Assembly (NCBI GenBank): GCA_964510025.1
Contig: CAZDZV010000001.1
Coordinates: 63,949-127,948 of the forward strand
DNA length: 64,000 nucleotides
Origin: an uncultured Methanosarcinales archaeon
GTDB taxonomy: Archaea > Nanobdellota > Nanobdellia > Woesearchaeales > DATDXC01
Reading direction: 5' to 3'
Shown here: piece after piece, positions 1-64,000 of the stretch
Layout: every line of letters starts with the position of its first letter
Numbering within the stretch: position 1 is the first letter of the stretch
Made by a program: the position numbers and the translations under genes
The notes under the pieces: generated by a model
What the model saw: only the letters and a program-made list of their open reading frames with translations
Databases searched by the model: none
Told to the model about the DNA's origin: nothing

Positions 1-141
1 AAATCCGTATTCAGTACGAAGCACCTAGCTGCTATGGTTGCGCTGGTATTCGGCCCGGTACGTATAATATTAATTTGGACATAGCATACATGGGAAAGAG
101 TATAGGGAATGCCACTAGGTCAATAGAGATCAGACAATGAA

Positions 142-1335
142 CTATTTTTTTCTTAGCCTGATATAGTTGGTTTTGCCGGGCTGAATAAATAATTGCAGCA
201 AATTCTTCAGATCTGTATGCAGCTCATCGTTGTTTATCATCTTTGCTAACTCATATACATCTACAGTTGCAAGCTTATCCCATAGTCCTATCTTCTTTAT
301 CGTTTCTTCAAAGGACTTTCGCTGGGGATCATTCTTTTTCGGAAATGTAAGTCTTGGGTATTGCTTCACAAATGCAACATAATCTGAGCCGTAAACATTA
401 TTTATGCCCTCTTTCTGGGCAAATGCGACCAGGGCTTCCTTAATCTTTTCAAGCTTCACTGAGATAGCATCAGACTCTGCCTTTAGCTTTGAATATTCAT
501 TAACAAGATTAAGACCTGGCTCTTTCTTATACTCGTTCTCGCTGATCTCATTCAGCCTATAGAGGTGCTTGAAATTCGGGCATATCATCTGAAATTCGCA
601 CCAGCCGCACAGAGCACTCTGCTTTGCCGGAAACTCCCGGGTATTTTCAATTCTCTCTATCAGCTCCAAGACCTCTGCTTTCAGCTGCTCCAGATCCTGG
701 TCTGACCTTTCGCTCCTTAGCTCCTTATCAAATGCGAGATAATGCCACACAAGAACGACTTTTCTACAATCCTTATAGTTCTGCCTTATGGCTATTGAGT
801 ACAGAGCAAGCTGCCTATCCTGGTCTATCTGGTCCTGAGTAGGCAATGAGTTGGATGTTTTATAATCATGAATCTCATACACGCCTCCTGGAAAGGCTGC
901 TAATCTGTCGATAAAGCCCTGCAATGTATAGCCTTTAATCTTAAGCAAGATCCTATGCTCTAAGCCTATTGTCCTGCCTTGATTGAATGGAAAATACTTG
1001 CTATAGTAGTCTGTAATGAACTTTTCGCCCATCTTCTTGTAGTTGTCAGCTGTAAATTGCTTCCTGACTATCACTATCCCTTCTGTAAAATTCAAATCCC
1101 AGGATTTTCGGTAGAATTCCAAAAGCCCCTTCAGCTTATTCAGCTTGGAAAACCTTAGGTCATTGTACAGCTTTTCCAGGGCCTCATGCACTCTTGAGCC
1201 CATAAAAGCTTCAATGGAATTCTCTATCTCTGTCTCCAGTTTATCTATATATTGATACTTAAACTTAAGCGGACACTGCTCAAAACAGTTCAGTCTTGAA
1301 TGTGAATAGACAGGCATTTTAACCGAAGCTTGCAA
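142..1335 (-). CDS. PD-(D/E)XK (RecB/Cas4-like) nuclease with a C-terminal extension
   Basis: N-terminal YSHSRLNCFEQCPLKFKYQYI resembles the Cas4/PDDEXK_1 start. It has an IDRLA...YEIHDYKT (D..E.K) core, a QLALY motif and a CGWCEF..C cysteine cluster. It overlaps the polB stop by 17 bp. Confidence 0.6.
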   Translation of the reverse strand: MQASVKMPVYSHSRLNCFEQCPLKFKYQYIDKLETEIENSIEAFMGSRVHEALEKLYNDLRFSKLNKLKGLLEFYRKSWDLNFTEGIVIVRKQFTADNYKKMGEKFITDYYSKYFPFNQGRTIGLEHRILLKIKGYTLQGFIDRLAAFPGGVYEIHDYKTSNSLPTQDQIDQDRQLALYSIAIRQNYKDCRKVVLVWHYLAFDKELRSERSDQDLEQLKAEVLELIERIENTREFPAKQSALCGWCEFQMICPNFKHLYRLNEISENEYKKEPGLNLVNEYSKLKAESDAISVKLEKIKEALVAFAQKEGINNVYGSDYVAFVKQYPRLTFPKKNDPQRKSFEETIKKIGLWDKLATVDVYELAKMINNDELHTDLKNLLQLFIQPGKTNYIRLRKK

Positions 1336-3679
1336 GGCTTGTTTGTTTGTGTTTTGCTATCAACTCGTCAAAGCTCTTGTTCTGAAAAGACAAAATGGAG
1401 TCAGCTATAGGCTTTAGCTGCTTTTCGATATAGTGCTCATAGTCGATTTTTGAGGTATTATCATCTATTGGCTCTGGGCCGGCTATAGTCATCACATAAG
1501 ATATAATACCCGGAAGCTCTCTCCCAATCTTTCGTGCTGCCTTTATGTGTGGGGGCGTTGTTTTTATATATTTCGATACATTTTTCCGTATTGCCTTCTT
1601 ATAGACCAATAAATCGTCCATCTTTCCTTTCCTTAAATCAGAAACAAATTCGGTAAGATAATTTTCAATAGGCTTGTTATGGAAAATATGATCAAGTAGC
1701 TCCATCTGAAATTTCTTAGAGAGATCTGTCCAGTCTCTTCTTACAAACTCTAAGCCGGTAAAGGTAATTCTCTCCTTGCCGTTTTCCATCAGCAATCCCG
1801 CGTACCTTTTCTTTGCCCCTTTTTCAGATCCTCTTACCCGAGGCATGAGAAATTTCAGAAATGCTTTTTCAAATTCAAGCTCGAGATAAGATTTTCTTCC
1901 ATATTTTTCCATCACATAGCTCTTATAAAACCTGTTTATCTGTTCCTGTAACCCCCTACCAATATTTTCTGCATCTGAAACAATTTCTGTGTTCGTGTTT
2001 ACAAAAATTGAGTCTGTGTCGCCATAAATTACCTCATAGCCTTTTTGCTCAATCTTTCTCGCTGTGAGTTTATTGAGAAACTGCCCAAAATGAGTTATGC
2101 CATTGGCCATCTCCAGTGAATAGAATCGGCAGGTAGGGTTTGCCAGCACTCCAAAGAAAGAATTCATAAGAATCTTTATTGCCTGGTTAGCTAATTTGTC
2201 TCCTTGTTTCTTTGCTGTATCCCTTTGTTCCCACAATCTCTGGATAAGTAAGGGAAGTATACCTTCCTCATTTCTGAAATGGGCCTTATTCGGCGCCTCT
2301 ATCAGTTTTTTCTTTTCATTTTCCGATAGTCTGGAAAATTCTTCTTGTGGTATGAAACTGTATGGATCTATATTAAAGGTGCGGATTATGCTTGGGTACA
2401 GGCTCTTAAAATCAAGAACGATTATCCCTTTATATATGCCTGGCTTGGACTGCATCACAAATCCGCCCTTTATTCTTTCATCCCTTTCATTTACATAGGC
2501 TGTGGGAGCTACAATCTTCCTTTTCTTACATTCCCGTAGATATAAGGAATCCAGCGAAGCTATGCTTGCATTTACCCTGTCTATCTGCATTCCGGTTATA
2601 AGGCTCCTTTTTATAGAAAGGTCCAATGTACTAGATTTTTCGAGAATATCATAAACCAGTTCAGAATCCTTGAGATTGTAATCGACTAGCTTCTGTGGAT
2701 TCCTCTTATAAAGCTGTTCTATCTCCTTGCCCCGGTCCTCTGATGTTATGAGCTTTTCTTGGCCGAGAACCTGCTTGGCAGCGGTATTCAGCTTATAATC
2801 ATCAAGTCTAAGAAACGAGACCTTCATAAGGTGTATACCATCGATTACCGCCCTGCCCCTAAAGTTGGCTGATGAGTCTGAGAAAAAAGAGTCTGTAATC
2901 CTAAATGAACACTCGATATTCTGCCTACCCAGCACAAAAGGTATTTTATAGGCGCTGAACCTTTTCTTAAGTATCATCAAATCAAAATCAATCAGGTTCC
3001 AGCCTGTGATGATATCCGGATCCAGCTGAATAACAATCCTTTTAAACGCCTCCAACAGCTCTTTTTCTGTCTTGAATGTATCTGCATCCTTATAGTCACC
3101 ATTTTTAAGCAGAAGGACTTTTCTGATATCAGCTGAGTAGAGGGAGACCGAAAAGACCTTGGATGCTTTCATGTCTGTCTCTATGTCTATCGATAGAATT
3201 TTCAGATCAGGCCAGTGTTCTGCTACTGAAATCTCTGGATTTTCATATATCCTATCTACAAAAAGACCTTCATCTGGTGCTGGCCTCCTGTGGCTGCCCT
3301 TGAGCTCCATGGACGCCCTTATTCCATTATCTATCATAAACCGATAGGAGAATCTGATGTCTGCCTCATAGCAGTTGATACCTTTGTCAAGAAATATTTT
3401 TCTCAGCTCGGGAACCTCTCTGGGCACGGAGAGTATCACCTTGATAACCTTGTTTGCTTTAAAATCTCTGAATTCTGAGTCTTTTATTGCAATGTTTTCA
3501 GCCCCTAAATCCTTAAGAATTTGGGCTGCTCTCTGCTTATCATTTTTCCTGATCCAAAAATAGGGTTGAAAGTCGCTGACTGTCACGAAACTCTCCCCAT
3601 TTTCAAGTCTTCCAAAAAGCATAACCTGGGCCTTCTTGTTGTATATGCGATAGGTCGGGTAGATGACAAACGCTTTCAT
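1319..3679 (-). CDS. polB: Family B DNA polymerase (archaeal PolB)
   Basis: 786 aa. Exo motifs SIDIETD, YNLIDFDL and YNLKD..YD are present. Pol motifs A (DFKSLYPSII), B (KILMNSFFGVLA) and C (YGDTDS) are present. Confidence 0.9.
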   Translation of the reverse strand: MKAFVIYPTYRIYNKKAQVMLFGRLENGESFVTVSDFQPYFWIRKNDKQRAAQILKDLGAENIAIKDSEFRDFKANKVIKVILSVPREVPELRKIFLDKGINCYEADIRFSYRFMIDNGIRASMELKGSHRRPAPDEGLFVDRIYENPEISVAEHWPDLKILSIDIETDMKASKVFSVSLYSADIRKVLLLKNGDYKDADTFKTEKELLEAFKRIVIQLDPDIITGWNLIDFDLMILKKRFSAYKIPFVLGRQNIECSFRITDSFFSDSSANFRGRAVIDGIHLMKVSFLRLDDYKLNTAAKQVLGQEKLITSEDRGKEIEQLYKRNPQKLVDYNLKDSELVYDILEKSSTLDLSIKRSLITGMQIDRVNASIASLDSLYLRECKKRKIVAPTAYVNERDERIKGGFVMQSKPGIYKGIIVLDFKSLYPSIIRTFNIDPYSFIPQEEFSRLSENEKKKLIEAPNKAHFRNEEGILPLLIQRLWEQRDTAKKQGDKLANQAIKILMNSFFGVLANPTCRFYSLEMANGITHFGQFLNKLTARKIEQKGYEVIYGDTDSIFVNTNTEIVSDAENIGRGLQEQINRFYKSYVMEKYGRKSYLELEFEKAFLKFLMPRVRGSEKGAKKRYAGLLMENGKERITFTGLEFVRRDWTDLSKKFQMELLDHIFHNKPIENYLTEFVSDLRKGKMDDLLVYKKAIRKNVSKYIKTTPPHIKAARKIGRELPGIISYVMTIAGPEPIDDNTSKIDYEHYIEKQLKPIADSILSFQNKSFDELIAKHKQTSLASFG

Positions 3680-3723
3680 AGAAAAAAGTAGAATGCCCTA
3701 GCTTTTAATAGTTTTGCATAGCA

Positions 3724-6700
3724 CTATCCAGAATCCAGGGTTATTGAGAGAGGGATATTAGCATAAAGCCAGTACCCCCTGCCAGAGCGGATGTTTTCAT
3801 CATCTGCAGGTACAAACTTGTATCTCTGGGCTGCAGGGTCAAAGTAATATATTGTTGATTGCAGCCAGCCTGCTGCCTGTGCTTCAGCCAATGATTTGGT
3901 CTCTATTCCATTAGAGACTTGGGCATCTGACCATAAAAACGTATTTCCAGGAGCAGACCCCCCTGCCTGCCCAAGGGTTATGACAATATCATCCTCAAAA
4001 GCATACAGCCAATATCCTGTTTTGGGCATTAGGTAATCATCATCGCCAGGCACGAATTTGTATCTCTGGGCTGCAGGGTCAAAGTAATATATTGTTGATT
4101 GCAGCCAGCCTGCTGCCTGTGCTTCAGCCAATGATTTGGTCTCTATTCCATTAGATACAATTGCGTCTCCCCAATCAAAGGCATTCATCGATGAATGCCC
4201 AAATAGATTCCAACCATCTGCTAGCAATATCTCCCTGTCTATATTCGACTCAAATGGCTGAAGCGCCGGGGTGAAAAGGTTCCAGGCTGCGTCGATCTCA
4301 ATATCATTTCCATCATGCTCACATATGCATGCGGAAGTGCATGTATCTACCGTATCTGGATTACTGTCATCGCAGTCTTCGTCTATTTCGCATGCTGCCC
4401 CGCATCTTGCCATATCACAGGCATGTGTAAATTGGTAATCATCAGGGGAAGGTAGGGTGCATGAATCTGCAGCTTCAAGGCATTCTGAGGCAATTCCTGC
4501 TGCATAATCCCATGTAAGCAGGTTATCATCCAGATTACAACCTTCTAGCTCCGGAAGGTCGTTTGATGAGCAGTCTACCGGTATACCTGGACCGCAGCCA
4601 AGATAGCTGCATTGCTCAGCGCCATTGCAATATTGACCATCATCGCAGACTGTGTGTTCTGGCGTGTTTACGCATTCACCTGAACTGCAGGAATCCAAGG
4701 TACAGGCTATATTATCATCACAATCAGGAATATTCACAGGCGCGCATTGCGAAATTTCCGAACAGATTTCCTGACCATTGCAGTCATTGGAGTCATCGCA
4801 GTCATCTGTTGATTCTGTAGAATCAAAATAAACCGCTCCGTTTAGGCAAGTTGCGCATGTCCCTGCGTCATCATAGTCAGTGCTGCAGTCTGACCAAACA
4901 CCGTATTCACATATCCTGGTGCCTTGGCATACGCCTGTTCCGCAGTCTTCAGTGATATGATCCACATCCCAGTCATTATCATTATCGATACCATCGCATA
5001 CTTCTTCACCTGAGAACTCAGCATATACAAATTCCGGCCCCCCTTCCAAGCCAAGTGCGCCAGTTATAGAGCCGTCATACCATGATAAGGTGTCAGATGG
5101 AAATGGCCTCGGTATTGTCTGAGAATAAAGCCAGATGTCACCTGAAAACTCATCTTCTCTCCAGAGTTCTGCGAAAAATACTCCATCATTATATGTAAAT
5201 GTAAGCATCGGTTCATATCCTGGTGAGAATTGAGAGTACTCTTTTTTCCAGTCAATCTGGCAGGTATCTTCCTCTGCATTCTCCTGACATCCTTCAAAAA
5301 CATAATATCCTTCAATCTCATAACTAAAATCCGGAAGCAGATAGACATCTACAGATGCCTGTTCTGGGTTGCAACAGTTGCTTACAAAAATCCCTGTTCC
5401 ATCCCACCTATATAGAACATCTCTAGATTTATTATAGAATCCGTCTTTATCAACATCAACAACTATATCATAAGAACCAATTCTGGGATTTTCCCAGATC
5501 ATAGATATGTTAATCTCACCATCTGCAGTTGTAGTCATATTATAAGGTCCATCATCGGTCCTATCTTCTAATTGGCTACCGTCTTCAATATCTGTTGATT
5601 CCCATTTCAGATATATATCGATTGACTTATTTACTTCAAATCCTGCCCCCTTCACGTAGACGGGCTCTACCTTGCTAAATTTTGTCTTAAAATTTCCTTT
5701 TGAGTCACATGGTACTATAGCTTGCACTCTGAATCCATAGTTATCATACTTATCAACTAAATCTGTATTGTAATCAAAGTTCCCATTATTATCGAAATCA
5801 AGAATTAGATTATATCTGCCACCCGTTTCAACAATATACTGCGCCGGTATTTCTCTGTTTAATATATGTTTATTTGATCCTGTATCGAGTATTTTTTTAT
5901 TGGATATTGTTCCATCCGGCTGCGTATGTATTGTCTGCATCCCAACAAAGTCAAAATCCATATCTACCTCTGCGGACCAGTTTATACTTTTGTTGTAAAC
6001 AATAACTGCGATTGTTACGTCCTTACTAGCAGGCAAACCTACCGCTTTAGCATATATTGTGTCACCATCTGTGAAATTGTAAGTATAATTTCCTGTCGCA
6101 TTAGTTGCATCAATGCCCAGGGTATTTGAAAAAATTAAGCCAAAAGGCTGACCACCTTTACCGCTAACATCTAGCAAACGGGAAGCTATCACTGTTATAT
6201 TGTAGAAGCCATCTTCTGGTTGTTTTAGGATTATCCTTTCTATAACATTGTTATTCAAATCTGAGTCTTTGGCAAAGGGATTTTCAGCTGAGTTTTTTCC
6301 ATCAGAGGTAAAGGTATTTCCGAGATATCTAGATCCGGTGGGAGATATGGCTTCCAAATCAAGATCATTCCTTAGAGCCTCTAATGGTTTGTCATGCCAT
6401 GCTAAGGTTATCTTCAAGGGTTTTGATTTTGAGAACCGTGCAAAAAAAGAGACTGCTGAGTCTGTTGAAGCTAAGACTGTTTCATTTGCATCCATATAAC
6501 CAACTGTTGTGTGTCTGCCTAAAGGAAACAAAGATTCTGTTATATTGGCCCTGCCCCATCCTTCGCAAACATTGGGGTAGCCTGTACAATCCACTGGTTC
6601 TCTGATACTTGCACCTCGAAGCGTTGGCACGAACAGCTGGTCAGGCAGGTCTACTGCTCCATTTATTAAAAGGGCTTTTATTAATGGAGCGCTTGGCTTG

Positions 6701-9285
6701 TCATGCATTTTTACCTTTCTCAGATATTCCCTGGCTAATGCAGCTAATCCTGCCACGTGAGGAGTAGCCATGCTTGTCCCCCCTGCAACCATGTAATGAT
6801 CGGTTGCCGTGTAACCGAATTCCGACGGAAGACCCCAACCTACACAGTTAGCATGATTGAAATTTATTCTAACTTCATCCATCTCATCTAGATTATTGCT
6901 ATTTGGCAGATAGTGTCTTATGCCGTCAATACATATGGTTGATCTGCATGATACGATATCAAATCCAGGTGCAACAATATCCGGCTTAATTCTGCCCTGT
7001 ATTTCTGTTCCTCTGCTGCTGAAAACCACAACCTCTTCAGGGGTATAGTGCGGGTCAGGTTGGCCTGCCCTAATTCTAGATGTTCCTGATGCTCCAACTG
7101 TAATAACATTCTTTGCTCTCCCTTGAGAAGTCACTGAATTGCCACCTTGTTCAAAAAGCTGGAAGCTTTCATTTCCGATTACACCATGCTTGAATGCAAA
7201 ATTTGCCTCATTGCCAGCAGCAAATAAGACGGTAATATTGTCATTAATCCAGAGATAACTATCCATAAATGCATTTGTAGTAGGACTGTATCCTCCATCA
7301 CTGCCCCAGCTGTTAGTTTGTATTGTTGCTCCAAAAAAAAGTCTGACAATCCCTATAGGTATGCCCCCAAAGTTCATTGAGCCATATGATCTGTTGAGAG
7401 CTTTGTAAAGATTTGTAGAATTTGGATCGTTATGGTTTGTGTATATCTCATCTTCTCCGAACATTTGAAACCGATAAGGTCGGATTCGACCCATCAAAGT
7501 GGGTATTTGCTGTCCTATTGCTTGCATAACGAGATTTGATTTTGGTGCTGATCCCGGATTAATTGGGCCGCTTGATGCTGCTGAACCTGCAACATGGGTT
7601 CCATGGCCACCGAAATCCTTCACAGTTCCTGTCCCCCAATCTTCCATCTGTATAGACCTCCTATAGAAATCAAGAGTCTGAACTGGGCTATTTGTCCCAT
7701 TGTCAAAACCCGTGTCTGCAATAGTTATTGTCTCATCCTGGCCCTGAATATGAAATCGCTGATTAGTTATTTTTGCTCCGGTAATTAAGAGAGCATGTTT
7801 ATTTAAGGGCCGATATATTGGTGGCGTTGAAATGAATTCCACATCCGGCAGATAGATCAAATCAGTCAATGCATTCATCTTAACGGTAACATGCAATAAT
7901 TTGTCATCTATTTGAGTGACATCTGCTCCAAGAGACACTATATCAGACTTAACGTGTGATATGTGGTCAAATACAGAGACAAGTATATTTATAGTCCCTT
8001 CATCATCTACCAAAGTGCCATCAGGATTAAACAAGGAAATGAGATTGTTGTCCTCTGCGATTTTGTTTACAGGATGATAAATTCCTGCTGCCCGGACATT
8101 TGAGTTCAGTATTATTTCAGCTAAGGTTAGATCAGATTTTACAATAAATACGTCTGTTTGGTACGATAGGAATTTCGTTGCATGTATGGAATCAAAGAAT
8201 TGATCCTGCATATTGTAATCAAATCCGTCAACCAGCTGGACATAATAATATCCGGATTCCTGCTTAGCCAACAGATCTACTGGATAGTCTGCTGTTTCAG
8301 ATAGCGGATCAAATATGGCTGCAGGCAAAAAAATATTTTTATCGCAGGCGTCTCCCTTGCCATCCAGATCATTGTCTGCCTGTCCCGCATTGGCATAATC
8401 TATACAGTTATCACAAGCATCTCCCACGCCATCAGCGTCTGTATCTTCCTGACTTGGGTTGAATATTTCGATGCAATTATCTTCACTGTCATTTACATTG
8501 TCAGAATCATCATCTTGGTCGCAAGCATTTCCAACACCGTCAGTATCGATATCAGTCTGATCAGGATTTATCCTATCAACACAGTTATCGCAGACATCAC
8601 CTATACCATCACTGTCAAAATCTAATTGAGACGGATTATTATGCTCAGGACAATTATCGACAACAGAGTATACTAAGTCGCTATCAGGATCAGAAAAAGG
8701 ATTGTAATCCAGCCAGCCATAGAAAGTAATATTACCATCTAACTTTGAACTGATTTGCTCTGAAAGATTTGAATCCCACCAATTTGATGGTAGATAAACA
8801 TATGAGGATTTATATAGGCCAGCGTAGCTAGGCTGGAAACTAATCGATTCCTTGACCGTGCTTCGGACATTGATTAAATTATTGACAAATGCGTTATATA
8901 GGGTGTCAATAGAAGTAAATCCGCTTAATGTAAGACCTATTTCGTTGTGCTCAAGCAGACTATAATCTATGCTCGCCATTGTATTCTCCAAGTGGACGGC
9001 TTCTTGATACTTTCGTATCACGCAGTTCCTAATTATTATGTTCGATTGATTCTCAACCTTGATGGCTGTGCCGATTCCAGAACCGACAATTGAATGAAAA
9101 TTACAATCAAGAGTAAGATCATTTGCCGAAATTTTAAGACAGTCTCCTTCTGATACCAGGTTTGTCTTCAGTATCCATATGCCAGATGCTGTTGGATTAT
9201 CGTCGCAAGAATTTATATCATAAGCACTTACCTTATGTAGCAAGAAAAATATAAACAATATGTAAATAGCTTTTCTGATTTTCAT
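3724..9285 (-). CDS. Giant secreted subtilisin-like serine protease (peptidase S8) with beta-helix, TSP3-like Ca-binding repeats, Cys-rich module and C-terminal tandem domain
   Basis: 1853 aa with signal peptide MKIRKAIYILFIFFLLHKVSA. S8 triad motifs ITIADTGFD, HGTHVAGSA and GTSMATPHVAGLAAL are present. Four DxDxDGxGDxCDNC repeats are present. N-terminal NIIIRNCVI-type beta-helix repeats are present. Confidence 0.85.
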   Translation of the reverse strand: MKIRKAIYILFIFFLLHKVSAYDINSCDDNPTASGIWILKTNLVSEGDCLKISANDLTLDCNFHSIVGSGIGTAIKVENQSNIIIRNCVIRKYQEAVHLENTMASIDYSLLEHNEIGLTLSGFTSIDTLYNAFVNNLINVRSTVKESISFQPSYAGLYKSSYVYLPSNWWDSNLSEQISSKLDGNITFYGWLDYNPFSDPDSDLVYSVVDNCPEHNNPSQLDFDSDGIGDVCDNCVDRINPDQTDIDTDGVGNACDQDDDSDNVNDSEDNCIEIFNPSQEDTDADGVGDACDNCIDYANAGQADNDLDGKGDACDKNIFLPAAIFDPLSETADYPVDLLAKQESGYYYVQLVDGFDYNMQDQFFDSIHATKFLSYQTDVFIVKSDLTLAEIILNSNVRAAGIYHPVNKIAEDNNLISLFNPDGTLVDDEGTINILVSVFDHISHVKSDIVSLGADVTQIDDKLLHVTVKMNALTDLIYLPDVEFISTPPIYRPLNKHALLITGAKITNQRFHIQGQDETITIADTGFDNGTNSPVQTLDFYRRSIQMEDWGTGTVKDFGGHGTHVAGSAASSGPINPGSAPKSNLVMQAIGQQIPTLMGRIRPYRFQMFGEDEIYTNHNDPNSTNLYKALNRSYGSMNFGGIPIGIVRLFFGATIQTNSWGSDGGYSPTTNAFMDSYLWINDNITVLFAAGNEANFAFKHGVIGNESFQLFEQGGNSVTSQGRAKNVITVGASGTSRIRAGQPDPHYTPEEVVVFSSRGTEIQGRIKPDIVAPGFDIVSCRSTICIDGIRHYLPNSNNLDEMDEVRINFNHANCVGWGLPSEFGYTATDHYMVAGGTSMATPHVAGLAALAREYLRKVKMHDKPSAPLIKALLINGAVDLPDQLFVPTLRGASIREPVDCTGYPNVCEGWGRANITESLFPLGRHTTVGYMDANETVLASTDSAVSFFARFSKSKPLKITLAWHDKPLEALRNDLDLEAISPTGSRYLGNTFTSDGKNSAENPFAKDSDLNNNVIERIILKQPEDGFYNITVIASRLLDVSGKGGQPFGLIFSNTLGIDATNATGNYTYNFTDGDTIYAKAVGLPASKDVTIAVIVYNKSINWSAEVDMDFDFVGMQTIHTQPDGTISNKKILDTGSNKHILNREIPAQYIVETGGRYNLILDFDNNGNFDYNTDLVDKYDNYGFRVQAIVPCDSKGNFKTKFSKVEPVYVKGAGFEVNKSIDIYLKWESTDIEDGSQLEDRTDDGPYNMTTTADGEINISMIWENPRIGSYDIVVDVDKDGFYNKSRDVLYRWDGTGIFVSNCCNPEQASVDVYLLPDFSYEIEGYYVFEGCQENAEEDTCQIDWKKEYSQFSPGYEPMLTFTYNDGVFFAELWREDEFSGDIWLYSQTIPRPFPSDTLSWYDGSITGALGLEGGPEFVYAEFSGEEVCDGIDNDNDWDVDHITEDCGTGVCQGTRICEYGVWSDCSTDYDDAGTCATCLNGAVYFDSTESTDDCDDSNDCNGQEICSEISQCAPVNIPDCDDNIACTLDSCSSGECVNTPEHTVCDDGQYCNGAEQCSYLGCGPGIPVDCSSNDLPELEGCNLDDNLLTWDYAAGIASECLEAADSCTLPSPDDYQFTHACDMARCGAACEIDEDCDDSNPDTVDTCTSACICEHDGNDIEIDAAWNLFTPALQPFESNIDREILLADGWNLFGHSSMNAFDWGDAIVSNGIETKSLAEAQAAGWLQSTIYYFDPAAQRYKFVPGDDDYLMPKTGYWLYAFEDDIVITLGQAGGSAPGNTFLWSDAQVSNGIETKSLAEAQAAGWLQSTIYYFDPAAQRYKFVPADDENIRSGRGYWLYANIPLSITLDSG
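3801..4155. repeat. Two-copy tandem direct repeat (240-bp period) inside the subtilase gene, with a 98-bp core that is 100% identical
   Basis: 3818-3915 is identical to 4058-4155 (ttgtatctctgggctgcagggtcaaagtaatatattgttgattgcagccagcctgctgcctgtgcttcagccaatgatttggtctctattccattaga). It encodes the duplicated peptide VSNGIETKSLAEAQAAGWLQSTIYYFDPAAQRYKFVP. Confidence 0.9.
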
Positions 9286-10451
9286 CTTCCGACTTTATTC
9301 GGTAGCTTGTAGACCGTAAATTGTGGCGAATACACATCCTCAGCACCCAATCCAACTCTGGGTCCAAGACTGGTCATACCTCCTGCAAAAGACACATAAG
9401 CGACCTTTTCTTGAACTGCAAAGGCGGATGCTACACCCGTTACAGACGTTCTTGCCTGCTTTTGCTGCTGTAAAGCCTTTTCCAGCTGCTCTGTTGTGAC
9501 TATAACATGACCTTGCTGGTCGGCCAGACCATATTGTACCACAACCGGTGAACTTCCTACGGCAGATCCCCTAGGATGTGAAGCTATGTATAAAGAACCA
9601 TCAACATAGGCTAAGGCAGTTAGTCCTAGCTTTCCAGGTAACCGCTCAAGCTGATTTTGCACCCATTCCCTGGTTGATATAGCCACAATTTCATCCAATG
9701 GTTCATTCCTAATTCCTCCTGCCCCGTACAGTACACCACCAGCAAATGCTGTCCCTAAATGGGCGGCCGTGAAATATCCTTCTCTTTTTTGCAGTCGATT
9801 TAAGCGTGGTTTTGTTCCTGGTTCAAACTTCAATACCTCAAGGATATCGCTATAGGGTGTCTGCTTACTACCTGTTCTTCCACCTAAGATATATATTAAA
9901 CCGTCATCCCCTATAGTTGCAGAATGTGCGTATCTTGTTATTAAATCGGCCCCAATTGGTAAAGACTCACCTGTCTTAAGGTTCATAAGTTCCGCACTTC
10001 CTAAAACCTGTAGTTCATCCTCTTTTAAGGTATAACCCCCCAATATCAATAAATATTCATTGCCAATAGGTACAATAGCAGGTGATACTCTAGCTGTAGT
10101 CATCTGTGAGAACTCAGTCATCCTGTTTCTGCTCAGATCATATTTTTCAACAGATTTCAGAGCAGCTCTGCGAAAAGTGCTAGATTGTCTTTTCTGTCCT
10201 AGAATTTCAATCTCGCGGGTTTCTGCAACCCTAGCTAGACCACCAACTATGTAGGCGTTCTCTCCATTATTATCCCACAAGACAGCTGAATAGGCTCTTG
10301 GAGTAAGCATGCTAGCTATGGTAACTTCCAATTCAGACTGTGCCACGGGGGCTGGTGGCTGGTTGCCTCTACCCAAATCGACTGGAAGAGCAGCAAGAAC
10401 CAGCCCTAGTCCTGCTCCGCCGGCTCTTCGTAAGAATTGTCTCCTATCCAT
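9282..10451 (-). CDS. Tat-signal Kelch/beta-propeller repeat protein (galactose-oxidase-like fold)
   Basis: Twin-arginine signal MDRRQFLRRAGGAGLGLVLAALP. Repeated YxxGG/IYILGG Kelch-like blades. The stop overlaps the subtilase start (ATGA). GC is visibly higher than the neighbours. Confidence 0.65.
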   Translation of the reverse strand: MDRRQFLRRAGGAGLGLVLAALPVDLGRGNQPPAPVAQSELEVTIASMLTPRAYSAVLWDNNGENAYIVGGLARVAETREIEILGQKRQSSTFRRAALKSVEKYDLSRNRMTEFSQMTTARVSPAIVPIGNEYLLILGGYTLKEDELQVLGSAELMNLKTGESLPIGADLITRYAHSATIGDDGLIYILGGRTGSKQTPYSDILEVLKFEPGTKPRLNRLQKREGYFTAAHLGTAFAGGVLYGAGGIRNEPLDEIVAISTREWVQNQLERLPGKLGLTALAYVDGSLYIASHPRGSAVGSSPVVVQYGLADQQGHVIVTTEQLEKALQQQKQARTSVTGVASAFAVQEKVAYVSFAGGMTSLGPRVGLGAEDVYSPQFTVYKLPNKVGR

Positions 10452-10687
10452 GTAACATCACCTTCAAGAACTTGTTTATCACAACTATCGTTTTTATCCC
10501 CGGGTTAAAAGGAATGTTTTAAAGTTTATAAACTTTTTCATTATTTACTACTTAATAATGTTAACTTCCTCTAATAGAAAACAAGTGCAACCGCCTAGAT
10601 ACCGTTATCCAATTTCTGAAAGTACCTGGACTCCAAGAATAACATTCTTCTGCTATGCCCAAGAATGAAAACTTTGTGGAAATAAAA

Positions 10688-10837
10688 CGCGCCTGCGAAG
10701 ATTCGAACTCCGGACCTAATGCTTACTTCTAAAGCGAAGCTTGCACGATTGCAAAGCTTTGCTCTGAAATAGGAGGCATTCGCTCTTTTTGTCCCTGCGG
10801 CAACAGCAGCAGGAAATCCAAGCTGAGCTACAGGCGC
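10688..10837 (-). tRNA. tRNA-Arg (anticodon CCU) with two putative introns (D-loop region and canonical 37/38)
   Basis: The reverse complement folds by hand into a cloverleaf: acceptor GCGCCUG/CAGGCGC, T-arm CGGAG-UUCGAAU-CUUCG, anticodon stem AAUGC/GCAUU with loop CUCCUA+A. It is about 150 nt, so roughly 75 nt of inserts. Confidence 0.55.
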
Positions 10838-10872
10838 ATATTCAGATGTGAGCAGTATTTTATTTAAAAAGT

Positions 10873-11577
10873 TTACCTAGAAGCCTTTCTTTTTCTGGGT
10901 TTTTTCTTGTAAACATAACCTCTCAAGAATTTTACCCCCAAATAAACAAATGGTGTATCCAGAAGGGCTACGCAAACTTTCAATGCCCAATAGGGTATAA
11001 TCAGGACAAACAAATAGGCAACATTAAATTTTGGATTTGTATTCAATGCTGCTGGAACAAACGAAAAAGGAAGGTAATAAAGGGCTATAAACATAAATAC
11101 TACTGTGTCGATAAACTGGGAGATCATAGTGGAAAGGTTATTCCTAAGCCAAAGAAACTTTCCCTTGGTCTTTTCCTTCCAGAAGTTAAATGACCAGATA
11201 TCGTGCATCTGGCTTACCAAGAATGCTATGATGCTGGCAATGAAAAACCTGATGCTTATGCCGAAAACCTTAGTATATTCTTCTGCCTGCACATAACTCC
11301 TATCAGCGTACGGCAGCCAGACTGATAAGGCTGTCATAGACAAAATGAAAAACATAGACAAGAAGCCTACCCATACGAATTGCTTTGTTTTTTCTTTGCC
11401 GTGCACTTCTGCTATGACATCTGTAATAAGAAAGGTCAGGGGATAGGCGAAAATTCCGACTGAGAATTGGACAAAACCTAGCTGTGCAATCTTTGAACCG
11501 AGCAGACTAGCTGCAACCAAAGAAGATGCAAATAACCCCAAAAAAAGATTTGTCTTGGTTTCCAGGTTCCACCTCAT
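10873..11577 (-). CDS. VUT/YhhQ-family membrane transporter (putative queuosine/7-deazaguanine precursor transporter)
   Basis: Multi-TM protein with YPLTFLITDVIAEVHGK, matching the conserved YhhQ/COG1738 ITD..E.YG block. A paralog is at 21000-21713. Confidence 0.6.
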   Translation of the reverse strand: MRWNLETKTNLFLGLFASSLVAASLLGSKIAQLGFVQFSVGIFAYPLTFLITDVIAEVHGKEKTKQFVWVGFLSMFFILSMTALSVWLPYADRSYVQAEEYTKVFGISIRFFIASIIAFLVSQMHDIWSFNFWKEKTKGKFLWLRNNLSTMISQFIDTVVFMFIALYYLPFSFVPAALNTNPKFNVAYLFVLIIPYWALKVCVALLDTPFVYLGVKFLRGYVYKKKPRKRKASR

Positions 11578-11598
11578 AACAAAACCGAGTTTTATGGC

Positions 11599-12369
11599 TT
11601 ATTTATAATCTTTTCTGTTAGATTTTATAAAGAAGATAAGGGCGCTGACAAATATAAGCAGATAGACTATCTGCTCTATAGTAAGCCCAAGGATAAAGCC
11701 ATATTGGTCTGCAATCTTAAAGAAACCTAGCAAAAACCTTGACAGTGAATACAGAAGCAGAAAGACCAGCAACATGGTTCCAGTCTTGCTCTTTCTTTTA
11801 GTAAGACTTAAGAGAAATAAGAAAATCATAAACAAAGCTATACTATTATAAAGCTGGACCGGATGCCGAAATCCTGCGTGAGACGGGAATTTGACAGCCC
11901 ATGGCACTGATGCTAATCTTCCTACAAATTCACTGTTGATGAAATTAGCTATCCTGCCCAAAGCTAATGCCAGAGGAAGAGGGACCACACATATGTCCAT
12001 CATCCTAAAAAAGTCCATCTTTTTTTTCTTGCAGTAAATATACAGAGCTACGATAGCGCCCAGAAAGCCGCCCAGAAATATTAGTCCGCCTTCCCAGACA
12101 GCCAATATCTTAAGAGGATTTCTGATAAAGTAAGGAATATTGTAGAAAACGAAAAAAAGCCTCGCACCTGATACTGTGCCAACTATCAAATAGAATATAA
12201 GGTCCATAATCTCATCCTTATCCAGATCTATCTTTTTCCGGCTGACTAAGTTCCTGATCATGAAATACGCGATTATGAAACCCAAAGCATAGATTACGCC
12301 ATAATACCTAATCTCCAGAAATCCAATTTTCAAAAGAGTTGGATTAATGCTATGGATGAACACCTTCAA
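11599..12369 (-). CDS. lgt: Prolipoprotein diacylglyceryl transferase homolog
   Basis: Blocks align with E. coli Lgt. YGVIYALGFIIAY corresponds to YGLMYLVGFIFAM. GARLFFVFYN...ILAVWEGGLIFLGGFLGA corresponds to GGRIGYVLFYN...FRVWDGGMSFHGGLIG. LGRIANFINSEFVGR corresponds to AGRLGNFINGELWGR. HPVQLYN corresponds to HPSQLYE. Confidence 0.8.
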   Translation of the reverse strand: MKVFIHSINPTLLKIGFLEIRYYGVIYALGFIIAYFMIRNLVSRKKIDLDKDEIMDLIFYLIVGTVSGARLFFVFYNIPYFIRNPLKILAVWEGGLIFLGGFLGAIVALYIYCKKKKMDFFRMMDICVVPLPLALALGRIANFINSEFVGRLASVPWAVKFPSHAGFRHPVQLYNSIALFMIFLFLLSLTKRKSKTGTMLLVFLLLYSLSRFLLGFFKIADQYGFILGLTIEQIVYLLIFVSALIFFIKSNRKDYK

Positions 12370-13109
12370 ATCCTCTTGATTATTAGATATGCATATAGCC
12401 TATTTATGAAGTGCATGGCATATAAAAAAAACACGCTGATAGCTGCAAATAAATATTTCAACAAACCGGCTGCCTTCAGAGAGCCGAAAGAGAATAGCAG
12501 GCTGAATACTACAGCTGCACACGAAAATACCAGCACCCCATAGTACCTGTCTACTCTCTTGACTGCTGAAATCGTCTTGCTCAGTATTTTGATAAGGCTG
12601 TCCTCTTTTATAGACAGCGAGTGTGCAAAATTTATGAATAAATAAAGAGCCACTCCATACAGGATAAGGAAAAAAGTAGCAAGAGCCTGAAAAAAAGAGT
12701 TTTTGAACAAAAAAAATACCAAAATATTTACAAAGAAGAAAACAGCTAATGCGCATACGATGATTATCAGGTTTAGAAGAAATAATTTCTTGAGATTCAG
12801 CCTCGGTTTCTTCTTGTCATAAAGACCGATTCTCTGCAGTATGAGAGCCTTGAATAGACTATATATAAAAACAAGGAATAGATTGTAGCATAGAAAAAAC
12901 AGCAAAAAGAAGTATATGCCTGAGGTCCTCACATAATTCTGAATTTGATCAGGGTTACCTGGGAGGTATTGTCGAATCAACCATCCGATGGATGCCAATA
13001 TTCCCAAAAAAAGCGCATCAAATAAGAAAATAACAAAGAAATTATTTGGCTTGTGCTTTATAAGTTCCAGGCTCTTGTAAAAAACAGATTCTTTTATTGC
13101 CCAGACCAT
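12366..13109 (-). CDS. Polytopic membrane protein, function unknown
   Basis: 247 aa and highly hydrophobic (F/L/I rich) with several predicted TM helices. It overlaps lgt by 4 bp, consistent with an operon. Confidence 0.4.
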   Translation of the reverse strand: MVWAIKESVFYKSLELIKHKPNNFFVIFLFDALFLGILASIGWLIRQYLPGNPDQIQNYVRTSGIYFFLLFFLCYNLFLVFIYSLFKALILQRIGLYDKKKPRLNLKKLFLLNLIIIVCALAVFFFVNILVFFLFKNSFFQALATFFLILYGVALYLFINFAHSLSIKEDSLIKILSKTISAVKRVDRYYGVLVFSCAAVVFSLLFSFGSLKAAGLLKYLFAAISVFFLYAMHFINRLYAYLIIKRI

Positions 13110-13110
13110 A

Positions 13111-14127
13111 TTAGCATTGTCCTGTAGCAGGCGAGTCGGTTACCTCATAGCCAAAACCAGGGCTTGGTGTTTCTGCAGCTAGTTCCTGGCTGCATTCTTC
13201 TGGAGGCTCTATGAAGCTATTGCAGATTGTGGCTAAATAAGCTGCTGGAGACCTGCCGCTGCTAGCCATCTTCCCGTTTATAACAAGCGATGGTGAACCA
13301 CGAATCCCATACTCATCGTTCTCTTCATCATGTATTGAGAAAGGCGGAAACCTTGTTTCCCATGATGCCTGATCGTTCAGGGTCTCTGTAATCTTATATT
13401 CTTCATCAGTAGCTTCTGTGCAGCCCTCTAACTTAGCTGTATCGATGGATGCTTCTTCTATGCATTCTTCTGAATTGCCTTCTTTTAAGAAACATTTCAG
13501 GTAATCCAGAAATTTATCTGGCTCTTCCTTATCTATGCAATATTGCTGCAGCTGTTCATTCACTTCCACTTCTCCGTGCATTGCATAATTAACAAACTTA
13601 AGTTCAAAATCGATCTTATCGCCCAAAAGCTCTACAACAGGAATGATACCTTTCTCTGACTGTGTCCCATAAGGACAGTGCGACATTACAAATAATTCCA
13701 CAGTCGGCTTTTCTGATTTGACAGCGGCCGGCTCTTGAGTAGCTGAAGTAGGATCCTGAGTTGGTTGTTCTGCCTGTTCTGTCATATCTATAACAGTTGG
13801 AAAAAGAAGTTTGCCGTCTTTTGTAACATATGAATCATACTCATTTCCGGCTATATCCAGCTTCACGTTGTAAAGGTCAGAGTTTTCCTCAACACCTAGC
13901 TGCTTCGCGCTTACACCTGGCTGCATGAGATTAGTATTTATGTAGCTTATTGCCTTATCGGCAGCCTCTTCCGGAGAAAGAACCTGCCCGGCTGATGCAG
14001 GTGAATTGAAATTGAAATATAAAGAAACAATTAACAGTATTGCCAAGATAGTGGTGGTAGACTTCCATATTTCGCTCTTTTTAATCCTGACATTCTTGTG
14101 ATGATGTTCATGTTTTTTAGATTCCAT
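13111..14127 (-). CDS. Membrane-anchored extracytoplasmic thioredoxin-fold (DsbA-like) protein
   Basis: N-terminal TM anchor. Contains SHCPYG (degenerate CxxC) and a C-terminal GSPSLVINGK that resembles the DsbA cis-Pro loop GTPTFVING. The extracellular part is Cys-rich. Confidence 0.4.
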   Translation of the reverse strand: MESKKHEHHHKNVRIKKSEIWKSTTTILAILLIVSLYFNFNSPASAGQVLSPEEAADKAISYINTNLMQPGVSAKQLGVEENSDLYNVKLDIAGNEYDSYVTKDGKLLFPTVIDMTEQAEQPTQDPTSATQEPAAVKSEKPTVELFVMSHCPYGTQSEKGIIPVVELLGDKIDFELKFVNYAMHGEVEVNEQLQQYCIDKEEPDKFLDYLKCFLKEGNSEECIEEASIDTAKLEGCTEATDEEYKITETLNDQASWETRFPPFSIHDEENDEYGIRGSPSLVINGKMASSGRSPAAYLATICNSFIEPPEECSQELAAETPSPGFGYEVTDSPATGQC

Positions 14128-14184
14128 AAAAATACCCCCCTATTTTTATTTCTGGTGAATTGCGATAGTATTTAAATGTTACCT

Positions 14185-14397
14185 TTATATTGTTTTGTTT
14201 TTAGACGAATATTTAGTCACTTTTCTGGCTGTTAGGTCTTTAATTCCGCTTTCCAGCAACCCAAGATCATAAGCTGAACCACATTCGGGGCATATGAAGA
14301 TCACAAGAAATTTACTACCTTTTTTTGTGAATGATGTATGAAATCCCCTTTCGTATCCGCAATTAGAACATACTCTAAACTCGTTCAAATGTGTCAC
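14185..14397 (-). CDS. Small zinc-ribbon protein
   Basis: 70 aa with CSNCG...CPECG (two CxxC pairs). Confidence 0.4.
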   Translation of the reverse strand: MTHLNEFRVCSNCGYERGFHTSFTKKGSKFLVIFICPECGSAYDLGLLESGIKDLTARKVTKYSSKNKTI

Positions 14398-14481
14398 CTG
14401 CCGTATTCAACGCATTCTGCATATGTGTCTGCTAGCACAATCCGCACCATTGTCATAGCCTTCAAATGTGGACCATACATC

Positions 14482-14847
14482 CTATCCCACTTTTATCTCT
14501 TTTGAATATTCCCATAATCCATGGAGATTGCACCTTATCTTTGCTTTCAGGACATGACTTTCATTCAGGCTTATATTAAGCGTCACCTTGGGTGAACCTA
14601 CAACCGGAATAAGATCTGCCCTGCTTATGAACAGGTCGTCTGCTGACAGTTCAATCCATTCTATATAGTGGGTATTCAGATTTGGATGCTGCAGTAGTTT
14701 GCCTACTTCTATTGTAACCGCAAATTGCTCCCCTTGATTCACCTTGTCCGGGCATTCTATTATTGGAATGTGCTTTTTTTCTAGGTCTTCAAGATTATCC
14801 ATATCTTTCGGCCTATTTATCTTCAAAAAAAGATTTTCTTCTGCCAT
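14482..14847 (-). CDS. sor: Superoxide reductase (neelaredoxin-type)
   Basis: KKHIPIIECP and HPNLNTHYIEWIEL match the SOR EKHVPVIE and H..E.HYI.WIEL blocks. The start is taken at the internal Met (MAEENLF) just after the upstream stop at 14852. The long ORF extension is probably spurious. Confidence 0.7.
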   Translation of the reverse strand: MAEENLFLKINRPKDMDNLEDLEKKHIPIIECPDKVNQGEQFAVTIEVGKLLQHPNLNTHYIEWIELSADDLFISRADLIPVVGSPKVTLNISLNESHVLKAKIRCNLHGLWEYSKEIKVG

Positions 14848-14851
14848 GGTA

Positions 14852-15355
14852 TCATCCTCCGTCTGCGATCCATTTTTCTTCTTTGCTGTAGAAACCCTCG
14901 GGATCCTTGATAAATTGGTAAGCCTTATCAATGAGCTCATAATGCGCATTTTCCTGAGCCATAATCCATTTAAAGAACTCCTTAAGCTTTTGGTCATCTG
15001 CTGCTTCATACTGTTGCTTATAGAAGTCATAGGACTTTTTCTCCAATTCAAGCCCGGTTTCATGTGCCTTTAGGTCATCTTCACTCAGCTCTGTTTTTTC
15101 CTTGAACTCCCTGATAGTCATGGAAAAAAACTGCTTGGTCTGCTCAAGCTTGTCTCCTTTCAACTCAATCTGCTTTGTTTTCATATAGCCTTTAAGTTCA
15201 TCTATATGATTTAGCTCTTCGTCAGCAAGATAGCTGAATGTTTTTTCCACAATTGGATTATCGGTAGTCTCTGCTGCTTTTGTATATATGCTATGCCCTT
15301 TTTCCTCAAAATCAATAGCTGTCTTCAGTGCTGTTTTCAAGTCCATTTTATTCAC
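14852..15355 (-). CDS. Rubrerythrin/ferritin-like diiron protein (no rubredoxin domain)
   Basis: Paired E..H motifs: EEKGHSIY, EELNHIDEL, AQENAHYELI. Confidence 0.55.
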   Translation of the reverse strand: MNKMDLKTALKTAIDFEEKGHSIYTKAAETTDNPIVEKTFSYLADEELNHIDELKGYMKTKQIELKGDKLEQTKQFFSMTIREFKEKTELSEDDLKAHETGLELEKKSYDFYKQQYEAADDQKLKEFFKWIMAQENAHYELIDKAYQFIKDPEGFYSKEEKWIADGG

Positions 15356-15397
15356 CTCATTCGGCTGTAGGTAGATATGATTTAATAAGCTTTTGTT

Positions 15398-15886
15398 CTA
15401 TTTTCTCTCCCCCAGAGCTCGGTCCAGCATAAGCAGGCCCTGAGGTGAGTCTTTTATCATCTTAAGCTTCTGGACTATCGCATCGGTCTGCTCTTCTTCT
15501 TCAACCTGCTCGTCCACAAACCACTGCAGCATGGAAAAGGCAGGCTTGTCGTCTTCTTCTTGTGCGAGGTCAACTAAGCTGCTAATCATTCCAGTTACCT
15601 TTACCTCATGGTCGTATACTGCCTGAAAGGCTTCAAGGGGAGATTTCCAGCTTTTAGGGGGCGCATCTATCTTATCTAGAACAACTGCCCCACCCCTTTC
15701 TACAATATGCTTATAGAATCTCATAGCATGCTCCTGCTCCTCCTTCGCCTGCTGCCTCATCCAGCCTGCAAATCCACCCAGGTTAAGGGATTCGAAGTAT
15801 GCAGACATAGACAGGTACATATATCCTGAATATAGCTCTGCATTTATCTGCTTGTTAAGTTCTTGTTCTATTTTTTTGCCTATCAT
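15398..15886 (-). CDS. ftn: Ferritin
   Basis: NAELYSGYMYLSMSAYFES...QEEQEHAMRFYKHIVERGG is a ferritin-like diiron helix bundle, about 160 aa. Confidence 0.7.
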   Translation of the reverse strand: MIGKKIEQELNKQINAELYSGYMYLSMSAYFESLNLGGFAGWMRQQAKEEQEHAMRFYKHIVERGGAVVLDKIDAPPKSWKSPLEAFQAVYDHEVKVTGMISSLVDLAQEEDDKPAFSMLQWFVDEQVEEEEQTDAIVQKLKMIKDSPQGLLMLDRALGERK

Positions 15887-16469
15887 TTTTTTTTACCTCC
15901 TCAAATATGCCTTCAAAGACTATATCTTTAAGGCCTTTCCTATCAGATGGGAATTCCTCCTGCTGTAGCTGCTCTGGAAGATCTTCCTTTTTACCTGGTT
16001 TTCCAATAGCAATCATAGCCTCTATTGCATAGGCCCCTGGCAGATTGATAACATCCCTTGCTTTCTCATAATCAAATCCTTGCATACCATGTGCGACAAC
16101 CCCAATTTTTGAGGCTTGCAGAGCCAAATTTTCCCATGCGGCGCCGGTATCGAATGAATGAGTAATAGACGGCCGCCCATCATAATCAAAGGTTTTTTTT
16201 GACGCCACAACAGCCAGGACTGCTGCCTTCCTAGCCCAGATTTTGTTTCCCTCTGTCAGCAAACTGAAGAAATCATCCCAGTAGCCAGTCCCTTTTCTAG
16301 CATATATGAATCGCCAAGGTTGATTATTATAGGAAGAAGGAGCCCATTTTGCTGCTTCAAATAGACTCATCAGCTCTCTATCTTCCAATGGCTCTTCAGA
16401 TAAAGCTCTAGGAGACCACCTATCAAGAAATATGTGTTCAATTTGGTATTCGGGTTTTCTCATCCTCAA
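15855..16469 (-). CDS. Nitroreductase-family NAD(P)H oxidoreductase
   Basis: RWSPRALSEEPLEDRELMSLFEAAKWAPSSYNNQPWRFIY is the nitroreductase FMN-binding signature. Confidence 0.75.
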   Translation of the reverse strand: MRMRKPEYQIEHIFLDRWSPRALSEEPLEDRELMSLFEAAKWAPSSYNNQPWRFIYARKGTGYWDDFFSLLTEGNKIWARKAAVLAVVASKKTFDYDGRPSITHSFDTGAAWENLALQASKIGVVAHGMQGFDYEKARDVINLPGAYAIEAMIAIGKPGKKEDLPEQLQQEEFPSDRKGLKDIVFEGIFEEVKKNDRQKNRTRT

Positions 16470-17062
16470 TAGTTCCTCTTGTGCAACAATATCCTGTTTA
16501 TATCATGAGTATCATCCGGCATCTCAGCTGGCTGGTTTGCCAACTCATCATAAGGATTGGATATAGGTGAATCGGCCTCTGGCTCTGGCTGGTACAGATT
16601 TACGGAACCAGTCATATAGGATCCTTCCAGGCTCCTTATCCCGTAGGAATTGGCCACATCAGACTGCGAAATCCTTGCTTTATAGAAATTAGCACCACCA
16701 AAGTCCGAGCCTGATAGGTTTGTACCTACAATCCTAGAATAGGAGAAATCCGAGCCGCCAATGTCTAATCCGCTAAAATCCGAACCCGAAATATCCATGC
16801 CTGTAAAATTTGTATCTCTAAGGCTATTTCCTGTGAGATTAACTTTCCGTATGTTACTGTCAATTTCTTCCGCATGTCCCAGATTCCTAATGATAATCTC
16901 GTTTAATCTTCCTTTGTTATCTATTGATATCTGAATTGTACCGGAGAGTCTGCCCTTCCGCAGTTTTTCTATCAGTTCATTGATTGTTTTTGTGTCCATA
17001 TTAAATAGTAAGCTGCAACTGCTTATAATAGCTCCTGTCTTTGCGCCTGTTTTTCCTGACAC
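16466..17062 (-). CDS. Pentapeptide-repeat protein
   Basis: Tandem A(D/N)LSG-type pentapeptides: NLTGNSLRDTNFTGMDISGSDFSGLDIGGSDFSYSRIVGTNLSGSDFGGANF. Confidence 0.7.
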   Translation of the reverse strand: MSGKTGAKTGAIISSCSLLFNMDTKTINELIEKLRKGRLSGTIQISIDNKGRLNEIIIRNLGHAEEIDSNIRKVNLTGNSLRDTNFTGMDISGSDFSGLDIGGSDFSYSRIVGTNLSGSDFGGANFYKARISQSDVANSYGIRSLEGSYMTGSVNLYQPEPEADSPISNPYDELANQPAEMPDDTHDINRILLHKRNY

Positions 17063-17359
17063 TTCAGACAGTAGTATAATGCCGCTGCATCCTTTTCCCC
17101 TAGTTTTTTGTTACACAACCTACAGTGTTTATTCATCTTGACCTCCAAGAAAAAGAAAAAAAATATTTAAAGCTTTTAGCAACATCCGCCTCCTCCCATT
17201 TTCTACTCACCTCCGCAGATAATCAACTGCCTTTTCTTCAGTATAAAGTATCATAATGTTATATAAATTTAGTTACTATAATAAATAAACATATATTATA
17301 ATTTTTTTATAATTTATAGTAAAATATATAAATATTCTTCTACTTCTCTATAATTTATA
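17063..17359. promoter_or_regulatory. AT-rich divergent intergenic region with TATA-like boxes
   Basis: About 300 bp at over 75% AT between divergent genes. Contains aaaatatataaatatt and tttataa immediately upstream of the ATG at 17360 (leaderless-type). Confidence 0.3.
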
Positions 17360-17920
17360 ATGAAGAATGAAATGAACTTCCAAAAAATCGAGGATTTTAA
17401 GAAAAAGATACAAATAAATGAAAAACTAGGATTGGATAGGAAAGATAATATGATTTTATCCCTTATCCAAAATAAACCCAACATATCTCAGATAGAAATC
17501 GGGGAGAAGATAAAATTATCGCAGCCATCTGTCGGGGCAAGGTTAAGGAAGCTAAGGGATAGAGGCATATTATGCCTCAACAGCGGGATGAATTTCAAGA
17601 CAGTTGACCTGAAATTAGCTAAGATAGACATAAACGCAAGCAATATCCAAGCGGTCTTGGGAGAATTTAAGGACTGCCCTTTCTTTATCAATGCGCTTAT
17701 AACTTCCGGCAGATACAATCTGGTGCTGTTCTTTGCTGCGACAGACCTAAAAAGGCTTGAGGGCATAGTCAACTGTCACCTCAGGGACAACCCTAAAGTG
17801 AAAGATATTGAACTTAACGTAGTGATATCTGTAGATAGAGACCTTATCCTGCCACTGAACATAGATTATGAAAACAAAAACCAGATAAACTGCGAGCAGA
17901 AGTGCGCTGACCTTATCTAG
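17360..17920 (+). CDS. Lrp/AsnC-family transcriptional regulator
   Basis: HTH ISQIEIGEKIKLSQPSVGARLRKLRDRGIL followed by a RAM-like C-terminal domain. Confidence 0.55.
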   Translation: MKNEMNFQKIEDFKKKIQINEKLGLDRKDNMILSLIQNKPNISQIEIGEKIKLSQPSVGARLRKLRDRGILCLNSGMNFKTVDLKLAKIDINASNIQAVLGEFKDCPFFINALITSGRYNLVLFFAATDLKRLEGIVNCHLRDNPKVKDIELNVVISVDRDLILPLNIDYENKNQINCEQKCADLI

Positions 17921-18471
17921 CTGCAGATTTCACAGTCTTCCTTGAAGCACATGCATTCCGGCTCAAAATATTCTTTAGGGTGTTGACATGATGGGCACCT
18001 AGCTGGGGGTTCCTTCCCTGTATGGATATATCCGCATTTAGAGCATTTCCATCTTATCGGCTTATCCCTTTTATAGACAGTGTTATCCTCTAACATCGCT
18101 AGCAGCTTTTTATATCTGGCTTCATGCTCTGCCTCTACCTTTGCTATCATCCTGAACTTTTTTGCAGCTTCTGAATTCCCTTCTTCCTCTGCCTTTTCAG
18201 CAAATTGAGGATACATATCTACTGTCTCATGATGCTCTCCAGCAATAGCCTCTTGCAGATTTTTCCTTGTATCACCTATACCTTTAAGCAGCTTGAACTC
18301 GTCTTTTGCATGCTGTTTCTCATTCACCGCTGTCTCTTCAAAGATTTTCGCAATATAGTGATATCCTTCCTTTCTGGCCACCTTAGCGAAAAAGTCATAC
18401 TTGTTTCTTGCCTGACTTTCACCAGCAAACGCTTCTTTCAGATTTCTTTCAGTTTTAGAGATTTTTATCAT
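17917..18471 (-). CDS. rbr: Rubrerythrin
   Basis: Diiron ERNLKEAFAGESQARNKY...EKQHAKDEF...EAEHEARYKK. C-terminal rubredoxin-like CSKCG...CPSC. Confidence 0.8.
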   Translation of the reverse strand: MIKISKTERNLKEAFAGESQARNKYDFFAKVARKEGYHYIAKIFEETAVNEKQHAKDEFKLLKGIGDTRKNLQEAIAGEHHETVDMYPQFAEKAEEEGNSEAAKKFRMIAKVEAEHEARYKKLLAMLEDNTVYKRDKPIRWKCSKCGYIHTGKEPPARCPSCQHPKEYFEPECMCFKEDCEICS

Positions 18472-18543
18472 CCTCCAACATAAAAAAATGCTGTAGACTT
18501 TATAAAAGAAACGTTTAAATAATAACTGATATTCTGATAAGTT

Positions 18544-19110
18544 ATGTTAGACAAAAAAAATTTTTCCAAGATAAGGGAAAATCTTGAAAGATATGACAAG
18601 CAAAGAGAAGAATTAATAAAAAAAGCAAGGGATGTTCTTAGACTATCGAAAAGACTGATATATTCTCTACACAGGCAGGATGAAGGGGAAACAGCAAAAC
18701 TTCTCAAAGAGGTTAAAAGAGAAAAACAAAAATTAGACAGAATAGCCTATGGAGACAAGAAACTATTTTCAGAAGGCAGCTACAGCCATGCCATGCAAGA
18801 ATATGCCGAAGCCTTATGCTACTATGGATTTAACAAAAAAAGGAAGATACCGAATGTAGCTGAACTTAAAATGAGCCAGGAAGATTATCTCATGGGGATC
18901 TGCGATCTTACGGGGGAGCTTGCAAGGAAGGCTGTCACTGTTGCACATAAAAATAAAAAAGAAGTAGAGGAGATCAAGAATTTCATTGAAAATGTATACG
19001 GTGAGTTTATCAAGTTTAATCTAAGGAACAGTGAGTTAAGAAAGAAGTCTGATTCTATAAAATGGAACCTAAAAAAGCTTGAAGAGCTTAGCTATGATAT
19101 CAATAAGTAA
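18544..19110 (+). CDS. Translin-family protein
   Basis: SKRLIYSLHR and DYLMGICDLTGELAR resemble translin SKR.IF.LHR and YL.G.ADLTGELMR. Confidence 0.5.
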   Translation: MLDKKNFSKIRENLERYDKQREELIKKARDVLRLSKRLIYSLHRQDEGETAKLLKEVKREKQKLDRIAYGDKKLFSEGSYSHAMQEYAEALCYYGFNKKRKIPNVAELKMSQEDYLMGICDLTGELARKAVTVAHKNKKEVEEIKNFIENVYGEFIKFNLRNSELRKKSDSIKWNLKKLEELSYDINK

Positions 19111-19126
19111 TCTTTAAATAAAGCTG

Positions 19127-20344
19127 TTGTTTCTAGAAAAAAGTATGTTTAGATTTAAAATAAAGGAAGAACATGGAAAGGCCCGTTTGGGAGCCATTAT
19201 TACGAAGCATGGCAGCTTTAAAACCCCTGCCTTTATCCCGGTAGCTACTTCCGCTACTGTAAGGGGCCTTGACAACAGGGACATAAAGGAAATTACGGAT
19301 GTGGTATTAGCTAATACTTATCATCTGCATCTAAGACCTGGAGACGATATTATCAAAAAGCAGGGAGGGTTACACAAGTTTATGGGCTGGGACAAGCCTA
19401 TTGTCACAGACTCAGGTGGATTCCAGGCATTCAGCCTAGGTCTAGCTGTTGAACATAGGGTTGGCAAAATGGCTGATAATTATCTTGATTTTAGCAACAA
19501 AAAACACCAGATAAGATTGGAGCAAGAAAAGAAATTCGCAAAAGTTGACGATAATGGGGTGGTATTCAAGGATCCTATAGATGGAAGCAGACATAAGCTG
19601 ACAGCTGAAAGCTCCATGAAGATTCAATCCAACCTGGGAGCAGATATTATCTTTGCTTTTGATGAGTGCACATCTCCATTATCCGATAAGGAGTATACGA
19701 CCAAGGCCTTAAAAAGAACGCACAGGTGGGCGCTGAAATGCCTGGAATGCTATGATAAGAGGCAGGCCTTGTTCGGCATTGTGCAGGGAGGGATGTACAA
19801 GGACTTACGTGTCAAAGCCGCAGAATTTATAGGTAAGCTTGATTTTGATGGCTTTGGGATAGGTGGTTCTCTTGGTAAGTCTAAGACAGATATGCACCAA
19901 ATACTTGAATGGTCGCTGCCCATTTTACCTGAGCAAAAACCCAGGCATCTTCTTGGCATAGGGGGTGTCGAAGACCTGTTTAATTCTGTAGAAAGAGGTA
20001 TAGATATGTTTGACTGTGTGGCTCCAACAAGATGGGCAAGGCGCGGGCATGTCTATATCTCTCCTGAATCAGGGGGCAAGCCGAAAAACAAATTCAGGTT
20101 CAACATAGAAAATAAGAGGTATGAAAATGACAGCAGGCCAATAGACAAGAATTGCAGCTGCTATGCCTGCCAGAACCATTCAAGGGCGTATTTAAGGCAC
20201 CTGTTCAAAGCAAGCGAGCTGACATATTTCAGGTTGGCTTCTGTGCATAACCTTAGCTTTATCCTAAATCTTATGAAAGATATCCGCCAGTCTATCGAAG
20301 AAAAAAGATTTCAAAAGCTAAAGAAAAAGTGGCTAATCTGTTAG
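19127..20344 (+). CDS. tgt: tRNA-guanine transglycosylase (catalytic core only, no PUA domain)
   Basis: HGSFKTPAFIPVATSATV, FMGWDKPIVTDSGGFQAFSLG and GIGGS motifs. Zn site CSCYACQNHSRAYLRHL. 405 aa. Confidence 0.8.
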   Translation: MFLEKSMFRFKIKEEHGKARLGAIITKHGSFKTPAFIPVATSATVRGLDNRDIKEITDVVLANTYHLHLRPGDDIIKKQGGLHKFMGWDKPIVTDSGGFQAFSLGLAVEHRVGKMADNYLDFSNKKHQIRLEQEKKFAKVDDNGVVFKDPIDGSRHKLTAESSMKIQSNLGADIIFAFDECTSPLSDKEYTTKALKRTHRWALKCLECYDKRQALFGIVQGGMYKDLRVKAAEFIGKLDFDGFGIGGSLGKSKTDMHQILEWSLPILPEQKPRHLLGIGGVEDLFNSVERGIDMFDCVAPTRWARRGHVYISPESGGKPKNKFRFNIENKRYENDSRPIDKNCSCYACQNHSRAYLRHLFKASELTYFRLASVHNLSFILNLMKDIRQSIEEKRFQKLKKKWLIC

Positions 20345-20956
20345 GAAATACTCACATAGCGTCCTCAGGGGAAGATAATAAAGCATGCTGTGCCTTTGGT
20401 TTAATTTTGGAAATTCCGTGACAGGTATATCTTTGTCAAGGAAATTGCATAATTTTTTCCATCCTTCGCCCTGGCATATATTCAGCACCAGCAGGTCTTC
20501 TTTTCTATCCTTGAAATATGAACTAACATCCCTTATATGCGCCTCATAGGCTTTTCTGAATATCTTCCTATCAAACCCAGCTGATTTGTAAAGATCAAGA
20601 TCTACCTTTCTCCCTTTCTTAAAGACTTTCATAAAAGCAGCCCACTTAAGAAGCTTAAGGTTTTCACACATTTTACCTATAGAACCTAACCAGCTGTCTA
20701 TGTCCCGGACAGTCAGGATAAACTTTGAGTTAGGAAAACTCTTGTCCAGCTTCTTATAAAACCTTGTTATTGGTGTGTCGGTCAGTGCATCGAATTTTGC
20801 AACTCTTTTGAGGTCAATCCAGAGCTTGCCGTCTCTCATCCGAATCATGCGTATAGGATAATGGATAGACTTATAGCCGAGCACTTTCAGAGCTTCTGTC
20901 AGACTTACTGTAGCTGTCCTTGACAAACCAATGCCGAATACCTTGCTGGTAGCCAT
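20333..20956 (-). CDS. Putative sulfotransferase (Sulfotransfer_4-like P-loop)
   Basis: N-terminal KVFGIGLSRTATVSL resembles the PAPS-binding GxGLxRTGTxSL motif. 207 aa. Confidence 0.4.
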   Translation of the reverse strand: MATSKVFGIGLSRTATVSLTEALKVLGYKSIHYPIRMIRMRDGKLWIDLKRVAKFDALTDTPITRFYKKLDKSFPNSKFILTVRDIDSWLGSIGKMCENLKLLKWAAFMKVFKKGRKVDLDLYKSAGFDRKIFRKAYEAHIRDVSSYFKDRKEDLLVLNICQGEGWKKLCNFLDKDIPVTEFPKLNQRHSMLYYLPLRTLCEYFLTD

Positions 20957-20999
20957 GGAATTCTCAAAAATGTATTTTGTATTAAAATCTTTCGTTTAG

Positions 21000-21713
21000 C
21001 TAAGTGGATTTTTTAAGGTGCTTTTTATATATGTGTCTGCTCCAATATACAAACGGAGTGTCAAAGAGGGCTACGAGTAATTTCATGACATAGGATACAA
21101 GAAAAATCTGCAAGACAATGTTCCATTCAAAGAGCTGATTCCATCCAAAAAGCCCAAAAAAGCCGATAAAAGCAATCCATGTGAAGATTATATTATCAAG
21201 CAACTGTGATGTCATTGTTGAAATGTTATTTCTGAGCCACAGGTATCTGCCTTTAAAGACCTTTTTCCAGAAATCAAATGCCCATATATCGTGATTCTGG
21301 GAGACCAGGTATGCAGCCAAACTTGCGAAAGCAATCCTAGGCAAAAAACCAAATATCCGTTCCAATGCGGGACTTAGCGTATCTGTTTCATGGGGTATGA
21401 AGCCAAGGCAGATCTGCATTACAATCGCTACTGTAATGAGGATAAAAAAACCTAGCCATACTGCCTTCTTAGCCTGCTTTTCCCCGTAATTCTCATTCAA
21501 TATGTCAGTAACCAGAAAGGTGGTGCCATACACGATGTTTCCCAAAGCAGTAACCCAGAAAAAAATCTGTACAGTTTTCATAACCTGGATATTTGCGACG
21601 ATTATTGCCATAGTCATCCAGCTGTATAATCCAAGCTTGCCAAAAAACCTATAAGCCAGAATTATACCTAAGAAACTGACCAGCATCAGCAGCATCCATA
21701 GCAGCTCATTCAT
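21000..21713 (-). CDS. VUT/YhhQ-family membrane transporter (paralog of the 10873-11577 gene)
   Basis: FLVTDILNENYGEKQAKK plus an equivalent TM layout. The C-terminal DTPFVY motif is shared with the paralog. Confidence 0.6.
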   Translation of the reverse strand: MNELLWMLLMLVSFLGIILAYRFFGKLGLYSWMTMAIIVANIQVMKTVQIFFWVTALGNIVYGTTFLVTDILNENYGEKQAKKAVWLGFFILITVAIVMQICLGFIPHETDTLSPALERIFGFLPRIAFASLAAYLVSQNHDIWAFDFWKKVFKGRYLWLRNNISTMTSQLLDNIIFTWIAFIGFFGLFGWNQLFEWNIVLQIFLVSYVMKLLVALFDTPFVYWSRHIYKKHLKKST

Positions 21714-21799
21714 CAGGTCATGTAAATCGAGCTGCTATTAAAGTTTATCGGAAAGCTTAACAATAAACTTTATAAATGCTTTTGCAAATCTCTTCATTA

Positions 21800-23545
21800 A
21801 TGAAACGGACTCATAACTGCGGCCAGTTGTCTAGAAAAGATACTGGCAAACAGGTGGCCCTGAGCGGATGGATGCATTCAAGAAGGGATCATGGAGGAAT
21901 TATCTTTGTGGACCTGAGAGACAGGTATGGGCTTACCCAGGTCGTCTTTGATCCCAAACACAATAAACAAGTGCATGCCGAAGCAGAGCATCTTAGGCGG
22001 GAAGATGTCATCATCGTAGAAGGAAAAGTCAGACCCAGAGGCAAAGGACTGGAGAATCCTAAGCTAAAAACAGGTGAGATTGAAGTCCTGGTGGATAAGT
22101 TAACTGTAGTAACGAGAGCTGAAACGCCGCCCATCGAGATAGATGATAAGAAGATTGCCAATGAAGACGTCAGGCTAAGATATAGGTATCTTGATCTAAG
22201 AAGACCTCAGATGCAGAAGCATTTGAGAATAAGGCATGAAGCTGCGCAGGCTGCCAGGGAATTCTTCAACAAAAATGGTTTTTTAGAGATAGAGACCCCT
22301 ATTCTTGTGAGGGCAACCCCAGAAGGGGCCAGGGACTATGTGGTTCCATCAAGAGTTAGTCCTGGAAAATTTTATGCTCTTCCACAAAGCCCTCAGCTAT
22401 ACAAGCAGATATTGATGATTTCAGGTGTTGACAGGTATTATCAGATCGCAAGATGCCTAAGGGATGAAGATCTGAGAGCTGACAGACAGCCAGAGCATAC
22501 CCAGATAGACCTAGAAATGAGCTTTGTTGATGAGAAGGATATAATGGAAACTGTTGAAAGTATGTACAAACATATCTTCAAAAAAGTATTGAAAATAGAA
22601 CTAAGAGAAAAATTTCCGATTTTTAGCTATAAGGAAGTGATGGATCGTTACGGGACAGATAAACCTGATATAAGATTTGGGCTTGAGTTAAAGGATGTTA
22701 GCTCTGTTGTTGCCAGATCAGATTTCACTGTTTTTAAGGATGCAATAAAGAAAGGAGGGGTAGTCAAGTGCATAAATCCTGAAAAGGAAATCTCCCGAAA
22801 AGAGATAGACAGCCTTATTGAACTAGCGCAGCAGTGCGGAGCAAAAGGCATGGCATGGATGCGGGTTACAGAAAAAGGGCTAGAGAGCAATATTGCAAAA
22901 TATTTCAATGAAGAAATACAGAAAGATCTGATTAAGCTAACAGAGGCTAAACCGGGCTCTGTCTTGATGTTTGTTGCAGATAAGGAGAAAACCTCTAATG
23001 AGGTCCTCTCTGCCTTAAGAAAAGAGCTTGGTAAAAGACTTGGTTTAATCGACGAAAAAGAGTTTCGGTTCTGCTGGATAGTAGATTATCCTTTGTTTGA
23101 GAGGGATGAGGATAGTTGGACACCTGCCCACCATATGTTTTCGATGCCCAAGGAAGAATGCTTAGGATACCTAGAGAAGGAGCCCGGCAAGGTGACAGCC
23201 AACCTATTCGATATTGTCCTGAACGGCAGTGAACTAGGCTCAGGCAGCATGAGAATTCATGACCCAGAGGTACAGGAGAAGGTTATGAAGGTCATTGGAT
23301 TATCACATGAAGAAGCGCAGAAGAAATTTGGTTTTTTGCTGGAAGCATATAGATACGGAGCACCTATGCATGGTGGTATGGGGCTGGGATTCGATAGATT
23401 GGTAGCTATAATGCTTGGTTATGATGATATCAGAGAAGTAATTGCCTTTCCAAAAAACAAGAATGCTGAATGCCCTATGGATGGCTCGCCTTCTCAAATT
23501 GACCCAGAACAGCTCAAAGATCTGCATATAAAGACAACTAAGTAG
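21800..23545 (+). CDS. aspS: Aspartyl-tRNA synthetase, bacterial-type length (with GAD-like insertion)
   Basis: MKRTHNCGQL start resembling bacterial MRTHYCG. Class II motifs. About 580 aa, compared with about 430 aa for typical archaeal AspRS. Confidence 0.85.
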   Translation: MKRTHNCGQLSRKDTGKQVALSGWMHSRRDHGGIIFVDLRDRYGLTQVVFDPKHNKQVHAEAEHLRREDVIIVEGKVRPRGKGLENPKLKTGEIEVLVDKLTVVTRAETPPIEIDDKKIANEDVRLRYRYLDLRRPQMQKHLRIRHEAAQAAREFFNKNGFLEIETPILVRATPEGARDYVVPSRVSPGKFYALPQSPQLYKQILMISGVDRYYQIARCLRDEDLRADRQPEHTQIDLEMSFVDEKDIMETVESMYKHIFKKVLKIELREKFPIFSYKEVMDRYGTDKPDIRFGLELKDVSSVVARSDFTVFKDAIKKGGVVKCINPEKEISRKEIDSLIELAQQCGAKGMAWMRVTEKGLESNIAKYFNEEIQKDLIKLTEAKPGSVLMFVADKEKTSNEVLSALRKELGKRLGLIDEKEFRFCWIVDYPLFERDEDSWTPAHHMFSMPKEECLGYLEKEPGKVTANLFDIVLNGSELGSGSMRIHDPEVQEKVMKVIGLSHEEAQKKFGFLLEAYRYGAPMHGGMGLGFDRLVAIMLGYDDIREVIAFPKNKNAECPMDGSPSQIDPEQLKDLHIKTTK

Positions 23546-24419
23546 TATATTGGGAAATCCTTTTATTCACGCTTTCAAGCCTATCATAGTTTTGCTGAAG
23601 CTTGCTAATCTGAATCTTAGCACCATCACTTCCATGGTGCCCAAGCCTTTCTATTTGCTTTGCTACCATGCCCAGCCTTGCTGTGATTTTGGCCTGCAAA
23701 GGACCAAGTGCAGATATGCAGCGCTCCTGAAGTGAAGGATCTTCTTCATAAGCATCCATCATCTTCTCCAGAGCTGCTGCAGCTGGCTCATCCTGTGAAT
23801 GGCTCAGCCATGAATCTGCAGCTTTATAGTATGGTGCAAATTCATCACCGTACATATATCTAAACAGTAAAGGTAATTTTTCATGAGGAGTTTCGCCAGT
23901 AGCATCCAGAACCATGGTCTTGAGAACTCTCATATCAGAAGCATAAGTTGGCATCACTCGTTGTTCCAAAAAGGCTGTGGTTTTATCAAAAAGCCTCTGC
24001 AGCCTGTCATAAGTATCAGGAATTGAGGATTGTGCGTTCTCGCTGTAGGCCAGTAATTCAGTAAGCAATTCAGATCCAGATGTTTGCAGATGGTTTCTTC
24101 TTAGGTGCTCCTGTAACACAGGCTGGTGCTCTTTAACCTGATGGACCATCTCTCTGAGGTCTCGTGTTTCGTGCCTCAGAACAGCCACTGCCTGGTAAAA
24201 TATATCCCTCTGGGCTTCTGGATATTGGTGTTCATCTGAATGCAAAGGTTCTGATGCTTTTTCAAGCTTTTTCAGGAGCGCTGTAAGCCCCCGAATCTCT
24301 GCAGCAGTTGCAGGTTGATCTGTCTGTCTTTTCCCATATAGTTGCTGAAAAGTATTGTTTGCACTATAGAAGGCTCGGGCAATCTCCCATATTGTTGAAG
24401 TATGCATATCTAAATTCAT
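23538..24419 (-). CDS. Hypothetical alpha-helical protein (orphan, higher GC)
   Basis: 293 aa with no recognisable motif. It is Q/H/E-rich with few Lys, unlike its neighbours. It is followed by a roughly 380-bp region that is more than 80% AT. Confidence 0.4.
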   Translation of the reverse strand: MNLDMHTSTIWEIARAFYSANNTFQQLYGKRQTDQPATAAEIRGLTALLKKLEKASEPLHSDEHQYPEAQRDIFYQAVAVLRHETRDLREMVHQVKEHQPVLQEHLRRNHLQTSGSELLTELLAYSENAQSSIPDTYDRLQRLFDKTTAFLEQRVMPTYASDMRVLKTMVLDATGETPHEKLPLLFRYMYGDEFAPYYKAADSWLSHSQDEPAAAALEKMMDAYEEDPSLQERCISALGPLQAKITARLGMVAKQIERLGHHGSDGAKIQISKLQQNYDRLESVNKRISQYTT

Positions 24420-24803
24420 TTTGTTACATTAATCACTTATTTTCTTTATTCTATTATTTTTTATAACTTGATAGGTTGTTTTATTGCTGGAAATATATCA
24501 GAAAAATGTTATAAATATAACATTTATTATATTATTATATAAATTATAATGTTTATATAAATCTTTCGATTTGTTGGGAGAAATCAGTTCACTGGACAAG
24601 CCTGATTAGTTAAAATTATTGCTTATAACGCCCTAAAAACCATATATTGATATAGCACTAGCCACATGACATCTATGCGTAAGATATTTAAAAAGAGAGC
24701 TACTATAACTACTCCAGGTTGTTTTGAACAGCCTACCTCACTTCCTGGGGCTTTATTGCCCATAATATAAGGGAAGAATGAAATAAGACGCGAAAAGCAA
24801 GAG

Positions 24804-25112
24804 GTGGAATATATGAAAGAAGAAAATACTGGCAATAAGCCAGAAAAGAAATTCAGTACTGGAGCAATAACAGCTACAGTCTGGAAAAATTCCGGCACTA
24901 GCAAAAGAACCGGAGAACCTGTAGAGTTTCGAACAATAACTCTGCAGAGAAGGTATACAGACAAAGAGGGTAAGTGGCAGACATCTAATTCTATGAGAAT
25001 TAATGACTTGCCAAAGGCTTCTTTGGTTCTGCAGAAAGCCTATGAATACCTTGTCCTAAAAGGACAAGGCTCAGATTCTTCAGATGTAGATGTTGAAGAT
25101 ATAATTATGTAG
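24804..25112 (+). CDS. Small hypothetical protein with acidic C-terminal tail
   Basis: 102 aa ending DSSDVDVEDIIM. Possibly an OB-like nucleic-acid-binding protein. Preferred over the hydrophobic antisense ORF. Confidence 0.35.
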   Translation: MEYMKEENTGNKPEKKFSTGAITATVWKNSGTSKRTGEPVEFRTITLQRRYTDKEGKWQTSNSMRINDLPKASLVLQKAYEYLVLKGQGSDSSDVDVEDIIM

Positions 25113-25152
25113 GGTGTTGAAACTGACAAAAAAGCAAAAAGGTGATGATAAT

Positions 25153-26130
25153 ATGAAACAAGAACTTGAGAAACCAATTGAGGTTGAGGAAACTAATGAA
25201 GAAAAGGGTGTTACAGACCTTCCGGGAGTTGGAGCTGCCACAGCAGAAAAGCTCAAGACATCAGGGTATGGCGATCTTATGGCAATAGCTGTTGCCACGC
25301 CTGGCGAGCTTATAGAAAGCTCAGGTGTCAGTGAATCAGCTGCAAAGAAGATTATCGCTGCCGCCAGAAGTTCATTGAACATGGGATTTGAGTCAGGAGA
25401 AGATTTTCTTAAGAGAAGACAAAAGATAAACAAGATTAGCACAGGTTCAAAGAACTTTGACAAGCTTCTTGGTGGAGGATTTGAGACCGGTGCAATCACA
25501 GAGATATACAGCGCATATGGAGGCGGAAAAACACAGATAGCACATATACTTGCTGTTAACGCGCAGAAGGACATGGATGACTCAGTGGTTGTCTTTATCG
25601 ACACAGAATCAACATTCAGGCCTGAAAGGATAATGCAGATTGCGCAGGGAGCTGGACTGGATCCCAACAAGGTCCTAAGAAATATAAAAGTAGCAAGGGC
25701 ATATAACTCTGACCACCAGATGCTATTGGCTGAAAAGGCAGAAGATCTCATAAAAAAACAGGGGTTAAAGGTCAAGCTGATAGTTGTAGACTCTTTAACA
25801 GCACACTTCAGAGCAGAATTTGTGGGCAGAGGAACATTGGCGGACAGGCAGCAGAAACTGAACAAGCATATGCATGTACTTGCAAAACTTGCAGATATGT
25901 TCAATTTGTGCGTATATGTAACAAACCAAGTCATGGCCAAGCCAGATATGTTCTTTGGTGATCCTACAGAAGCTATCGGCGGCCATATTGTAGCCCATAA
26001 CTCACAAACAAGGATATACATAAGAAAAGGCAAGAAAGGCAGCAGAGTTGCGAAGCTTGTTGACTCACCTTCGCTCCCAGATGGGGAAGTAAATTTCTAC
26101 ATGACTGAAAAGGGACTTAAGGACGTCTAA
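25153..26130 (+). CDS. radA: DNA repair and recombination protein RadA
   Basis: N-terminal HhH ([12 protein letters not shown]), Walker [10 protein letters not shown], RecA core. SD-like aaaggtga upstream of the ATG at 25153. Confidence 0.9.
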
Positions 26131-26200
26131 TTCTTTTTTTATTTTTTTAAAATACAAATTATTTTATACATTACGGGGTATCCTCCTTGTAGGTGATATC

Positions 26201-26617
26201 ATGTCTACGTATACAAAACATCTCTGGTTCAATACACAGGAAAGAATAGAATTCATAAATATCACAGACAGGGTGCAGGATGCGATTAATGAGTCCGGAA
26301 TAAAGGAAGGCATAGTGCTGGTCAATGCGATGCATATTACGGCTTCAGTCTACATAAATGATGCTGAATCCGGCCTGATAAATGATTTCAAACGATGGCT
26401 CCAGAAGCTTGCTCCTACTGATGTTCACCTATACAGACACAATGAGACAGGAGAAGACAATGCCTATGCCCATCTTTGGAGAACCATAATGGGAAGAGAA
26501 GCTGTGTGCGCTATCACTGAAGGTAAACTTGATTTTGGCCCTTGGGAGCAGATATATTATGCTGAGTTTGATGGCAGAAGAAAAAAAAGATTAATGGTAA
26601 AAATCGTAGGAGAATAA
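26201..26617 (+). CDS. YjbQ/UPF0047 family protein
   Basis: Layout typical of the secondary thiamine-phosphate synthase family ([21 protein letters not shown]), 138 aa. Confidence 0.65.
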
Positions 26618-26657
26618 AGAGATAGATTTATAAAATAAGGTCAATTTTTAATGCTTA

Positions 26658-27044
26658 TTGCACGCAAGTGCAAGATCAAAAATATTAGATAAGGTGAAAA
26701 AAAATATGAGAAGAGAAGGTTTTAGAGAACCGCCAGTTCAAGTTGGCGAAGAGTTAGATGTGAAGATAGAGGCTGTCGGTGCAAAAGGAGATGGCATAGC
26801 AAAGAGGAACGGATTTGTCCTTTTTGTACCTGGAGTTAAGGAAGGAGACGAAGTAAGGATAAAAGTTACCAAGGTTCTGCGAAAGGCAGGATTCGCCGAG
26901 GTAGTAGGTTCAAGTGAAAAGCAGGAGGAAGAACCAGAACAGGAAGAACAATCTGAGGAGCCAGCTGAGGAAGAAGCCGAACCTGAAGAAAGCTCTGAGG
27001 ATAATGAAGACTTTGGCAGTGAACTTGTAGACAAGGAAAAATAG
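26658..27044 (+). CDS. TRAM-domain protein with acidic tail
   Basis: VGEELDVKIEAVGAKGDGIAKRNGFVLFVPGVKEGDEVRIKVTKV is a TRAM OB-fold, followed by an E-rich tail. Confidence 0.65.
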   Translation: MHASARSKILDKVKKNMRREGFREPPVQVGEELDVKIEAVGAKGDGIAKRNGFVLFVPGVKEGDEVRIKVTKVLRKAGFAEVVGSSEKQEEEPEQEEQSEEPAEEEAEPEESSEDNEDFGSELVDKEK

Positions 27045-27108
27045 ATTTCTGATTTTTTGTTTTATTTTTTTGGTATATCTTTATATATAGATAATCTGTT
27101 CTTTTTTT

Positions 27109-27645
27109 ATGAGACTTTTTATTGGGATTGACTTTCACAAGGAAGCCTATTATCTCAAAGGACTGCAGAATATAATAAACATGTGTTCGGCCACGCTAAA
27201 GCTTACAGGTTCGTTTCATCTTACCCTAAAGTTTTTAGGAGAGGTCCCTGAAAAAAGCATCCCCCTGATTAAGGAACAGCTTGAATCTGTCAATTTCAGC
27301 AGTTTTTACGTAAATTTGGATGGAATCGGGTTCTTTCCGAACCAAAACTGCGCCAGGGTTCTTTGGGTAGGGATCAAGCCACAAGAAAAGATTGTTGAGC
27401 TGCAACAGAAGATAGAAAGTTCTTTAGAAAAATTCAATTTTAAAAGAGATTACAAATTCCATCCACACATTACTATAGCTAGGATTAAGACTATAATCAA
27501 CCAGGATAGATTGCTGGAAAGCATACAAAGGGCTGATATCAAGAAGGTCACGAAAAAAATCAGCTCTTTTCGGCTGGTACAAAGCGAATTAACCCAAAAA
27601 GGCCCTATTTATAAGGATCTGGCTGTCTTTGGTTCTAAAGAATAG
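27109..27645 (+). CDS. ligT: RNA 2',3'-cyclic phosphodiesterase / 2'-5' RNA ligase (LigT, 2H family)
   Basis: Two HxT/S motifs, HLTLKFLG and HPHITIAR. Confidence 0.75.
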   Translation: MRLFIGIDFHKEAYYLKGLQNIINMCSATLKLTGSFHLTLKFLGEVPEKSIPLIKEQLESVNFSSFYVNLDGIGFFPNQNCARVLWVGIKPQEKIVELQQKIESSLEKFNFKRDYKFHPHITIARIKTIINQDRLLESIQRADIKKVTKKISSFRLVQSELTQKGPIYKDLAVFGSKE

Positions 27646-27754
27646 TAATATTTTTAAACTGGAATGCAGTCCCATATTACACTACCGACGCTTTAACCTG
27701 GCTACAGGTTAATGAGATGGCTGCTTGAGGTTATAAAAAAAGCAGGAGAGTAAA

Positions 27755-28357
27755 ATGAGCGAAGAGAATAAACTTTTGGTATCGCAGGACCTGTATCTGA
27801 AATCAGGCATACATATTGGAACAAAGTTCAGGACTAAATACATGGAGCAGTTCATATATAAGACCAGGCCTGATGGATTATCTGTCCTGAATCTCCAGAA
27901 GATAGATGAAAGAATAAGCATAGTTGCCAGTCTATTAGCACACTACAAGCCTGAGGAAATCCTGATAGTATCCAGAAGAGAAAACGGATGGAAAGCTGTT
28001 AAGGAATTTGGAAAGGTCACTGGCATAAAGGTTGTAGCCGGCAGATATCCTCCGGGAATGCTGACCAATCCTGCACTGGAGATTTATCATGAGGCAAAAA
28101 TAATAATGGTTACAGACTCGTGGCCTGACAGAAATGCAATATTAGATGCAAATCAGATAGGCATCCCGGTAATTGCACTATGCGACACCAACAACCAAAG
28201 CAACAACATAGATCTTGTGCTGCCATGTAACAATAAGGGAAAGAAAAGCCTTGGCCTCCTATTCTGGATCCTCGCAAGAGAATATCTGAGAAAAAAAGGC
28301 ATCATAGGTGAAAATGAAGACCTTAAGGAAAAGATTGAGGATTTCACAGAGGATTAA
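27755..28357 (+). CDS. rps2: Ribosomal protein uS2
   Basis: LLVSQDLYLKSGIHIGTKFRTKYMEQFIY. Archaeal-size at 200 aa. Confidence 0.85.
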   Translation: MSEENKLLVSQDLYLKSGIHIGTKFRTKYMEQFIYKTRPDGLSVLNLQKIDERISIVASLLAHYKPEEILIVSRRENGWKAVKEFGKVTGIKVVAGRYPPGMLTNPALEIYHEAKIIMVTDSWPDRNAILDANQIGIPVIALCDTNNQSNNIDLVLPCNNKGKKSLGLLFWILAREYLRKKGIIGENEDLKEKIEDFTED

Positions 28358-29325
28358 ATAAGCTTTATCAGGTCTTTTATGGCTTTTTCTAAATCTTTTT
28401 TTTCAAAAAGTACCTTATACACCTGGGATGTAAGAAGCATCTCAATATCATTTTTTTTGCTGAATTCATAGACAGATTTGGCTGTTGTTATACCCTCTGC
28501 TATCATACCGTGCATATCTTCCTTGATTTCTTCAAATTTTTTTCCTTGGGCTATGCGGCGCCCGACAAATCGATTTCTGCTATGCTTGCTGGTGCATGTA
28601 GCAATTAGGTCCCCTACACCAGCTAATCCATAGATAGTCTTTCGTTTTGCCCCAAAAAATCTGCCGAACTTGTTCATCTCTGTCAAACCATAAGTTATTA
28701 TGGCGCCTTTGGCATTATCTCCAAAACCAAGTCCGTCGACAACGCCGCTTGCTATCGCGGTGATGTTTTTTATGGCTCCGCATATCTCTACACCTATTAT
28801 GTCATCATGCGGATAAACCTTGAAGTATGCGGTTTCCAGGCTTGGTTTGATCTTTTGCAGCATCTCCTGGTCTTCTGATGCTATTGTGGTTGCTGTTGGT
28901 ATTTTGCGTGCTACTTCTTCACAGTGGTTTGGTCCGGAAAGCGCAACTATCTCAGCTTTTCCTAGCTCTTCACCCAAAACCTGGCTCATCCGCTTATATG
29001 TTGATTGCTCTATGCCTTTAGCTACACTTACTATTATCGAATTTTTGCCTATGTAAGGAGCAAAATCTCTTGCAGTATGCCTCATGAATTGAGATGGCAC
29101 GGCAAAGATGATCATATCGGCTCCCTTAGCTAAACTGTAATCGTTAGCCAGAAGAAGCTTATCTGAAAGCTTGATGCTGGGCAGGAACCAAGTATTTACC
29201 CTGTCTTTTTTCATTATATCCAGCAGCTCTTTTTCCCTAATCCACAGGCTAACTTCATTCTTTTCTGACAGCATATTGGCTAATGTAGTGCCCCAGCCTC
29301 CTGCGCCAACCACTGTTATTCTCAT
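28354..29325 (-). CDS. gpsA: NAD(P)H-dependent glycerol-3-phosphate dehydrogenase (bacterial GpsA type)
   Basis: MRITVVGAGGWGTTLA Rossmann start, and a GpsA-like layout along the full 323 aa. Confidence 0.8.
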   Translation of the reverse strand: MRITVVGAGGWGTTLANMLSEKNEVSLWIREKELLDIMKKDRVNTWFLPSIKLSDKLLLANDYSLAKGADMIIFAVPSQFMRHTARDFAPYIGKNSIIVSVAKGIEQSTYKRMSQVLGEELGKAEIVALSGPNHCEEVARKIPTATTIASEDQEMLQKIKPSLETAYFKVYPHDDIIGVEICGAIKNITAIASGVVDGLGFGDNAKGAIITYGLTEMNKFGRFFGAKRKTIYGLAGVGDLIATCTSKHSRNRFVGRRIAQGKKFEEIKEDMHGMIAEGITTAKSVYEFSKKNDIEMLLTSQVYKVLFEKKDLEKAIKDLIKLI

Positions 29326-29972
29326 TTGAAGTTATACTCCTGGTTTGTCAGCTTACCTATCTCCTTCATGACTTTTGTGGTTATTTTTCTTAGAGCGGCA
29401 TAATCGTTCTCTTTTCCGTAATAATCCTGAAAATACATTAATCTACCTATATGCATGTCTGCCTTTTTAAACCTTGGTATAAGTTTTCCTTTTGGGAGTA
29501 TGCTAAAGGTCCCCCTTAACCCTACTGGCAGAACAGGTACCCTTGCGTTCAAAGCAAGCCTTGCCACTCCTGTCTTCGCCCTTAGCAGCTTTCCTGTCAT
29601 CGACCTAGTGCCTTCTGGATGCAAGGATATAATCTTCCCCTGCTTTAGGGCCTTGATGGCCCAGACAACTGCCTCTTTCCCCCCTTTTTCACGGTCTACG
29701 GGTATTGCGTCTGCCCACCTGTGGAATGCTTTTTTTAGCGGACTGTCAAAATGCTCTTTTTTGGCAAGAAAATGGATGCGCTTATTAAGATAGTTGATAA
29801 ATACTGTAGAGATAATAAGATGGTCCATATATGATGCATGATTAGCAGCGATTATGAAACCCCTGTCTTTTGGAATATTTTCGAGCCCGGTAATCTTCCT
29901 AATATAAGGGGACATTAACACCTTAAAAACTCGTTTCCCTATTTCATGTACCATTCTAATACCTATATTCAA
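29322..29972 (-). CDS. 1-acyl-sn-glycerol-3-phosphate acyltransferase family (PlsC-like)
   Basis: HX4D motif ANHASYMDHL, FPEGTRS motif, and a PVLPVG block. Confidence 0.75.
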   Translation of the reverse strand: MNIGIRMVHEIGKRVFKVLMSPYIRKITGLENIPKDRGFIIAANHASYMDHLIISTVFINYLNKRIHFLAKKEHFDSPLKKAFHRWADAIPVDREKGGKEAVVWAIKALKQGKIISLHPEGTRSMTGKLLRAKTGVARLALNARVPVLPVGLRGTFSILPKGKLIPRFKKADMHIGRLMYFQDYYGKENDYAALRKITTKVMKEIGKLTNQEYNFK

Positions 29973-30603
29973 GGCCTGCCAGTCCTGCGATCCTCTCCAT
30001 TATTACCCTAGTAACATGATTCAATACCCGCTGGCTCTTCTCTTTTCCAAAATATTTGTTAAGGTGCATAGGTCTTCCAATATTTATTTCACATCGCTTA
30101 AATCCAGGAACCTTCGCTCCCTTAGGCATTATCTCATGGGTGCCTACAGAGCCGATTGGAATTACAGGAACCTGGGCTGTCAGGGCAAGTTTTGCTACGC
30201 CTGTCTTTGCTTTCATCAGGCTACCATCAATCGACCTATGACCTTCTGGAAATATGCCCACTATCTCTTTTTTCTTCAAGCAATGCAAAGCGAGCTGAAA
30301 TGCTTTTTCGTTTATTCTTTTTGCCTCTGCAGTTGATTCATCCACACGGACAGGGATGCATCTCCCCCATTCAAGAAATTTTCTTAAAAAAAAGTTTTTG
30401 TAGAAACGATCGTTGCAGTACATATGCACATATCTATTCAGATAATTCATCAACAAAGTAGGCAAAATCAGATCATCGGCAAAACTTCCATGGTTGGCAG
30501 CGAATATAAATACCGGCTCCTTGAGCTTTTCCAATCCATTAACCTTTCTTATCCAAAGCCTCACAGCTGGTACCAGACTAATTCTAGCAATAGGATAGAC
30601 CAT
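29956..30603 (-). CDS. 1-acyl-sn-glycerol-3-phosphate acyltransferase family (PlsC-like), second copy
   Basis: HX4D motif ANHGSFADDL, FPEGHRS, PVIPIG. It overlaps the previous gene. Confidence 0.75.
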   Translation of the reverse strand: MVYPIARISLVPAVRLWIRKVNGLEKLKEPVFIFAANHGSFADDLILPTLLMNYLNRYVHMYCNDRFYKNFFLRKFLEWGRCIPVRVDESTAEAKRINEKAFQLALHCLKKKEIVGIFPEGHRSIDGSLMKAKTGVAKLALTAQVPVIPIGSVGTHEIMPKGAKVPGFKRCEINIGRPMHLNKYFGKEKSQRVLNHVTRVIMERIAGLAGLEYRY

Positions 30604-31769
30604 TATTCTTTAAGCTCTTTGATTAGCGCTTCCAAAAATTGCTTGGCATCTGCAACAATACCGTAATCCGCTATTGAAAAAATCATAGCATTAGGATCCT
30701 TATTTATAGCAACAATGATTTCTGAATTCTGCATGCCCGCCCTATGCTGTATTGCCCCTGAAATACCACAGGCAATATACATTCTTGGGCGGACGGTCTT
30801 TCCGGTCTGGCCTACTTGATGATCTTTGGAAATCCATCCTTCATCTACCACTGCCCTTGAAGCTCCTACTTCAGCACCCAGCAAAGAAGCCAGCTCTTCC
30901 AGTAATTTGAAATTTTCTTTCTTACACAGCCCCCTCCCACCTGAGACGATAATCTTGGCATCATCCAAATTTGCCTTTTTCTTCTGACCTTTGATAATAT
31001 TGACAATCTTTGTCTTGCTGTCTTTATCTGTTATTTTGGCATCAACTTTGATAATCTTTCCTTCTCTTTTTTCATCCTTTGGACAAATCTCAAATATTCC
31101 CGGCCGCACTGTTGACATCTGGGGGCGGTGCTTAGGACATTTAATCTGTGCCATTATATTGCCGCCAAATGCAGGTCTTGTCTGTAAAAGCAGGCCGTCG
31201 TTGTCAATATCCAAACCTGTACAGTCTGCAGTCAATCCTGTATCGATACGCTGCGCAATCCGGGGGGCTAAGTCCCGCCCGATATTGGTGGCGCCATATA
31301 TCACTATCTGGGGATTTTCTTTTTGTATTAGTTCAGATATGACCTTTGCATATGGATCCGTCCTGTAGTCTTTAAGCTGCTTGTTTTCAAACAGGTAGAC
31401 TTTATCTGCGCCATGCTGGATCAGCTGCTCAGACAAAGAATCCTGCTTTTCACAGGCAAGCACAGCTCCTACCTGCACATTTAGTTTTTGTGCAAGCGCT
31501 CTTGCCTTACCCAGAATCTCAAATGATACTCTTGATATCCTATTATTTCTCTGCTCTGCAAATATCCAGACCTCATCTCCATCCTTTCTCTTCTGTTTTG
31601 CAGGCTTTACCGTGTAAACCTCGACGTATCTATTGTCTATTGCATTTTGCAGATCCAGCGAATCGCTTACGTCAGCATAATCGTCTCCCTTATTAAGGAC
31701 TACCCCGTTTATAGTAAGCGAAAATCCCGGATAATCATCTTTTAGTCTAACTTTTACCATTTCAATCAA
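30603..31769 (-). CDS. etfA: Electron transfer flavoprotein alpha subunit
   Basis: C-terminal FAD block IVAINKDPNAMIFSIADYGIVAD. It carries an N-terminal extension of about 70 aa. Confidence 0.8.
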   Translation of the reverse strand: MIEMVKVRLKDDYPGFSLTINGVVLNKGDDYADVSDSLDLQNAIDNRYVEVYTVKPAKQKRKDGDEVWIFAEQRNNRISRVSFEILGKARALAQKLNVQVGAVLACEKQDSLSEQLIQHGADKVYLFENKQLKDYRTDPYAKVISELIQKENPQIVIYGATNIGRDLAPRIAQRIDTGLTADCTGLDIDNDGLLLQTRPAFGGNIMAQIKCPKHRPQMSTVRPGIFEICPKDEKREGKIIKVDAKITDKDSKTKIVNIIKGQKKKANLDDAKIIVSGGRGLCKKENFKLLEELASLLGAEVGASRAVVDEGWISKDHQVGQTGKTVRPRMYIACGISGAIQHRAGMQNSEIIVAINKDPNAMIFSIADYGIVADAKQFLEALIKELKE

Positions 31770-32550
31770 ATTTCTGGATCATTTCTTTTTGCTTAAACTC
31801 ATCAATAAGCTTTGTGGCCATCTCCTTAACATTTCCCTTGAGCATCTCGCCGGGTGATTTTGCACTGGGAGTGAATGTCTTCTTCACTTTGGTTGGGCTT
31901 GACTTAATTCCTACCTTGCTATCCTGTACATTAATGTCCTTGGCAGACCAAATGACCATCTCTTTTTCAAATGACTTATCTATCCCCTCTAGGGTAGGAT
32001 ATCCCGGATCATTCAGATTGGCTGTGCATGTCAGCAAAACCGGAAACTTTGACTCAATTATCTCATATCCATCTTCCAGTTCCCTTTCAGCAACCACCTT
32101 TTCCCTTTCAACACTTATTTTCTGCACGTAAGTTATCTGGGGTATATCCAAAGACTCCGCAAGCTGGGGCCCGACCTGGGCTGTATCGCCGTCAATCGCT
32201 TGCCTCCCACAAAGCACCATGTCATAGTCTTTTATCTTATTTATTGCTGCAGCCAGGGCGTTTGCCGTTGCCCAGGTATCTGAACCGGCAAACTTAATGT
32301 CTGAAAGGAGAATCGCCTGGTCAGCGCCCATAGCAAGCGCTTCCCTCAGGGCATCTTCTGCTTGCGGCGGGCCCATCGTGATTACTGTGACCTTAGATTT
32401 GTCCTTAATTCTAATTGCTTCTGCTATTGCATTTTTGTCCTCTGGGTTGATTATGGTGGGGACACCTTCCCTTATCAAACGGCCTGTTTTGGGATCTATC
32501 TTAACCTCTGTTGTATCGGGCACCTGTTTAATGCAGACAATAATGTGCAT
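31762..32550 (-). CDS. etfB: Electron transfer flavoprotein beta subunit
   Basis: MHIIVCIKQVPDT start typical of EtfB. 262 aa. Confidence 0.8.
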   Translation of the reverse strand: MHIIVCIKQVPDTTEVKIDPKTGRLIREGVPTIINPEDKNAIAEAIRIKDKSKVTVITMGPPQAEDALREALAMGADQAILLSDIKFAGSDTWATANALAAAINKIKDYDMVLCGRQAIDGDTAQVGPQLAESLDIPQITYVQKISVEREKVVAERELEDGYEIIESKFPVLLTCTANLNDPGYPTLEGIDKSFEKEMVIWSAKDINVQDSKVGIKSSPTKVKKTFTPSAKSPGEMLKGNVKEMATKLIDEFKQKEMIQKFD

Positions 32551-32551
32551 C

Positions 32552-33706
32552 TTAGAAACCCCTACCGAGCAGCTGTGCAGCTATAACCAGGCGCTGAATC
32601 TCGCTAGTGCCCTCATATATCTCCGTAATCTTGGCATCCCTGTAAAGACGCTCTAAAGGATAATCCTTCATATAACCGTAACCTCCATGAATCTGGATTG
32701 CTTTCCGGGTAACATCCATTGCTACCTCCGATGCGAACAGTTTAGCCATAGCTGCTTCTTTTATGTATTTCTTCTTCTGATCTTTGAGATATGCTGCCCT
32801 GAAACAAAGGAGCCTGGCTGCCTCTATCGATGTGGCCATGTCTGCAAGCATAAACTGAATCGATTGGAACTTGTGCAACTTCCTTTTAAACTGTTCCCTT
32901 TCATTCACATATTTCAGTGATTCCTCATATGCAGCCTGGGCTATGCCAACTCCTTGCGCGCCTATTCCGATTCTTCCTGAATCTAAGGTCCACATCGTCT
33001 GCATAAATCCCCTTCCTTCAATACCTCCAATAAGGTTGGCTTGGGGCACGCGCATATCCTGAAAGATTATCTCTGATGTATTGCTGCCTCTAAGGCCTAG
33101 CTTGTCTTCCTTTTTCCCTACACTGAAGCCTGGAGTCTTTTTTGGCTCGACTATAAAAAGTGAAATGCCCTTATAGCCCGCGCTTTTATCTGTCATAGCA
33201 ACAATATTTATAAGATCGGCCACCCCGCCGTTGGTGATAAAAATCTTGCTCCCGTTTATTATAAATTCATCCTTGTCTTTCACTGCTGTCGTCTGAACAT
33301 TTGATGCATCGCTTCCTGCATTCGGTTCAGTCAGGGCAAAAGCCCCAAGATATTTACCTGAAGCAAGCAAAGGCAGAAATTTCCTTTTCTGTTCTTCTGT
33401 ACCGTAATTTACTATCGGGCCGCAGGCCAAGCTTGTATGGGCCCCCATCGTCACCGCGGTTGCGTTGCATGCTCGCGACATCTCCTCCATTATTATTGTC
33501 TGAGAAACAGCATCCAGCTCGGCCCCCTTATACTTCTTGGGTATCGACATGCCCATTATTCCTAGCTGTGAAAGCTTCTTGATCTGCTCTGAAGGAAAAA
33601 TCTCTCTCTGATCAGCTTCAGCGGCAAAGGGCTTAACTTCCTTTTCCGCGAACGCATGGATCATGCTTTTTATCATCAACTGCTTTTTAGTAAAGCTAAA
33701 GTCCAT
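32552..33706 (-). CDS. Acyl-CoA dehydrogenase (butyryl-CoA dehydrogenase-like)
   Basis: ACAD N-terminal, middle and C-terminal domains. Catalytic Glu in YEGTSEIQ. 384 aa. Confidence 0.85.
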   Translation of the reverse strand: MDFSFTKKQLMIKSMIHAFAEKEVKPFAAEADQREIFPSEQIKKLSQLGIMGMSIPKKYKGAELDAVSQTIIMEEMSRACNATAVTMGAHTSLACGPIVNYGTEEQKRKFLPLLASGKYLGAFALTEPNAGSDASNVQTTAVKDKDEFIINGSKIFITNGGVADLINIVAMTDKSAGYKGISLFIVEPKKTPGFSVGKKEDKLGLRGSNTSEIIFQDMRVPQANLIGGIEGRGFMQTMWTLDSGRIGIGAQGVGIAQAAYEESLKYVNEREQFKRKLHKFQSIQFMLADMATSIEAARLLCFRAAYLKDQKKKYIKEAAMAKLFASEVAMDVTRKAIQIHGGYGYMKDYPLERLYRDAKITEIYEGTSEIQRLVIAAQLLGRGF

Positions 33707-33719
33707 TGTTTCCCCCCGA

Positions 33720-34454
33720 TTAAATCATCATCGCACCATCTACACGAATTACCTGGCCCGAGATATATCTGGCGCTGTCTGATGCAAGAAATACCGCCAA
33801 GTCAGCAACATCCTTCGGCGTTCCCATCTCCCTAAAGGATATAATCTCAAGTATCTTATCTAACATGACAACAGGTATCTTTTCTGTCATCCTGCTTTTT
33901 ATGAAACCAGGAGCGATGGCATTGACTGTTATTTTATGCTTTCCCACTTCCTTAGCCAATGATTTTGTAAATCCAATAATACCTGCTTTAGTTGCAGCAT
34001 AATTACACTGCCCAAAATTTCCGCCAAGGCCCACGACAGAGGATATGTTAATAATCCTTCCTCCCTCAGGTATCAGGGGTAGCATGTTATGGGTAACATT
34101 ATAGATTCCTGTTAAATTAACATTAATAACAGCGTTCCATTCCTCGGGCGTCATTTTTTTCAGTGTCCTGTCCTTTGTTATCCCTGCATTATTGATGAGA
34201 ATATCAACTTTCTTATGCTTGTCCTTTATTTCTTCTGCCATAGATTTGCAGTCTTCAAAATTAGATACATCAGCCGTCACGACGTAGGCCTCTACACCGA
34301 GATCCTTAAGCTCTGCTGCGAATGAGTTCGCCTGATTTTCAGCTGATTTAATGTCATTTATAATGATATTTACCCCTTGTTTAGCTAGTTCTAGAGCAAT
34401 GGCCTTTCCAATGCCCTGAGAAGCACCAGAAATCAAAGCAAATTTTCCTTTCAT
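33720..34454 (-). CDS. 3-oxoacyl reductase (FabG-like SDR)
   Basis: Rossmann ISGASQGIGKA, NNAG, and a YxxxK catalytic motif. Start taken at the internal MKGKFALISGAS. Confidence 0.8.
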   Translation of the reverse strand: MKGKFALISGASQGIGKAIALELAKQGVNIIINDIKSAENQANSFAAELKDLGVEAYVVTADVSNFEDCKSMAEEIKDKHKKVDILINNAGITKDRTLKKMTPEEWNAVINVNLTGIYNVTHNMLPLIPEGGRIINISSVVGLGGNFGQCNYAATKAGIIGFTKSLAKEVGKHKITVNAIAPGFIKSRMTEKIPVVMLDKILEIISFREMGTPKDVADLAVFLASDSARYISGQVIRVDGAMMI

Positions 34455-34738
34455 TAAATCACCCAAAAAAAAAGAAATTGTGAGCATATTTAAATTTTTC
34501 TAAACGTTAGATTTATAAATAAGTCTTGAATTCAATTCCCCATGAGCAATAGATACTACAGCAACAGATTGAGAAAAATAGAAAAGAAAAAGCTCAAGGT
34601 CAGAAGAAGAAAAAGCAGACCAAAATCTTTTAAGACAGAGGAAGCCGCCAGAAAATGGGCGGAATCTAACAAGATTAAAAAATATGTCCTGAAAGACCTG
34701 AAAACAGGGGATAAGAAGAAGATTATAGTGGTAGCTGA

Positions 34739-35863
34739 TTAGACTTTCTTTAGTATATGGCATGTAGTTGTGCCGCCCGCTCCTCCGATGTTATGTGCCA
34801 GTGCAATTTTAGTCCGTGTGAGCTGACGATCTCCTGCCTTGTTTCTCATCTGCTCCACTATTTCATAGATCATCCCAAGCCCTGTAGCTGAGACAGGATG
34901 ACCTTTTGCCTTCAATCCCCCAGAAGTGTTTATAGGCAGCCTGCCATCTATGTTAACATAACCATCCCTTATAAGCTTATACGCCTCTCCTTTTTTGCAG
35001 AAACCGATATCTTCATAAGCGATAAGCTCAACGCTGGTGAACGCGTCATGAACCTCCGCAAAATCAATATCTGATCTCTGCAAATTGGCCTGTTTAAAAG
35101 CCTCGTTGGCTGTAACGACAGAACCATCCCATGTTGTCATATCATCTCTTTCAAAAGGAAGAGGATCGGTGCACAAAGAAGACGCCAGAATCTTAACTTC
35201 TGTTTTGTCTTTTGTCAAAACTGCAGCAACAGAGCCATCTACGCTTATGCTGCAGTCAAAGAGCCTGAGAGGGGAAGTTACGATATGAGCATTCTTGATA
35301 TCTTCAAAAGACACCTTTTTCTTGTAAAAATAGGCCTTTGGGTTCAGGAATGCGTTCTCATGGTTCTTAAAGGCCACTAATGCAAGGTCATCTGTAGTCG
35401 TATCTGGATAGTTATCAAGGTATTGCTGGGCAATCAATGCATTTTCTCCTGGAAAGTTCAATCCTTCCAATTGTTCCCATCTTGATTCAGCTGCCATACC
35501 GAACTCTTCAGTAATATGCTCGGTGTTCCTTGTATTACCATGCAGCTTTTCAACTCCCACGGCGAGTATATTGTCGTAGCCAATCCTATTTGCTGTCCAT
35601 AAAGCGGCTCCTCCACCTGCACATGCTGCTGGCACCCTGATTATAGGGATATTTTTTTTTAGCATACCTGATAGCATTGAAGAAAAATGCCGTTGAAATT
35701 CTCCAGTATAAAACCATTCCAAGGTACTGCACACAACAGCATCGATCTTATTAAGGGAAATGTCTGCATCTTTCAGGGCCTCAGTTATGGCCTGGTAGGC
35801 CAAAAGATGGGAGGGTTTGTCGTGAATCCTGTATGGTGTTGAACCTACCCCCTTAATGTACAT
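34739..35863 (-). CDS. Archaeal-type thiolase (SCP-x/acetyl-CoA C-acyltransferase-like)
   Basis: Active-site VPAACAGG and a thiolase fold. 374 aa. Confidence 0.7.
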   Translation of the reverse strand: MYIKGVGSTPYRIHDKPSHLLAYQAITEALKDADISLNKIDAVVCSTLEWFYTGEFQRHFSSMLSGMLKKNIPIIRVPAACAGGGAALWTANRIGYDNILAVGVEKLHGNTRNTEHITEEFGMAAESRWEQLEGLNFPGENALIAQQYLDNYPDTTTDDLALVAFKNHENAFLNPKAYFYKKKVSFEDIKNAHIVTSPLRLFDCSISVDGSVAAVLTKDKTEVKILASSLCTDPLPFERDDMTTWDGSVVTANEAFKQANLQRSDIDFAEVHDAFTSVELIAYEDIGFCKKGEAYKLIRDGYVNIDGRLPINTSGGLKAKGHPVSATGLGMIYEIVEQMRNKAGDRQLTRTKIALAHNIGGAGGTTTCHILKKV

Positions 35864-36392
35864 TTACTTCACCATACCCAATTTCCAGTGCCTTCCTGTT
35901 TAGACCTATCAGCTGTTCTTTCCCCTTAAGTACTATTGGGAGAGCCTGAAACGCAGATTTGATATTTAGAATGTTCCGGCTACCAATATATGCTCCGACA
36001 AGTATGAGATTGGCTACTTTCTTATTACCTAGCTGTTCTGCCAGCCTGGTGGCTTCAATTCCTATCTTATTGAGGTCTTTTCTTGCAGGACTTACCCTAC
36101 ACTCAGATGTGTTCAGTATGATGAGTCCTTTCTTCTGAATCAGGGGTTCAAACCTTTCGAGTGATGGCTGATTCATTATGATAGCAGTGCTAGGATTTAC
36201 GACAACAGGAGAACCGATGGGTTTATCAGAGATGATTGCTGTTGAATTGGCAGTGCCTCCGCGCATCTCTACCCCATAGCTAACCATGCCGCATGTATGC
36301 AGGCCCTGTTCCATGGCGGCGTTAGCTATCAATGAGCCCGCCAACACAACACCCTGACCACCATATCCTGCACACGTAATTTTATCTATCAT
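35853..36392 (-). CDS. korG: 2-oxoacid:ferredoxin oxidoreductase gamma subunit
   Basis: CAGYGGQGVV start typical of KorG/PorG. Confidence 0.75.
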   Translation of the reverse strand: MIDKITCAGYGGQGVVLAGSLIANAAMEQGLHTCGMVSYGVEMRGGTANSTAIISDKPIGSPVVVNPSTAIIMNQPSLERFEPLIQKKGLIILNTSECRVSPARKDLNKIGIEATRLAEQLGNKKVANLILVGAYIGSRNILNIKSAFQALPIVLKGKEQLIGLNRKALEIGYGEVNVH

Positions 36393-37173
36393 TGTCTCTA
36401 AAAACCCCCAAGGGAAAATACTCTTGCATCTGTTCCACGAACTTGATGCTATCTTTCATGTCTTTATGCCAGTTTGTAGGGCACATTGACAGAACTTCAA
36501 CAAAACTATAGCCTTTGCCATCAAGCTGGTATTGGAAAGCTTTCTTTATCGCGTTTCTTGTCCTTTTTATATTTGCGGCGCTGTTGACTGCTACCCTTTC
36601 AATATAAGAGGGCGCTTCAAGTACCGATAGAAGCTCACACATCTTGATAGGAGGGCCTTCTTGATTTCTGCCCCTGCCTTCCGGAGTGGTCGTAGTCCTC
36701 TGCCCGGGGATTGTCGTTGGAGCCATCTGGCCACCTGTCATTCCGTATACTGCGTTGTTAATAAAAATCACAGTTATATTTTCGCCTCTGTTTGCCGTAT
36801 GAATCGTCTCATTTGTTCCAATCGCCGCCAAATCACCGTCACCCTGGTAGGCGAAAACCAGTTTATCTGGCAGACATCGCTTTATTGCCGACATCACAGA
36901 TGGGACCCTGCCGTGGGCGCACTCAATAACATCGATATTAAAGTAATTGTAAAAAAGAACCGCACAACCTACGGGGGCGCTAGCTATTGTCTTTTCTCGA
37001 AGATTCATCTCATCCAGAATTTCTCCAATCAGCCTGTGTACGATGATATGCCCGCAGCCCGGACAGTAGTGCATCCTTGCATCTTTTAGTGATTTGATCG
37101 ACTTAGCATCCTGATTCTTTTTTGGAGCATAATCGTGCTCTTCTGTCAGCTCGTATCTTCTATATGGTTTCAT
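36382..37173 (-). CDS. korB: 2-oxoacid:ferredoxin oxidoreductase beta subunit (TPP-binding)
   Basis: CPGCGH motif and a GDG TPP motif. Start taken at MKPYRRYE, giving an ATGA overlap with the korA stop. Confidence 0.8.
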   Translation of the reverse strand: MKPYRRYELTEEHDYAPKKNQDAKSIKSLKDARMHYCPGCGHIIVHRLIGEILDEMNLREKTIASAPVGCAVLFYNYFNIDVIECAHGRVPSVMSAIKRCLPDKLVFAYQGDGDLAAIGTNETIHTANRGENITVIFINNAVYGMTGGQMAPTTIPGQRTTTTPEGRGRNQEGPPIKMCELLSVLEAPSYIERVAVNSAANIKRTRNAIKKAFQYQLDGKGYSFVEVLSMCPTNWHKDMKDSIKFVEQMQEYFPLGVFRDNDR

Positions 37174-38222
37174 ATTATTTCCTGAATCTTTTTGAATATC
37201 TGTTCGGTATCCGGATACCAGCCACCGCCATGTCCAAGAAAATGATATTGCCCTTTGCATTCGGTGGACAGTCTCACGTCCTCTATAAACTGGCCCTCAC
37301 TCATCTCTACTATGAGAAAAGTTTTTTCTGCATATTTCCTGAATATGGACTTAGGGAAGGGCCACAGGGCAATTGGTCTAATCATGCCCACCTTCAACCC
37401 GTTTTCCCTTGCTACATCCACTGCCTCCCTAGAAACTCGCGCCGAGATACCATATGAAGCTATCAGAATATCCGCATCCTTGGTCTCGTATTCCTCGCAG
37501 AGCTGCAAATCCTTCTCAATCTTTCTGTACTTCTTCTGCAGATGTATATTATGCTTTACAAGCAGATCAGGAGGTCTGAGCAAAAGCGTTTTTATGATGT
37601 GGGGTGATCTACCTTCACAACCTGTCAGAGTCCAGCTGTCTTTTCTTGGAAGCTTTAGGATCGGATTATAGGGCCTCATTTCAACAGGCTCTACCATCTG
37701 GCCCATTATCCCATCTGAAAGAACCATCACCGGATTTCTGTAATAATCTGCAAAATCAAATGCCTTCATCATCAGGCCATATAGTTCTTGCAGATTTGAG
37801 GGTGAAAGCACTATAAGACGATAATCTCCATGGCCACCGCCTTTTGTGGCTTGAAAATAATCTCCCTGAGAACCGCGGATATTGCCTAGGCCTGGCCCTC
37901 CCCTCTGCATGTTGACAATGACGCATGGAAGCTCTGCTGCTGCTATATAAGAAATACCTTCCTGCTTTAAGGCGATGCCCGGGCTGCTTGATGAAGTCAT
38001 ACATCTTGTCCCTGTTGAAGCCGCCCCGAACAGCATGTTAATTGCTGACAGCTCTGCCTCTGCCTGTATGAAGATGCCTCCTGCCTCAGGCATAAAAATT
38101 GACATATATTCCGGCACCTCGTTCTGGGGAGTTATAGGATAGCCGGCATAGAACCTGCATTTTGCTGCAATGGCTGCATGAACCAGGGCTTCATTTCCTT
38201 TCATAAGTCTTTTTTCATGCAT
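37170..38222 (-). CDS. korA: 2-oxoacid:ferredoxin oxidoreductase alpha subunit
   Basis: GNEALVHAAIAAKCRFYAGYPITP start typical of KorA/PorA. Confidence 0.8.
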   Translation of the reverse strand: MHEKRLMKGNEALVHAAIAAKCRFYAGYPITPQNEVPEYMSIFMPEAGGIFIQAEAELSAINMLFGAASTGTRCMTSSSSPGIALKQEGISYIAAAELPCVIVNMQRGGPGLGNIRGSQGDYFQATKGGGHGDYRLIVLSPSNLQELYGLMMKAFDFADYYRNPVMVLSDGIMGQMVEPVEMRPYNPILKLPRKDSWTLTGCEGRSPHIIKTLLLRPPDLLVKHNIHLQKKYRKIEKDLQLCEEYETKDADILIASYGISARVSREAVDVARENGLKVGMIRPIALWPFPKSIFRKYAEKTFLIVEMSEGQFIEDVRLSTECKGQYHFLGHGGGWYPDTEQIFKKIQEII

Positions 38223-39351
38223 TTTGCTTAATAAGTCTTGATCCGATCGCTGGCTTCAGCTCTATCCGGCAGGCATCTAGCTCATCTCCAACAGTGACAA
38301 TCTCCCTGAGGTCTCCAGATCCTATGCCTAGCCTTTCTGCTGCATCAATTAAGGGTATTTTTCTCAGCATCCCTATTTCTTGGAAAACCTTATCCAACGC
38401 TACAGGATCCTTTGATGCGAGAAGCATATTCAGGAAAGCTGGTTCTCCGTATTTCAACGGGCCGTTGCCTTGCATCCCGATTGAGGCATCTCCCAGAGTA
38501 ATGTACCTAGGCAGCACCTTATGCAGATGTGCAATTGCATCAAGGGCCTTCAACGGATCCCTTGCCATTTCTTTATAATTTTCTTTTGAGACCAGCCTGG
38601 TCATATTTTCAAGGGCGCCTGAAATTCCCAAAAGCAGATGGGTTTTCATCACTGGTACATTTATCACCAGATCTTTAGTTGCGATCTCCTTAGTCAGCTG
38701 AAACCTGAACCCCCCTGATTCTTTTTCAACATAATCTGTCTGGGACAAATCTACCAACCTTATGCCCCATTTCTTGCAGAGCTTGCCGAAGCCAGATTTC
38801 CTTGCAGCATTATCAAAGTCTCCATACTGGACCTGTTCGGCAACCACGATATTTTCAGCGCTGGCTCCTTTTTTTGTGAGATATTCTATCAAAGAATCAA
38901 CAACCCTGGGATTTGTAGTAATAGCCATATATGGATAAGCTGCTGCCATAATATTCGGTTTTATCAGGATATTTGAATCCTTCTCAATATCGACATCCCC
39001 TATCAAAGAGAAAGCCTGTTTTGTTGCCTCAAAAAAATCATACTTGATTTTTATGATCGATACTGCACTCTCATCTTCACTCTTTTCCCACCGATATTCA
39101 TCCCCAATCTTATATTCTCTCATCGTCTTCTTCGGCATCCGGTTTCCGTGCTCATCCTCTAGAATAAGAGTGTAGTAAGGGACTATAGGGTGCATGATAG
39201 AAGGAATGGTGACTTCTGTAAGTCCAATAACCTTTGTTTTATTTCCCACCTGTTTCGATATCTTTGCATTACAGTAGATACATTCTTCAATAGGATATAT
39301 CCACTTTTTTTTGCATTTTTTACATATCCATCTTATTATCAACTCAACCAC
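38215..39351 (-). CDS. DUF35-like Zn-ribbon/OB-fold N-domain fused to a DUF362-like C-domain
   Basis: N-terminal CKKCKKKW...CIYCN Zn ribbon plus OB, like the thiolase scaffold protein. The C-terminal 280 aa resemble DUF362. It overlaps the next thiolase by 8 bp. Confidence 0.45.
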   Translation of the reverse strand: MVELIIRWICKKCKKKWIYPIEECIYCNAKISKQVGNKTKVIGLTEVTIPSIMHPIVPYYTLILEDEHGNRMPKKTMREYKIGDEYRWEKSEDESAVSIIKIKYDFFEATKQAFSLIGDVDIEKDSNILIKPNIMAAAYPYMAITTNPRVVDSLIEYLTKKGASAENIVVAEQVQYGDFDNAARKSGFGKLCKKWGIRLVDLSQTDYVEKESGGFRFQLTKEIATKDLVINVPVMKTHLLLGISGALENMTRLVSKENYKEMARDPLKALDAIAHLHKVLPRYITLGDASIGMQGNGPLKYGEPAFLNMLLASKDPVALDKVFQEIGMLRKIPLIDAAERLGIGSGDLREIVTVGDELDACRIELKPAIGSRLIKQNA

Positions 39352-40468
39352 CCATTTTCCTAAAAATATGTACGCTTATGGTAGCTCCAACCCCACCAAT
39401 ATTTTGGGTCAGGCCATATCTGTGCCTTGAAACCTGTCTTTCTTTACATTCCCCTCTAAGCTGCTTAACAATTTCGTATATCTGCGCCATGCCTGTCGGG
39501 CTTATAGGGTGGCCTCTAGCTTTCAAACCCCCACTAACATTGACTGGAAGCTTTCCATCTAAATTTGTGATACCCTCCCTTATTAGCTCCGCACCTTTCC
39601 CTTTATTGCAGAAGCCAAGATCTTCGTAGCTCATTAGTTCAAGAATGGTAAATGCATCATGAAGTTCTGCAACGTCAATATCCTTAGCTGATATTCCTGA
39701 ACTTTTATATGCCTGACCCGCCGCTTCTTTCGTGGCCTTCAGTTCTGTCAGGCTCTCTCTTTCGAAGGTCATAAGATAGTCTGTAGCTAATCCAGAGCCT
39801 GCTACCTCGATATCTGACTTATCCTTAGTCAAAACCGCTGCCGCTGCCCCATTCACGCTTATACTACAATCATACAGCCTGAAAGGCGAGGCAACTATTG
39901 GGGATCCCTTTATGGCTTCCAAGGTAACCTTTTTTTTATAGAAATGCGCTTTCGGGTTTAAATATGCATTCTCATGATTCTTGTGAGCAATCATTGCAAG
40001 GTCATCCGAAGTGGTGCCAAATTCCAGCATGTGCTGTTGTGCCAGGAGCGCATTTTCCGCGGGAAACACCAATCCTTCTGGCTGGCTCCATATCCTATCA
40101 GCAGCCGTAAGAATCTCATTTGTAACCACTTCTGTCTTATTGCAGGCTAATTTTTCAGTAGCCAGCACAAGCACATTATCATATTGCAGCCTAAGCGCTG
40201 TCCAGAATGCGGCCCCGCCCCCACCACAAACAGCGGGAACCCGTATTATAGGTATTTTTGTCTTGAAAAGAGAACTGACAATGGATGGATAGTGCCTCTG
40301 CCTTTCATCTGTGTGGATAGTGTCACTTGTAGAAATCACCATTGCATTTATGTCTTTAAGTGAAACGTCTGATTCATCCAAGGCCTCGTAGGCTGCTTCA
40401 TAGGCCATACCTGCAGTTGTCCTATCGGCCAAAGAAAATTTAGTCATGCCAACGCCTTGAACATACAT
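39344..40468 (-). CDS. Archaeal-type thiolase, paralog of the 34739-35863 gene
   Basis: VPAVCGGGGAAF active-site region. Same length at 374 aa and collinear similarity. Confidence 0.7.
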   Translation of the reverse strand: MYVQGVGMTKFSLADRTTAGMAYEAAYEALDESDVSLKDINAMVISTSDTIHTDERQRHYPSIVSSLFKTKIPIIRVPAVCGGGGAAFWTALRLQYDNVLVLATEKLACNKTEVVTNEILTAADRIWSQPEGLVFPAENALLAQQHMLEFGTTSDDLAMIAHKNHENAYLNPKAHFYKKKVTLEAIKGSPIVASPFRLYDCSISVNGAAAAVLTKDKSDIEVAGSGLATDYLMTFERESLTELKATKEAAGQAYKSSGISAKDIDVAELHDAFTILELMSYEDLGFCNKGKGAELIREGITNLDGKLPVNVSGGLKARGHPISPTGMAQIYEIVKQLRGECKERQVSRHRYGLTQNIGGVGATISVHIFRKMGG

Positions 40469-40476
40469 ATGAGCAC

Positions 40477-41010
40477 CTATTTAAAAGCTGGACTATGCTG
40501 GCTCCTGAACTCCTTCCTGTCAACAACAGCCAACATCAGGGTTGATTCTGCTATAATCTTGTTATCCTTAAGGACCTTACCCTGCAATAGGGCTCCCCTA
40601 TCATCCTGCCCCATAAGGGCCACTTCGTAAGTCAATTGATCACCTGGAAAAGCCGGCGCAGAAAATTTGGCATCCTTAATCTTATAGGCCAGGACATCCT
40701 TGGAATGGTGATCTTCCAGATTGTATCTCACTAGGAGCGTAGCAGCTTGTCCCATCCCCTCTACTATGAGGGCACCGGGCATTATAGGAAAACCCGCAAA
40801 ATGACCCTTTACATACCATTCGTTAGCTGTCACATTTTTCACAGCCACTATCTTATTTTTATCCAATCCCGCCACCTTATCTATCATCAAAAAGGGGTAT
40901 TCGTATGGAATTATCTGCCTTATGGCATTCATATCCAGCTGGCCTTTTTGATCCTTTAAATCGTCTATCGATTTCATTTTTAACCCCCCGCAATTTGGCA
41001 TTTTTAGCAA
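40477..41010 (-). CDS. 3-hydroxyacyl dehydratase (FabZ-like hotdog)
   Basis: IPYEYPFLMIDKV...HFAGFPIMPGALIVEGMGQ matches FabZ IPHRYPFLLVDRV...HFPG.PVMPGVL..EAMAQ. Confidence 0.75.
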   Translation of the reverse strand: MLKMPNCGGLKMKSIDDLKDQKGQLDMNAIRQIIPYEYPFLMIDKVAGLDKNKIVAVKNVTANEWYVKGHFAGFPIMPGALIVEGMGQAATLLVRYNLEDHHSKDVLAYKIKDAKFSAPAFPGDQLTYEVALMGQDDRGALLQGKVLKDNKIIAESTLMLAVVDRKEFRSQHSPAFK

Positions 41011-41104
41011 AGTGTAATTTATTTATATAATTTTCGTAAAATGACAAGCTATATGCATCACGAAAACGAATAGTTTAAATAACACTTTATAACCCTATGT
41101 AGTC

Positions 41105-42955
41105 ATGAAAAAGAAAGGAAAAATAGAGAAATTGCTTAACAATTCACTGATGAAAATTGTGCAGGGCTACAGACTGTTTAGAAGAACACTTAAAAAAACA
41201 AAACAGGCTATGCCTGAGGTTTATGGCCAGATAGATAATGTTCTCAAGCAGAATCTCGTTACCTTTGAAAGAAACAACCAGAGCTTCTCTGATGCGATTG
41301 TTGACAGGCTTATCAGAAAGCTCCCAACTTTAGGTGAGGAGAAGCTGACCAAAATAATAAACGGCGGTTCTTCAAAGTCTTTTTTTGATATGCTAAATAA
41401 GAGCCTCGGAGCGACCCTGGAAGAGGAGAAAGACTATACAAAGCTGGAAAAAGAAAAGCTGTTTAACAGCATCCTTATAGCTAACAGGGGAGAGATCGCC
41501 CTTAGGATCATAAGAGCTTGTAAGGAACTAGGAATCAAAGTCTATGTGATTTACTCCAAACCTGAAAAAAATACACTTTTTGTCAAATTTGCAGATAAGG
41601 CTTATTGCATTGGAAACCCCAGAGACTATCTGAACATCAGGAAGATAATCAAAATAGCCAAAAAAGCAAAAGCAGATGCTATACATCCTGGATATGGATA
41701 CTTATCTGAAAATTCCCAGTTTGCCAAGCTTTGCCTAAAAAACAAAATAAACTTTATAGGACCGAATATCAAGGCACTAGAGCTTATGGGCAACAAGGTT
41801 AAAGCCAGAAAGATAATAAGCAAAATGGGAATAAATGTTATAGCAGGAACAGTCACTCCCCTTAAAAATCTGGAAGACGCACAGTCAGCTGCCCAGGAAA
41901 TCGGCTATCCTGTTATATTGAAGGCCGCTTTGGGCGGCGGCGGCAAGGGCATGCGAGTTGTCTATTCAGGGGATAAGCTTGAAACGGCATTCAAAAGCGC
42001 CTCAACTGAAGCGCAAGCTGCATTTGGTGATCATTCTTTATATATGGAAAAATACATAGAAAAACCAAAGCATATTGAGTTTCAGATTTTGGCAGATAAA
42101 TTCAAGAATATTGTCCATTTGGGAGAAAGAGACTGCAGCATACAAAGAAGGCATCAGAAGCTTATTGAAGAGGCTCCGTCAACGGTATTGAATGGGAAAT
42201 TAAGAGAAAAAATTGGAAAAGATGCCAGAAGAATAGCCTCCAAAATAGGGTATAAGGGTGCTGGAACAGTTGAGTTCCTGCTAGATAAGAGAAAAAATTA
42301 TTATTTTATGGAAATGAACGCGCGTATACAGGTAGAACATGGAATAACTGAGATGATAAGCGGGGTAGATCTTGTTAAGGAGCAGATAAGAATCGCCGCC
42401 GGAGGCAAGCTTACCTATAAACAGGAAGATATCAAGCTCAACGGGTGGGCTATAGAGTGCAGGATAAATGCTGAGAACCCGTTTGATGATTTTAAACCTA
42501 GCACTGGCATTGTCACTAATTATTTACCTCCAGGTGGCCGTGATATACGTATATCAAGCCATTCGTACACAGGGCATGTCATATCTCACCATTATGATCC
42601 GCTCATCTCAAATCTTATATGCGGGGGTAAGAACAGAAATGAGGCAATCGCCAGAATGAAGAGGGCGCTTGAAGAATATATTATCGAGGGCGTACAAACC
42701 AATATCCCTTTTCATAAGCTAGTAATGCAAGATAAGGATTTTATCAAAGGCAATATAAGCACAGATTTTATAGAAAAAAATAAAATAATTGAAAAGCTGA
42801 GAAAGCACAAGATTAGGAAAAAAGAGCTTTCAAAAAAGGAAAAATTACTCATAATAACGACAGCTGTATCCAGATATATGGAGGGCAGAGAGAATGATGC
42901 TCCGGACAACTGGGTTATCGCAGGTAGGCAGGAACAGCTAAATCAAAATGTTTAG
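41105..42955 (+). CDS. accC: Biotin carboxylase (acyl-CoA carboxylase subunit) with N- and C-terminal extensions
   Basis: NSILIANRGEIALRIIRA and the ATP-grasp GGGGKGMR motif. An N-terminal extension of about 110 aa is not present in canonical AccC. Confidence 0.8.
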   Translation: MKKKGKIEKLLNNSLMKIVQGYRLFRRTLKKTKQAMPEVYGQIDNVLKQNLVTFERNNQSFSDAIVDRLIRKLPTLGEEKLTKIINGGSSKSFFDMLNKSLGATLEEEKDYTKLEKEKLFNSILIANRGEIALRIIRACKELGIKVYVIYSKPEKNTLFVKFADKAYCIGNPRDYLNIRKIIKIAKKAKADAIHPGYGYLSENSQFAKLCLKNKINFIGPNIKALELMGNKVKARKIISKMGINVIAGTVTPLKNLEDAQSAAQEIGYPVILKAALGGGGKGMRVVYSGDKLETAFKSASTEAQAAFGDHSLYMEKYIEKPKHIEFQILADKFKNIVHLGERDCSIQRRHQKLIEEAPSTVLNGKLREKIGKDARRIASKIGYKGAGTVEFLLDKRKNYYFMEMNARIQVEHGITEMISGVDLVKEQIRIAAGGKLTYKQEDIKLNGWAIECRINAENPFDDFKPSTGIVTNYLPPGGRDIRISSHSYTGHVISHHYDPLISNLICGGKNRNEAIARMKRALEEYIIEGVQTNIPFHKLVMQDKDFIKGNISTDFIEKNKIIEKLRKHKIRKKELSKKEKLLIITTAVSRYMEGRENDAPDNWVIAGRQEQLNQNV

Positions 42956-43637
42956 CATCTTCTTTTATAAGAAAATAGGTTCTACAAATTCCAAAGCTAA
43001 GACAATGCCCAAGCATGGCACTGTGATAGTGGCTCAGGAACAGACAGAAGGCAGGGGCAGATTTAAAAGAGAATGGTTTTCAGAAAAAGGGGGCCTATAC
43101 TTCTCTGTGGTCTTAAGGAGTGACAAGGTTGCCAATTTAAGATTTCTTACCTTCATGGCAGCTATTGCCCTGCACAAAGCTGTCAAGGAGCACTATGGTT
43201 TAAAATGCACGATAAAATGGCCCAATGATTTGATGATTGGCAAAAAAAAGCTAGCCGGCATCTTAACTGAGAGTATTATTGGGAATAAGGTAGTTGCCAT
43301 AATTGGCATCGGGATAAATACCAACAATGCGTTGCCTTCCGGTATCAGAGCTGAATCCTTATCAAGAATTCTAAAGAGGAAGATAAATAATAGAAAGCTA
43401 CTGCAGATATTCTTACACAATCTAGAGGAATATCTTAAGCTAGTGGACAATGGGAAACATGGTAGAATAATATCTGACTGGAAAAGAAGATCCTTTCTTG
43501 GCAGCGAAGTCAGGGTTTGCAGTCTGAAAGGAGAATACACAGGAATAGCCTATAATGTCAACGATGATTGCTGCCTTGTTCTCAAGAAAAACAATAAATA
43601 TACTGTTATTGAGGAAGGAGACGTATACATATGCTAG
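42948..43637 (+). CDS. birA: Biotin--protein ligase
   Basis: GRGRFKREWFSEKGGLYFSVVL and KWPNDLMIGKKKLAGIL BPL motifs. Confidence 0.75.
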   Translation: MFSIFFYKKIGSTNSKAKTMPKHGTVIVAQEQTEGRGRFKREWFSEKGGLYFSVVLRSDKVANLRFLTFMAAIALHKAVKEHYGLKCTIKWPNDLMIGKKKLAGILTESIIGNKVVAIIGIGINTNNALPSGIRAESLSRILKRKINNRKLLQIFLHNLEEYLKLVDNGKHGRIISDWKRRSFLGSEVRVCSLKGEYTGIAYNVNDDCCLVLKKNNKYTVIEEGDVYIC

Positions 43638-45088
43638 ACATGTTCGATTTCTGTATGATTTGATATTTCCGAATTTGTAGTGCATAAATCAGCTACAGTC
43701 AAGCTATGGATATCTTCATTTCCGGTCATTCTTGCAAAAGTCTCTAGTTCCTGCCTAACAACGTTGAGAAAGTTCTCAAGCCTTTTCGCACTTTTATCTA
43801 TGTCAAGTCTTTGCCTTAGCTTTTCATCATGGGTGGTAACGCCAACCGGACAGTTGTTTGTATTGCATACGTTATATTGCTGACATGCACACGCCATTAA
43901 GGCGGCAGTGCCAATAGCTATTGCATCTGCCCCTAATGCAAGAGCCTTAACAAAGTCAGAAGGAACTCTCAGTCCGCCGGTTATATGGAGGCTGATATCT
44001 TTTACATCATGCTCATCAAAATATTTTTTTGCCCTGTAGAGTGCATAGATTGTAGGCACAGATGAGGAGTCCTTAATCGATTTAGGAGATGCGCCAGTGC
44101 CGCCCGGCCTTCCATCAATGGTGATAAAGTCAGGCTCGGCGTAGACTGCTATTTGCAGATCATCCTCAATATGGCCTGCGGCGATCTTAATCCCAATCGG
44201 AGCACCTTCAGACTTGTCCCTCAACCACTTCACCTTTTTCTTGAGATCTTCCTTATTTTTTATATCATTGAAACTTGCTGGACTTTCTATATAGTGCCCT
44301 TTCTCAGATCCCCTAATCTGAGCTATCTCTTCTGTAACTTTATCCGCAGGCATTTCCCCGCCTAGTCCTGGTTTTGTGGATTGCCCAATTTTGATCTCAA
44401 TTCCATCAACATTCTTCAGGTTTTCGTCTGTTACGCTGTAGGCGTTCGGAACATATTCAAAAATATATTTATAAGCGCTTTTTCTTGAATCCTCCAAGAT
44501 GCCGCCCTCACCTGAACACATTGCTGTTTTGACTGCTGCCGAGCCTTTAGCCAGTGCTATCTTCACTTCCCTTGATAAGGCTCCGAAAGACATGTGCGTT
44601 ATATAAACAGGAAAGGAAATTTGAATGGGCTTTTTTGCCTTCTTTCCGATTATCGTCGTCAAATTAACTTTTTTATCCTTATTGAGAGGGATCTTTGCCA
44701 GCTGTGCGCCCTTGATGAGGATATCATCCCAAGAAACAACATGTTTTTTGGTGCGCATAGGCTCTGTTACAGATTTTCCGGTCCTGGCCACCTCATGAAT
44801 AAAATCCATCCATTTCTCTGTTTTATCATTTTGCCTCGTCCACTGAGAAAGATAATCATCCTGAGGCTCTTCCTTTTTCCCCTGCATATCATCATAATTC
44901 TTTTTCTTTTCCTGAAATTCCTTACCACTAATTTCTTTCAGATTCTCCCTGGATGCGCCGCAAACAGGACACCTCCAATCATCAGGAAGCTCCTCTTTAG
45001 TCACCCCCCTATCAATGCCTGCATTCTGATCCCCTATCTCAGAATCAAATACAAATACGTTGCATACTGTACAGATGTATTTGCTCAT
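43634..45088 (-). CDS. Rubredoxin-fused glutamate synthase-like FMN domain protein (archaeal GltB-domain 2 family)
   Basis: N-terminal CTVC...CPVC rubredoxin knuckles, then a GltS FMN/Fe-S domain (GGTGASP, CxxxC cluster). Confidence 0.7.
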   Translation of the reverse strand: MSKYICTVCNVFVFDSEIGDQNAGIDRGVTKEELPDDWRCPVCGASRENLKEISGKEFQEKKKNYDDMQGKKEEPQDDYLSQWTRQNDKTEKWMDFIHEVARTGKSVTEPMRTKKHVVSWDDILIKGAQLAKIPLNKDKKVNLTTIIGKKAKKPIQISFPVYITHMSFGALSREVKIALAKGSAAVKTAMCSGEGGILEDSRKSAYKYIFEYVPNAYSVTDENLKNVDGIEIKIGQSTKPGLGGEMPADKVTEEIAQIRGSEKGHYIESPASFNDIKNKEDLKKKVKWLRDKSEGAPIGIKIAAGHIEDDLQIAVYAEPDFITIDGRPGGTGASPKSIKDSSSVPTIYALYRAKKYFDEHDVKDISLHITGGLRVPSDFVKALALGADAIAIGTAALMACACQQYNVCNTNNCPVGVTTHDEKLRQRLDIDKSAKRLENFLNVVRQELETFARMTGNEDIHSLTVADLCTTNSEISNHTEIEHV

Positions 45089-45585
45089 CTTATCTCCTTA
45101 AACTGGGATTTTTTCGCTCCGCAGATTGGGCAGGTATCTGGAGCATCAGCTTCAACAGTGTTTCCACAGACCTGGCATACAAATACCCTCTCTTGGTTCA
45201 GATCTCTCTCTGATTCCAGCGCTTCCAGTGCTTTCTTATACAGTCCTGCATGTATCTCTTCAACTTTATTTGCCCTAAAAAAAGATATATGGGCATCCTG
45301 GTGTTTATCGTCTTTAGCATCCTGAATCATCCCAGGGTACATGTTCTGGAACTCATGGGTTTCCCCCTCTATCGCTTCTTTTAGATTTTGCTTCGTAGAT
45401 CTAATCCCGCCCATTGCTTTTAGGTGCTCGATTGCGTGGACAGTCTCGGCATCAGCTGCGGCCCTAAAAAGTTTTGCAATTTCCTTTAACCCCTCCTTCT
45501 CCGCCTGATCGGCAAAAGCAATATATTTTCTGTTTGCCTGACTCTCTCCGGCAAATGCTTTTTTTAGATTTCCTTCAGTTTTCAT
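45085..45585 (-). CDS. rbr: Rubrerythrin
   Basis: EGNLKKAFAGESQANRKY diiron domain plus C-terminal CQVCG...CPICG. Start taken at MKTEGNL. Confidence 0.75.
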   Translation of the reverse strand: MKTEGNLKKAFAGESQANRKYIAFADQAEKEGLKEIAKLFRAAADAETVHAIEHLKAMGGIRSTKQNLKEAIEGETHEFQNMYPGMIQDAKDDKHQDAHISFFRANKVEEIHAGLYKKALEALESERDLNQERVFVCQVCGNTVEADAPDTCPICGAKKSQFKEIR

Positions 45586-45623
45586 CCTTCGCCCCCGAAT
45601 GCCACAAATAGCAAACATCCTAG

Positions 45624-46055
45624 TTAAGTGCGTGACTTATTTAAAGCTAGTGCTTTTGCATTAAAAATTTTTTTTACATCATCCGGAACCGGAACAGGCT
45701 CCATATCCTTATTGATGAAAACATTTACCGTGTATGCCTCTGCAATAATCTCCCTGCTTGACTTGTTGAAGACCTTATAGATAAATTTAATGCTGGAATT
45801 CCCGATTTTCGAGACCGCAGTCTCCAAGACTACGATATCGTCATATCCGACGGGCTTGCGGTAATTTACTTTAATTTCAACTACAGGAGCAAAAAAGCCT
45901 TTCTTCTCCAGCTCAGCGTATGATATGCCACGGTTACGCAATATCTCTGTCCTGCCCGCCTCAAACCAGTCCAGATAGCGAGCATAATAGACTACCCCGA
46001 AATGATCGGTATCAGAATACCTCACCCGATGCTCTGTAATATCTTTCATATACAT
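45624..46055 (-). CDS. Acyl-CoA thioesterase (YbgC/4HBT hotdog)
   Basis: HRVRYSDTDHFGVVYYARYLDWFEAGRTE matches the 4HBT signature. Confidence 0.7.
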   Translation of the reverse strand: MYMKDITEHRVRYSDTDHFGVVYYARYLDWFEAGRTEILRNRGISYAELEKKGFFAPVVEIKVNYRKPVGYDDIVVLETAVSKIGNSSIKFIYKVFNKSSREIIAEAYTVNVFINKDMEPVPVPDDVKKIFNAKALALNKSRT

Positions 46056-46127
46056 ATTAGCAAGATGCGCATGTTTATTACTCTTTGCTTTTTAATTAGT
46101 GTACTGCTGTATAATAATCTTTAAATA

Positions 46128-46400
46128 TTGACATGTATTCTTAGCTTTAGAATGCCCTGGCTAAAAAAGGTCCCTTTGCTCAAAAAGATATTCGAGTTTG
46201 GATATACTATGCTTCTTATAATAATATTAAGCGCGATTTCTGGACTGATACTGGCTTTTCCTGTTATGTGGCTGTGGAACTTTGTATTTCAAAGAATGAA
46301 TGAAGCTTTACATATCAATGTATTTCAAGCCTGGGCGCTCAATGTACTAACAGGCATACTATTTGGCTATAAGAATACCAGTTCGAAAAATGATAGATAA
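46128..46400 (+). CDS. Small hypothetical membrane protein
   Basis: 90-aa ORF with two hydrophobic segments. No homology recognised. Confidence 0.25.
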   Translation: MTCILSFRMPWLKKVPLLKKIFEFGYTMLLIIILSAISGLILAFPVMWLWNFVFQRMNEALHINVFQAWALNVLTGILFGYKNTSSKNDR

Positions 46401-46529
46401 AGAATTGTCCGAACTTGCATCTTATTTTGAAGAGACCGCCCTAATCGAGGAAGGCAAGAAGATGTGCAGACTGCTAGCAAAAAAAGGGGTTAAGATAAGA
46501 GAGCACAAGTGGACAGAACTTGAAGCTTC

Positions 46530-46913
46530 TTAGTTGATTACCATAAGGACATCGTCCTTATCAACATTCTGATTCTTCTTGACACGTATCTCTTTGATGG
46601 TGCCTGACTTATCTGCAACCAAGTTGTTTTCCATCTTCATCGCCACTATGGTTGCCAGAGAGTCCCCTGCCTTGACCTTTTCTCCAACTTTTACGTTGAT
46701 AGCCACAACCGTGCCTGGGAGGGGGGCCTTAATGATGTCTTTGGACCTATCGTCATGGTCGTCTGTGTCCTCAAGAAAAATCTGCTCTTGCTTTTGTTTG
46801 GTCTCTACCTGATAGAGGTTCCCTTCAAAACGGATAAGAATCTTTCCGTTTCCAACTTCTTCGATGTTTACAGCATATTCTTTTCCGTCTAAATTAACTA
46901 TAATCTCTTGCAT
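46530..46913 (-). CDS. Biotin carboxyl carrier protein
   Basis: Biotinyl-lysine motif IVAMKMEN in a lipoyl/biotinyl hybrid-barrel context. 127 aa. Confidence 0.75.
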   Translation of the reverse strand: MQEIIVNLDGKEYAVNIEEVGNGKILIRFEGNLYQVETKQKQEQIFLEDTDDHDDRSKDIIKAPLPGTVVAINVKVGEKVKAGDSLATIVAMKMENNLVADKSGTIKEIRVKKNQNVDKDDVLMVIN

Positions 46914-46916
46914 TTC

Positions 46917-48452
46917 TTAAAGAGGCATATTACCATGCTTCTTGGGCGGCCGCTTATCCCTTTTGTTAGCTATAATCTTGAGAATCCGAATGAGTGTCTT
47001 TCTTGTGTCTCTAGGCTCAATTATAGCATCCACCTTGTTCTGCGATGCTGCCAAATATGGATTCAGAAATTTTTCGGAGAATTCCCTTATCTTCTGGCTG
47101 CGCATTTTAGCAGGATTCTTAGACGAGCTGACCTCTTTTCTGTGAATAATCTTGACAGCCTGTTCTGCCCCCATAACAGCTATTTCCGCACTGGGCCAAG
47201 CAATAACCTTATCGTAACCCATCTCCTTTGATACCAGGGCGATATATGCGCCGCCGTATGCCTTTCTCATAACCAGACTTATCTTAGGCACTGTTGCTTC
47301 TGAATAAGCGTACAATATCTTTGCACCATGTCTAATTATGCCGTTATGCTCCTGGTCTGATCCAGGCAGATACCCTGTAACATCGACAAGGTTGATTAGC
47401 GGTATATTAAAGGCGTCACAGAACCTGACAAATCTGGATATCTTATCTGAACTGTCGATGTCAAGGCAGCCTGCGAGTACACAGGGCTGGTTTGCCACTA
47501 TCCCGACAACATCATTATTAAGCCTGGCAAAACCTACAACGACGTTTTGGGCATAATCTTTCTGTACCTCAAAAAATGAATTCTTGTCAAAGATCTCATT
47601 TACAACTTTTTTAACGTCATAACTTTTTCTGGAATCAGAGGGCACAATCTTTTCAAGCATCTCGTTGGTCCTCTCTGGATTATCGTTCATATTAATCAAT
47701 GGCGGATTTTCTAGATTATTGTTTGGTAGGTAGCTTAGCAATTTCTTGATTTTCAGTATACATGCCTTTTCGTCATCTGATATAAAATGTGCCACCCCAC
47801 TCTTGGAGCTATGAATCTGCGCTCCTCCCAGCCCGTTAAGGTCTATATTTTCCTTTGTAACGCTCTTCACAACATCAGGACCAGTAATGAACATATAACT
47901 TGTTTTGTTTACCATAAATGTAAAATCAGTAAGGCTCGGGCTGTATACCGCTATACCGGCACACGGCCCCATAATAGCTGAAATCTGAGGAACCACCCCG
48001 GATGCCAGCATGTTCTTTAGAAATATGGATCCGCCTCCATCCAAGCTGTTTATCCCTTCCTGGATCCTTGCTCCTCCGGAATCAAGAAGACCGACCACAG
48101 GCGCTCCATTCTTAAGGGCCAGTTCAAATATCTCCACTATTTTCTTGTTGTGCATCTCGCCCATGGAACCGCCCACAAACGAGAAATCCTGCGAGTATAC
48201 ATAAACAGGCCTATGGTTGATCGTCCCGTATCCGGTTACTACACCATCCCCTAATTTTTTTTTCTGTTGAAGGCTAAAATTTTGACTTTGCAGCTCTGCA
48301 AAGGCACCAATCTCGACAAAAGAGCCAGGGTCAACAAGCAACCCAATCCGTTCACGTGCGGTCAACTTGCCTTTCTGATGCTGTATCTTGATGGCACCTT
48401 CATCCTCAAGCGCCTTCACCTTTTTAGCAAATATTTTTGTCTTATCCGGCAT
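46917..48452 (-). CDS. Acyl-CoA carboxylase carboxyltransferase subunit (AccD/PccB-like)
   Basis: 511 aa with two crotonase-like halves. Motifs SMGEMHNKKIVEI and GGAYIAL are typical of PccB/MmdA. Confidence 0.85.
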   Translation of the reverse strand: MPDKTKIFAKKVKALEDEGAIKIQHQKGKLTARERIGLLVDPGSFVEIGAFAELQSQNFSLQQKKKLGDGVVTGYGTINHRPVYVYSQDFSFVGGSMGEMHNKKIVEIFELALKNGAPVVGLLDSGGARIQEGINSLDGGGSIFLKNMLASGVVPQISAIMGPCAGIAVYSPSLTDFTFMVNKTSYMFITGPDVVKSVTKENIDLNGLGGAQIHSSKSGVAHFISDDEKACILKIKKLLSYLPNNNLENPPLINMNDNPERTNEMLEKIVPSDSRKSYDVKKVVNEIFDKNSFFEVQKDYAQNVVVGFARLNNDVVGIVANQPCVLAGCLDIDSSDKISRFVRFCDAFNIPLINLVDVTGYLPGSDQEHNGIIRHGAKILYAYSEATVPKISLVMRKAYGGAYIALVSKEMGYDKVIAWPSAEIAVMGAEQAVKIIHRKEVSSSKNPAKMRSQKIREFSEKFLNPYLAASQNKVDAIIEPRDTRKTLIRILKIIANKRDKRPPKKHGNMPL

Positions 48453-48610
48453 TTTTATACAGGCTTCACAAATGCAGCTGTTTTTAAAAATGTTTTGATT
48501 GGCAAAATTCCGTAAGCTTTATAAATTGGCTAACGTTTCTCTGTTAAGATAGCCCGAGTTCATGTGAGCGTTTTTAGGGTTCCTATATTCTCGGCTATTA
48601 GGTGTAAATA

Positions 48611-49096
48611 ATGGAAGATACAAAAAAGGATTTCAAACATATTGTCAGGATCGCAAATACTGATTTAAAAGGAGAAAGGAATATTGAAATTGCCCTCAGG
48701 AGCATCAAAGGTGTTGATTTTATGTTCGCTAACATGGTCTGCGTGATGTCTGATATTGACCGAAACAAAAAGACAGGAGACCTAAACGCTGATGAGATTA
48801 AGAAATTAAATGAAATCATAAGCGATCCGTTGAAACATGGTGCTCCATTATGGATGCTTAATAGGAGAAAAGACTATCAAGACGGGAAGATGAAGCATAT
48901 AACCTCTGCGGATTTAACATTCACACAAGATAATGATATAAAAAGGATGAAAAAAATCAGAAGCTATAGGGGTGTCCGGCATTCTGTCGGACTTCCTGTA
49001 CGGGGCCAGAGAACAAAGGCCAACTTCAGGAAGAACAAAGGCAAGGTACATCTGGGCGTCAAGAAAAAAGCGGGCGCCAATTCTGGAAGGACATAA
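48611..49096 (+). CDS. rps13: Ribosomal protein uS13
   Basis: HIVRIANTDLKGERNIEIALRSIKGVD. Confidence 0.85.
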   Translation: MEDTKKDFKHIVRIANTDLKGERNIEIALRSIKGVDFMFANMVCVMSDIDRNKKTGDLNADEIKKLNEIISDPLKHGAPLWMLNRRKDYQDGKMKHITSADLTFTQDNDIKRMKKIRSYRGVRHSVGLPVRGQRTKANFRKNKGKVHLGVKKKAGANSGRT

Positions 49097-49098
49097 AA

Positions 49099-49677
49099 AT
49101 GGGAGATCCTAGAAGAAGAAGAAAAAAGTATGCAAAACCTATGCATCCATGGCAGAAAGAAAGAATCGATGCAGAAAGGATTTTCCTGAAAGAATATGGA
49201 CTTAAAAATAAGAAAGAAATTTGGAAGATGGATTCATTGCTGAGGAAATTCAAGAGACAGGCAAAAAGACTAATAAAGCTACCGAAGGAAAAGGCAAAAT
49301 CTGAAATTGATGGGCTTCTGAAAAAATTAGCTACACTGGGTTTAGTTGGTAAGAATCCGGGAATTGAAGATGTCTTAAGCATTGAACTTAAAGATCTTCT
49401 GGAGCGCAGACTGCAGACCATATTGCACAGAAAAAAACTGGCAGCTAGTGCAATTCAAGCACGCCAATTCATAACTCACATGCATGTCAGCGTTGGAGAG
49501 AGGGTCGTGAGCTCCCCCTCATACCTGGTTTCAATTGATGAAGAAAGCAAGATATCTTTCAGATCAGGCTCAGCACTTTTCAGTGAGGATCATCCAGAAA
49601 GAAAAGCAACTAAAGAAGATGATAAAAAGCACAATAAAGAAAAGGAGACCGTAACAAATGGTAAGGGAGAAAACTAG
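49099..49677 (+). CDS. rps4: Ribosomal protein uS4 (S4/S9e)
   Basis: [15 protein letters not shown] start. S4 domain. Confidence 0.85.
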
Positions 49678-50056
49678 ATGGGGAATCGCACATATTTATG
49701 CTTCCTATAATAATACTATAATACATATAACAGATATGACAGGAACAGAAACAGTAGTGATCACCTCAGGTGGCCAGGTGGTAAAGTCAGACAGGATGGA
49801 AAGCTCGCCAACTGCAGCTATGATGGCTGCTAAGAAAGCTGCCGAAACTGCTAAAGAAAAAGGTATAAATGGAATACACGTAAAGATTAAGGCGCCTGGT
49901 GGGCATAATGGTCCCTCCAACCCTGGCCCGGGTGCACAAGCAGCAATTAGGGCATTATCAAGAATGGGACTGAGGATAGGTATTATTGAGGACGTCACCC
50001 CTGTACCACATGATGGCTGCAGGAAAAAAGGTGGCAGGAGAGGCAGAAGGGTATAA
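49658..50056 (+). CDS. rps11: Ribosomal protein uS11
   Basis: [19 protein letters not shown]...[11 protein letters not shown]. Confidence 0.85.
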
Positions 50057-50070
50057 AGAGGGGATTATGG

Positions 50071-50871
50071 ATGGAAATTAGGCTATTGGAAAAAAATGAT
50101 AAGGAAAATAAACTTTCTTTTGTATTAAAGGACTCTAAACCAGCATATGCAAATACATTAAGGAGAATTATGACAGGGGAAGTGCCTGTAATGGCTATCG
50201 AAAATGTCGAGATAAGAAAAAACAGCTCGATCCTGTATGACGAAATGATTGCCCACAGGCTAGGCCTAATACCATTAACTACTGATCTGAAATCCTATAA
50301 CTTACCATCTGAATGCAAATGTGAAGGCAAAGGATGCGCCAGATGCCAGTTGAAACTAAAGCTGAAGGCCAAAGAAGCCGGGATTGTCTATGCCTCTGAA
50401 ATCAAAAGCAAGGATCCTGCTATCAAATCTGCGTATCCCAAGATCCCTGTAGTGAAGCTGTTGAAAGGCCAGAATCTGGAGCTTGAAGCTACTGCACAAC
50501 TAGGAACAGGTGCTGTTCATGCAAAATGGAGTCCGGGACTGGTATATTACAACCAAAAACCAATAATTGAGATAGATAACAGTAAGATTGAGGATCCCCA
50601 AAAGTGTGCTGATATTTGCCCTATGGGCGTCTTTGAAGTTAAAGACAATAAGCTGGTTGTATCTAAAGATAAGATGATGGATTGCCACCTCTGCGAGGCC
50701 TGTTCAGACCTGTGCGGGAAGGATGCAATAAAGATTACTGCGTCCAATGATTTCATATTCCATATGGAATCCTGGGGCCAACTGGACTGTAAACAGATCT
50801 TTTTAGAATCCATCAACATATTTAACAAAAGCCTAGAAGAATTTATAGGTATATGTCAGGAACTCAAATAA
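50071..50871 (+). CDS. rpoD: DNA-directed RNA polymerase subunit D (Rpo3) with 4Fe-4S domain
   Basis: ANTLRRIM dimerisation motif. Inserted CxxCxxC..C ferredoxin-like domain. Confidence 0.85.
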   Translation: MEIRLLEKNDKENKLSFVLKDSKPAYANTLRRIMTGEVPVMAIENVEIRKNSSILYDEMIAHRLGLIPLTTDLKSYNLPSECKCEGKGCARCQLKLKLKAKEAGIVYASEIKSKDPAIKSAYPKIPVVKLLKGQNLELEATAQLGTGAVHAKWSPGLVYYNQKPIIEIDNSKIEDPQKCADICPMGVFEVKDNKLVVSKDKMMDCHLCEACSDLCGKDAIKITASNDFIFHMESWGQLDCKQIFLESINIFNKSLEEFIGICQELK

Positions 50872-50885
50872 GCATCCTTGTTAAC

Positions 50886-50969
50886 GCGAGGGTGCCGGAG
50901 TGGTCAAACGGGCACGGTTGAGGGCCGTGTGGCTTAGTGCCTGCGCGAGTTCAAACCTCGTCCCTCGCA
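50886..50969 (+). tRNA. tRNA-Leu (anticodon GAG), class II with long variable arm
   Basis: Acceptor GCGAGGG/CCCUCGC, anticodon stem CACGG/CCGUG with loop UUGAGGG, variable arm UGGCUUAGUGCCUGC, T-arm GCGAG-UUCAAAC-CUCGU. 84 nt. Confidence 0.75.
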
Positions 50970-50975
50970 TATAAA

Positions 50976-51341
50976 ATGACAAAAAGAACAGGACCATCAA
51001 ATCCAGTGCTGATCAGACTAGTTAATGATCTAAAAAAGGCCTCTATTGATCAGCAGGTCAACATATGGAAGAAGGTTGCATATAATTTAGAAAAGCCAAC
51101 CCGTGGCAGGAGGATAGTAAATCTATCAAAAATCAATAGGTTTACTAAAGAGAACGATATAATCATCGTCCCGGGGAAAGTGCTTGGATCAGGGATGCTG
51201 GATCATAAGCTTACAATATCAGCTTACCAGTTTTCAACAAGCGCACTTGAAAAAATAAGCAAGATAGGCGGGAAGATAGTACCGTTAACTGATCTCCTAA
51301 AAGAGAGTCCAAAGGGCAAAAAGATAAAGATAATAGGTTAA
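50976..51341 (+). CDS. rpl18e: Ribosomal protein eL18 (L18e)
   Basis: Start taken at MTKRTGPSNP. The ORF-track start at 50937 would overlap the tRNA. Confidence 0.8.
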   Translation: MTKRTGPSNPVLIRLVNDLKKASIDQQVNIWKKVAYNLEKPTRGRRIVNLSKINRFTKENDIIIVPGKVLGSGMLDHKLTISAYQFSTSALEKISKIGGKIVPLTDLLKESPKGKKIKIIG

Positions 51342-51342
51342 G

Positions 51343-51759
51343 ATGATCATTGACGCGACAAACTTAATATTGGGAAGATTGAGCAGCTATGCTGCTAAAA
51401 AAGCGATATTAGGTGAAAATGTCGATATAGTAAACTGTGAAAAGGCAATAGTGTCTGGAAGAAAGGATTTTTTAATAAAAAGATATGAAGATAGAAAAAA
51501 CAGAGGAACCCATAAAGGACCGTTTATGCCGAAACAACCTAACCTATTTGTCAGAAGGGCGATAAGAGGCATGCTTCCCTATAAAAAAGAGAAAGGCAAG
51601 GCAGCTTTCAAGAGGATTAAATGCCATATGGGTATCCCCGCATCAATAAAGGACAAGAAATTTCATCAGCTTAAGAATGCAGAAATCTCCAGGTTACCGA
51701 CATTAAATTTTATGCGCGTATCGGATATCTGTAGAAAAATGGGTGGAAAAATTGAGTAA
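51343..51759 (+). CDS. rpl13: Ribosomal protein uL13
   Basis: IIDATNLILGRLSSYAAKK. Confidence 0.85.
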   Translation: MIIDATNLILGRLSSYAAKKAILGENVDIVNCEKAIVSGRKDFLIKRYEDRKNRGTHKGPFMPKQPNLFVRRAIRGMLPYKKEKGKAAFKRIKCHMGIPASIKDKKFHQLKNAEISRLPTLNFMRVSDICRKMGGKIE

Positions 51760-52156
51760 GATAATAACTACATCCGGCAAGAGGAAGGGTGCTGTTGCTA
51801 GAGCTACACTTAAGAAGGGAAATGGCACAATAAAGATTAATAATGTATCTCTTGACTTGTATCAACCAAGAATTTATAGATTAAGGATAAGAGAACCCAT
51901 CTTGCTTGCAGAGAAGTCAATCAATGATATTGATATATTTGTAAAAGTAATGGGAGGGGGCATCTCCAGCCAAGCTGATGCGGCAAGATTAGCGATAGCA
52001 AAAGCTATTGTTGATTACTCAAAGAGCAATAAACTGAGAGATAAGTTTTTAAAATATGACAGAACATTATTGGTTGGGGATGTCAGAAGAAAGGAGACGC
52101 ATAAGCCTAACAGGCACGGTAAAGCAAGGGCAAAGGTTGCAAAAAGCTATAGGTGA
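51743..52156 (+). CDS. rps9: Ribosomal protein uS9
   Basis: C-terminal RRKETHKPNRHGKARAKVAKSYR. Confidence 0.85.
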   Translation: MEKLSKIITTSGKRKGAVARATLKKGNGTIKINNVSLDLYQPRIYRLRIREPILLAEKSINDIDIFVKVMGGGISSQADAARLAIAKAIVDYSKSNKLRDKFLKYDRTLLVGDVRRKETHKPNRHGKARAKVAKSYR

Positions 52157-52359
52157 TTAATATGATTATACCAGTAAGGTGTTTCTCGTGTGGGAAACCA
52201 GTAGGCCATCTTTGGGAAAAGTTCAAGGAAAAGATAGATAAGGGAGAAGACAGAAAAAAGGCCCTAGATGATATCGGGTTAGAAAGATATTGCTGTAGGG
52301 CACTGTTCATGGGACATGTTGATCTGATAGATCAGGCAGCTGTTTTCAAGAAATTCTAA
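52153..52359 (+). CDS. rpoN: DNA-directed RNA polymerase subunit N (Rpo10)
   Basis: MIIPVRCFSCGKPVG...CCR Zn-binding motif. 68 aa. Confidence 0.8.
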   Translation: MINMIIPVRCFSCGKPVGHLWEKFKEKIDKGEDRKKALDDIGLERYCCRALFMGHVDLIDQAAVFKKF

Positions 52360-52586
52360 AATAAGCATTGTCCTTTGCGGATTATGTTAGTAGCAGCCTT
52401 ATCCAGCACTGCAGGCTTTATGGATGATATGCTTGCACTAATATGGAACGGTTTTACGGCAGATATTAATTGTTAAGCATTCTTAGTCCGAATATTTATG
52501 GGAAATCAGCCTATTTAAAATGCAAAGCAGCTGTCTAGATGTTCTTGTCGAAACCATAAAAATTTTAAACGAATTCTGATTCCCAG

Positions 52587-55232
52587 ATGGGTATGGTTAA
52601 TTTTAACAAAATATCGAAGAAATGGCAGAAAAGGTGGGAAGATGCTGGTATATTCCATACCAAAGTCGATCCTAAGAAAAATAAGTTATATGTTCTTGAA
52701 ATGTACCCATACCCCAGCGGGTCTGGTTTGCATATGGGGCATGCACGCAACTATTGCATAGGGGATGCCTTTGCCAGATTCAAGAGGATGCGGGGATTTA
52801 ATGTTCTCTATCCAATGGGATATGACAGCTTTGGTTTGCCTGCTGAAAATGCTGCCATAAAAGCTAAATCTCATCCGAAGATATTCACTGAAAAAGCTAT
52901 AAAGAATTTCCAGAAACAGCAAAAAGCACTGGGCTTAAGCTATGACTGGAACAGGATGATTATGTCCCATGATCCTGCATACTACAGATGGGACCAATGG
53001 ATATTTCTCAAAATGTATGAAAAGGGTCTTGCCTACAAGAGGAAAGCTACGGTGAATTGGTGTCCAAAGTGCAATACGGTGCTGGCTAACGAGCAGGTAC
53101 ATAATGGAAAATGCTGGCGGCATACTGATACCCAAGTTGAGTTTAAAGAGCTAAACCAGTGGTTTTTAAAGATTACTGCCTACGCTGATGAGCTCCTGGA
53201 CGATATACCTAACCTTAACTGGAATGAGGATGTAAAGACAATGCAGAAAAACTGGATAGGAAAGAGTAAAGGAACCCTTATCCATTTTCCTGTCGTAGAT
53301 AAAGAAAAAACACTCACAGTTTTTACCACAAGACCGGACACATTTTTTGGAATCACCTTTTTGGTGTATGCGCCGGAGCATCCAGACGTGCTGCAGCTAG
53401 TGGAAGGCACAGAATATGAGCAGAAGGTCCGGGCATTCATCAGCAAAGTCATGGCGCAAGATAGATTTGATAGAACTGCGGAAGATAAAGAAAAAGAAGG
53501 TATGTTCATAGGACAGTATGCGATAAACCCCGTAACAAAGGAAAAAATCCCGATTTATATAGCAAATTTTGTCCTATACGAGTATGGGACCGGCGCTATT
53601 ATAGCGGTTCCTGCCCATGACCAAAGGGATTTTGAATTTGCCAAGAAATACAATCTTCCAATAAAGGTAGTGATAAACCCTCCGGACTACGATCTTAATG
53701 CTGACAAAATGGCAAGGGCATATATTGGAAGCGGCAACATGGTTAATTCTGCCCAATTTGATGGAATGAACAATATAGACGCAATAAATGAAATAACAAA
53801 ATTTCTGCAAGAGAAAGGCTACGGGAAATTTACCACACAATACAGACTCAGAGACTGGCTTATATCAAGGCAGAGATTCTGGGGCTGCCCTATTCCAATT
53901 GTCTATTGTGACAAATGCGGAACAGTTGCTGTAAATGAAAACGAGCTTCCAGTTAGGCTTCCGGATGACGTAAAATTCACCAGTGCCAAAAATCCCCTTA
54001 TTGAGCACGAAAATTTTGTAAATACTGATTGCCCAAAATGCGGAGGAAATGCGAAGAGAGAAACAGATACAATGGACACATTTATTGACTCTTCCTGGTA
54101 TTACCTAAGATACTGCGATCCTAATAACAACAGACAGGCTTTTAATCCTGAAAAGGCAGCCTACTGGATGCCAATAGACATGTACATAGGGGGAAAAGAG
54201 CATGCCACTATGCACCTCATATATTTCAGATTCTTCACCAAATTTCTGCGAGATATTGGAATGGTCAAAATTGATGAACCTGCTTTAAATCTGTTTAACC
54301 AGGGCATGCTCCATAAGAATGGGGTTGTTATGAGCAAAAGTAAGGGAAATGTCGTAACGCAGGAAGAGATCTCAGAGAAGTATGGTATAGATACTGCTCG
54401 TTTTTTCCTGCTTTTTGTCGCAGCACCGGATAAGGATATGGAATGGGATGACAAAGGAATCGAAGGCGCATATAGGTTCCTAAAAAAGCTCTATTATCTG
54501 GTTGACACAAAGGATAGAGTTAAGAAGGAAATAAAAATTCAGGAGACCAAGATTCACAAAACAGTGAAGGATGTGACTGAATATATAAATAATTTCAACT
54601 ATAACAAAGCCCTGATTAGGATAATGGAGACCGTAAATTACATCCATAATGAGGAGAAAATAAGCCAGGATATAATTGAAAAACTAATCTTGATTTTAAG
54701 CCCCTTCACCCCCCATATTTGTGAGGAACTTTGGGAGAGGATTGGCAGGAACGGTTTTGTATCGAATCATGAGTGGCCCGAGTATGACGAAGAGAAAATC
54801 GACACTACACTAGAAGCACAGGAAGGTATCATTGATCAGACATTGGCGGATATAAGATCTGTAATAGAGCTGGCAGACATTGAGCCGAAGAATATCACTT
54901 TGATCATGGCTTCTGCCTGGAAATATGATGTCTTTAGGAAGATCAAGGATAAATTAGAGAAAACAAGAAATATAAGTGAGATAATAAAAGACGTAAAGGA
55001 TGGAAAGCATGATAAGGAGATAGCACAATTCGTGCAGAAGGCTATTAAAAATCCAGCGAAATTGCCTGAATATATATTGTCCCCGGAAGAGGAGATTGAT
55101 GCTTTAAGCAGAGCTAAGGATAAGATATCGAGCATATTTAAATGTGATGTTGAAGTTAAAGTTGCCGAAGAATCAGAAAGTCCAAAAGCAAAGAGTGCGG
55201 CTCCTTACAAGCCTGCGATTGTGGTATCCTAA
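52587..55232 (+). CDS. leuS: Leucyl-tRNA synthetase (archaeal type)
   Basis: HMGHARNY (HIGH), KMSKS variant VMSKSKGN, CP1 editing domain. 881 aa. Confidence 0.9.
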   Translation: MGMVNFNKISKKWQKRWEDAGIFHTKVDPKKNKLYVLEMYPYPSGSGLHMGHARNYCIGDAFARFKRMRGFNVLYPMGYDSFGLPAENAAIKAKSHPKIFTEKAIKNFQKQQKALGLSYDWNRMIMSHDPAYYRWDQWIFLKMYEKGLAYKRKATVNWCPKCNTVLANEQVHNGKCWRHTDTQVEFKELNQWFLKITAYADELLDDIPNLNWNEDVKTMQKNWIGKSKGTLIHFPVVDKEKTLTVFTTRPDTFFGITFLVYAPEHPDVLQLVEGTEYEQKVRAFISKVMAQDRFDRTAEDKEKEGMFIGQYAINPVTKEKIPIYIANFVLYEYGTGAIIAVPAHDQRDFEFAKKYNLPIKVVINPPDYDLNADKMARAYIGSGNMVNSAQFDGMNNIDAINEITKFLQEKGYGKFTTQYRLRDWLISRQRFWGCPIPIVYCDKCGTVAVNENELPVRLPDDVKFTSAKNPLIEHENFVNTDCPKCGGNAKRETDTMDTFIDSSWYYLRYCDPNNNRQAFNPEKAAYWMPIDMYIGGKEHATMHLIYFRFFTKFLRDIGMVKIDEPALNLFNQGMLHKNGVVMSKSKGNVVTQEEISEKYGIDTARFFLLFVAAPDKDMEWDDKGIEGAYRFLKKLYYLVDTKDRVKKEIKIQETKIHKTVKDVTEYINNFNYNKALIRIMETVNYIHNEEKISQDIIEKLILILSPFTPHICEELWERIGRNGFVSNHEWPEYDEEKIDTTLEAQEGIIDQTLADIRSVIELADIEPKNITLIMASAWKYDVFRKIKDKLEKTRNISEIIKDVKDGKHDKEIAQFVQKAIKNPAKLPEYILSPEEEIDALSRAKDKISSIFKCDVEVKVAEESESPKAKSAAPYKPAIVVS

Positions 55233-56083
55233 AATTTCCAGAACAGCTTTTTTTTCGTACGATTAAGCAACTGCTTGAAACTGCCTTCTCTACCTGCGTA
55301 GAAGATAACGGACAAAATGATTACAAGCGGTATAGATATCCAGATAATCCGGCTCCACGGACTTTTATAACACCTATTGTTCCTGCATATGCTGTCCTGG
55401 CATTCATATCCATTAAAGCATTGTTTTCCTGCTTGTTTCCTATCGGTCCATCCCTGGTCTGAACAATACTCTGTTTCTGTGGTTGTTCCATATGATACAC
55501 ACTCATCGCCCTGCTGGCATCCCTGGATAGTCTCATATTTGCAGGAAGTTTCCTCGCATAAGTCGATTGTACATGGATTATCGTCCGCACATTCCTCATC
55601 GCTGATGCAGCCAGTGAGCTTCATGCATCGATTTCTTAGGCATCTATACCCACTGCTGCATCCGCAGTCGTAGCAACATAAATCTTTTGTCTCATTTTCC
55701 CCACAAATATCATCAAAATTACAGTCTTCGATAGTCCATGTCTGATCCAGGTCAACATCAAGAGGAGATTCCCCGGAACCGTAAAAATAATATTCTGCTT
55801 CATCATATTGATCATTTACAAGTATATTCTTAACCACCAGTTCAGATCTATCCGGTAGGGCATCTGCATCTTTCTCTTCCAATGTAGTCAAAAGCCTATT
55901 ATTAATCCTAAATTTTGCAGACTGTCCAGAAACCACGACCAATTCCACAACATATATGCCATTGTCAGTCTGGTAGGCTTTTGCCTCGCCCTCCTGCAAA
56001 GAATCCTTTACAAAAATACTGTGGCCAGCATAAGCAGGTAAGCAAAAGATGCATATGACAAATAAGCAAATAACCAGTTTCAT
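55229..56083 (-). CDS. Secreted Cys-rich protein with C-terminal TM anchor
   Basis: Signal peptide, then a roughly 110-aa block with more than 25 Cys (NPCTIDLC-like motifs also seen in the subtilase Cys-rich module), then a TM helix and a basic tail. Confidence 0.45.
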   Translation of the reverse strand: MKLVICLFVICIFCLPAYAGHSIFVKDSLQEGEAKAYQTDNGIYVVELVVVSGQSAKFRINNRLLTTLEEKDADALPDRSELVVKNILVNDQYDEAEYYFYGSGESPLDVDLDQTWTIEDCNFDDICGENETKDLCCYDCGCSSGYRCLRNRCMKLTGCISDEECADDNPCTIDLCEETSCKYETIQGCQQGDECVSYGTTTETEYCSDQGWTDRKQAGKQCFNGYECQDSICRNNRCYKSPWSRIIWISIPLVIILSVIFYAGREGSFKQLLNRTKKKLFWKF

Positions 56084-56128
56084 ATTAATACCATATGTTT
56101 ATTTTGATATTTAAAACTGTTGATTTTG

Positions 56129-56692
56129 TCATGCCGCCCCTCTGCTTTCTCCAAAATAAATCCCCTGTGCAATAATATGTGCAGAGCGGATCGGCTCAGG
56201 AATTAAGGAGCGGGTGCATGTGATTCTCAAAATCTCCTGCACATTGCCAATATCCGTTCCTTTAAACTGCACATATATCTTTCCGATCCTTACTGGGGGA
56301 CCTGCATTCTTTATAAATTCCATTTTGTTTTTCTTACCCAGATTATAGAGAGTCTTTTCGATTCTACCGATATCTGGTCTCCTTCTAATGACCACCACAA
56401 CAGGGATCCCTGTCTTTTCAAAGAGCTTTTTGATGTCTACTACATTGAATCCGCCTAAAGCAATCCCGTCCAGAAGTATGCATTGTAGCTGAGCCTTAAA
56501 TTTGGTGGTGTTAATCATGGTAATCAGCCTTGAGGTCGCATCATCTCCGTCGACAGTTATTTTTGTAGAAATCACTCCATCCAGCCAGGAGCCGCCGCGA
56601 AATATGGTCCCAATTACAAATATCTCTTTATCCTTAGAAAATTTATCAAAAGGAGAATCATCTATGCCTACGACCCTTATTTCTTTCTTCAT
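56129..56692 (-). CDS. DUF99/UPF0215 family protein
   Basis: RVVGIDDSPF N-terminal signature of the archaeal DUF99 family. 187 aa. Confidence 0.5.
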   Translation of the reverse strand: MKKEIRVVGIDDSPFDKFSKDKEIFVIGTIFRGGSWLDGVISTKITVDGDDATSRLITMINTTKFKAQLQCILLDGIALGGFNVVDIKKLFEKTGIPVVVVIRRRPDIGRIEKTLYNLGKKNKMEFIKNAGPPVRIGKIYVQFKGTDIGNVQEILRITCTRSLIPEPIRSAHIIAQGIYFGESRGAA

Positions 56693-56747
56693 TGGATTAT
56701 ACTATTATAGCAATATTTAAATATTTACCTGAGTTATTAAGACAGAT

Positions 56748-58577
56748 ATGTGCGGCATAGTCGGCTATGTGGGAGAGAGAAAAGCTGCTCAGATACTGGT
56801 GGAAGGCCTGAAAAGGCTCGAATATAGGGGCTATGACTCTGCTGGTATAGCAACTATTAGCAGAGAGGGAATTTTGATAAAAAAGGATATTGGTAGAATA
56901 GAAGATATCAACAGCAGCGTGAAATTCTTTGAGATGGAAGGAACTTCTGGAATATCCCACTGCAGATGGGCCACACATGGAAAGGTAACAAAGGAAAATG
57001 CTCATCCGCACTGTAATTTTGAGAAAACAATCTCTCTCGTCCATAATGGAATAATAGAAAATTATAGCGAGCTTAAGAAAAAGCTGATAAAAAAGGGTTA
57101 CAGGTTCAGCTCTGACACCGATACAGAGGTGATCGTGCACCTTATAGATAGTCTTTATAAGGGAGACCTGAAAGAAGCTGTAGCAAAGGCCTTGGAGAAA
57201 GTAGAAGGCAGCTACGCCTTAGGTGTGATAAGTTCAGAAGAGCCGGGCAGAATTATAGCTTCAAGAAAGGAAAGTCCTCTAGTAATAGGATTAGGCTCCA
57301 ATGAAAATTATATAGCGTCAGATGTGCCGGCTATACTTAAGAATACAAATAAGATAATATATCTTGAAAATGAAGAGGTCGCAGATATCACCAAGGACAA
57401 AGTTGAGGTTTTTGATCTGAGCGGAAAAAGAAAACTGAAAAAAATTGAAACCATAGAATGGGATGCTGAAATGGCAGAAAAGACAGGTTATAAGCATTTT
57501 ATGCTAAAGGAGATTCATGAGCAACCCCGAGCGATAGAGGAGACTGTAAAAGGAAGAATTTTAAACGGTGATCTTAATCTTGGCGAGGAACTGGGGCTTT
57601 CAGCTAAAGAAATAAAGGATATAAAAAGAATTATAATCGTAGCCTGCGGAACCAGCTGGCATGCCGGAATTGTCGGTGAGTTCATGATTGAAGAATTGAC
57701 TAAAATTCCCGTTGAAGTAGAATATGCATCAGAATTCAGGTATCGGGACCCGATAATTGATAAAGGTACAATTGTTATAGCTATTTCACAGAGTGGGGAA
57801 ACTGCTGATACCCTGGCGGCACTAAGAGAGGCAAAAAAGAAGGGAGCGCAGATAATAGCGATCTGCAACGTTAAAGGAAGCTCAATCGCCAGAGAATCAG
57901 ATTCAGTTCTATATACCCATGCTGGCCCGGAGGTAGGTGTAGCGTCCACAAAGGCCTTTACCTGTCAGCTGATCGTGCTTTATCTGCTTACTGTATATTT
58001 TGGGAAAACCAGAGAGATTATACCAAAGGATTATGTCAGGGACAGGATCAGGAACCTAAGAATGCTCCCTTTACAAATGCAGGCTGTATTAGAGGACAGA
58101 GATTATATCAAGTTACACGCTGAAAAGTTTTACAAGGGCAAGAATGCTCTATATCTGGGAAGAGGGATCAACTATCCAATAGCCCTAGAAGGAGCTTTGA
58201 AGCTGAAGGAGATATCTTACATCCATGCAGAGGGTTATCCTGCTGCTGAAATGAAGCATGGACCGATAGCGCTGATAGACAAGGATATGCCTACTGTCGT
58301 AATAGCGATGAGAGATAACAGGACATACAAGAAAGTATTGAGCAACATAGAGGAGATAAAATCCAGGGGAGGCATAGTTATAGCTGTAGCATCAAAAGGA
58401 GACAATGAGATACCAAAGAAGGTGGATCATACGCTATATGTTCCATATAACTCTTATATACTGAATCCTATTCTTGCGGTTATACCCCTGCAGTTATTGG
58501 CTTATTATATCGCTGTAAAAAGAGGGTGCAATGTTGATAAACCTAGAAATCTTGCAAAGAGCGTAACGGTCGAGTAA
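56748..58577 (+). CDS. glmS: Glutamine--fructose-6-phosphate aminotransferase
   Basis: MCGIVGYVG Ntn start, two SIS domains, C-terminal KSVTVE. 609 aa. Confidence 0.9.
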   Translation: MCGIVGYVGERKAAQILVEGLKRLEYRGYDSAGIATISREGILIKKDIGRIEDINSSVKFFEMEGTSGISHCRWATHGKVTKENAHPHCNFEKTISLVHNGIIENYSELKKKLIKKGYRFSSDTDTEVIVHLIDSLYKGDLKEAVAKALEKVEGSYALGVISSEEPGRIIASRKESPLVIGLGSNENYIASDVPAILKNTNKIIYLENEEVADITKDKVEVFDLSGKRKLKKIETIEWDAEMAEKTGYKHFMLKEIHEQPRAIEETVKGRILNGDLNLGEELGLSAKEIKDIKRIIIVACGTSWHAGIVGEFMIEELTKIPVEVEYASEFRYRDPIIDKGTIVIAISQSGETADTLAALREAKKKGAQIIAICNVKGSSIARESDSVLYTHAGPEVGVASTKAFTCQLIVLYLLTVYFGKTREIIPKDYVRDRIRNLRMLPLQMQAVLEDRDYIKLHAEKFYKGKNALYLGRGINYPIALEGALKLKEISYIHAEGYPAAEMKHGPIALIDKDMPTVVIAMRDNRTYKKVLSNIEEIKSRGGIVIAVASKGDNEIPKKVDHTLYVPYNSYILNPILAVIPLQLLAYYIAVKRGCNVDKPRNLAKSVTVE

Positions 58578-58578
58578 C

Positions 58579-59049
58579 ATGATAAAATACAGGAAAGCCA
58601 GAATGGGCGATGCAGAGAAGATAGGTTATGTGCTCAAAGAATGCTATAATATCAAGAGCAAAGAAGAAGGGATCCGTGCCTTTAAGGAAGAAACAGCTAA
58701 AGGCTACAACTATATTGTTGCTGTTAATAATGCAGATATAATCGGACTGACAAGCTGGCAGATGCATGGCCTCCCAAAGCATGGACTGTGTGAACTTGAC
58801 AGGATTGCAGTTCTTGGTAAATTTCGCGGAAGGGGTGTGGCAAAAAAGTTGTTTGAAGCTCTGGTTAAGGCTGCTAAAAGTAGATATAATAAATTTGGGT
58901 ATAGACTTCGAAAATTATATATCTTGACACATGCTGACAACAAAAGGGCGCAAGAATTTTATGAGAAGATGGCCTGCAAGCATGAAACCACATTAAGGCG
59001 GCATTATTATAAGGACGTAGATGAGTTTGTTTTCTCTAGATTCTTCTAG
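58579..59049 (+). CDS. GNAT-family N-acetyltransferase
   Basis: RIAVLGKFRGRGVAKKLFEAL acetyl-CoA binding motif. Confidence 0.65.
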   Translation: MIKYRKARMGDAEKIGYVLKECYNIKSKEEGIRAFKEETAKGYNYIVAVNNADIIGLTSWQMHGLPKHGLCELDRIAVLGKFRGRGVAKKLFEALVKAAKSRYNKFGYRLRKLYILTHADNKRAQEFYEKMACKHETTLRRHYYKDVDEFVFSRFF

Positions 59050-59822
59050 GATATCTTCCTAAAATAACTCAAAAAACCGGTGTGGACATTTTGTGTTGTG
59101 ATTGGCCTAATTTTTCTGTCTTTCACTTCCCAGTCCCTCTTAATGATCTCTGTGGTATTCAGATGAACAAAATTATCCTTTTTCTGTAGACAATTTACCA
59201 AATCTACAGTTTGTGAAATTGAAGGTGAATAATTGACCAGATATCCCCCAACTTTGAGGGCCTTTTCAGCTACGTTAACAGCTTTCCAGGGTGCCGGAAG
59301 ATCCAAGCTTATCATATCGACATTCTTTTCGTCTATGCCCTCCATTATATCCTTGTGCTTGACTACCAAGTTCTCCATTTTCAACTTTTCCTTGTTGGCT
59401 TTTGCAACCTTGTAGAAATCTTCTCTAATTTCATAGGTCGAAACCTTTTTGCATATGTGTGCAAGAAAAATTGCCAGCGCGCCAGAACCTGCCCCTGCAT
59501 CCACCACATTACTGGTCTTGTTTATACCAGTATATGCGATTATCATACCAATATCCTTAAGAGAAATTATCTGGGCGGATCTCCTAATTTTCTTATAGAT
59601 ATCCATGAAATCAGCATCGAGTATATGGAATTCCTTATCCTGGTTTGTAGTAACTGTTGAGCCGTTTTTCTTACCAAAAGATATCTTGTCGATCACGCCT
59701 TCCTGGCAGTGAAAATCCTTGGACAAGTCTTCCACCAGATATTTTCTTGGTTTTGTAGCTGTTATAGTCTTTTTCAGTTCTTCAACAAATTCCTTCTTTT
59801 CTTTTCTTATGAGAGTCTTCAT
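59046..59822 (-). CDS. trmI: tRNA (adenine-N1)-methyltransferase TrmI/Gcd14 family
   Basis: VVDAGAGSGALAIFLA SAM motif, YEIREDF, and DLPAPW exactly as in TrmI. Confidence 0.75.
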   Translation of the reverse strand: MKTLIRKEKKEFVEELKKTITATKPRKYLVEDLSKDFHCQEGVIDKISFGKKNGSTVTTNQDKEFHILDADFMDIYKKIRRSAQIISLKDIGMIIAYTGINKTSNVVDAGAGSGALAIFLAHICKKVSTYEIREDFYKVAKANKEKLKMENLVVKHKDIMEGIDEKNVDMISLDLPAPWKAVNVAEKALKVGGYLVNYSPSISQTVDLVNCLQKKDNFVHLNTTEIIKRDWEVKDRKIRPITTQNVHTGFLSYFRKIS

Positions 59823-59917
59823 CTTAATGAACGGGCCGAAAGGATCGAGCTTAGCCTCCTTGCTTCTCCAATAAATGCCATCTTTGATGCCTTGAACCGC
59901 TCGATTCAGGAATAAAA

Positions 59918-60035
59918 CGGGCCTGGGAAGATTCGAACTCCCGACCTTCAGCTTACTTCTTAGGATAGAAGGCTGCCGCTCTTTTTGTTCCTACAAGCTT
60001 CGCTCAATAGGATATCCAAACTGAGCTACAGGCCC
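59918..60035 (-). tRNA. tRNA-Arg (anticodon UCU) with two putative introns
   Basis: The reverse complement has acceptor GGGCCUG/CAGGCCC, T-arm GGGAG-UUCGAAU-CUUCC, anticodon stem GCAGC/GCUGA with loop CUUCUA+A. The architecture and D-region insert (UCCU..AGGAACAAAAAGAGCG) parallel the tRNA at 10688-10837. Confidence 0.55.
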
Positions 60036-60239
60036 ATAGAGCTGAGAATAAGAGTTTCATATTTAAATCTTATTGTAAAGGCATTTGGGAAGCATCGGTC
60101 ACTTTTTGGGTACATTTTTTCTTTCGTTCCCAATATACCCAGCAGTTCTTTCCAAATTTCTCCCAATTAATACAGCCTTCGCAGCATTTAGGTACTTCTT
60201 CTGCCATAGGTCATGGAAACAAAAATTTATTTAAAAAAT

Positions 60240-61340
60240 TTATGGTAGGAATCTCTTGGGATTCTTAATCTTATCAGGAAGATATTTTTCTATAACGTAA
60301 TTTAAGCCCCATTTTGCCAAAGCCTGCTGTTCGGCCCTGACTTTCATAGTCACTAATTTTTTTATTGCTTTTTGCCATTCCTTATGATGCTGCACAAACG
60401 GATCGTTCTTCACCGCATCCCTGGCACGCTTTATATCCACATCTTTCAATTGATGTGTTGGCAGCTTATAATCTTCGATATCATAGGGCGTAACCCCCAA
60501 AAAGCTTGCATTTGGAACGCAAAAATATTCATTGATGTGTGCTGCATTGCCGGACCCTACTTTCAGAGTCCTGTAGATGTTGAAATAACCGTATGGATCG
60601 CCGTCCGTAAAAACATATACAGGTATTTTCTTATCGTCACTGAGTTTCCGGATAAATCTTCGACAAGCCCTGGTCGGAACCCCGCCCATAGAAACCAGTA
60701 TACAGCTGGCTTTTTTCCAATATTTGTGCTTCACTAGACGCTGGAACATGCCCGCTGTCTCTATAGCAAGAATAAATTTCGCGTCGGTCTGGAACCTAAG
60801 ATGCTCGACTGAGATAGGTATGGAATAAGCACCTGATCCAAACTTTGTACAGTCTATCTTAAGCTGCTTTTTTGTATCCGGATCCTGGTCTATAACTGTT
60901 AATTTTCCGGCAACCTCCCCGCCTTTCTCCTCAGGAATAAATCCCATCTGCTCCCTGTTAACCATAAGCATAGCTTCTACGTCATCCATAACAGAATCTG
61001 ACTCGGTCTGTTCATTGAATTTGGCTTCTTCCCAATTCTTTGAGATATAATAAGCCTCTCTCTTGGATGCGATATCATCTGTGTTGATTAACTGTTTTGA
61101 GAGCGCCATCATCCTTAGTGTCTGGGCAAATGTCTTCACTGTAGCTGCAGTAAGGGTTCTTTCTTTTTTCTTGCCTATCAACTCCAAGTAACCTTCTTTT
61201 GGATCGTATTTAACATTTGATAGTGACCTTAGAGGCATATCCAGCTGAGGCTGTTTTTTTTTCAAGATTTTCTTATAGACTCCCTCTGCAAGATCCTTAA
61301 TCTCCTTTAAAATTGACGTTGCCATCTTATCCTTCTCCAA
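60240..61340 (-). CDS. top6A: DNA topoisomerase VI subunit A (Spo11 homolog)
   Basis: Catalytic-Tyr region KREAYYIS. Toprim motifs ILAIETAG and FTDGDPYG. Confidence 0.85.
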   Translation of the reverse strand: MEKDKMATSILKEIKDLAEGVYKKILKKKQPQLDMPLRSLSNVKYDPKEGYLELIGKKKERTLTAATVKTFAQTLRMMALSKQLINTDDIASKREAYYISKNWEEAKFNEQTESDSVMDDVEAMLMVNREQMGFIPEEKGGEVAGKLTVIDQDPDTKKQLKIDCTKFGSGAYSIPISVEHLRFQTDAKFILAIETAGMFQRLVKHKYWKKASCILVSMGGVPTRACRRFIRKLSDDKKIPVYVFTDGDPYGYFNIYRTLKVGSGNAAHINEYFCVPNASFLGVTPYDIEDYKLPTHQLKDVDIKRARDAVKNDPFVQHHKEWQKAIKKLVTMKVRAEQQALAKWGLNYVIEKYLPDKIKNPKRFLP

Positions 61341-62973
61341 GTTTTGTCTGCTTTTCCTTGCCTATCTTAGCAAATTCTTCATCATACAAAGGATTATTGA
61401 CAGATATCTTCTCAAGCTTGCCCCTTTTCTTCTCCAGAAGCTCCCTAAGCAATTTTTCCACCTTTTCTTCCTCTGTTTTGCTATAGCCTACAAGCTCCAT
61501 GAGGGCATTGGCAACATGGGGTATATATGTCTCTATATAGCTTCGCTTAGCCCCCTCTATCTGTATCCTTCTTTTTTTGTGGATGAATTTTGACAGCTTT
61601 CTTCCGCAGTCCTGCAGAGCTAGTTTAATCTCCTTTATGATCTCGGGATAATGAGCTATAGCTTCTTTGCTTTCTGACGTAAAAGGAACCCAAACAGAGC
61701 CTATATGCACTGCTATTGCGGCTGGACCGGTAGGAAAAGAATTTTTGCTCTGATTAAGGCCGTAGTTCCTCCAGGTAGTCGCTGTAACTGATCTGGATAT
61801 TGCACAAGCTCCTTGCTGATACAGCAGAGGAACCCTATTTGCGTAACGATATACCTTTACTGAATCTTCTGCGCTCAGCTCTCCTCCGTAAGCAATACCA
61901 ACTTCAACTATGAATGGATTGCCCCTGTACACAGATGGTGGCCTTGTGGTTGCGCAGTAAAATTCTGCGTTTATCTCTTTCCTCAGGCCTTTTTCAAGAA
62001 GATCTTCCCCAATAGGGGAGATGCAGTCTGTCGGAGGGGCAATTATCTTTGTTTTTTGTATTCCTTTGTATAGGCTTTCTGCCATCTCCCTGTTAATCTC
62101 CGCTGGCTTTGTTGTGGGCAGAAGGGCTGAATTTTCACATATCTGTTTTGAGGTACCTGGCCCAACCCTTGAAAATTCCTGGGTCAGAAAAGCCTGCAAT
62201 GTCCTTGCTTGGGTATTTTTAAGCATAGATATCAAGAAACCCAATTCCACCCCGTATGGATGGGGCTTAATTTCAACAGTCTGTTTTGGCAGCTGTTCGG
62301 TCGCTCTTGGGAATATTATCTGTTCTGCCCTAGGATTTGTGTATATAATGGTAACGTGCGGATTCACAATAGCTGTCTGCTTAAGATATTGATCTATCGA
62401 TTGTGAGCCGCCTACATAAGAGCCTTCCAGATCAAGCTCTATTCTTGTACCGTGAGGTTTATTCCATTCAACAATCTCTTCCTTGACAATTTCCGGCTTA
62501 TTCTTCTGAGTGTTGATCTTAAGCTCGTAATAATGGGCTTTGCTTTTGTCGCTTATCCTGGATGTTATTTTAGAAGGCTTTCCTGTAGTGAGCTGGGAAT
62601 AAAGTACAGAAGCTGAGATGCCTATGCCCTGCTGTCCCCGGCTCTGACTAAGCTTGAAAAACTTAGATCCATAAAGAAGCCTTGCAAATATGTGCGGTAT
62701 CTGCTTTTTAACGATGCCCGGGCCATTGTCTTCAACGATGACCCTGAACTTATCGTTGCCCAAATCAATAAGCTCCACAGATATCTCAGGCAGTACTCTT
62801 CCATCCTCACAGGCATCGAGGCTGTTGTCAACAGCTTCCTTGATAGTAGTCATCAGAGCCTTCCGCTTGTTGTCAAACCCGAGAAGATGCCGATTTCTGG
62901 CGAAGAATTCTGCTACACCTATCTCTCTCTGCTTTTTTGCCAGCTCCAAGGCTATTGGTGACTCATCTGCCAT
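61327..62973 (-). CDS. top6B: DNA topoisomerase VI subunit B (GHKL ATPase)
   Basis: Bergerat-fold motifs EAVDNSLDA and DNGPGI. Transducer domain. Confidence 0.85.
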   Translation of the reverse strand: MADESPIALELAKKQREIGVAEFFARNRHLLGFDNKRKALMTTIKEAVDNSLDACEDGRVLPEISVELIDLGNDKFRVIVEDNGPGIVKKQIPHIFARLLYGSKFFKLSQSRGQQGIGISASVLYSQLTTGKPSKITSRISDKSKAHYYELKINTQKNKPEIVKEEIVEWNKPHGTRIELDLEGSYVGGSQSIDQYLKQTAIVNPHVTIIYTNPRAEQIIFPRATEQLPKQTVEIKPHPYGVELGFLISMLKNTQARTLQAFLTQEFSRVGPGTSKQICENSALLPTTKPAEINREMAESLYKGIQKTKIIAPPTDCISPIGEDLLEKGLRKEINAEFYCATTRPPSVYRGNPFIVEVGIAYGGELSAEDSVKVYRYANRVPLLYQQGACAISRSVTATTWRNYGLNQSKNSFPTGPAAIAVHIGSVWVPFTSESKEAIAHYPEIIKEIKLALQDCGRKLSKFIHKKRRIQIEGAKRSYIETYIPHVANALMELVGYSKTEEEKVEKLLRELLEKKRGKLEKISVNNPLYDEEFAKIGKEKQTKLGEG

Positions 62974-63512
62974 GCCTGTACCTCTTTTTTCTTCATCTCT
63001 CTTCGCTTTTTTTCCAAGAATTTATAAACATTTGCATGCATACTTCCCTGCAGAAGAAGCTCTACTGATTTTTTTGCGATAGGCGCGCATTCCGCAGTAC
63101 CTATGATAGATATTGTCTTCCCATAAACAGAGATGTAGCACTCAGAAAGCTCTTCGATGAGCCTTCTTGACTTGCCTTCTTTTCCTATAACCCTGCCTTT
63201 AAGCCTGAGGGCAGAGTCTTTAGATTTTCCGCTATATTCCTTTATTTCAATTATCTCTAAGACATAGTCCGGCTTGAGGAGCAGCTGCGCGATTTCCGGA
63301 TTGAAGCCCCTGCCAATGGCCTGTATTATCTCACGCGCGGAGAATAACCCGAGGGCCTCTTCGCCTGATACAAATATATCTCCCTCCTTTGAGTCAACCT
63401 CTATATTTGTCTTCGTATCCTTTTCAATCTCTTTTTTTATTGAGCCTGATTTGCCTATTAGGACAGCTACCCTCTCCTTAGGAATCTTCAGTTCATAGCG
63501 ATATTCAGTCAT
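62952..63512 (-). CDS. KH-domain RNA-binding protein (archaeal Dim2/Pno1-like)
   Basis: Two KH GxxG motifs (IGKSGSI, IGKEGKS). It is adjacent to a RIO kinase, as in many archaea. Confidence 0.6.
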   Translation of the reverse strand: MTEYRYELKIPKERVAVLIGKSGSIKKEIEKDTKTNIEVDSKEGDIFVSGEEALGLFSAREIIQAIGRGFNPEIAQLLLKPDYVLEIIEIKEYSGKSKDSALRLKGRVIGKEGKSRRLIEELSECYISVYGKTISIIGTAECAPIAKKSVELLLQGSMHANVYKFLEKKRREMKKKEVQAWQMSHQ

Positions 63513-63540
63513 GATGACAAATTGGAAAATGGCTGGATTT

Positions 63541-64000
63541 TTAAGTTTTGTTGTTAATCAATCTGATAATTCTTTCTTCGTCATCATATACTTTGATCTT
63601 TCGGAAGAAGGCCAGGACATTCCTAATGTCCCTCTGTAGAAATTCTTGCGCTCTGGGGCTGTTTATAGGCACGCATTGTGAGAAATCTATGAAAACGGGT
63701 TTTTCATCAAAATTTAGTATGTTGAATGAAGATAGGTCAGCGTGCACCAATCCTGCCCTGTACATCCTTACAATATTCTGGATGATGTCATCAAGAAATT
63801 TGAGCGGCTCCTCTGGAGGCTTATCCTTAAGCCGTGGTGCAATCTCGGCTTTTCGTCCTATAAATTCAAGAAGAAGAATATTGTTCTTGAACGTAATCGG
63901 CAAAGGCACGCTAACGTTTCCTGCCCTTGCCTTAAGCAGGTTTCGGTATTCACGCTGAACCCAGGCAAATATTATCTTCCTTTTTTTGCCCCTGAGCCCT
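63541..64000 (-). CDS. RIO-type serine kinase, partial (N-terminus beyond window end)
   Basis: Catalytic loop LVHADLSSFNIL and metal-binding IDFSQ. I translated the frame upstream by hand and it stays open to position 64000 (…WVQREYRNLLKARAGNVSVPLP…). The ORF-track Met at 63909 is actually a GTG codon. Confidence 0.7.
   Translation of the reverse strand, partial: GLRGKKRKIIFAWVQREYRNLLKARAGNVSVPLPITFKNNILLLEFIGRKAEIAPRLKDKPPEEPLKFLDDIIQNIVRMYRAGLVHADLSSFNILNFDEKPVFIDFSQCVPINSPRAQEFLQRDIRNVLAFFRKIKVYDDEERIIRLINNKT

Follow-up and report, generated by a model that had tools for sequence, protein, structure and literature searches.

A Kelch protein and a large multi-domain subtilase as a probable extracellular proteolysis pair in an uncultured anaerobic archaeon

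Two neighboring minus-strand genes in the window (the whole stretch of archaeal DNA analyzed here, 64,000 nucleotides) are best explained as a translationally coupled two-gene unit of an uncultured anaerobic archaeon. In the reading that we favor, a Kelch-repeat protein with a Tat signal and a subtilase with a Sec signal probably act together in extracellular, possibly cell- or surface-associated, proteolysis of a nutritional kind, with the Kelch protein in an accessory role. The domain combination of the protease is unusual, yet the enzyme is of an ordinary extracellular kind.

Organization of the gene pair

The genes and the signals around them are the following:

10525..10532 (-), putative archaeal promoter, TATA-box-like TTTATAAA, about 75 nt before the start codon of the Kelch gene
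10457..10464 (-), Shine-Dalgarno-like AAGGTGAT, 5 nt ahead of the Kelch start codon, read from the sequence
9282..10451 (-), gene for the Kelch-repeat protein (389 aa, ORF call)
3724..9285 (-), gene for the multi-domain S8 subtilase (1853 aa, ORF call and translation)
3680..3723 (-), intergenic spacer that separates the protease stop from the PolB start, with TATTAAAA and a run of six T as read from the sequence

The Kelch stop codon and the protease start codon share an ATGA at 9282-9285, an overlap already pointed out in the initial annotation and now seen in a second assembly: positions 9205-16592, gene junction included, recur with a single mismatch in an independently made Logan assembly of SRR7048224. 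AAGGTGAT is presumably complementary to the conserved 3′ end of the 16S rRNA. At the other end of the unit, the spacer likely holds a putative transcript end and a separate PolB promoter.

The two genes may alternatively be functionally unrelated neighbors, the ATGA reflecting nothing other than compact gene packing. We regard this as rather unlikely, even if it is the strongest of the competing explanations. Stop/start overlaps are common in the window (e.g. 1319-1335, 12366-12369, 29956-29972 and 31762-31769), and the pairing is conserved at none of the loci examined; since it was found nowhere else, the only basis for a functional Kelch-protease partnership is the 4-nt overlap. Against unrelated neighbors speak the export signals carried by both products; the genes also appear to have one promoter region in common and deviate alike in codon usage.

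The Kelch protein

Three regions can be distinguished in the Kelch protein:

10377..10451 (-), twin-arginine (Tat) signal peptide, residues 1 to about 25 (TIGR01409 and RRQFL motif)
9702..10289 (-), confidently modeled Kelch blades, residues about 55-250 (AF2, Foldseek, GG motifs)
9285..9701 (-), divergent C-terminal third, residues 251-389 (pLDDT <50)

Its N-terminus, MDRRQFLRRAGGAGLGLVLAALPVDLGR, matches RRxFL and continues with a 15-residue uncharged stretch rich in Gly, Ala and Leu. The Tat signal proposed for this ORF holds up well: TIGR01409 (TAT_signal_seq) scores 20.9 bits for a cutoff of 16.7 (E 3e-4), and DRRQFLR followed by AGGAGLGLVLAALPV corresponds to an (S/T)RRxFLK-like motif with a weakly hydrophobic h-region. 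This 15-aa h-region precedes a basic c-region and is less hydrophobic than that of the Sec signal of the protease (KD 1.33 versus 1.66). TatC had no match among the ORFs scanned, which were the larger ones of the window, itself 64 kb of a 277-kb contig.

The Kelch repeats are equally real, with four Pfam models above cutoff (Kelch_4, 36.6 bits for 21.6; Kelch_6, 32.8 for 25.3; Kelch_1, 27.2 for 20.1; Kelch_3, 25.2 for 22), and the protein contains no cysteine. Among 5.8 billion proteins, it has no close relative and matched only itself. An exhaustive phmmer search brought up nothing beyond generic Kelch repeats, which align for the most part with residues ~95-260, and PDB Kelch domains give sequence matches as well. 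The AF2 model displays about four blades with a pLDDT of 70-97 over residues ~40-220, and GG motifs occur in the blades at 70-71, 138-139, 190-191 and 245-246 (alignment A2). Foldseek aligns the model with six-bladed Kelch domains such as that of KEAP1 (7k2h, E 4e-10), with query-normalized TM-scores of 0.36-0.47 in a model whose residues 250-389 have a pLDDT <50. Almost no database match reaches beyond residue ~300, and the C-terminal third exhibits only weak blade-like motifs (LYIASH, and AYVSFAGG with invariant G357/G358; alignment A2); it may supply two degenerate blades. The protein thus shares the Kelch signature and the predicted blade geometry of six-bladed Kelch domains (KEAP1, the KLHL family and the designed SAKe proteins), but it differs from them by the lack of a BTB/BACK part, the presence of an export signal, a blade 1 with a long beta-hairpin at residues 72-105 and a very divergent last third.

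Catalytic core and N-terminal modules of the protease

The protease is rich in cysteines (52) and in acidic residues (281 Asp+Glu versus 112 Lys+Arg), and is composed of these parts:

9223..9285 (-), Sec-type signal peptide MKIRKAIYILFIFFLLHKVSA, residues 1-21, with probable cleavage before YD
8686..9213 (-), right-handed beta-helix (NosD/CASH-like), residues ~25-200 (PF05048)
8338..8691 (-), thrombospondin type-3 (TSP3) calcium-binding repeats, residues 199-316 (PF02412)
7741..8337 (-), family-specific pro-domain-like region, residues 317-515, conserved in the relatives P0272, P0273, P0274, P0275 and P0045
6643..7740 (-), S8 catalytic domain, residues 516-881 (PF00082; D524, H561, N658, S838)
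6118..6642 (-), KP-43-type C-terminal beta-barrel/jelly-roll domain, residues ~882-1056 (PDB sequence matches)
5386..6117 (-), two Ig-like beta-sandwich units (predicted fold) ending in DxDxDG loops, residues 1057-1300
5011..5385 (-), segment with no domain match, residues 1301-1425
4306..5010 (-), Cys-rich module with CTDC-like CDD..C repeats, residues 1426-1660 (Cys positions)
3727..4305 (-), C-terminal double module of ~190 aa: a GWNL strand, then two ~80-aa repeats each ending in GYWLY

Domain annotation and repeat comparison bear out the beta-helix, the S8 domain, the Cys-rich module and the C-terminal duplication that had been described earlier. In a hydrophobicity scan, the signal peptide was the sole strongly hydrophobic segment, and no membrane anchor was found.

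PF00082 (Peptidase_S8) scores 110.9 bits for a cutoff of 21.8. The alignment of six members (A1) shows that the Asp-His-Ser triad and the oxyanion Asn are intact, with D524 (IADTG), H561 (GHGTHVAG), N658 (TNSW) and S838 (GGTSMATP) invariant, which places the protein in family S8. In phmmer searches of the PDB, KP-43 (1wmd, E 5e-41) and SubHal (5fax, E 3e-38) were retrieved with similarity across both domains; the best 1wmd stretch pairs query residues 827-1034 with chain residues 244-418, i.e. the end of the catalytic domain and the beta-barrel. Judged by its sequence, the protease has the S8 domain followed by a homologous beta-barrel that characterizes the KP-43 subfamily, and the barrel is kept in all aligned relatives. 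KP-43 and SubHal are bacterial proteases of ~430 aa in their mature form, whereas the window protein is archaeal, 1853 aa long, and carries large insertions in its catalytic domain (e.g. residues 590-650) besides seven additional module types.

Members of the KP-43 subfamily have a long N-terminal pro-peptide of non-I9 type, which sits in the active site until the enzyme cleaves it off itself (PMC11982257). A conserved 200-aa domain precedes the catalytic domain here, for which Pfam gave no Inhibitor_I9 match and only a weak one to CspB_prodomain (E 0.14). From its position and the KP-43-subfamily precedent (PMC11982257), the region 317-515 is probably a pro-peptide. Since it lies downstream of the beta-helix and the TSP3 repeats, classical autoprocessing would detach both modules.

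None of the five aligned relatives has the beta-helix. The domain passes PF05048 (NosD) marginally, with 26.5 bits for a cutoff of 23.6 (E 5e-6), and remains under the cutoff of PF13229 (Beta_helix; 19.4 for 25.9). A NosD orthologue was rejected for this N-terminal domain (TIGR04247, 15.4 for 300), which is a beta-helix only. The TSP3 block is clear-cut, with 64.5 bits in five stretches for PF02412 (TSP_3, cutoff 25) and PDB matches to COMP (3fby, E 2e-36) and TSP-2 (about E 2e-32). Four DxDxDG-containing calcium-binding repeats had been announced under the pattern DxDxDGxGDxCDNC. Four motifs of the looser form DxDxDGxG[DN]xCD are indeed present, starting at residues 222, 245, 281 and 304, but only two of them fit the strict pattern. 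Thrombospondin, COMP and prokaryotic TSP3 proteins (MtsC model NF047638) contain the same DxDxDGxxDxCDNC calcium-binding repeats; in comparison, the protease has only four to five of them in a short linker-like block, and it scores 106 bits with NF047638 for a cutoff of 350.

C-terminal modules

The Ig-like units occur otherwise only in the long relatives P0045 and P0275 and gave no sequence match in Pfam or the PDB; for residues 1301-1425, nothing matched in Pfam, NCBIfam, the PDB or the fetched loci. The Cys-rich module concentrates 30 cysteines within residues 1430-1655, and its sole match, Dicty_CTDC, is under cutoff (20.3 bits for 27).

The double module results from a duplication visible both in the protein, as a 37-aa identical core (1710-1746 and 1790-1826), and in the DNA (3797-3945 and 4037-4185; 149 nt, 88% identity), with four synonymous differences between the copies of the core. 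Searches of Pfam, NCBIfam and the PDB gave no match for the module. Relatives were found on two archaeal metagenome contigs (49% and 36-37% identity) and in a protein with TSP3 and LamG (58% identity); the module recurs, at either terminus, in secreted proteins of low-GC archaea. One could imagine the double module as a new archaeal surface-anchoring or docking family with the Kelch protein as its dedicated partner, in a two-component surface protease made of Tat-prefolded and Sec-unfolded subunits, a scenario that we consider very improbable; no Kelch gene was found near the other genes bearing the module.

Relatives and the question of partner-cell attachment

No full-length relative of the protease was found, and the best matches, 41-45% identical, cover the core only. 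The closest are ~800-aa proteins from DPANN-labeled MAGs, P0272 ('archaeon'), P0273 ('Nanoarchaeota archaeon') and P0274, whose alignments take in about 75% of the core query. Their parts follow in the same order (signal peptide, TSP3, pro-domain, S8 and beta-barrel), with neither beta-helix nor Ig-like units, Cys-rich module or C-terminal double module; their genes apparently stand alone. For P0045 (1766 aa) and P0275 (Micrarchaeota, 1665 aa, partial), the identity is 30% over a stretch that begins with the last TSP3 repeat, includes the core and extends over the Ig-like units with their DxDxDG loops. They carry PG_binding_1 inserts, the TSP3 repeats of P0045 are C-terminal, and neither possesses the beta-helix or the GWNL/YWLY module. 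None of the relatives examined has a Kelch neighbor.

Nanohaloarchaeal SPEARE proteins are likewise very large and extracytoplasmic, and combine a serine protease with adhesion-type domains (PMC6642349). They reach 3,300-8,500 aa, with a transmembrane segment, a conserved cytoplasmic region of type III restriction-enzyme kind and laminin-G (PMC6642349). The window protease has no transmembrane segment and no nuclease or laminin-G match, which sets it apart from SPEARE.

The initial annotation had put forward a giant adhesin-protease, relevant for a possible episymbiont. Part of this stands, as the binding-type modules are real and the closest homologues DPANN-labeled, but nothing ties the modules to a host, and the role itself is speculation. 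In its full form, the pair would let an episymbiotic archaeon of DPANN type attach to a host or partner cell, the protease sticking to and digesting the envelope of that cell and the Kelch protein aiding recognition. We find this doubtful. The labels of the MAGs harboring the closest core homologues ('archaeon', 'Nanoarchaeota', 'Micrarchaeota') are in its favor, as are the SPEARE precedent of serine-protease plus adhesion domains (PMC6642349), the likeness of the TSP3 block (residues 198-292, 106 bits, below cutoff) to the model of the Myxococcus cell-cell cohesion protein MtsC, the PG_binding_1 domains of the long relatives and the recurrence of the C-terminal module with TSP3 and LamG in other secreted archaeal proteins. 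However, the protease lacks the transmembrane anchor and the cytoplasmic nuclease part of SPEARE as well as PG_binding_1 (Pfam scan), and the pair as such is absent from the DPANN relatives.

The metabolism encoded in the window is also broad, which is atypical for reduced episymbionts. It comprises PFOR, acyl-CoA dehydrogenase with ETF, thiolases and parts of acetyl-CoA carboxylase; glutamate synthase, GpsA and PlsC; and 2-oxoacid:ferredoxin oxidoreductase subunits, rubrerythrins and desulfoferrodoxin. This gene content is the profile of an anaerobic heterotroph with a fairly rich metabolism, not the picture of a minimal episymbiont.

Base composition and the question of horizontal transfer

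A visibly higher GC content of the Kelch gene had been reported and taken as a sign of horizontal acquisition; neither point is supported by the measurements. The gene has a GC of 0.454 for a gene mean of 0.416 (sd 0.026), which corresponds to the 94th percentile of windowed GC, 5.8% of same-size windows being equal or higher. Its excess lies at the first two codon positions (GC1 0.567, GC2 0.456) and stems from the composition of the protein, in which Gly, Ala, Arg and Val abound while Lys, Ile and Asn are scarce. At synonymous sites, there is no shift in the claimed direction, GC3 being below the window mean of 0.423 in the Kelch gene (0.338) and in the protease gene (0.345) and slightly under that of the adjoining genes, with similar values in other window genes. 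The codon-usage deviations of the two genes are the two highest of the window (z 3.2 and 3.9), with a detectable but small effect (excess KL of 0.039 and 0.010 per codon).

Recent acquisition of the two genes as a foreign island beside the tRNA gene at 10688-10837 would account for these z-scores and the low GC3, for the orphan status of the Kelch protein, for the tRNA-like gene immediately upstream and for the lower GC (0.30-0.36) of most contigs bearing relatives. It is nevertheless improbable, given that the effect is small, that the cited GC deviation is one of amino-acid composition, and that weakly expressed secreted genes explain the low GC3 equally well. The pair is flanked by ordinary housekeeping genes, and its closest S8 relatives are archaeal. 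Neither an integrase among the neighbor genes nor an att repeat beside the adjacent tRNA was found; the tRNA 3′-end search gave one other match, in a second tRNA-like gene at 59918-59941, 49 kb away. The set of features expected of an integrated genomic island (integrase, tRNA 3′-end repeat and deviant composition) is thus lacking here. This removes a false lead, the GC enrichment being no evidence for gene transfer.

Proposed function and significance

Under the favored reading of nutritional extracellular proteolysis, the two products would probably leave the cell by different routes. The Cys-free, divergent Kelch propeller would reach its fold in the cytoplasm and leave in folded form through Tat, while the very acidic, Cys-rich pre-pro-subtilase would be exported unfolded by Sec and fold outside with Ca2+ and disulfides. 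The non-I9 pro-domain probably serves as chaperone and inhibitor before being cleaved off. The beta-helix, TSP3, Ig-like, Cys-rich and C-terminal double modules most likely bind polymers or the envelope of the cell itself, and the Kelch protein may be an accessory binding partner of the protease. Protein degradation outside the cell would feed a lifestyle of peptide and fatty-acid fermentation. Secreted peptidases are a recognized trait of sedimentary protein-degrading archaea (PMC9123169).

If correct, this reading has annotation value and holds no surprise. Two details may be of wider use: the ~190-aa double module is a candidate for definition as a new domain family, and one operon brings together a Tat substrate free of Cys and a Sec substrate rich in Cys. 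The main reading would extend, by another large secreted subtilase, the catalogue of extracellular peptidases that give uncultured anaerobic archaea access to detrital protein.

Architecture of the protease

The protease gene encodes an archaeal KP-43-type S8 subtilase with many domains, distinguished by a unique set of modules and by an orphan Kelch neighbour. The order of its parts was obtained by combining Pfam, NCBIfam, PDB and family alignments, and domain annotation recovered every element that the initial annotation had named, i.e. the beta-helix, the TSP3-like repeats, the S8 domain, the Cys-rich module and the duplicated C-terminus.

Parts of the 1853-aa protease (residue numbers)
1-21: Sec signal peptide, the sole strongly hydrophobic segment
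~25-200: right-handed beta-helix, NosD-like, marginally above the cutoff (26.5 versus 23.6 bits)
199-316: TSP3 repeats in five stretches (64.5 bits; matches to COMP and TSP-2, E 1e-32 to 1e-36)
317-515: conserved domain preceding the catalytic one, not of the Inhibitor_I9 type (Pfam/family alignment)
516-881: S8 catalytic domain with invariant D524, H561, N658 and S838
~882-1056: KP-43-type beta-barrel (1wmd, E 5e-41; 5fax, E 3e-38)
1057-1300: two Ig-like units with terminal DxDxDG loops, shared only with two long relatives
1301-1425: segment without any match in Pfam, NCBIfam, PDB and the fetched loci
1426-1660: module with 30 cysteines
1661-1853: C-terminal double module, with repeats in the DNA and metagenome relatives

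PDB searches by sequence and profile returned nothing significant for the beta-helix, the Ig-like units, residues 1301-1425, the Cys-rich module or the C-terminal module. The protein is very acidic and contains 21 N-glycosylation sequons; no hydrophobic segment was found besides the signal peptide, and therefore no membrane anchor. In enzymes of the KP-43 subfamily, a pro-peptide that is not of the I9 type runs through the active site and is removed by self-cleavage (PMC11982257). Given their position and conservation, residues 317-515 probably act as such a pro-peptide, in which case maturation would leave the enzyme without its beta-helix and TSP3 block.

Relatives of the protease

Since the full-length query was dominated by TSP3-repeat matches, the search was rerun with residues 315-1302 after removal of the TSP3 block. 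The closest proteins were three of ~800 aa with 41-45% identity and an identical core order; one belongs to a MAG labelled 'archaeon', another to a 'Nanoarchaeota archaeon' MAG, and the last to a Logan assembly. Two long relatives, one in a Micrarchaeota MAG and one on a Logan contig, followed with 30% identity. In both long relatives (P0045, at 4041-9341 of locus L002, and P0275), the Ig-like units have PG_binding_1 (peptidoglycan-binding) domains between them, a feature that the window protease does not share.

The synteny check suggested initially did not reveal the pair elsewhere: no Kelch gene lies beside the protease on the contigs of the long relative P0045 and of the ~800-aa relatives P0272, P0273 and P0274, and tblastn of the Kelch protein against 87 fetched loci matched only the window's own region. 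A family-alignment scan of 185,579 species genomes yielded, among the matches listed, only generic S8 genes with at most 34% identity. Because of these missing Kelch neighbours and the generic nature of the matches listed, the protease architecture and its pairing with Kelch appear, among those matches, to be confined to this lineage.

An orphan Kelch protein with a Tat signal

Four Pfam Kelch families score above their cutoffs in the 389-aa Kelch protein, which also matches PDB Kelch domains at the sequence level. An AlphaFold model built from 16 aligned sequences reaches pLDDT 70-97 over residues ~40-220 and is unreliable over residues 250-389 (overall mean pLDDT 63); Foldseek groups it with Kelch domains of six blades, KEAP1 among them (E 4e-10). 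The GG doublets at 70-71, 138-139, 190-191, 245-246 and 357-358 suggest six predicted blades, one of which would be degenerate. The twin-arginine signal proposed for this ORF held up, as TIGR01409, the curated Tat model, accepts the N-terminus MDRRQFLRRAGGAGLGLVLAALPVDLGR (20.9 versus 16.7 bits). The hydrophobic stretch of this signal is less pronounced than in the signal peptide of the protease. The protein contains no cysteine. A word-indexed search of 5.8 billion clustered proteins matched the Kelch protein only to itself, and exhaustive phmmer against 1.84e9 representatives found generic Kelch repeats and no specific relative; for these reasons, it is considered an apparent orphan.

The gene pair and its surroundings

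The ORF list contains the two minus-strand genes exactly as first named, at 9282-10451 (389 aa) and 3724-9285 (1853 aa). The reported overlap of the Kelch stop with the subtilase start is real, both sharing ATGA at 9282-9285, and an independent Logan assembly of SRR7048224 covers window 9205-16592, including this junction, with 1 mismatch.

Features 5' of the Kelch gene, with a second tRNA-like gene
10457-10464, minus strand: AAGGTGAT, a strong ribosome-binding sequence read from the sequence
10525-10532, minus strand: TTTATAAA box, read from the sequence
10688-10837, minus strand: tRNA-like gene immediately 5' of the Kelch gene
59918-60035, minus strand: second tRNA-like gene, built in the same way, with one insert in the D-loop and a short one in the anticodon loop

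The protease stop is followed by TATTAAAA and a T6 run, and then directly by a family B DNA polymerase gene. With the TTTATAAA box and AAGGTGAT in front of the Kelch gene and these elements behind the protease gene, a two-gene transcript would be the simplest reading. A scan for bacterial-type promoters and terminators gave hits at or below chance level, such models not being applicable to archaea.

Neither ARAGORN nor Rfam calls the tRNA-like gene at 10688-10837. Its acceptor stem, D-stem, anticodon stem (AATGC/GCATT) and T-arm are normal, and it has two inserts, ~30 nt long in the D-loop and ~46 nt long in the anticodon loop. When both inserts are removed in silico, ARAGORN mostly calls tRNA-Arg(CCT), and the second gene, spliced likewise, reads as tRNA-Arg(TCT).

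The initial annotation had described the Kelch gene as GC-rich and taken this to suggest horizontal acquisition. The first statement stands marginally for overall GC (0.454 versus a mean of 0.416, sd 0.026, over 63 ORFs; 5.8% of same-length windows are at least as rich). This excess sits in codon positions 1 (0.567) and 2 (0.456), since the protein abounds in Gly, Ala, Arg and Val and has few Lys, Ile and Asn residues. At synonymous sites the direction is opposite to the claim, GC3 being 0.338 versus 0.423 ± 0.043 in the surroundings, and the protease gene is likewise lower (0.345) over most of its domains. In a likelihood test of synonymous codon use, the two genes have the top z-scores of the window (3.2 for Kelch, 3.9 for the protease) with small effect sizes (0.039 and 0.010 nats per codon, respectively). 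A deviation is thus present but small, and the GC shift lends no support to the proposed horizontal acquisition. The slight bias towards codons ending in A or T would fit weak expression, and also an older acquisition from lower-GC archaea, as most contigs carrying relatives have a GC of 0.30-0.36. That the two genes form a foreign island remains an alternative, against which a search for att repeats beside the tRNA returned only the second tRNA-like gene, whose 3' end matches the first with 2 mismatches.

Several neighbouring genes deserve mention. Just 3' of the protease (142-3679, minus strand), the family B DNA polymerase gene (NCBIfam 'DNA polymerase II' equivalog, 789.6 versus 570 bits) overlaps the gene of a 397-aa PD-(D/E)XK nuclease with a weak Cas4 match. 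Two paralogous Vut_1 transporters, putatively for the uptake of vitamins or queuosine precursors, lie ~10 kb apart (10873-11577 and 21000-21713, both minus strand), the latter adjoining a tRNA-guanine transglycosylase gene. In an otherwise archaeal context, an aspartyl-tRNA synthetase (21776-23545, plus strand) has a GAD insertion domain, as in the bacterial type. Finally, two ORFs between Lgt and oxidative-stress genes (12366-14127, minus strand) encode a polytopic membrane protein of 247 aa without family match and a membrane-anchored protein of 338 aa with weak thioredoxin/GILT-like matches and an SHCPYG motif. They could form a putative extracytoplasmic thiol-disulfide system that, if true, bears on the nearby 52-Cys protease.

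The organism

The window reads as archaeal from its S13-S4-S11-RpoD(Fe-S)-L13-S9 gene order, RadA, topoisomerase VI A and B, and Translin, and desulfoferrodoxin, rubrerythrins and parts of 2-oxoacid:ferredoxin oxidoreductase mark the organism as an anaerobe. It also encodes acyl-CoA dehydrogenase and ETF, thiolases, FabA-like and FabG-like proteins, biotin carboxylase, carboxyltransferase and glutamate synthase. With such a sizeable anaerobic metabolism, it does not look like a minimal episymbiont. The organism may nevertheless be affiliated with DPANN: Woesearchaeota are reported to have GpsA, and PlsC and PlsY are reported from archaeal lineages that include DPANN (PMC6431249).

The contig carries a bacterial-type glycerolipid set, consisting of GpsA (NAD-dependent G3P dehydrogenase), two PlsC-type acyltransferases and Lgt (prolipoprotein diacylglyceryl transferase), together with fatty-acid-type genes (ETF, acyl-CoA dehydrogenase, SDR, thiolases, FabA-like, biotin carboxylase, carboxyltransferase, BCCP-like, thioesterase) at 28354-30603 (minus strand), 11599-12369 (minus strand) and 30603-48452. 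Lgt needs a diacylglycerol lipid donor, and the gene set is therefore self-consistent. Its occurrence on an archaeal contig is relevant to the 'lipid divide' (PMC6431249).

Export and possible roles of the pair

The best-supported reading is that of an exported pair using two routes. The Cys-free Kelch propeller would fold inside the cell before export via Tat, and the Cys-rich, Ca-binding pre-pro-protease would be exported via Sec and fold outside, where it would perform extracellular proteolysis, possibly in association with the envelope or with particles. Such a role agrees with the one that secreted peptidases have in sedimentary archaea that degrade proteins (PMC9123169). The adhesin-protease for host interaction put forward initially remains an alternative for which SPEARE proteins provide a precedent (PMC6642349), although their defining features are missing from the window protease. 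Within the exported pair, the Kelch protein may be a binding partner of the protease, the whole basis for this being the 4-nt overlap and the shared codon bias; that the two are unrelated neighbours remains the other option.

A portable C-terminal module

The C-terminal double module of the protease has no match in Pfam, NCBIfam or PDB, by sequence or profile, and a scan of viral contigs found none. Its single-sequence AF2 model has a pLDDT of 41.6. A metagenome scan revealed two relatives, a 400-aa secreted protein with the module at its C-terminus (49% identity) and a 673-aa protein with the module directly after the signal peptide (36-37% identity), whose gene adjoins an S8 gene and sits between archaeal DNA ligase and MCM genes. 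A third copy (58% identity) belongs to a 1036-aa LamG and TSP3 protein encoded on the same contig as the 400-aa protein.

On that contig (L088, SDBV01000396.1, 1190-11651), a same-strand run of ORFs of 202, 904, 284, 400, 381 and 1036 aa without known family includes two overlapping pairs; the 400-aa protein, the sole one whose N-terminus was read, has a signal-peptide-like start. As the GWNL/YWLY module of the window protease recurs in the 400-aa and 1036-aa proteins, this run gives the impression that low-GC archaea share a pool of surface modules subject to shuffling. Comparison by hhalign of the Kelch profile with the ORFs of no known family flanking the module-bearing genes showed no similarity.

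Within the window gene, the two module repeats (3797-3945 and 4037-4185, minus strand) have an identical core of 37 aa with 4 synonymous nucleotide differences. Since their flanks have diverged and the two repeats differ from each other in the relatives, this suggests intragenic gene conversion.

A function as sorting signal was ruled out because the module occurs at either end of proteins, and a binding or anchoring domain is more likely. The module is a portable unit of archaeal secreted proteins, placed at either terminus, and this uncharacterised module represents the most reusable outcome of this work.

Follow-up and report, generated by a model that had tools for sequence, protein, structure and literature searches.

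Two tRNA-Arg genes, each apparently interrupted by two introns, lie on the minus strand of the 64-kb stretch of DNA analysed here (hereafter the window; G+C content 41%). The first, tRNA-Arg(CCU), spans 10688..10837 and would give a pre-tRNA of 150 nt; the second, tRNA-Arg(UCU), spans 59918..60035 and would give one of 118 nt. ARAGORN after intron removal, together with a scan for T-arms and acceptor stems, delimits a mature tRNA of 75 nt in both cases. A sequence-only reading of this DNA had given the genes precisely these positions and lengths and had described them as tRNA-Arg genes with CCU and UCU anticodons and two introns apiece, and on all of these points it proved correct.

Exon 1 of the tRNA-Arg(CCU) gene (10816..10837; delimited by sequence and BHB parsing) carries the 5' strand of the acceptor stem, U8-A9, the 5' strand of the D-stem and D-loop positions A14 to U20a. 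It is followed by a 29-nt D-loop intron predicted at 20a/21 (UUCCUGCUGCUGUUGCCGCAGGGACAAAA, 10787..10815), by exon 2 (10770..10786; A21, the 3' strand of the D-stem, G26, the 5' strand of the anticodon stem and C32-A37 with the anticodon CCU), by a canonical 37/38 intron of 46 nt that folds into a long hairpin (10724..10769; ARAGORN intron call and fold), and by exon 3 (10688..10723), which holds A38, the 3' strand of the anticodon stem, the variable loop AGGUC, the T-arm CGGAG-UUCGAAU-CUUCG, the 3' strand of the acceptor and G73. The tRNA-Arg(UCU) gene comprises exon 1 (60014..60035, positions 1-20a), a D-loop intron of 31 nt, again predicted at 20a/21 (AUCCUAUUGAGCGAAGCUUGUAGGAACAAAA, 59983..60013), exon 2 (59966..59982, A21-A37 with the anticodon UCU), a canonical 37/38 mini-intron of only 12 nt (UCCUAAGAAGUA, 59954..59965), which ARAGORN and the fold assign to the bulge-helix-loop form, and exon 3 (59918..59953, A38-G73).

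Upstream of each gene, on the same strand, the sequence contains a TTTAAATA box resembling an archaeal TATA box, at 10861..10868 for tRNA-Arg(CCU) (24-31 nt from the mature 5' end) and at 60060..60067 for tRNA-Arg(UCU) (25-32 nt). Immediately 3' of G73 stand an archaeal-terminator-like TTTTATTT tract (10680..10687) and a TTTTATT tract (59911..59917), in agreement with the earlier remark that the same T-tract follows both genes. We take these boxes and tracts, which have the look of an archaeal TATA-box promoter and terminator, to serve as such.

The topoisomerase VI-B encoded in the window has hundreds of relatives, 72-84% identical to it, that are named Woesearchaeota, Nanoarchaeota or Nanoarchaeia; on the strength of these names the host is placed among the DPANN archaea, within the Woesearchaeota/Nanoarchaeota. 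A topoisomerase VI-B 100% identical to that of the window could be traced to a 2.4-kb Logan contig, and an exact-protein look-up of the topoisomerase VI-A ORF, read from its TTG start, gave no match. The tRNA-Arg(UCU) gene is flanked on one side by topoisomerase VI-A, beyond which lies a small Cys-rich ORF, and on the other by a GCD14/TrmI-type methyltransferase, and the order topoisomerase VI-A / tRNA-Arg(UCU) / GCD14/TrmI-like methyltransferase is kept in relatives. Direct repeats of tRNA 3' ends, which are present in relatives, do not occur on the gene strand of the window. Pfam further identified bacterial-type housekeeping genes in the window, namely a GAD-domain AspRS, a LeuRS that has a bacterial editing domain, and Lgt, and a LigT-like 2H phosphoesterase is encoded at 27109-27645.

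Identity of the two tRNA genes

The T-arm and acceptor scan covered both strands of the 64 kb and called for a 5-bp T-stem with G53-C61, a T-loop of the form NTYRANN and, within 330 nt, a 7-bp acceptor helix followed by U8. Only three loci emerged: an uninterrupted tRNA-Leu(GAG) at 50886-50969 and both tRNA-Arg loci, the latter at exactly the coordinates of the sequence-only reading. That the two tRNA-Arg loci are real, and no chance pattern, is confirmed. At their 5' ends they read GCGCCUG/GGGCCUG-UA-GCUC-AG(C/U)UUGGAU, and at their 3' ends they have the T-arm (C/G)GGAG-UUCGAAU-CUUC(G/C), then 7 nt that are complementary to the gene start, and G73. Both spliced sequences hold the invariants U8, A14, G18-G19, A21, U33, G53-U54-U55-C56, A58 and C61 and form a cloverleaf with a 7-bp acceptor stem, a 4-bp D-stem, a 5-bp anticodon stem and a 5-bp T-stem; tRNA-Arg(UCU) has one G27.A43 mismatch, which is common to its orthologue L081.

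When ARAGORN was run on the window (default, -i and -i0,200), both loci were missed and the tRNA-Leu was the sole call. After the D-region insert had been deleted in silico, the program returned tRNA-Arg(CCT) and tRNA-Arg(TCT) and assigned to them 37/38 introns of 46 and 12 nt, respectively; once the second insert was taken out as well, the resulting 75-mers were recognised at default thresholds as tRNA-Arg(CCT) and tRNA-Arg(TCT). Rfam searches of the window, run both with the gathering threshold and with E<=1, yielded chance matches only, as did a search of 10650-10880 with E<=10. As a control, the intact tRNA-Leu likewise drew no tRNA call from Rfam, only tRNA-Sec at 19.6 bits, and the negative Rfam result at the two loci is thus uninformative.

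A different fold and anticodon, in which a locus has a single long intron and is a tRNA-Ser(GCU) or a tRNA-Leu(AAG), is proposed by ARAGORN at -ps90, which reads 10687-10838 as tRNA-Ser(gct) i(36,71) and 59917-60036 as tRNA-Leu(aag) i(32,43). These calls, however, appear only below the default threshold, together with seven junk calls whose introns measure 283-2004 nt, whereas the two-intron Arg solution passes the default thresholds. Orthologues that lack the 37/38 intron have an uninterrupted anticodon loop, CU-YCU-AA (CUYCUAA in L002, L017 and L070), and this contiguity confirms the Arg anticodon. Taken together, the orthologues without one or the other intron allow both the D-arm and the Arg anticodon loop to be read without a break. 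These comparative data refute the one-intron Ser(GCU)/Leu(AAG) identity, for which we see virtually no chance.

Structure and predicted splice sites of the introns

The same D-loop insert is found at the same site in 14 distinct tRNA-Arg(YCU) genes, the two described here and 12 from related Woesearchaeales. They were gathered by synteny look-ups and by pattern scans of genome and metagenome collections and were checked by eye. The genome-collection scan produced 42 matches, of which 24 were inspected and the remainder classed as bacterial from their record titles. L017, L019, L021 and L027 (identical to L002) were true tRNA-Arg genes; the others were rejected as bacterial or unrelated archaeal chance matches, at about the number expected from the information content of the pattern. 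The metagenome scan produced 26 matches, including 11 tRNA-Arg loci that reduce to 9 distinct sequences. The remaining matches of the two scans were due to chance and nearly all bacterial. Pattern scans contributed the following CCU and UCU genes that have the D-loop insert in question: L017, L019 (=L078), L021, L056, L062, L059, L065 (=L074), L067, L069, L070 and L072.

In BHB parsing, a single H/bulge/h' register with the D-stem outermost fits all of the D-intron sequences (14/14). Helix H joins N17-U17a-G18-G19 to four bases of the intron, numbers -6 to -3 counted from the intron's 3' end, with A14-G15-Y16 unpaired between this helix and the D-stem. On the 5' side a 3-nt bulge consists of A20, U20a and the first intron base, straight after which the intron hairpin h' begins; at the 3' site, the last two intron bases and A21 lie next to the D-stem in a 3x3 internal loop opposite A14-G15-Y16. 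So parsed, the insert conforms to a relaxed HBh' motif. The sequence-only reading had placed an insert inside the D-arm and attributed it to a conserved BHB element. The insert and its conserved structural motif are borne out; the predicted site, however, is in the D-loop (20a/21), outside the stem, and the motif falls short of the strict BHB form. That reading had also quoted a block shared by the two inserts, UCCU...AGGRACAAAAAGAGCG. The block is present in both genes, and the correspondence of TCCTGC...GCAGGGACAAAAAGAGCG to TCCTAT...GTAGGAACAAAAAGAGCG is real, except that the block closes with six exonic bases, AGAGCG, which correspond to A21, the D-stem 3' strand and G26.

Helix H is fully paired in 9/14 genes, with CCAA, CCAT, CTAA, TCAA or CTGA as its intron strand H', and contains one mismatch in 5/14, both window genes included. 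In the tRNA-Arg(CCU) gene the strand ACAA pairs with U17-U17a-G18 and leaves a G19.A mismatch, and tRNA-Arg(UCU) has an ACAA strand too, with G19 again facing A. Helix H of the window genes, with three pairs and this mismatch, is weaker than that of several relatives with a perfect CCAA. A compensatory change is seen in L059, which has ATGG/CCAT (A17-U) against TTGG/CCAA (U17-A) elsewhere. The sequence of h' is almost wholly different from lineage to lineage, and pairing is kept: UCCUGC/GCAGGG in tRNA-Arg(CCU), UCCUA/UAGGA in tRNA-Arg(UCU), where an inner hairpin with a GAA loop is added, and UCUUA/UAAGA, CUUCU/AGAAG and UUUC/GAAA in relatives.

For the pair count, 12 of the 14 sequences were aligned at equal length, with the interior of the intron trimmed and replaced by a linker; L062, which hardly differs from L056, and L069, which after trimming gives the same row as L021, were omitted. 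In these 12 sequences, 87.8% of cells form a standard pair, compared with 34-51% when the 3' partners are slid by 1-3 columns. Both sides have changed in 7/13 pairs (4.4 in shuffles), there are 21 doubly changed cells (8.2 in shuffles), and 0/500 shuffles matched the observed covariation. The homologue set, including sequences that enter this count, was partly chosen by sequence patterns; since the D-stem and GGA(U) sequences were prescribed by the scan patterns, it is H' and h', which were left free, that supply the informative variation. Minimum-free-energy folds of the D-arm and intron come close to the comparative fold, with the D-stem, a central helix of 3-4 bp and the intron hairpin. The central helix is slightly offset in the window genes (UUG/CAA in tRNA-Arg(CCU), UUUG/CAAA in tRNA-Arg(UCU)), and the fold of L002 has the exact comparative register.

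The cut positions of the D-loop introns are predicted from structure and comparison. In the 12-nt intron of tRNA-Arg(UCU) the 37/38 site is fixed by tRNA structure, and the cut falls after the second base of the bulge U-A-A38. Applied to the D-loop motif, the rule of cutting after the second bulge base would place the cuts after U20a and before A21, leaving a D-loop of the form AGYUUGGAUA. For the CCU gene the predicted spliced D-loop, AGCUUGGAUA, is identical to AGCTTGGATA, the D-loop of L005 and L081, both of which have no D-loop intron; for the UCU gene the prediction, AGUUUGGAUA, differs from the L005/L081 D-loop at position 16 alone. This match to intron-less orthologues is a check independent of the pair counts.

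Should the D-loop cuts fall one or two bases away from 20a/21, for instance between GGA and U and between AA and A around a 3-bp UUG/CAA helix, the introns would be equally real and the mature D-loop would be AGCUUGGAA(A) in place of AGCUUGGAUA. Such a shift is possible in the window genes, since G19 faces A in both and the fold of tRNA-Arg(CCU) prefers UUG/CAA, a 3-bp register with the bulge G-A-U; repeated A residues also blur the 3' boundary. Nevertheless, the full 4-bp helix in the 17-19 register is found in 9/14 homologues, and only the 20a/21 register yields the AGCUUGGAUA D-loop of the intron-less orthologues. We consider shifted cuts unlikely and retain 20a/21 as the predicted site.

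The insert is a stable hairpin whose cleavage is a prediction, and one could imagine instead that the hairpin is retained in the mature tRNA as an expansion of the D-loop. This would be barely plausible: the insert traps G18-G19, required for the elbow between the D- and T-loops, by pairing them with its own bases, and the D-loop of close orthologues has the normal length of 10 nt. A 3-nt bulge followed by a 4-bp helix is moreover the geometry of an endonuclease substrate, and a tRNA with a retained D-loop expansion hairpin of this kind is not known. Excision at 20a/21 remains our preferred reading.

The common site in 14 genes, the covarying helices and the agreement of the spliced loop with orthologues support the earlier suggestion of a conserved structural element, as opposed to junk, in the D-loop insert. 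The first two also count against decaying pseudogenes with junk insertions, accompanied by a functional intron-less tRNA-Arg(YCU) elsewhere in the genome. Some observations would suit decay: ARAGORN at default and the Rfam scan miss both loci, the motifs contain mismatches (G19.A in each gene, plus C34.A in tRNA-Arg(CCU)), and the view is confined to 64 kb of the genome. Yet the tRNA invariants, stems, promoter box and terminator are all intact, the changes among the 12 counted sequences are compensatory, and the UCU gene occupies a conserved syntenic position that is home to the relatives' only tRNA-Arg(UCU) gene. Decay is very improbable, and we continue to regard both loci as functional genes.

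The 37/38 introns of the two genes end in AGAAGUA, as does that of L019. In UCU genes the GAAG pairs perfectly with C32-U33-U34-C35, and in the tRNA-Arg(UCU) gene of the window this pairing with C32-C35 leaves U-A-A38 as the 3' bulge. In tRNA-Arg(CCU) the 3'-terminal GAAG-UA pairs with C32-C35 with one C34.A mismatch and the same 3' bulge, U-A-A38, and the CCU gene L059 has GGGG in place of GAAG, pairing with CUCC. The 3' bulge and helix are thus present, and the 5' cut would lie in a loop with no clean bulge, which corresponds to a bulge-helix-loop form; the minimum-free-energy fold of the tRNA-Arg(CCU) anticodon arm favours a pairing other than the canonical motif. Introns of euryarchaeal tRNA-Trp encode box C/D guide RNAs. 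We rejected such a guide here, as a reading of the 46-nt intron found neither box C (RUGAUGA) nor box D (CUGA). Group I tRNA introns of the bacterial type, which have a ribozyme core from P1 to P9, are typically >200 nt and lie in the anticodon loop. Self-splicing by such an intron was rejected as well, since the inserts measure 12-46 nt and include two that lie in the D-loop.

Relatives and intron turnover

The syntenic orthologues of the UCU gene differ in their introns. L002 has the same D-loop insert and no 37/38 intron; L005 and L081 have a single 16-nt intron at ~28/29, the site of the only intron in L009 (26 nt) and in L080 (~32 nt); and L007 and L008 combine an unrelated D-loop intron with one in the T-loop. 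In L079 and L082 the gene arrangement is lost and there is no tRNA at the syntenic spot. UCU orthologues in synteny have introns at four sites (20a/21, ~28/29, 37/38 and the T-loop), in genomes whose topoisomerase VI-B proteins are 73-84% identical.

Once spliced, the CCU gene is identical to other CCU genes at 69/75 and 67/75 positions and to the UCU gene of the window at 63/75, and the UCU gene matches its nearest UCU orthologues at 68/75 and 66/75. The CCU and UCU genes are old paralogues, and the D-loop intron is present in both families. The CCU introns resemble those of UCU genes in the ACAA strand of helix H and in the GAAG that faces C34, a resemblance that hints at possible exchange between the paralogues.

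Since G18-G19 are tied up in a helix with the D-loop intron, which is also adjacent to A20, the precursor is probably unable to fold the tRNA elbow before splicing. In bacteria, A20 is an identity element for ArgRS. At a guess, the intron could act as a maturation checkpoint that blocks folding and charging until it is removed. The 20a/21 intron might then be an old, isotype-specific Woesearchaeales family, residing in both tRNA-Arg(YCU) genes, with such a checkpoint role, fast turnover and paralogue exchange, a combined proposal that we offer tentatively and think rather doubtful. If it were true, the DPANN archaea would lend themselves naturally to the study of how introns are rapidly gained, lost and moved where the endonuclease is of the alpha4 type.

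Proposed processing and comparison with known systems

We put at roughly 87% the probability that the window contains two functional archaeal tRNA-Arg genes, each with its own TATA-box promoter and terminal T-tract and each giving a precursor with two short introns. Each gene would be transcribed separately, from promoter to T-tract. A tRNA-splicing endonuclease (EndA) would then excise both introns from the precursor, and an RtcB-type ligase would join the exons into a 75-nt tRNA. In the D-loop intron the 5' cut would fall within the bulge formed by A20, U20a and the first intron base, and the 3' cut within the 3x3 internal loop; in the 37/38 intron the corresponding cuts would be in the loop and in the bulge U-A-A38. 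We infer cleavage, ligation, the exact cut sites and the type of enzyme in this organism, splicing itself from structure and comparison. A relaxed HBh' motif would need an endonuclease with broad substrate tolerance. Pfam scans of 30 ORFs of the 64-kb window found neither EndA nor RtcB, and with no EndA gene in the window, support for the likely enzyme type comes from literature on other DPANN genomes.

DPANN lineages have an alpha4 EndA with an extra L3 loop that is associated with more disrupted tRNA genes, in a survey that included a Woesearchaeota genome, and undetected disrupted genes have been suspected behind the incomplete tRNA sets of DPANN and Asgard genomes (PMC5829648). For its BHB covariance models, tRNAscan-SE 2.0 used training introns from Crenarchaeota/Euryarchaeota and Thaumarchaeota, with none from DPANN. 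Since standard finders skip genes such as these, DPANN genomes can seem to be without arginine tRNAs for AGA/AGG codons. The mechanism and the two-intron architecture are already known, and tRNA disruption in DPANN has been published, so the biological surprise is modest. Full-text literature searches found no description of this 20a/21 tRNA-Arg intron family. The two loci are a concrete, well-supported case of disrupted tRNA genes overlooked in DPANN, and the H/bulge/h' register of the 20a/21 intron offers a template usable in DPANN intron models.

Among known systems, ARMAN-2 (Ca. Micrarchaeum) has non-canonical tRNA introns with relaxed motifs that are cut by an epsilon2 EndA (PMC3239211). 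It shares with the present host a DPANN affiliation and relaxed BHB introns at non-canonical sites, but it belongs to another DPANN lineage with another endonuclease architecture, and a link between the intron families is not established. Pre-tRNA-Thr(UGU) of Aeropyrum pernix has a D-loop intron that is cut by an (alpha-beta)2 EndA (PMC3241643; cited in PMC5829648). The resemblance lies in the D-loop intron and in a splicing endonuclease of broad specificity, which is proposed here; the differences are a crenarchaeal enzyme with a Crenarchaea-specific loop, a single intron and another isotype.

Thermoproteales and Thaumarchaeota offer well-documented examples of multi-intron tRNA genes (PMC8450103, PMC4090602). 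As in the genes described here, several short introns occur per gene at non-canonical sites, there of BHB type and <=3 in number (PMC8450103, PMC4090602), and intron positions turn over among related genomes; the phylum, however, is here DPANN.

Pre-tRNA-Glu(UUC) of Methanopyrus kandleri has a relaxed HBh' intron at 20b/21 together with a canonical 37/38 intron (PMC5829648). The M. kandleri EndA cuts its own D-loop motif inefficiently, and mature tRNA is still seen by RNA-seq; the (alpha-beta)2 EndA of A. pernix splices this HBh' motif in vitro (PMC5829648). The tRNA-Arg genes differ in isotype (Arg vs Glu), in intron position (20a/21 vs 20b/21) and in host, a DPANN archaeon of 41% G+C in place of a hyperthermophilic methanogen. 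Their intron is common to two isoacceptors and many lineages, and their likely enzyme, to go by the literature, would be an alpha4 EndA with an L3 loop as opposed to (alpha-beta)2. Maturation of the M. kandleri tRNA-Glu is backed by RNA-seq, whereas splicing of the tRNA-Arg genes is predicted from structure and comparison. What the two systems have in common is the architecture itself: two introns of the endonuclease type in one tRNA gene, an HBh' element in the D-loop just before A21 and a second intron at 37/38 (PMC5829648).

Intron sites in tRNA-Arg orthologues

Introns at sites other than those used by the two window genes, which are interrupted in the D-loop (20a/21) and at the canonical 37/38 position, occur in orthologous tRNA-Arg genes. 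Four syntenic tRNA-Arg(UCU) orthologues (L005:5971-6061, L081:5525-5615, L009:6174-6275 and L080:5563-5682) carry an intron of 16-32 nt in the anticodon stem, at about 28/29. Locus L021 has an intron in the T-loop, at about 59/60, with a TTCG/CGAA central helix; similar introns are present in L059 and in the syntenic orthologue L007 (L007:5933-6073). The L081 gene shares its anticodon stem with the window UCU gene, whereas the two differ in their intron sets. Thus, intron positions change fast in this clade.

L073:5355-5426 (OGVY01000001.1) fits the D-loop-insert pattern, reading GGGGGTG-TA-GCTC-AGCTTGGAT...AAAGAGTG, and the stretch that follows the match cannot be read as an obvious anticodon arm; this may be a further disrupted tRNA or a chance match. 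L027 (CAYUUQ010000032.1) is labelled as part of a Methanosarcinales metagenome-assembled genome. Because its tRNA-Arg and flanks are identical, over the matched stretch of about 250 nt, to those of the Woesearchaeales locus L002, sequence identity suggests that the L027 contig was mis-binned.

As a control for the Rfam searches, the intact tRNA-Leu(GAG) gene of the window (50886-50969, plus strand) was scanned; it gave no general tRNA match, only one to tRNA-Sec at 19.6 bits. The copy of the library searched apparently lacks RF00005 or has it masked, and Rfam negatives for tRNAs are therefore uninformative here.

Protein-coding genes of the window

Between the gene for topoisomerase VI-A and tRNA-Arg(UCU), the window and its relatives share a conserved small Cys-rich ORF of 43-54 amino acids with the motif CC..C..W..FG..CW.YWE.KK.CT. 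It lies at about 60060-60200 on the minus strand of the window, and at L002:6924-7082, L005:5806-5937, L009:5946-6110 and L080:5371-5502 in relatives; no Pfam match is on record for it. Elsewhere in the window, a LigT/ThpR-like 2H phosphoesterase of the '2'-5' RNA ligase' family is encoded at 27109-27645 (plus strand). Enzymes of this type act on 2',3'-cyclic phosphate RNA ends, and the splicing endonuclease leaves such ends.

This archaeal (DPANN) genome also harbours a bacterial-type AspRS with a GAD domain (21776-23545, plus strand), a bacterial-type LeuRS with a PF13603 editing domain (52587-55232, plus strand) and the prolipoprotein diacylglyceryl transferase Lgt (11599-12369, minus strand), all three probably acquired from bacteria.

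Repeat-bearing elements 3' of tRNA-Arg

Five related Woesearchaeales loci have, directly 3' of tRNA-Arg, a structured element that ranges in length from 39 to about 135 nt: L002 (L002:7250-7385), L017, L019 (=L078), L065 (=L074) and L067. A search found no such element, with its repeat of the tRNA 3' end, after either window tRNA-Arg gene. In all five loci the element ends in an 8-18 nt direct repeat of the 3' end of the same tRNA, spanning positions from about 59-66 to 73 and sometimes also the terminator. The elements of L002 and L019 have the short motif AGGTGTCG in common, and those of L065, L067 and L017 a GCGAAGCCCTTAGGT-like one. Such an element may be what is left of the att site of an integrated element, a tandem copy that has decayed or a 3' intron of an unusual kind. 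At L017 and L067, about 10-12 bp form between the repeated strand and a segment upstream of it; the resulting hairpin looks like an acceptor/T-stem minihelix.

Follow-up and report, generated by a model that had tools for sequence, protein, structure and literature searches.

Queuosine-type 7-deazaguanines occupy tRNA position 34 in Bacteria and Eukarya, archaeosine occupies position 15 in Archaea, and we know of no archaeon for which a position-34 7-deazaguanine has been shown experimentally. Among the closest described systems is the Chlamydia trachomatis pair of a q-specific bTGT and a q-specific QPTR (PMC11570991, PMC11130926); the combination of tgt and QPTR without queA, queG, or queH is the layout shown there for direct queuine salvage, although Bartonella henselae provides a counterexample to the gene-content rule that tgt alone means queuine (PMC11570991). 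Escherichia coli YhhQ transports preQ0 (PMC5372724), and Actinomycetota with short-loop TGTs related to those discussed below are predicted queuine salvagers (PMC11130926). Castelle et al. 2021 have already reported queuosine genes of bacterial type from DPANN archaea, as well as from Methanosarcinales, and describe co-localised QueA, QueH, and Tgt (PMC8204110).

The locus described here resembles those of Castelle et al. in that a bacterial-type Tgt is found in a Woesearchaeota/Pacearchaeota-like genome rich in other bacterial genes, but differs in the company it keeps: there Tgt is found with QueA and QueH, whereas it is YhhQ that accompanies the Tgt of this locus and of 8 related contexts, with no QueA in the vicinity, and neither the YhhQ linkage nor the altered pocket is mentioned in the available portions of the main text (PMC8204110). 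We consider it probable (about 0.7) that the locus is a salvage module of two genes, bacterial in origin and carried by a Woesearchaeota-like DPANN archaeon, through which an imported 7-deazaguanine is inserted at G34. The YhhQ/QPTR permease would take up a 7-deazaguanine base that other organisms produce, and the bacterial-type TGT would exchange the encoded guanine for it; we infer position 34 as the target from sequence homology, which points to G34 of tRNA-Asp, -Asn, -His, and -Tyr, whose anticodon loops contain U33-G34-U35. Coordinates within the window, by which we mean the whole 64-kb stretch of DNA analysed, are collected in the table.

Table. Genes of the TGT locus and of the second YhhQ locus, with the profile matches that identify them
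Feature	Position	Strand	Identification
Second YhhQ/QPTR paralog	10873..11577	-	PF02592 3e-49 (167.7 bits)
Lgt	11599-12369		adjoins second YhhQ paralog
Translin/TRAX-like (archaeal C3PO-type)	18544..19110	+	PF01997 3e-29, 102.8 bits (cut-off 25.9)
Bacterial-type tRNA-guanine transglycosylase (Tgt)	19145..20344	+	399 aa, ATG start; PF01702 1.5e-134 (449 bits)
Sulfotransfer_4 small-molecule sulfotransferase	20333..20956	-	PF17784 1.7e-39, 136 bits (cut-off 22.8)
YhhQ/QPTR (COG1738, Vut_1), TGT-linked orthologue	21000..21713	-	PF02592 4e-53 (180 bits)
Bacterial-type AspRS with GAD domain	21776..23545	+	NF001750 835 bits (cut-off 443)

The ATG at 19145 is the TGT start in the identical NCBI protein (P0001, 100%, 399 aa) and in all homologues; a TTG at 19127 is an alternative start that would give 405 aa (19127-20344). 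Curated HMM cut-offs, sequence matches in the PDB, and the predicted fold all identify the protein as a complete Tgt(34) of bacterial type and not as an ArcTGT that has lost its PUA domains. Specifically, i) like the Zymomonas mobilis and E. coli enzymes, it matches TIGR00430 (bacterial Tgt(34)) along its whole length and above the curated cut-off (521.2 bits, cut-off 306.75), but falls below the cut-offs of both other families, scoring 126.6 bits against TIGR00432 (ArcTGT, cut-off 350) and 21.3 bits against the DpdA model NF041059 (cut-off 200), while the PADLOC DpdA match (24.7 bits across some 105 residues) is a superfamily-level likeness only; ii) its PDB sequence matches are Z. mobilis TGT at 1e-95, human QTRT1 at 2e-72, and ArcTGT (1iq8) at 3e-16; and iii) its AlphaFold model (pLDDT 87.4, pTM 0.87) is aligned by Foldseek with Z. 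mobilis TGT at a TM score of 0.85-0.91 and an rmsd of 1.6-2.1 A, and consists of a (beta/alpha)8 barrel and a C-terminal Zn subdomain, after which the chain ends. The superfamily barrel and zinc site are common to ArcTGT (TgtA) and DpdA as well, but the C1, C2, and PUA domains and any dpd neighbours are lacking; from bacterial Tgt the protein differs in its archaeal host and in having YhhQ as a partner instead of QueA. An earlier sequence-only reading of this DNA, all of whose genes we recovered at or near the positions it gave, had correctly described a TGT without PUA domains, but had framed it as an archaeosine TGT shorn of them and allowed for a DpdA-like enzyme; neither view is supported, and the TGT does not group with catalytic-only ArcTGTs. 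We know of no bacterial-type Tgt that has PUA domains.

The two VUT-like genes reported in the same reading, one beside lgt and the other some 650 bp from the TGT (655 bp from its stop), are indeed YhhQ/QPTR paralogs and are assigned to no other transporter family by HMM: the TGT-linked copy scores 231.7 bits against TIGR00697 (cut-off 50.95), but lies below the E. coli-type equivalog NF008406 (45.5 bits versus 252). The second paralog, 7.5 kb outside the 18544-21713 span, is a separate orthologous group, being 37% identical to the TGT-linked copy versus 70% to the Lgt-linked copy of contig L084.

Of 9 archaeal contexts, 8 have a YhhQ gene no more than 3 kb from the TGT (the window, L081/82, L083, L084, L085, the P0010 contig, L169, and L170), and QueA is near the TGT in none of the archaeal contexts examined. 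In the contingency table, which was restricted to loci flanked by at least 3 kb, QueA adjoins the TGT in 41/67 canonical bacterial, 2/24 short-loop bacterial, and 0/7 archaeal loci, and YhhQ does so in 0/67, 5/24, and 6/7, respectively. The TGT-linked YhhQ shares 63-74% identity with its TGT-adjacent counterparts in Archaeoglobus sulfaticallidus and in Woesearchaeal contigs, tracking the TGT identity (63-76%) across the same genomes. Because the pairing is conserved in distant archaea, a functional link between this one YhhQ and the TGT is supported.

The closest TGTs come from Woesearchaeota, Nanoarchaeota, Aenigmatarchaeota, and Archaeoglobus, including the cultured isolate A. sulfaticallidus PM70-1, and together form a monophyletic archaeal clade (NJ bootstrap 100) whose nearest bacterial relatives are CPR Parcubacteria. 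The short-loop TGTs of CPR/Patescibacteria, Actinomycetota, and Chloroflexi share with this clade an insertion after FQxFSLG and a deletion in the substrate loop, and are likewise often linked to YhhQ and rarely to QueA, but their loops (GGSFAKED, GGALEK, GGEFGDDK) differ and the archaeal clade stands apart from them (bootstrap 100).

We treat sulfotransferase, translin, and AspRS as neighbours of the pair rather than as established parts of the module. The translin gene (PDB matches: Nanoarchaeum equitans NEQ131, 2e-16; Archaeoglobus fulgidus AfTRAX, 3e-6) lies 34 bp upstream of the TGT ATG on the same strand, and is adjacent to or near the TGT in L083, L084, L085, and the P0010 contig, but not in A. 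sulfaticallidus, L169, or L170; it is a lineage-level neighbour conserved in Woesearchaeal relatives and probably no pathway member. AspRS, divergent from YhhQ across 62 bp and in the same place in L084, L085, and the P0010 contig, is also a lineage-level neighbour conserved in close relatives. The sulfotransferase overlaps the TGT stop convergently by the 12 bp already reported (20333-20344) and is probably cotranscribed with YhhQ, from which it is separated by a 43-bp gap on the same strand. Its best PDB match is a Schistosoma PAPS-dependent sulfotransferase (3e-14), and its GLSRTATVS aligns with the Schistosoma 5'-PSB loop GLPRTGTNS. No homologue was found in the 8 other archaeal TGT contexts, including 5 related Woesearchaeal/Archaeoglobus loci; the gene is present at the TGT locus only in the window and in contig L086 from its own read set, and is absent from L081-L085, L169, and L170. 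The nearest homologues are at most 52% identical, taxonomically scattered, and located in unrelated contexts (a GT4/polysaccharide deacetylase cluster in L087, pyrBI/HAD in L088). We judge that the sulfotransferase fills a variable slot between TGT and YhhQ and is not a module member, and the suggestion that it marks a novel modification step is not sustained.

On either side of the locus the window is archaeal in character (RadA, PolB, Topo VI, and ribosomal proteins of archaeal type) with GC flat near 0.40, and the host of the TGT-YhhQ pair is probably a Woesearchaeota-like DPANN archaeon. A fatty-acid gene block in the window fits DPANN genomes rich in bacterial genes. Within the 64 kb, Pfam scans covering practically every ORF of at least 110 aa found no queA/C/D/E/F/G/H or folE, phmmer found no QueA, Rfam found no preQ1 riboswitch, and no dpdB/dpdC or other dpd genes were seen, in agreement with the absence of preQ0 biosynthesis genes reported earlier; salvage, as then proposed, is therefore the natural reading. 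Since it was the window that was searched, the rest of the genome may contain queA, queH, queF, or genes for making preQ0.

Comparison of the TGT active site with that of Z. mobilis (whose numbering is given in parentheses) reveals intact catalysis-related residues around a rebuilt substrate loop. Thus, i) D89 and D290 align with the catalytic aspartates (Asp102, Asp280), D173, Q214, and G240-G241 with the base-binding residues (Asp156, Gln203, Gly229-Gly230), and C337/C339/C342/H368 with the Zn ligands (Cys318/Cys320/Cys323/His349) of a retained CxCxxC...H site, all of these and C175 (Cys158) being invariant across 60 clade members; ii) the preQ1-specificity loop Leu231-Ala/Ser232-Val233-Gly234-Glu235 is not conserved, the TGT having GG-SLGKSK where canonical Tgt has GGL[AS]VGE, with Leu231 deleted, Val233 changed to Leu, and Glu235 to Lys (K245) according to HMMER, MAFFT, and hhalign alike; iii) this loop is near-invariant among 120 clade members, K245 is conserved in at least 90% of the clade, and Lys or Arg at the Glu235 position is unique to it; and iv) there are insertions of about 30 aa after FQAFSLG (residues 100-131, low model confidence) and about 7 aa after the Asp280 strand, and PTRWARRG replaces the canonical PTRxxRNG.

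Given a loop shortened by one residue and with Lys for Glu235, base specificity probably differs from that of canonical bacterial Tgt. Glu235 runs the preQ1/guanine peptide switch and is needed to offer the Leu231 carbonyl to the preQ1 amine, so that its loss could disfavour both preQ1 and queuine, which both use the carbonyl-exposed state (PMC3660597). Queuine-specific TGTs of the eukaryotic QTRT1 or C. trachomatis type have Gly for Val233, a GG[LS][AS]G pocket, and Val for Cys158 (PMC11570991, PMC6165067), and Cys158 favours preQ1 over queuine in the E. coli and human enzymes (PMC3074131). The loss of Glu235 may thus tell against insertion of queuine or preQ1, and the retained Cys158 and the Leu, not Gly, placed at 233 by all three aligners tell against queuine. 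The archaeal and chlamydial pairs are alike in combining tgt with QPTR without queA or queG/H nearby, in having a non-canonical substrate loop, and in the likely dependence of the organism on others for the base, but the archaeal TGT matches GG[LS][AS]G (as GGSLG) only ungapped, keeps Cys158, loses Glu235, and is phylogenetically nearest CPR rather than chlamydial TGTs, and its specificity is a prediction. Queuine, inserted directly, is the leading candidate for the base, though short of an even chance; preQ1 is a doubtful second, preQ0 is unlikely, and some other base unlikelier still.

We regard it as unlikely that QueA and QueH/QueG, encoded in another part of the genome, instead turn salvaged preQ1 (or preQ0) fully into queuosine; this would be the usual bacterial late pathway moved into an archaeon, as in Castelle et al. 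In its favour, QueA, a QueH-like protein, and Tgt are reported as co-localised in 12 DPANN genomes (PMC8204110), and Cys158 is kept. Two further observations point the same way and against direct salvage: in the nearest bacterial relative, L005 from the CPR, a similar short-loop TGT adjoins QueA, and the TGT-linked YhhQ is 45-50% identical to the copy from an Izemoplasmatales locus with QueA and a canonical TGT. But QueA is missing from the window and adjoins the TGT in none of the tabulated archaeal-clade loci, as opposed to most canonical ones, and the clade has Lys in place of the Glu235 required for the Leu231 carbonyl-preQ1 amine contact.

To a like degree unlikely is that the enzyme is preQ0-specific and puts preQ0 at position 34, perhaps on the way to an undescribed modification, the base coming from the archaeal archaeosine pool or entering through YhhQ. 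Lys at 235 would hold the Leu231/Ala232-equivalent peptide NH toward the pocket, as in Z. mobilis E235Q, for which Tidten et al. reportedly found a selectivity swap in 2007, and the three independent alignments and the conservation of K245 agree with its equivalence to Glu235; yet residue equivalence is uncertain because of the one-residue deletion in the loop, and model pLDDT there is only about 68. Also against preQ0, we know of no organism that keeps it at position 34, and Archaeoglobus presumably makes its own, which would make a tightly linked dedicated importer less necessary. In its favour, the peptide-switch mechanism is described (PMC3660597) and the E. coli YhhQ carries preQ0 (PMC5372724). 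More broadly, though we think it improbable, archaea of two or more distant lineages (Woesearchaeota-type DPANN, Archaeoglobales) may keep their own Tgt clade that inserts neither preQ1 nor queuine at the wobble position, but for example preQ0 or an undescribed 7-deazaguanine obtained via the co-inherited YhhQ.

Far less likely is a catalytic-only archaeosine TGT that acts on G15 with salvaged preQ0 in place of canonical ArcTGT: the host is archaeal, DPANN genomes are reduced, and archaeal YhhQ homologues have been proposed to salvage preQ0 for archaeosine (PMC5372724), but family scores, PDB matches, and fold all favour bacterial TGT, and the clade also occurs in Archaeoglobus, a euryarchaeal group that should possess an ordinary ArcTGT, so that the bacterial-type TGT would be an addition, not a replacement. 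Hardly credible is a DpdA-like transglycosylase inserting preQ0 into DNA, or a new sulfotransferase-dependent step on the inserted base, since the weak, partial DpdA matches (21-25 bits) and the probable transcript shared by YhhQ with a PAPS-type small-molecule enzyme are outweighed by the DpdA cut-off, the lack of dpd genes in the window, and the absence of the sulfotransferase from every related TGT locus and its unrelated contexts elsewhere.

We wish to stress that a module which merely salvages queuine or preQ1 would modestly extend the findings of Castelle et al. 2021 and the bacterial salvage work, whereas a clade inserting neither would imply a previously unrecognised position-34 modification in archaea; the altered specificity loop is also a natural experiment on base choice by TGTs. 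The question is directly testable, as the cultured A. sulfaticallidus PM70-1, with a complete genome (CP005290), carries the pair. [quoted passage not shown]

In family, fold and catalytic apparatus the window TGT is a bacterial-type enzyme that is complete and, if anything, longer than usual, and not the archaeosine TGT without PUA domains that the sequence-only reading had proposed. Specifically, i) it scores 521 bits against the NCBIfam bacterial Tgt(34) equivalog (cut-off 307) but 127 bits against the ArcTGT model (cut-off 350); ii) among PDB sequences it matches Z. mobilis TGT at 1e-95 and human QTRT1 at 2e-72 but P. horikoshii ArcTGT at only 3e-16, and on both counts we rejected the ArcTGT assignment; iii) its AlphaFold model (pLDDT 87, pTM 0.87) overlays Z. 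mobilis TGT at TM 0.85-0.91 (rmsd 1.6-2.1 A); and iv) the catalytic aspartates, Asp156, Cys158, Gln203, Gly229-Gly230 and the four zinc ligands (Z. mobilis numbering) are present, and are invariant across the clade of this enzyme and its archaeal relatives. A DpdA-like enzyme, also entertained earlier, is dismissed by 21 bits against the NCBIfam DpdA model (cut-off 200) and by a PADLOC DpdA match of 25 bits over a fragment only. The PGAP annotation already calls these proteins Tgt.

ORF and Pfam scans recovered all of the genes first noticed here (translin, TGT, sulfotransferase and two YhhQ copies), and both VUT-like proteins do belong to the YhhQ transporter family (QPTR/Vut_1, PF02592), scoring well above the Pfam threshold. 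The TGT gene stands, but its product is more probably 399 than 405 aa long: the most likely start is the ATG at 19145, where every homologue begins, as does NCBI protein P0001, which is identical. Exact look-ups of both the 405-aa and the 399-aa form matched no contig on record. The stops of TGT and the sulfotransferase gene overlap by 12 bp. Pfam scans of essentially all window ORFs of at least 110 aa matched no queA, queC, queD, queE, queF, queG, queH or folE, in agreement with the earlier remark that the window holds no preQ0 biosynthesis genes; nor did a phmmer search find QueA, or an Rfam search a preQ1 riboswitch, in the window.

Positions of features in the window and in three contigs fetched for comparison (L084, L169, L170)
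Feature	Sequence	Position	Strand	Remarks
Subtilase-domain ORF, then Kelch-repeat protein	window	3724-10451		
Second YhhQ	window	10873-11577	-	beside Lgt; above Pfam threshold
Second YhhQ with Lgt	window	10873-12369		
Oxygen-defence cluster	window	14482-18471		
Translin-family gene	window	18544-19110	+	above Pfam threshold
TGT	window	19127/19145-20344	+	above Pfam threshold
Sulfotransfer_4 gene	window	20333-20956	-	above Pfam threshold
YhhQ/Vut_1 gene	window	21000-21713	-	above Pfam threshold
AspRS, bacterial-type with GAD domain	window	21776-23545		divergent from YhhQ, 62 bp between; NF001750, 835 bits
Lipid/fatty-acid block	window	28354-48452		
Third rubrerythrin	window	45085-45618		
Lgt-YhhQ linkage	L084	1784-4704		one gene in between
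Two membrane proteins	L169	9249-11263		TGT-YhhQ gap
Two membrane proteins	L170	9278-11294		TGT-YhhQ gap

A neighbour-joining tree (377 columns; eukaryotic, chlamydial, ArcTGT and DpdA sequences left out) unites the archaeal TGTs of Woesearchaeota, Aenigmatarchaeota, Archaeoglobaceae, Geoglobus and the isolate A. sulfaticallidus PM70-1 with a bootstrap of 100; their sister is a single Pacearchaeota sequence (bootstrap 93), and the nearest bacteria are CPR Parcubacteria. YhhQ lies within 3 kb of TGT in 8 of only 9 archaeal contexts, mostly contigs encoding archaeal TGT homologues: the window, Woesearchaeota B3_Woes, the related P0010 contig, L084, L085, L169, L170 and A. sulfaticallidus, where the two genes are directly convergent. 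Counting every fetched locus that has 3 kb or more of flanking sequence on each side, YhhQ adjoins TGT in 6/7 archaeal-clade loci and QueA in 0/7, compared with 0/67 and 41/67 canonical bacterial loci and 5/24 and 2/24 bacterial loci with a shortened substrate loop, the bacterial comparison set coming from contig scans with the universal GIDMFDCV pattern that yielded bacterial TGTs for the most part and just two archaeal loci. Identity among the TGT-linked YhhQ proteins is 63-74%, in parallel with that among the TGTs, but is only 37% to the window's other paralog. TGT and its linked YhhQ behave as if inherited together.

The other paralog adjoins a bacterial prolipoprotein diacylglyceryl transferase (Lgt) in this archaeon, and has a 70% identical, likewise Lgt-linked orthologue in L084. 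Archaeal YhhQ homologues have been assumed to serve archaeosine (Zallot et al. 2017, PMC5372724), and preQ0 for archaeosine is one possible substrate of this copy.

What lies between TGT and YhhQ varies by genome: the sulfotransferase in the window, an unrelated 258-aa protein in L084, a 200-aa protein in the P0010 contig, a PPIase in B3_Woes, nothing in L085, and in the Archaeoglobi-like contigs L169 and L170 two conserved polytopic membrane proteins of about 450 and 200 aa (78% and 73% identical between the contigs), which could be further transport components. The 258-aa protein, the L169/L170 pair (X and Y) and the neighbours in contig L083 have no Pfam match, and none resembles a window protein. 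By family and PDB similarity the sulfotransferase is a PAPS-type small-molecule enzyme, and the suggestion that it performs a novel modification step finds no comparative support: no related TGT locus encodes a homologue, and we therefore rejected it as a pathway step. Its best homologues (at most 52% identity) are scattered across archaea and bacteria, of the two that could be placed one adjoins a glycosyltransferase/deacetylase cluster and the other pyrBI, and the exact sequence recurs in one 1.8-kb read-set contig only. The translin-like protein resembles the archaeal C3PO nucleases NEQ131 and AfTRAX; because it lies at or near TGT only in Woesearchaeal relatives, we set it aside as a tRNA-processing partner and treat the linkage as lineage-level synteny. 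Its nearest NCBIfam models, all below cut-off, are named "haloacid dehalogenase superfamily protein" (PRK14562 series), apparently an outdated misnaming of archaeal translin/C3PO homologues. The AspRS, which L084, L085 and the P0010 contig carry at this position too, is near TGT only in Woesearchaeal relatives and is likewise treated as lineage-level synteny; with tRNA-Asp among the four Q-family tRNAs, the gene could conceivably have been transferred together with tgt and yhhQ.

The substrate loop sets the archaeal TGTs apart. HMMER, MAFFT and hhalign alignments agree on GG-SLGKSK in place of GGL[AS]VGE, with the Leu231 position missing, Leu at 233 and Lys at the Glu235 position, residue equivalences that are uncertain owing to the shortening (AlphaFold confidence there is about 68); 120 relatives carry the motif with hardly any variation. 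In Z. mobilis, Glu235 holds the Leu231/Ala232 peptide, carbonyl-exposed for preQ1 and NH-exposed for guanine (PMC3660597). An insertion of about 30 residues, modelled with low confidence, follows FQAFSLG, and a second, shorter one follows the Asp280 strand. CPR bacteria, Actinomycetota and a Chloroflexus relative have TGTs with both the loop deletion and the first of these insertions. Across CPR, Actinomycetota and Chloroflexi loci (L003-L058, L089-L151), insertions after FQxFSLG accompany shortened loops such as GGSFAKED, GGALEK and GGEFGDDK, seemingly a broad, under-described class.

The best-supported reading of the locus is a salvage module in which YhhQ would import a 7-deazaguanine base and TGT would insert it in place of G34 within the U33-G34-U35 loops of tRNA-Asp, -Asn, -His and -Tyr, a target position predicted by homology. 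Queuine is our leading candidate for the base, at a probability of roughly 0.4. Tgt and QPTR without queA or queG/H constitute the direct queuine route shown for C. trachomatis, with pocket signature GG[LS][AS]G (PMC11570991); queuine use is also predicted for related actinobacterial enzymes with short loops (PMC11130926), and a shorter loop would enlarge the pocket. Against queuine stand the retained Cys158 (PMC3074131), Leu rather than Gly at 233 according to the aligners, the QueA linkage of the nearest CPR relative, and the example of B. henselae, where gene content can mislead (PMC11570991). Insertion of preQ1 appears rather unlikely. Still less probable is preQ0. The lost Glu235 argues for an NH-exposed pocket, which would favour this base; Tidten et al. 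in 2007 reportedly found such a pocket in the E235Q variant of TGT. Some other base is the most doubtful choice.

The predicted salvage pair sits in an archaeon of DPANN type whose genome is rich in genes of bacterial type (Lgt, GpsA, PlsC-like acyltransferases and a fatty-acid block), as are genomes described by Castelle et al. 2021 (PMC8204110), and the named organisms with the nearest TGT homologues are Woesearchaeota and Nanoarchaeota. Genes for RadA, family-B DNA polymerase, Topo VI A/B, EndoMS-like and RIO proteins, archaeal ribosomal proteins and RNA polymerase subunit D flank the locus on both sides; with these, a flat GC near 0.40 and identical gene order in independent assemblies, an assembly chimera was rejected. 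The lipid/fatty-acid block comprises GpsA, two PlsC-like acyltransferases, ETF alpha/beta, acyl-CoA dehydrogenase, SDR/FabG-like, two thiolase-like and FabA/Z-like genes, biotin carboxylase, BCCP, carboxyltransferase and BirA-like genes, interleaved with 2-oxoacid:ferredoxin oxidoreductase subunits, and agrees with Woesearchaeota as Castelle et al. describe them. Elsewhere in the window, an oxygen-defence cluster encodes desulfoferrodoxin, two rubrerythrins, ferritin, nitroreductase, a pentapeptide-repeat protein and an Lrp/AsnC regulator; a third rubrerythrin adjoins a rubredoxin-fused glutamate-synthase-like protein; and a 1853-aa ORF, in which a subtilase domain is combined with thrombospondin-type repeats, probably encodes a large protease, secreted or on the surface, of a kind common in DPANN.

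Bacterial QueA, QueH-like and Tgt proteins are reported from 34 archaeal genomes, 12 of them DPANN, by Castelle et al. 2021 (PMC8204110), the one account of bacterial-type Tgt in archaea that we found among open-access papers and preprints; none of these described a YhhQ pairing or altered loop of archaeal Tgt, and the motif and family terms sought were absent from the supplementary tables of PMC8204110 and PMC11570991. What seems new is the pairing of Tgt with YhhQ, conserved in both Woesearchaeota and Archaeoglobales, the absence of QueA linkage at archaeal-clade loci, and a pocket specific to the archaeal clade. The main value of the finding is that the pair occurs in a cultured archaeon, A. 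sulfaticallidus, and the question can therefore be settled at the bench.
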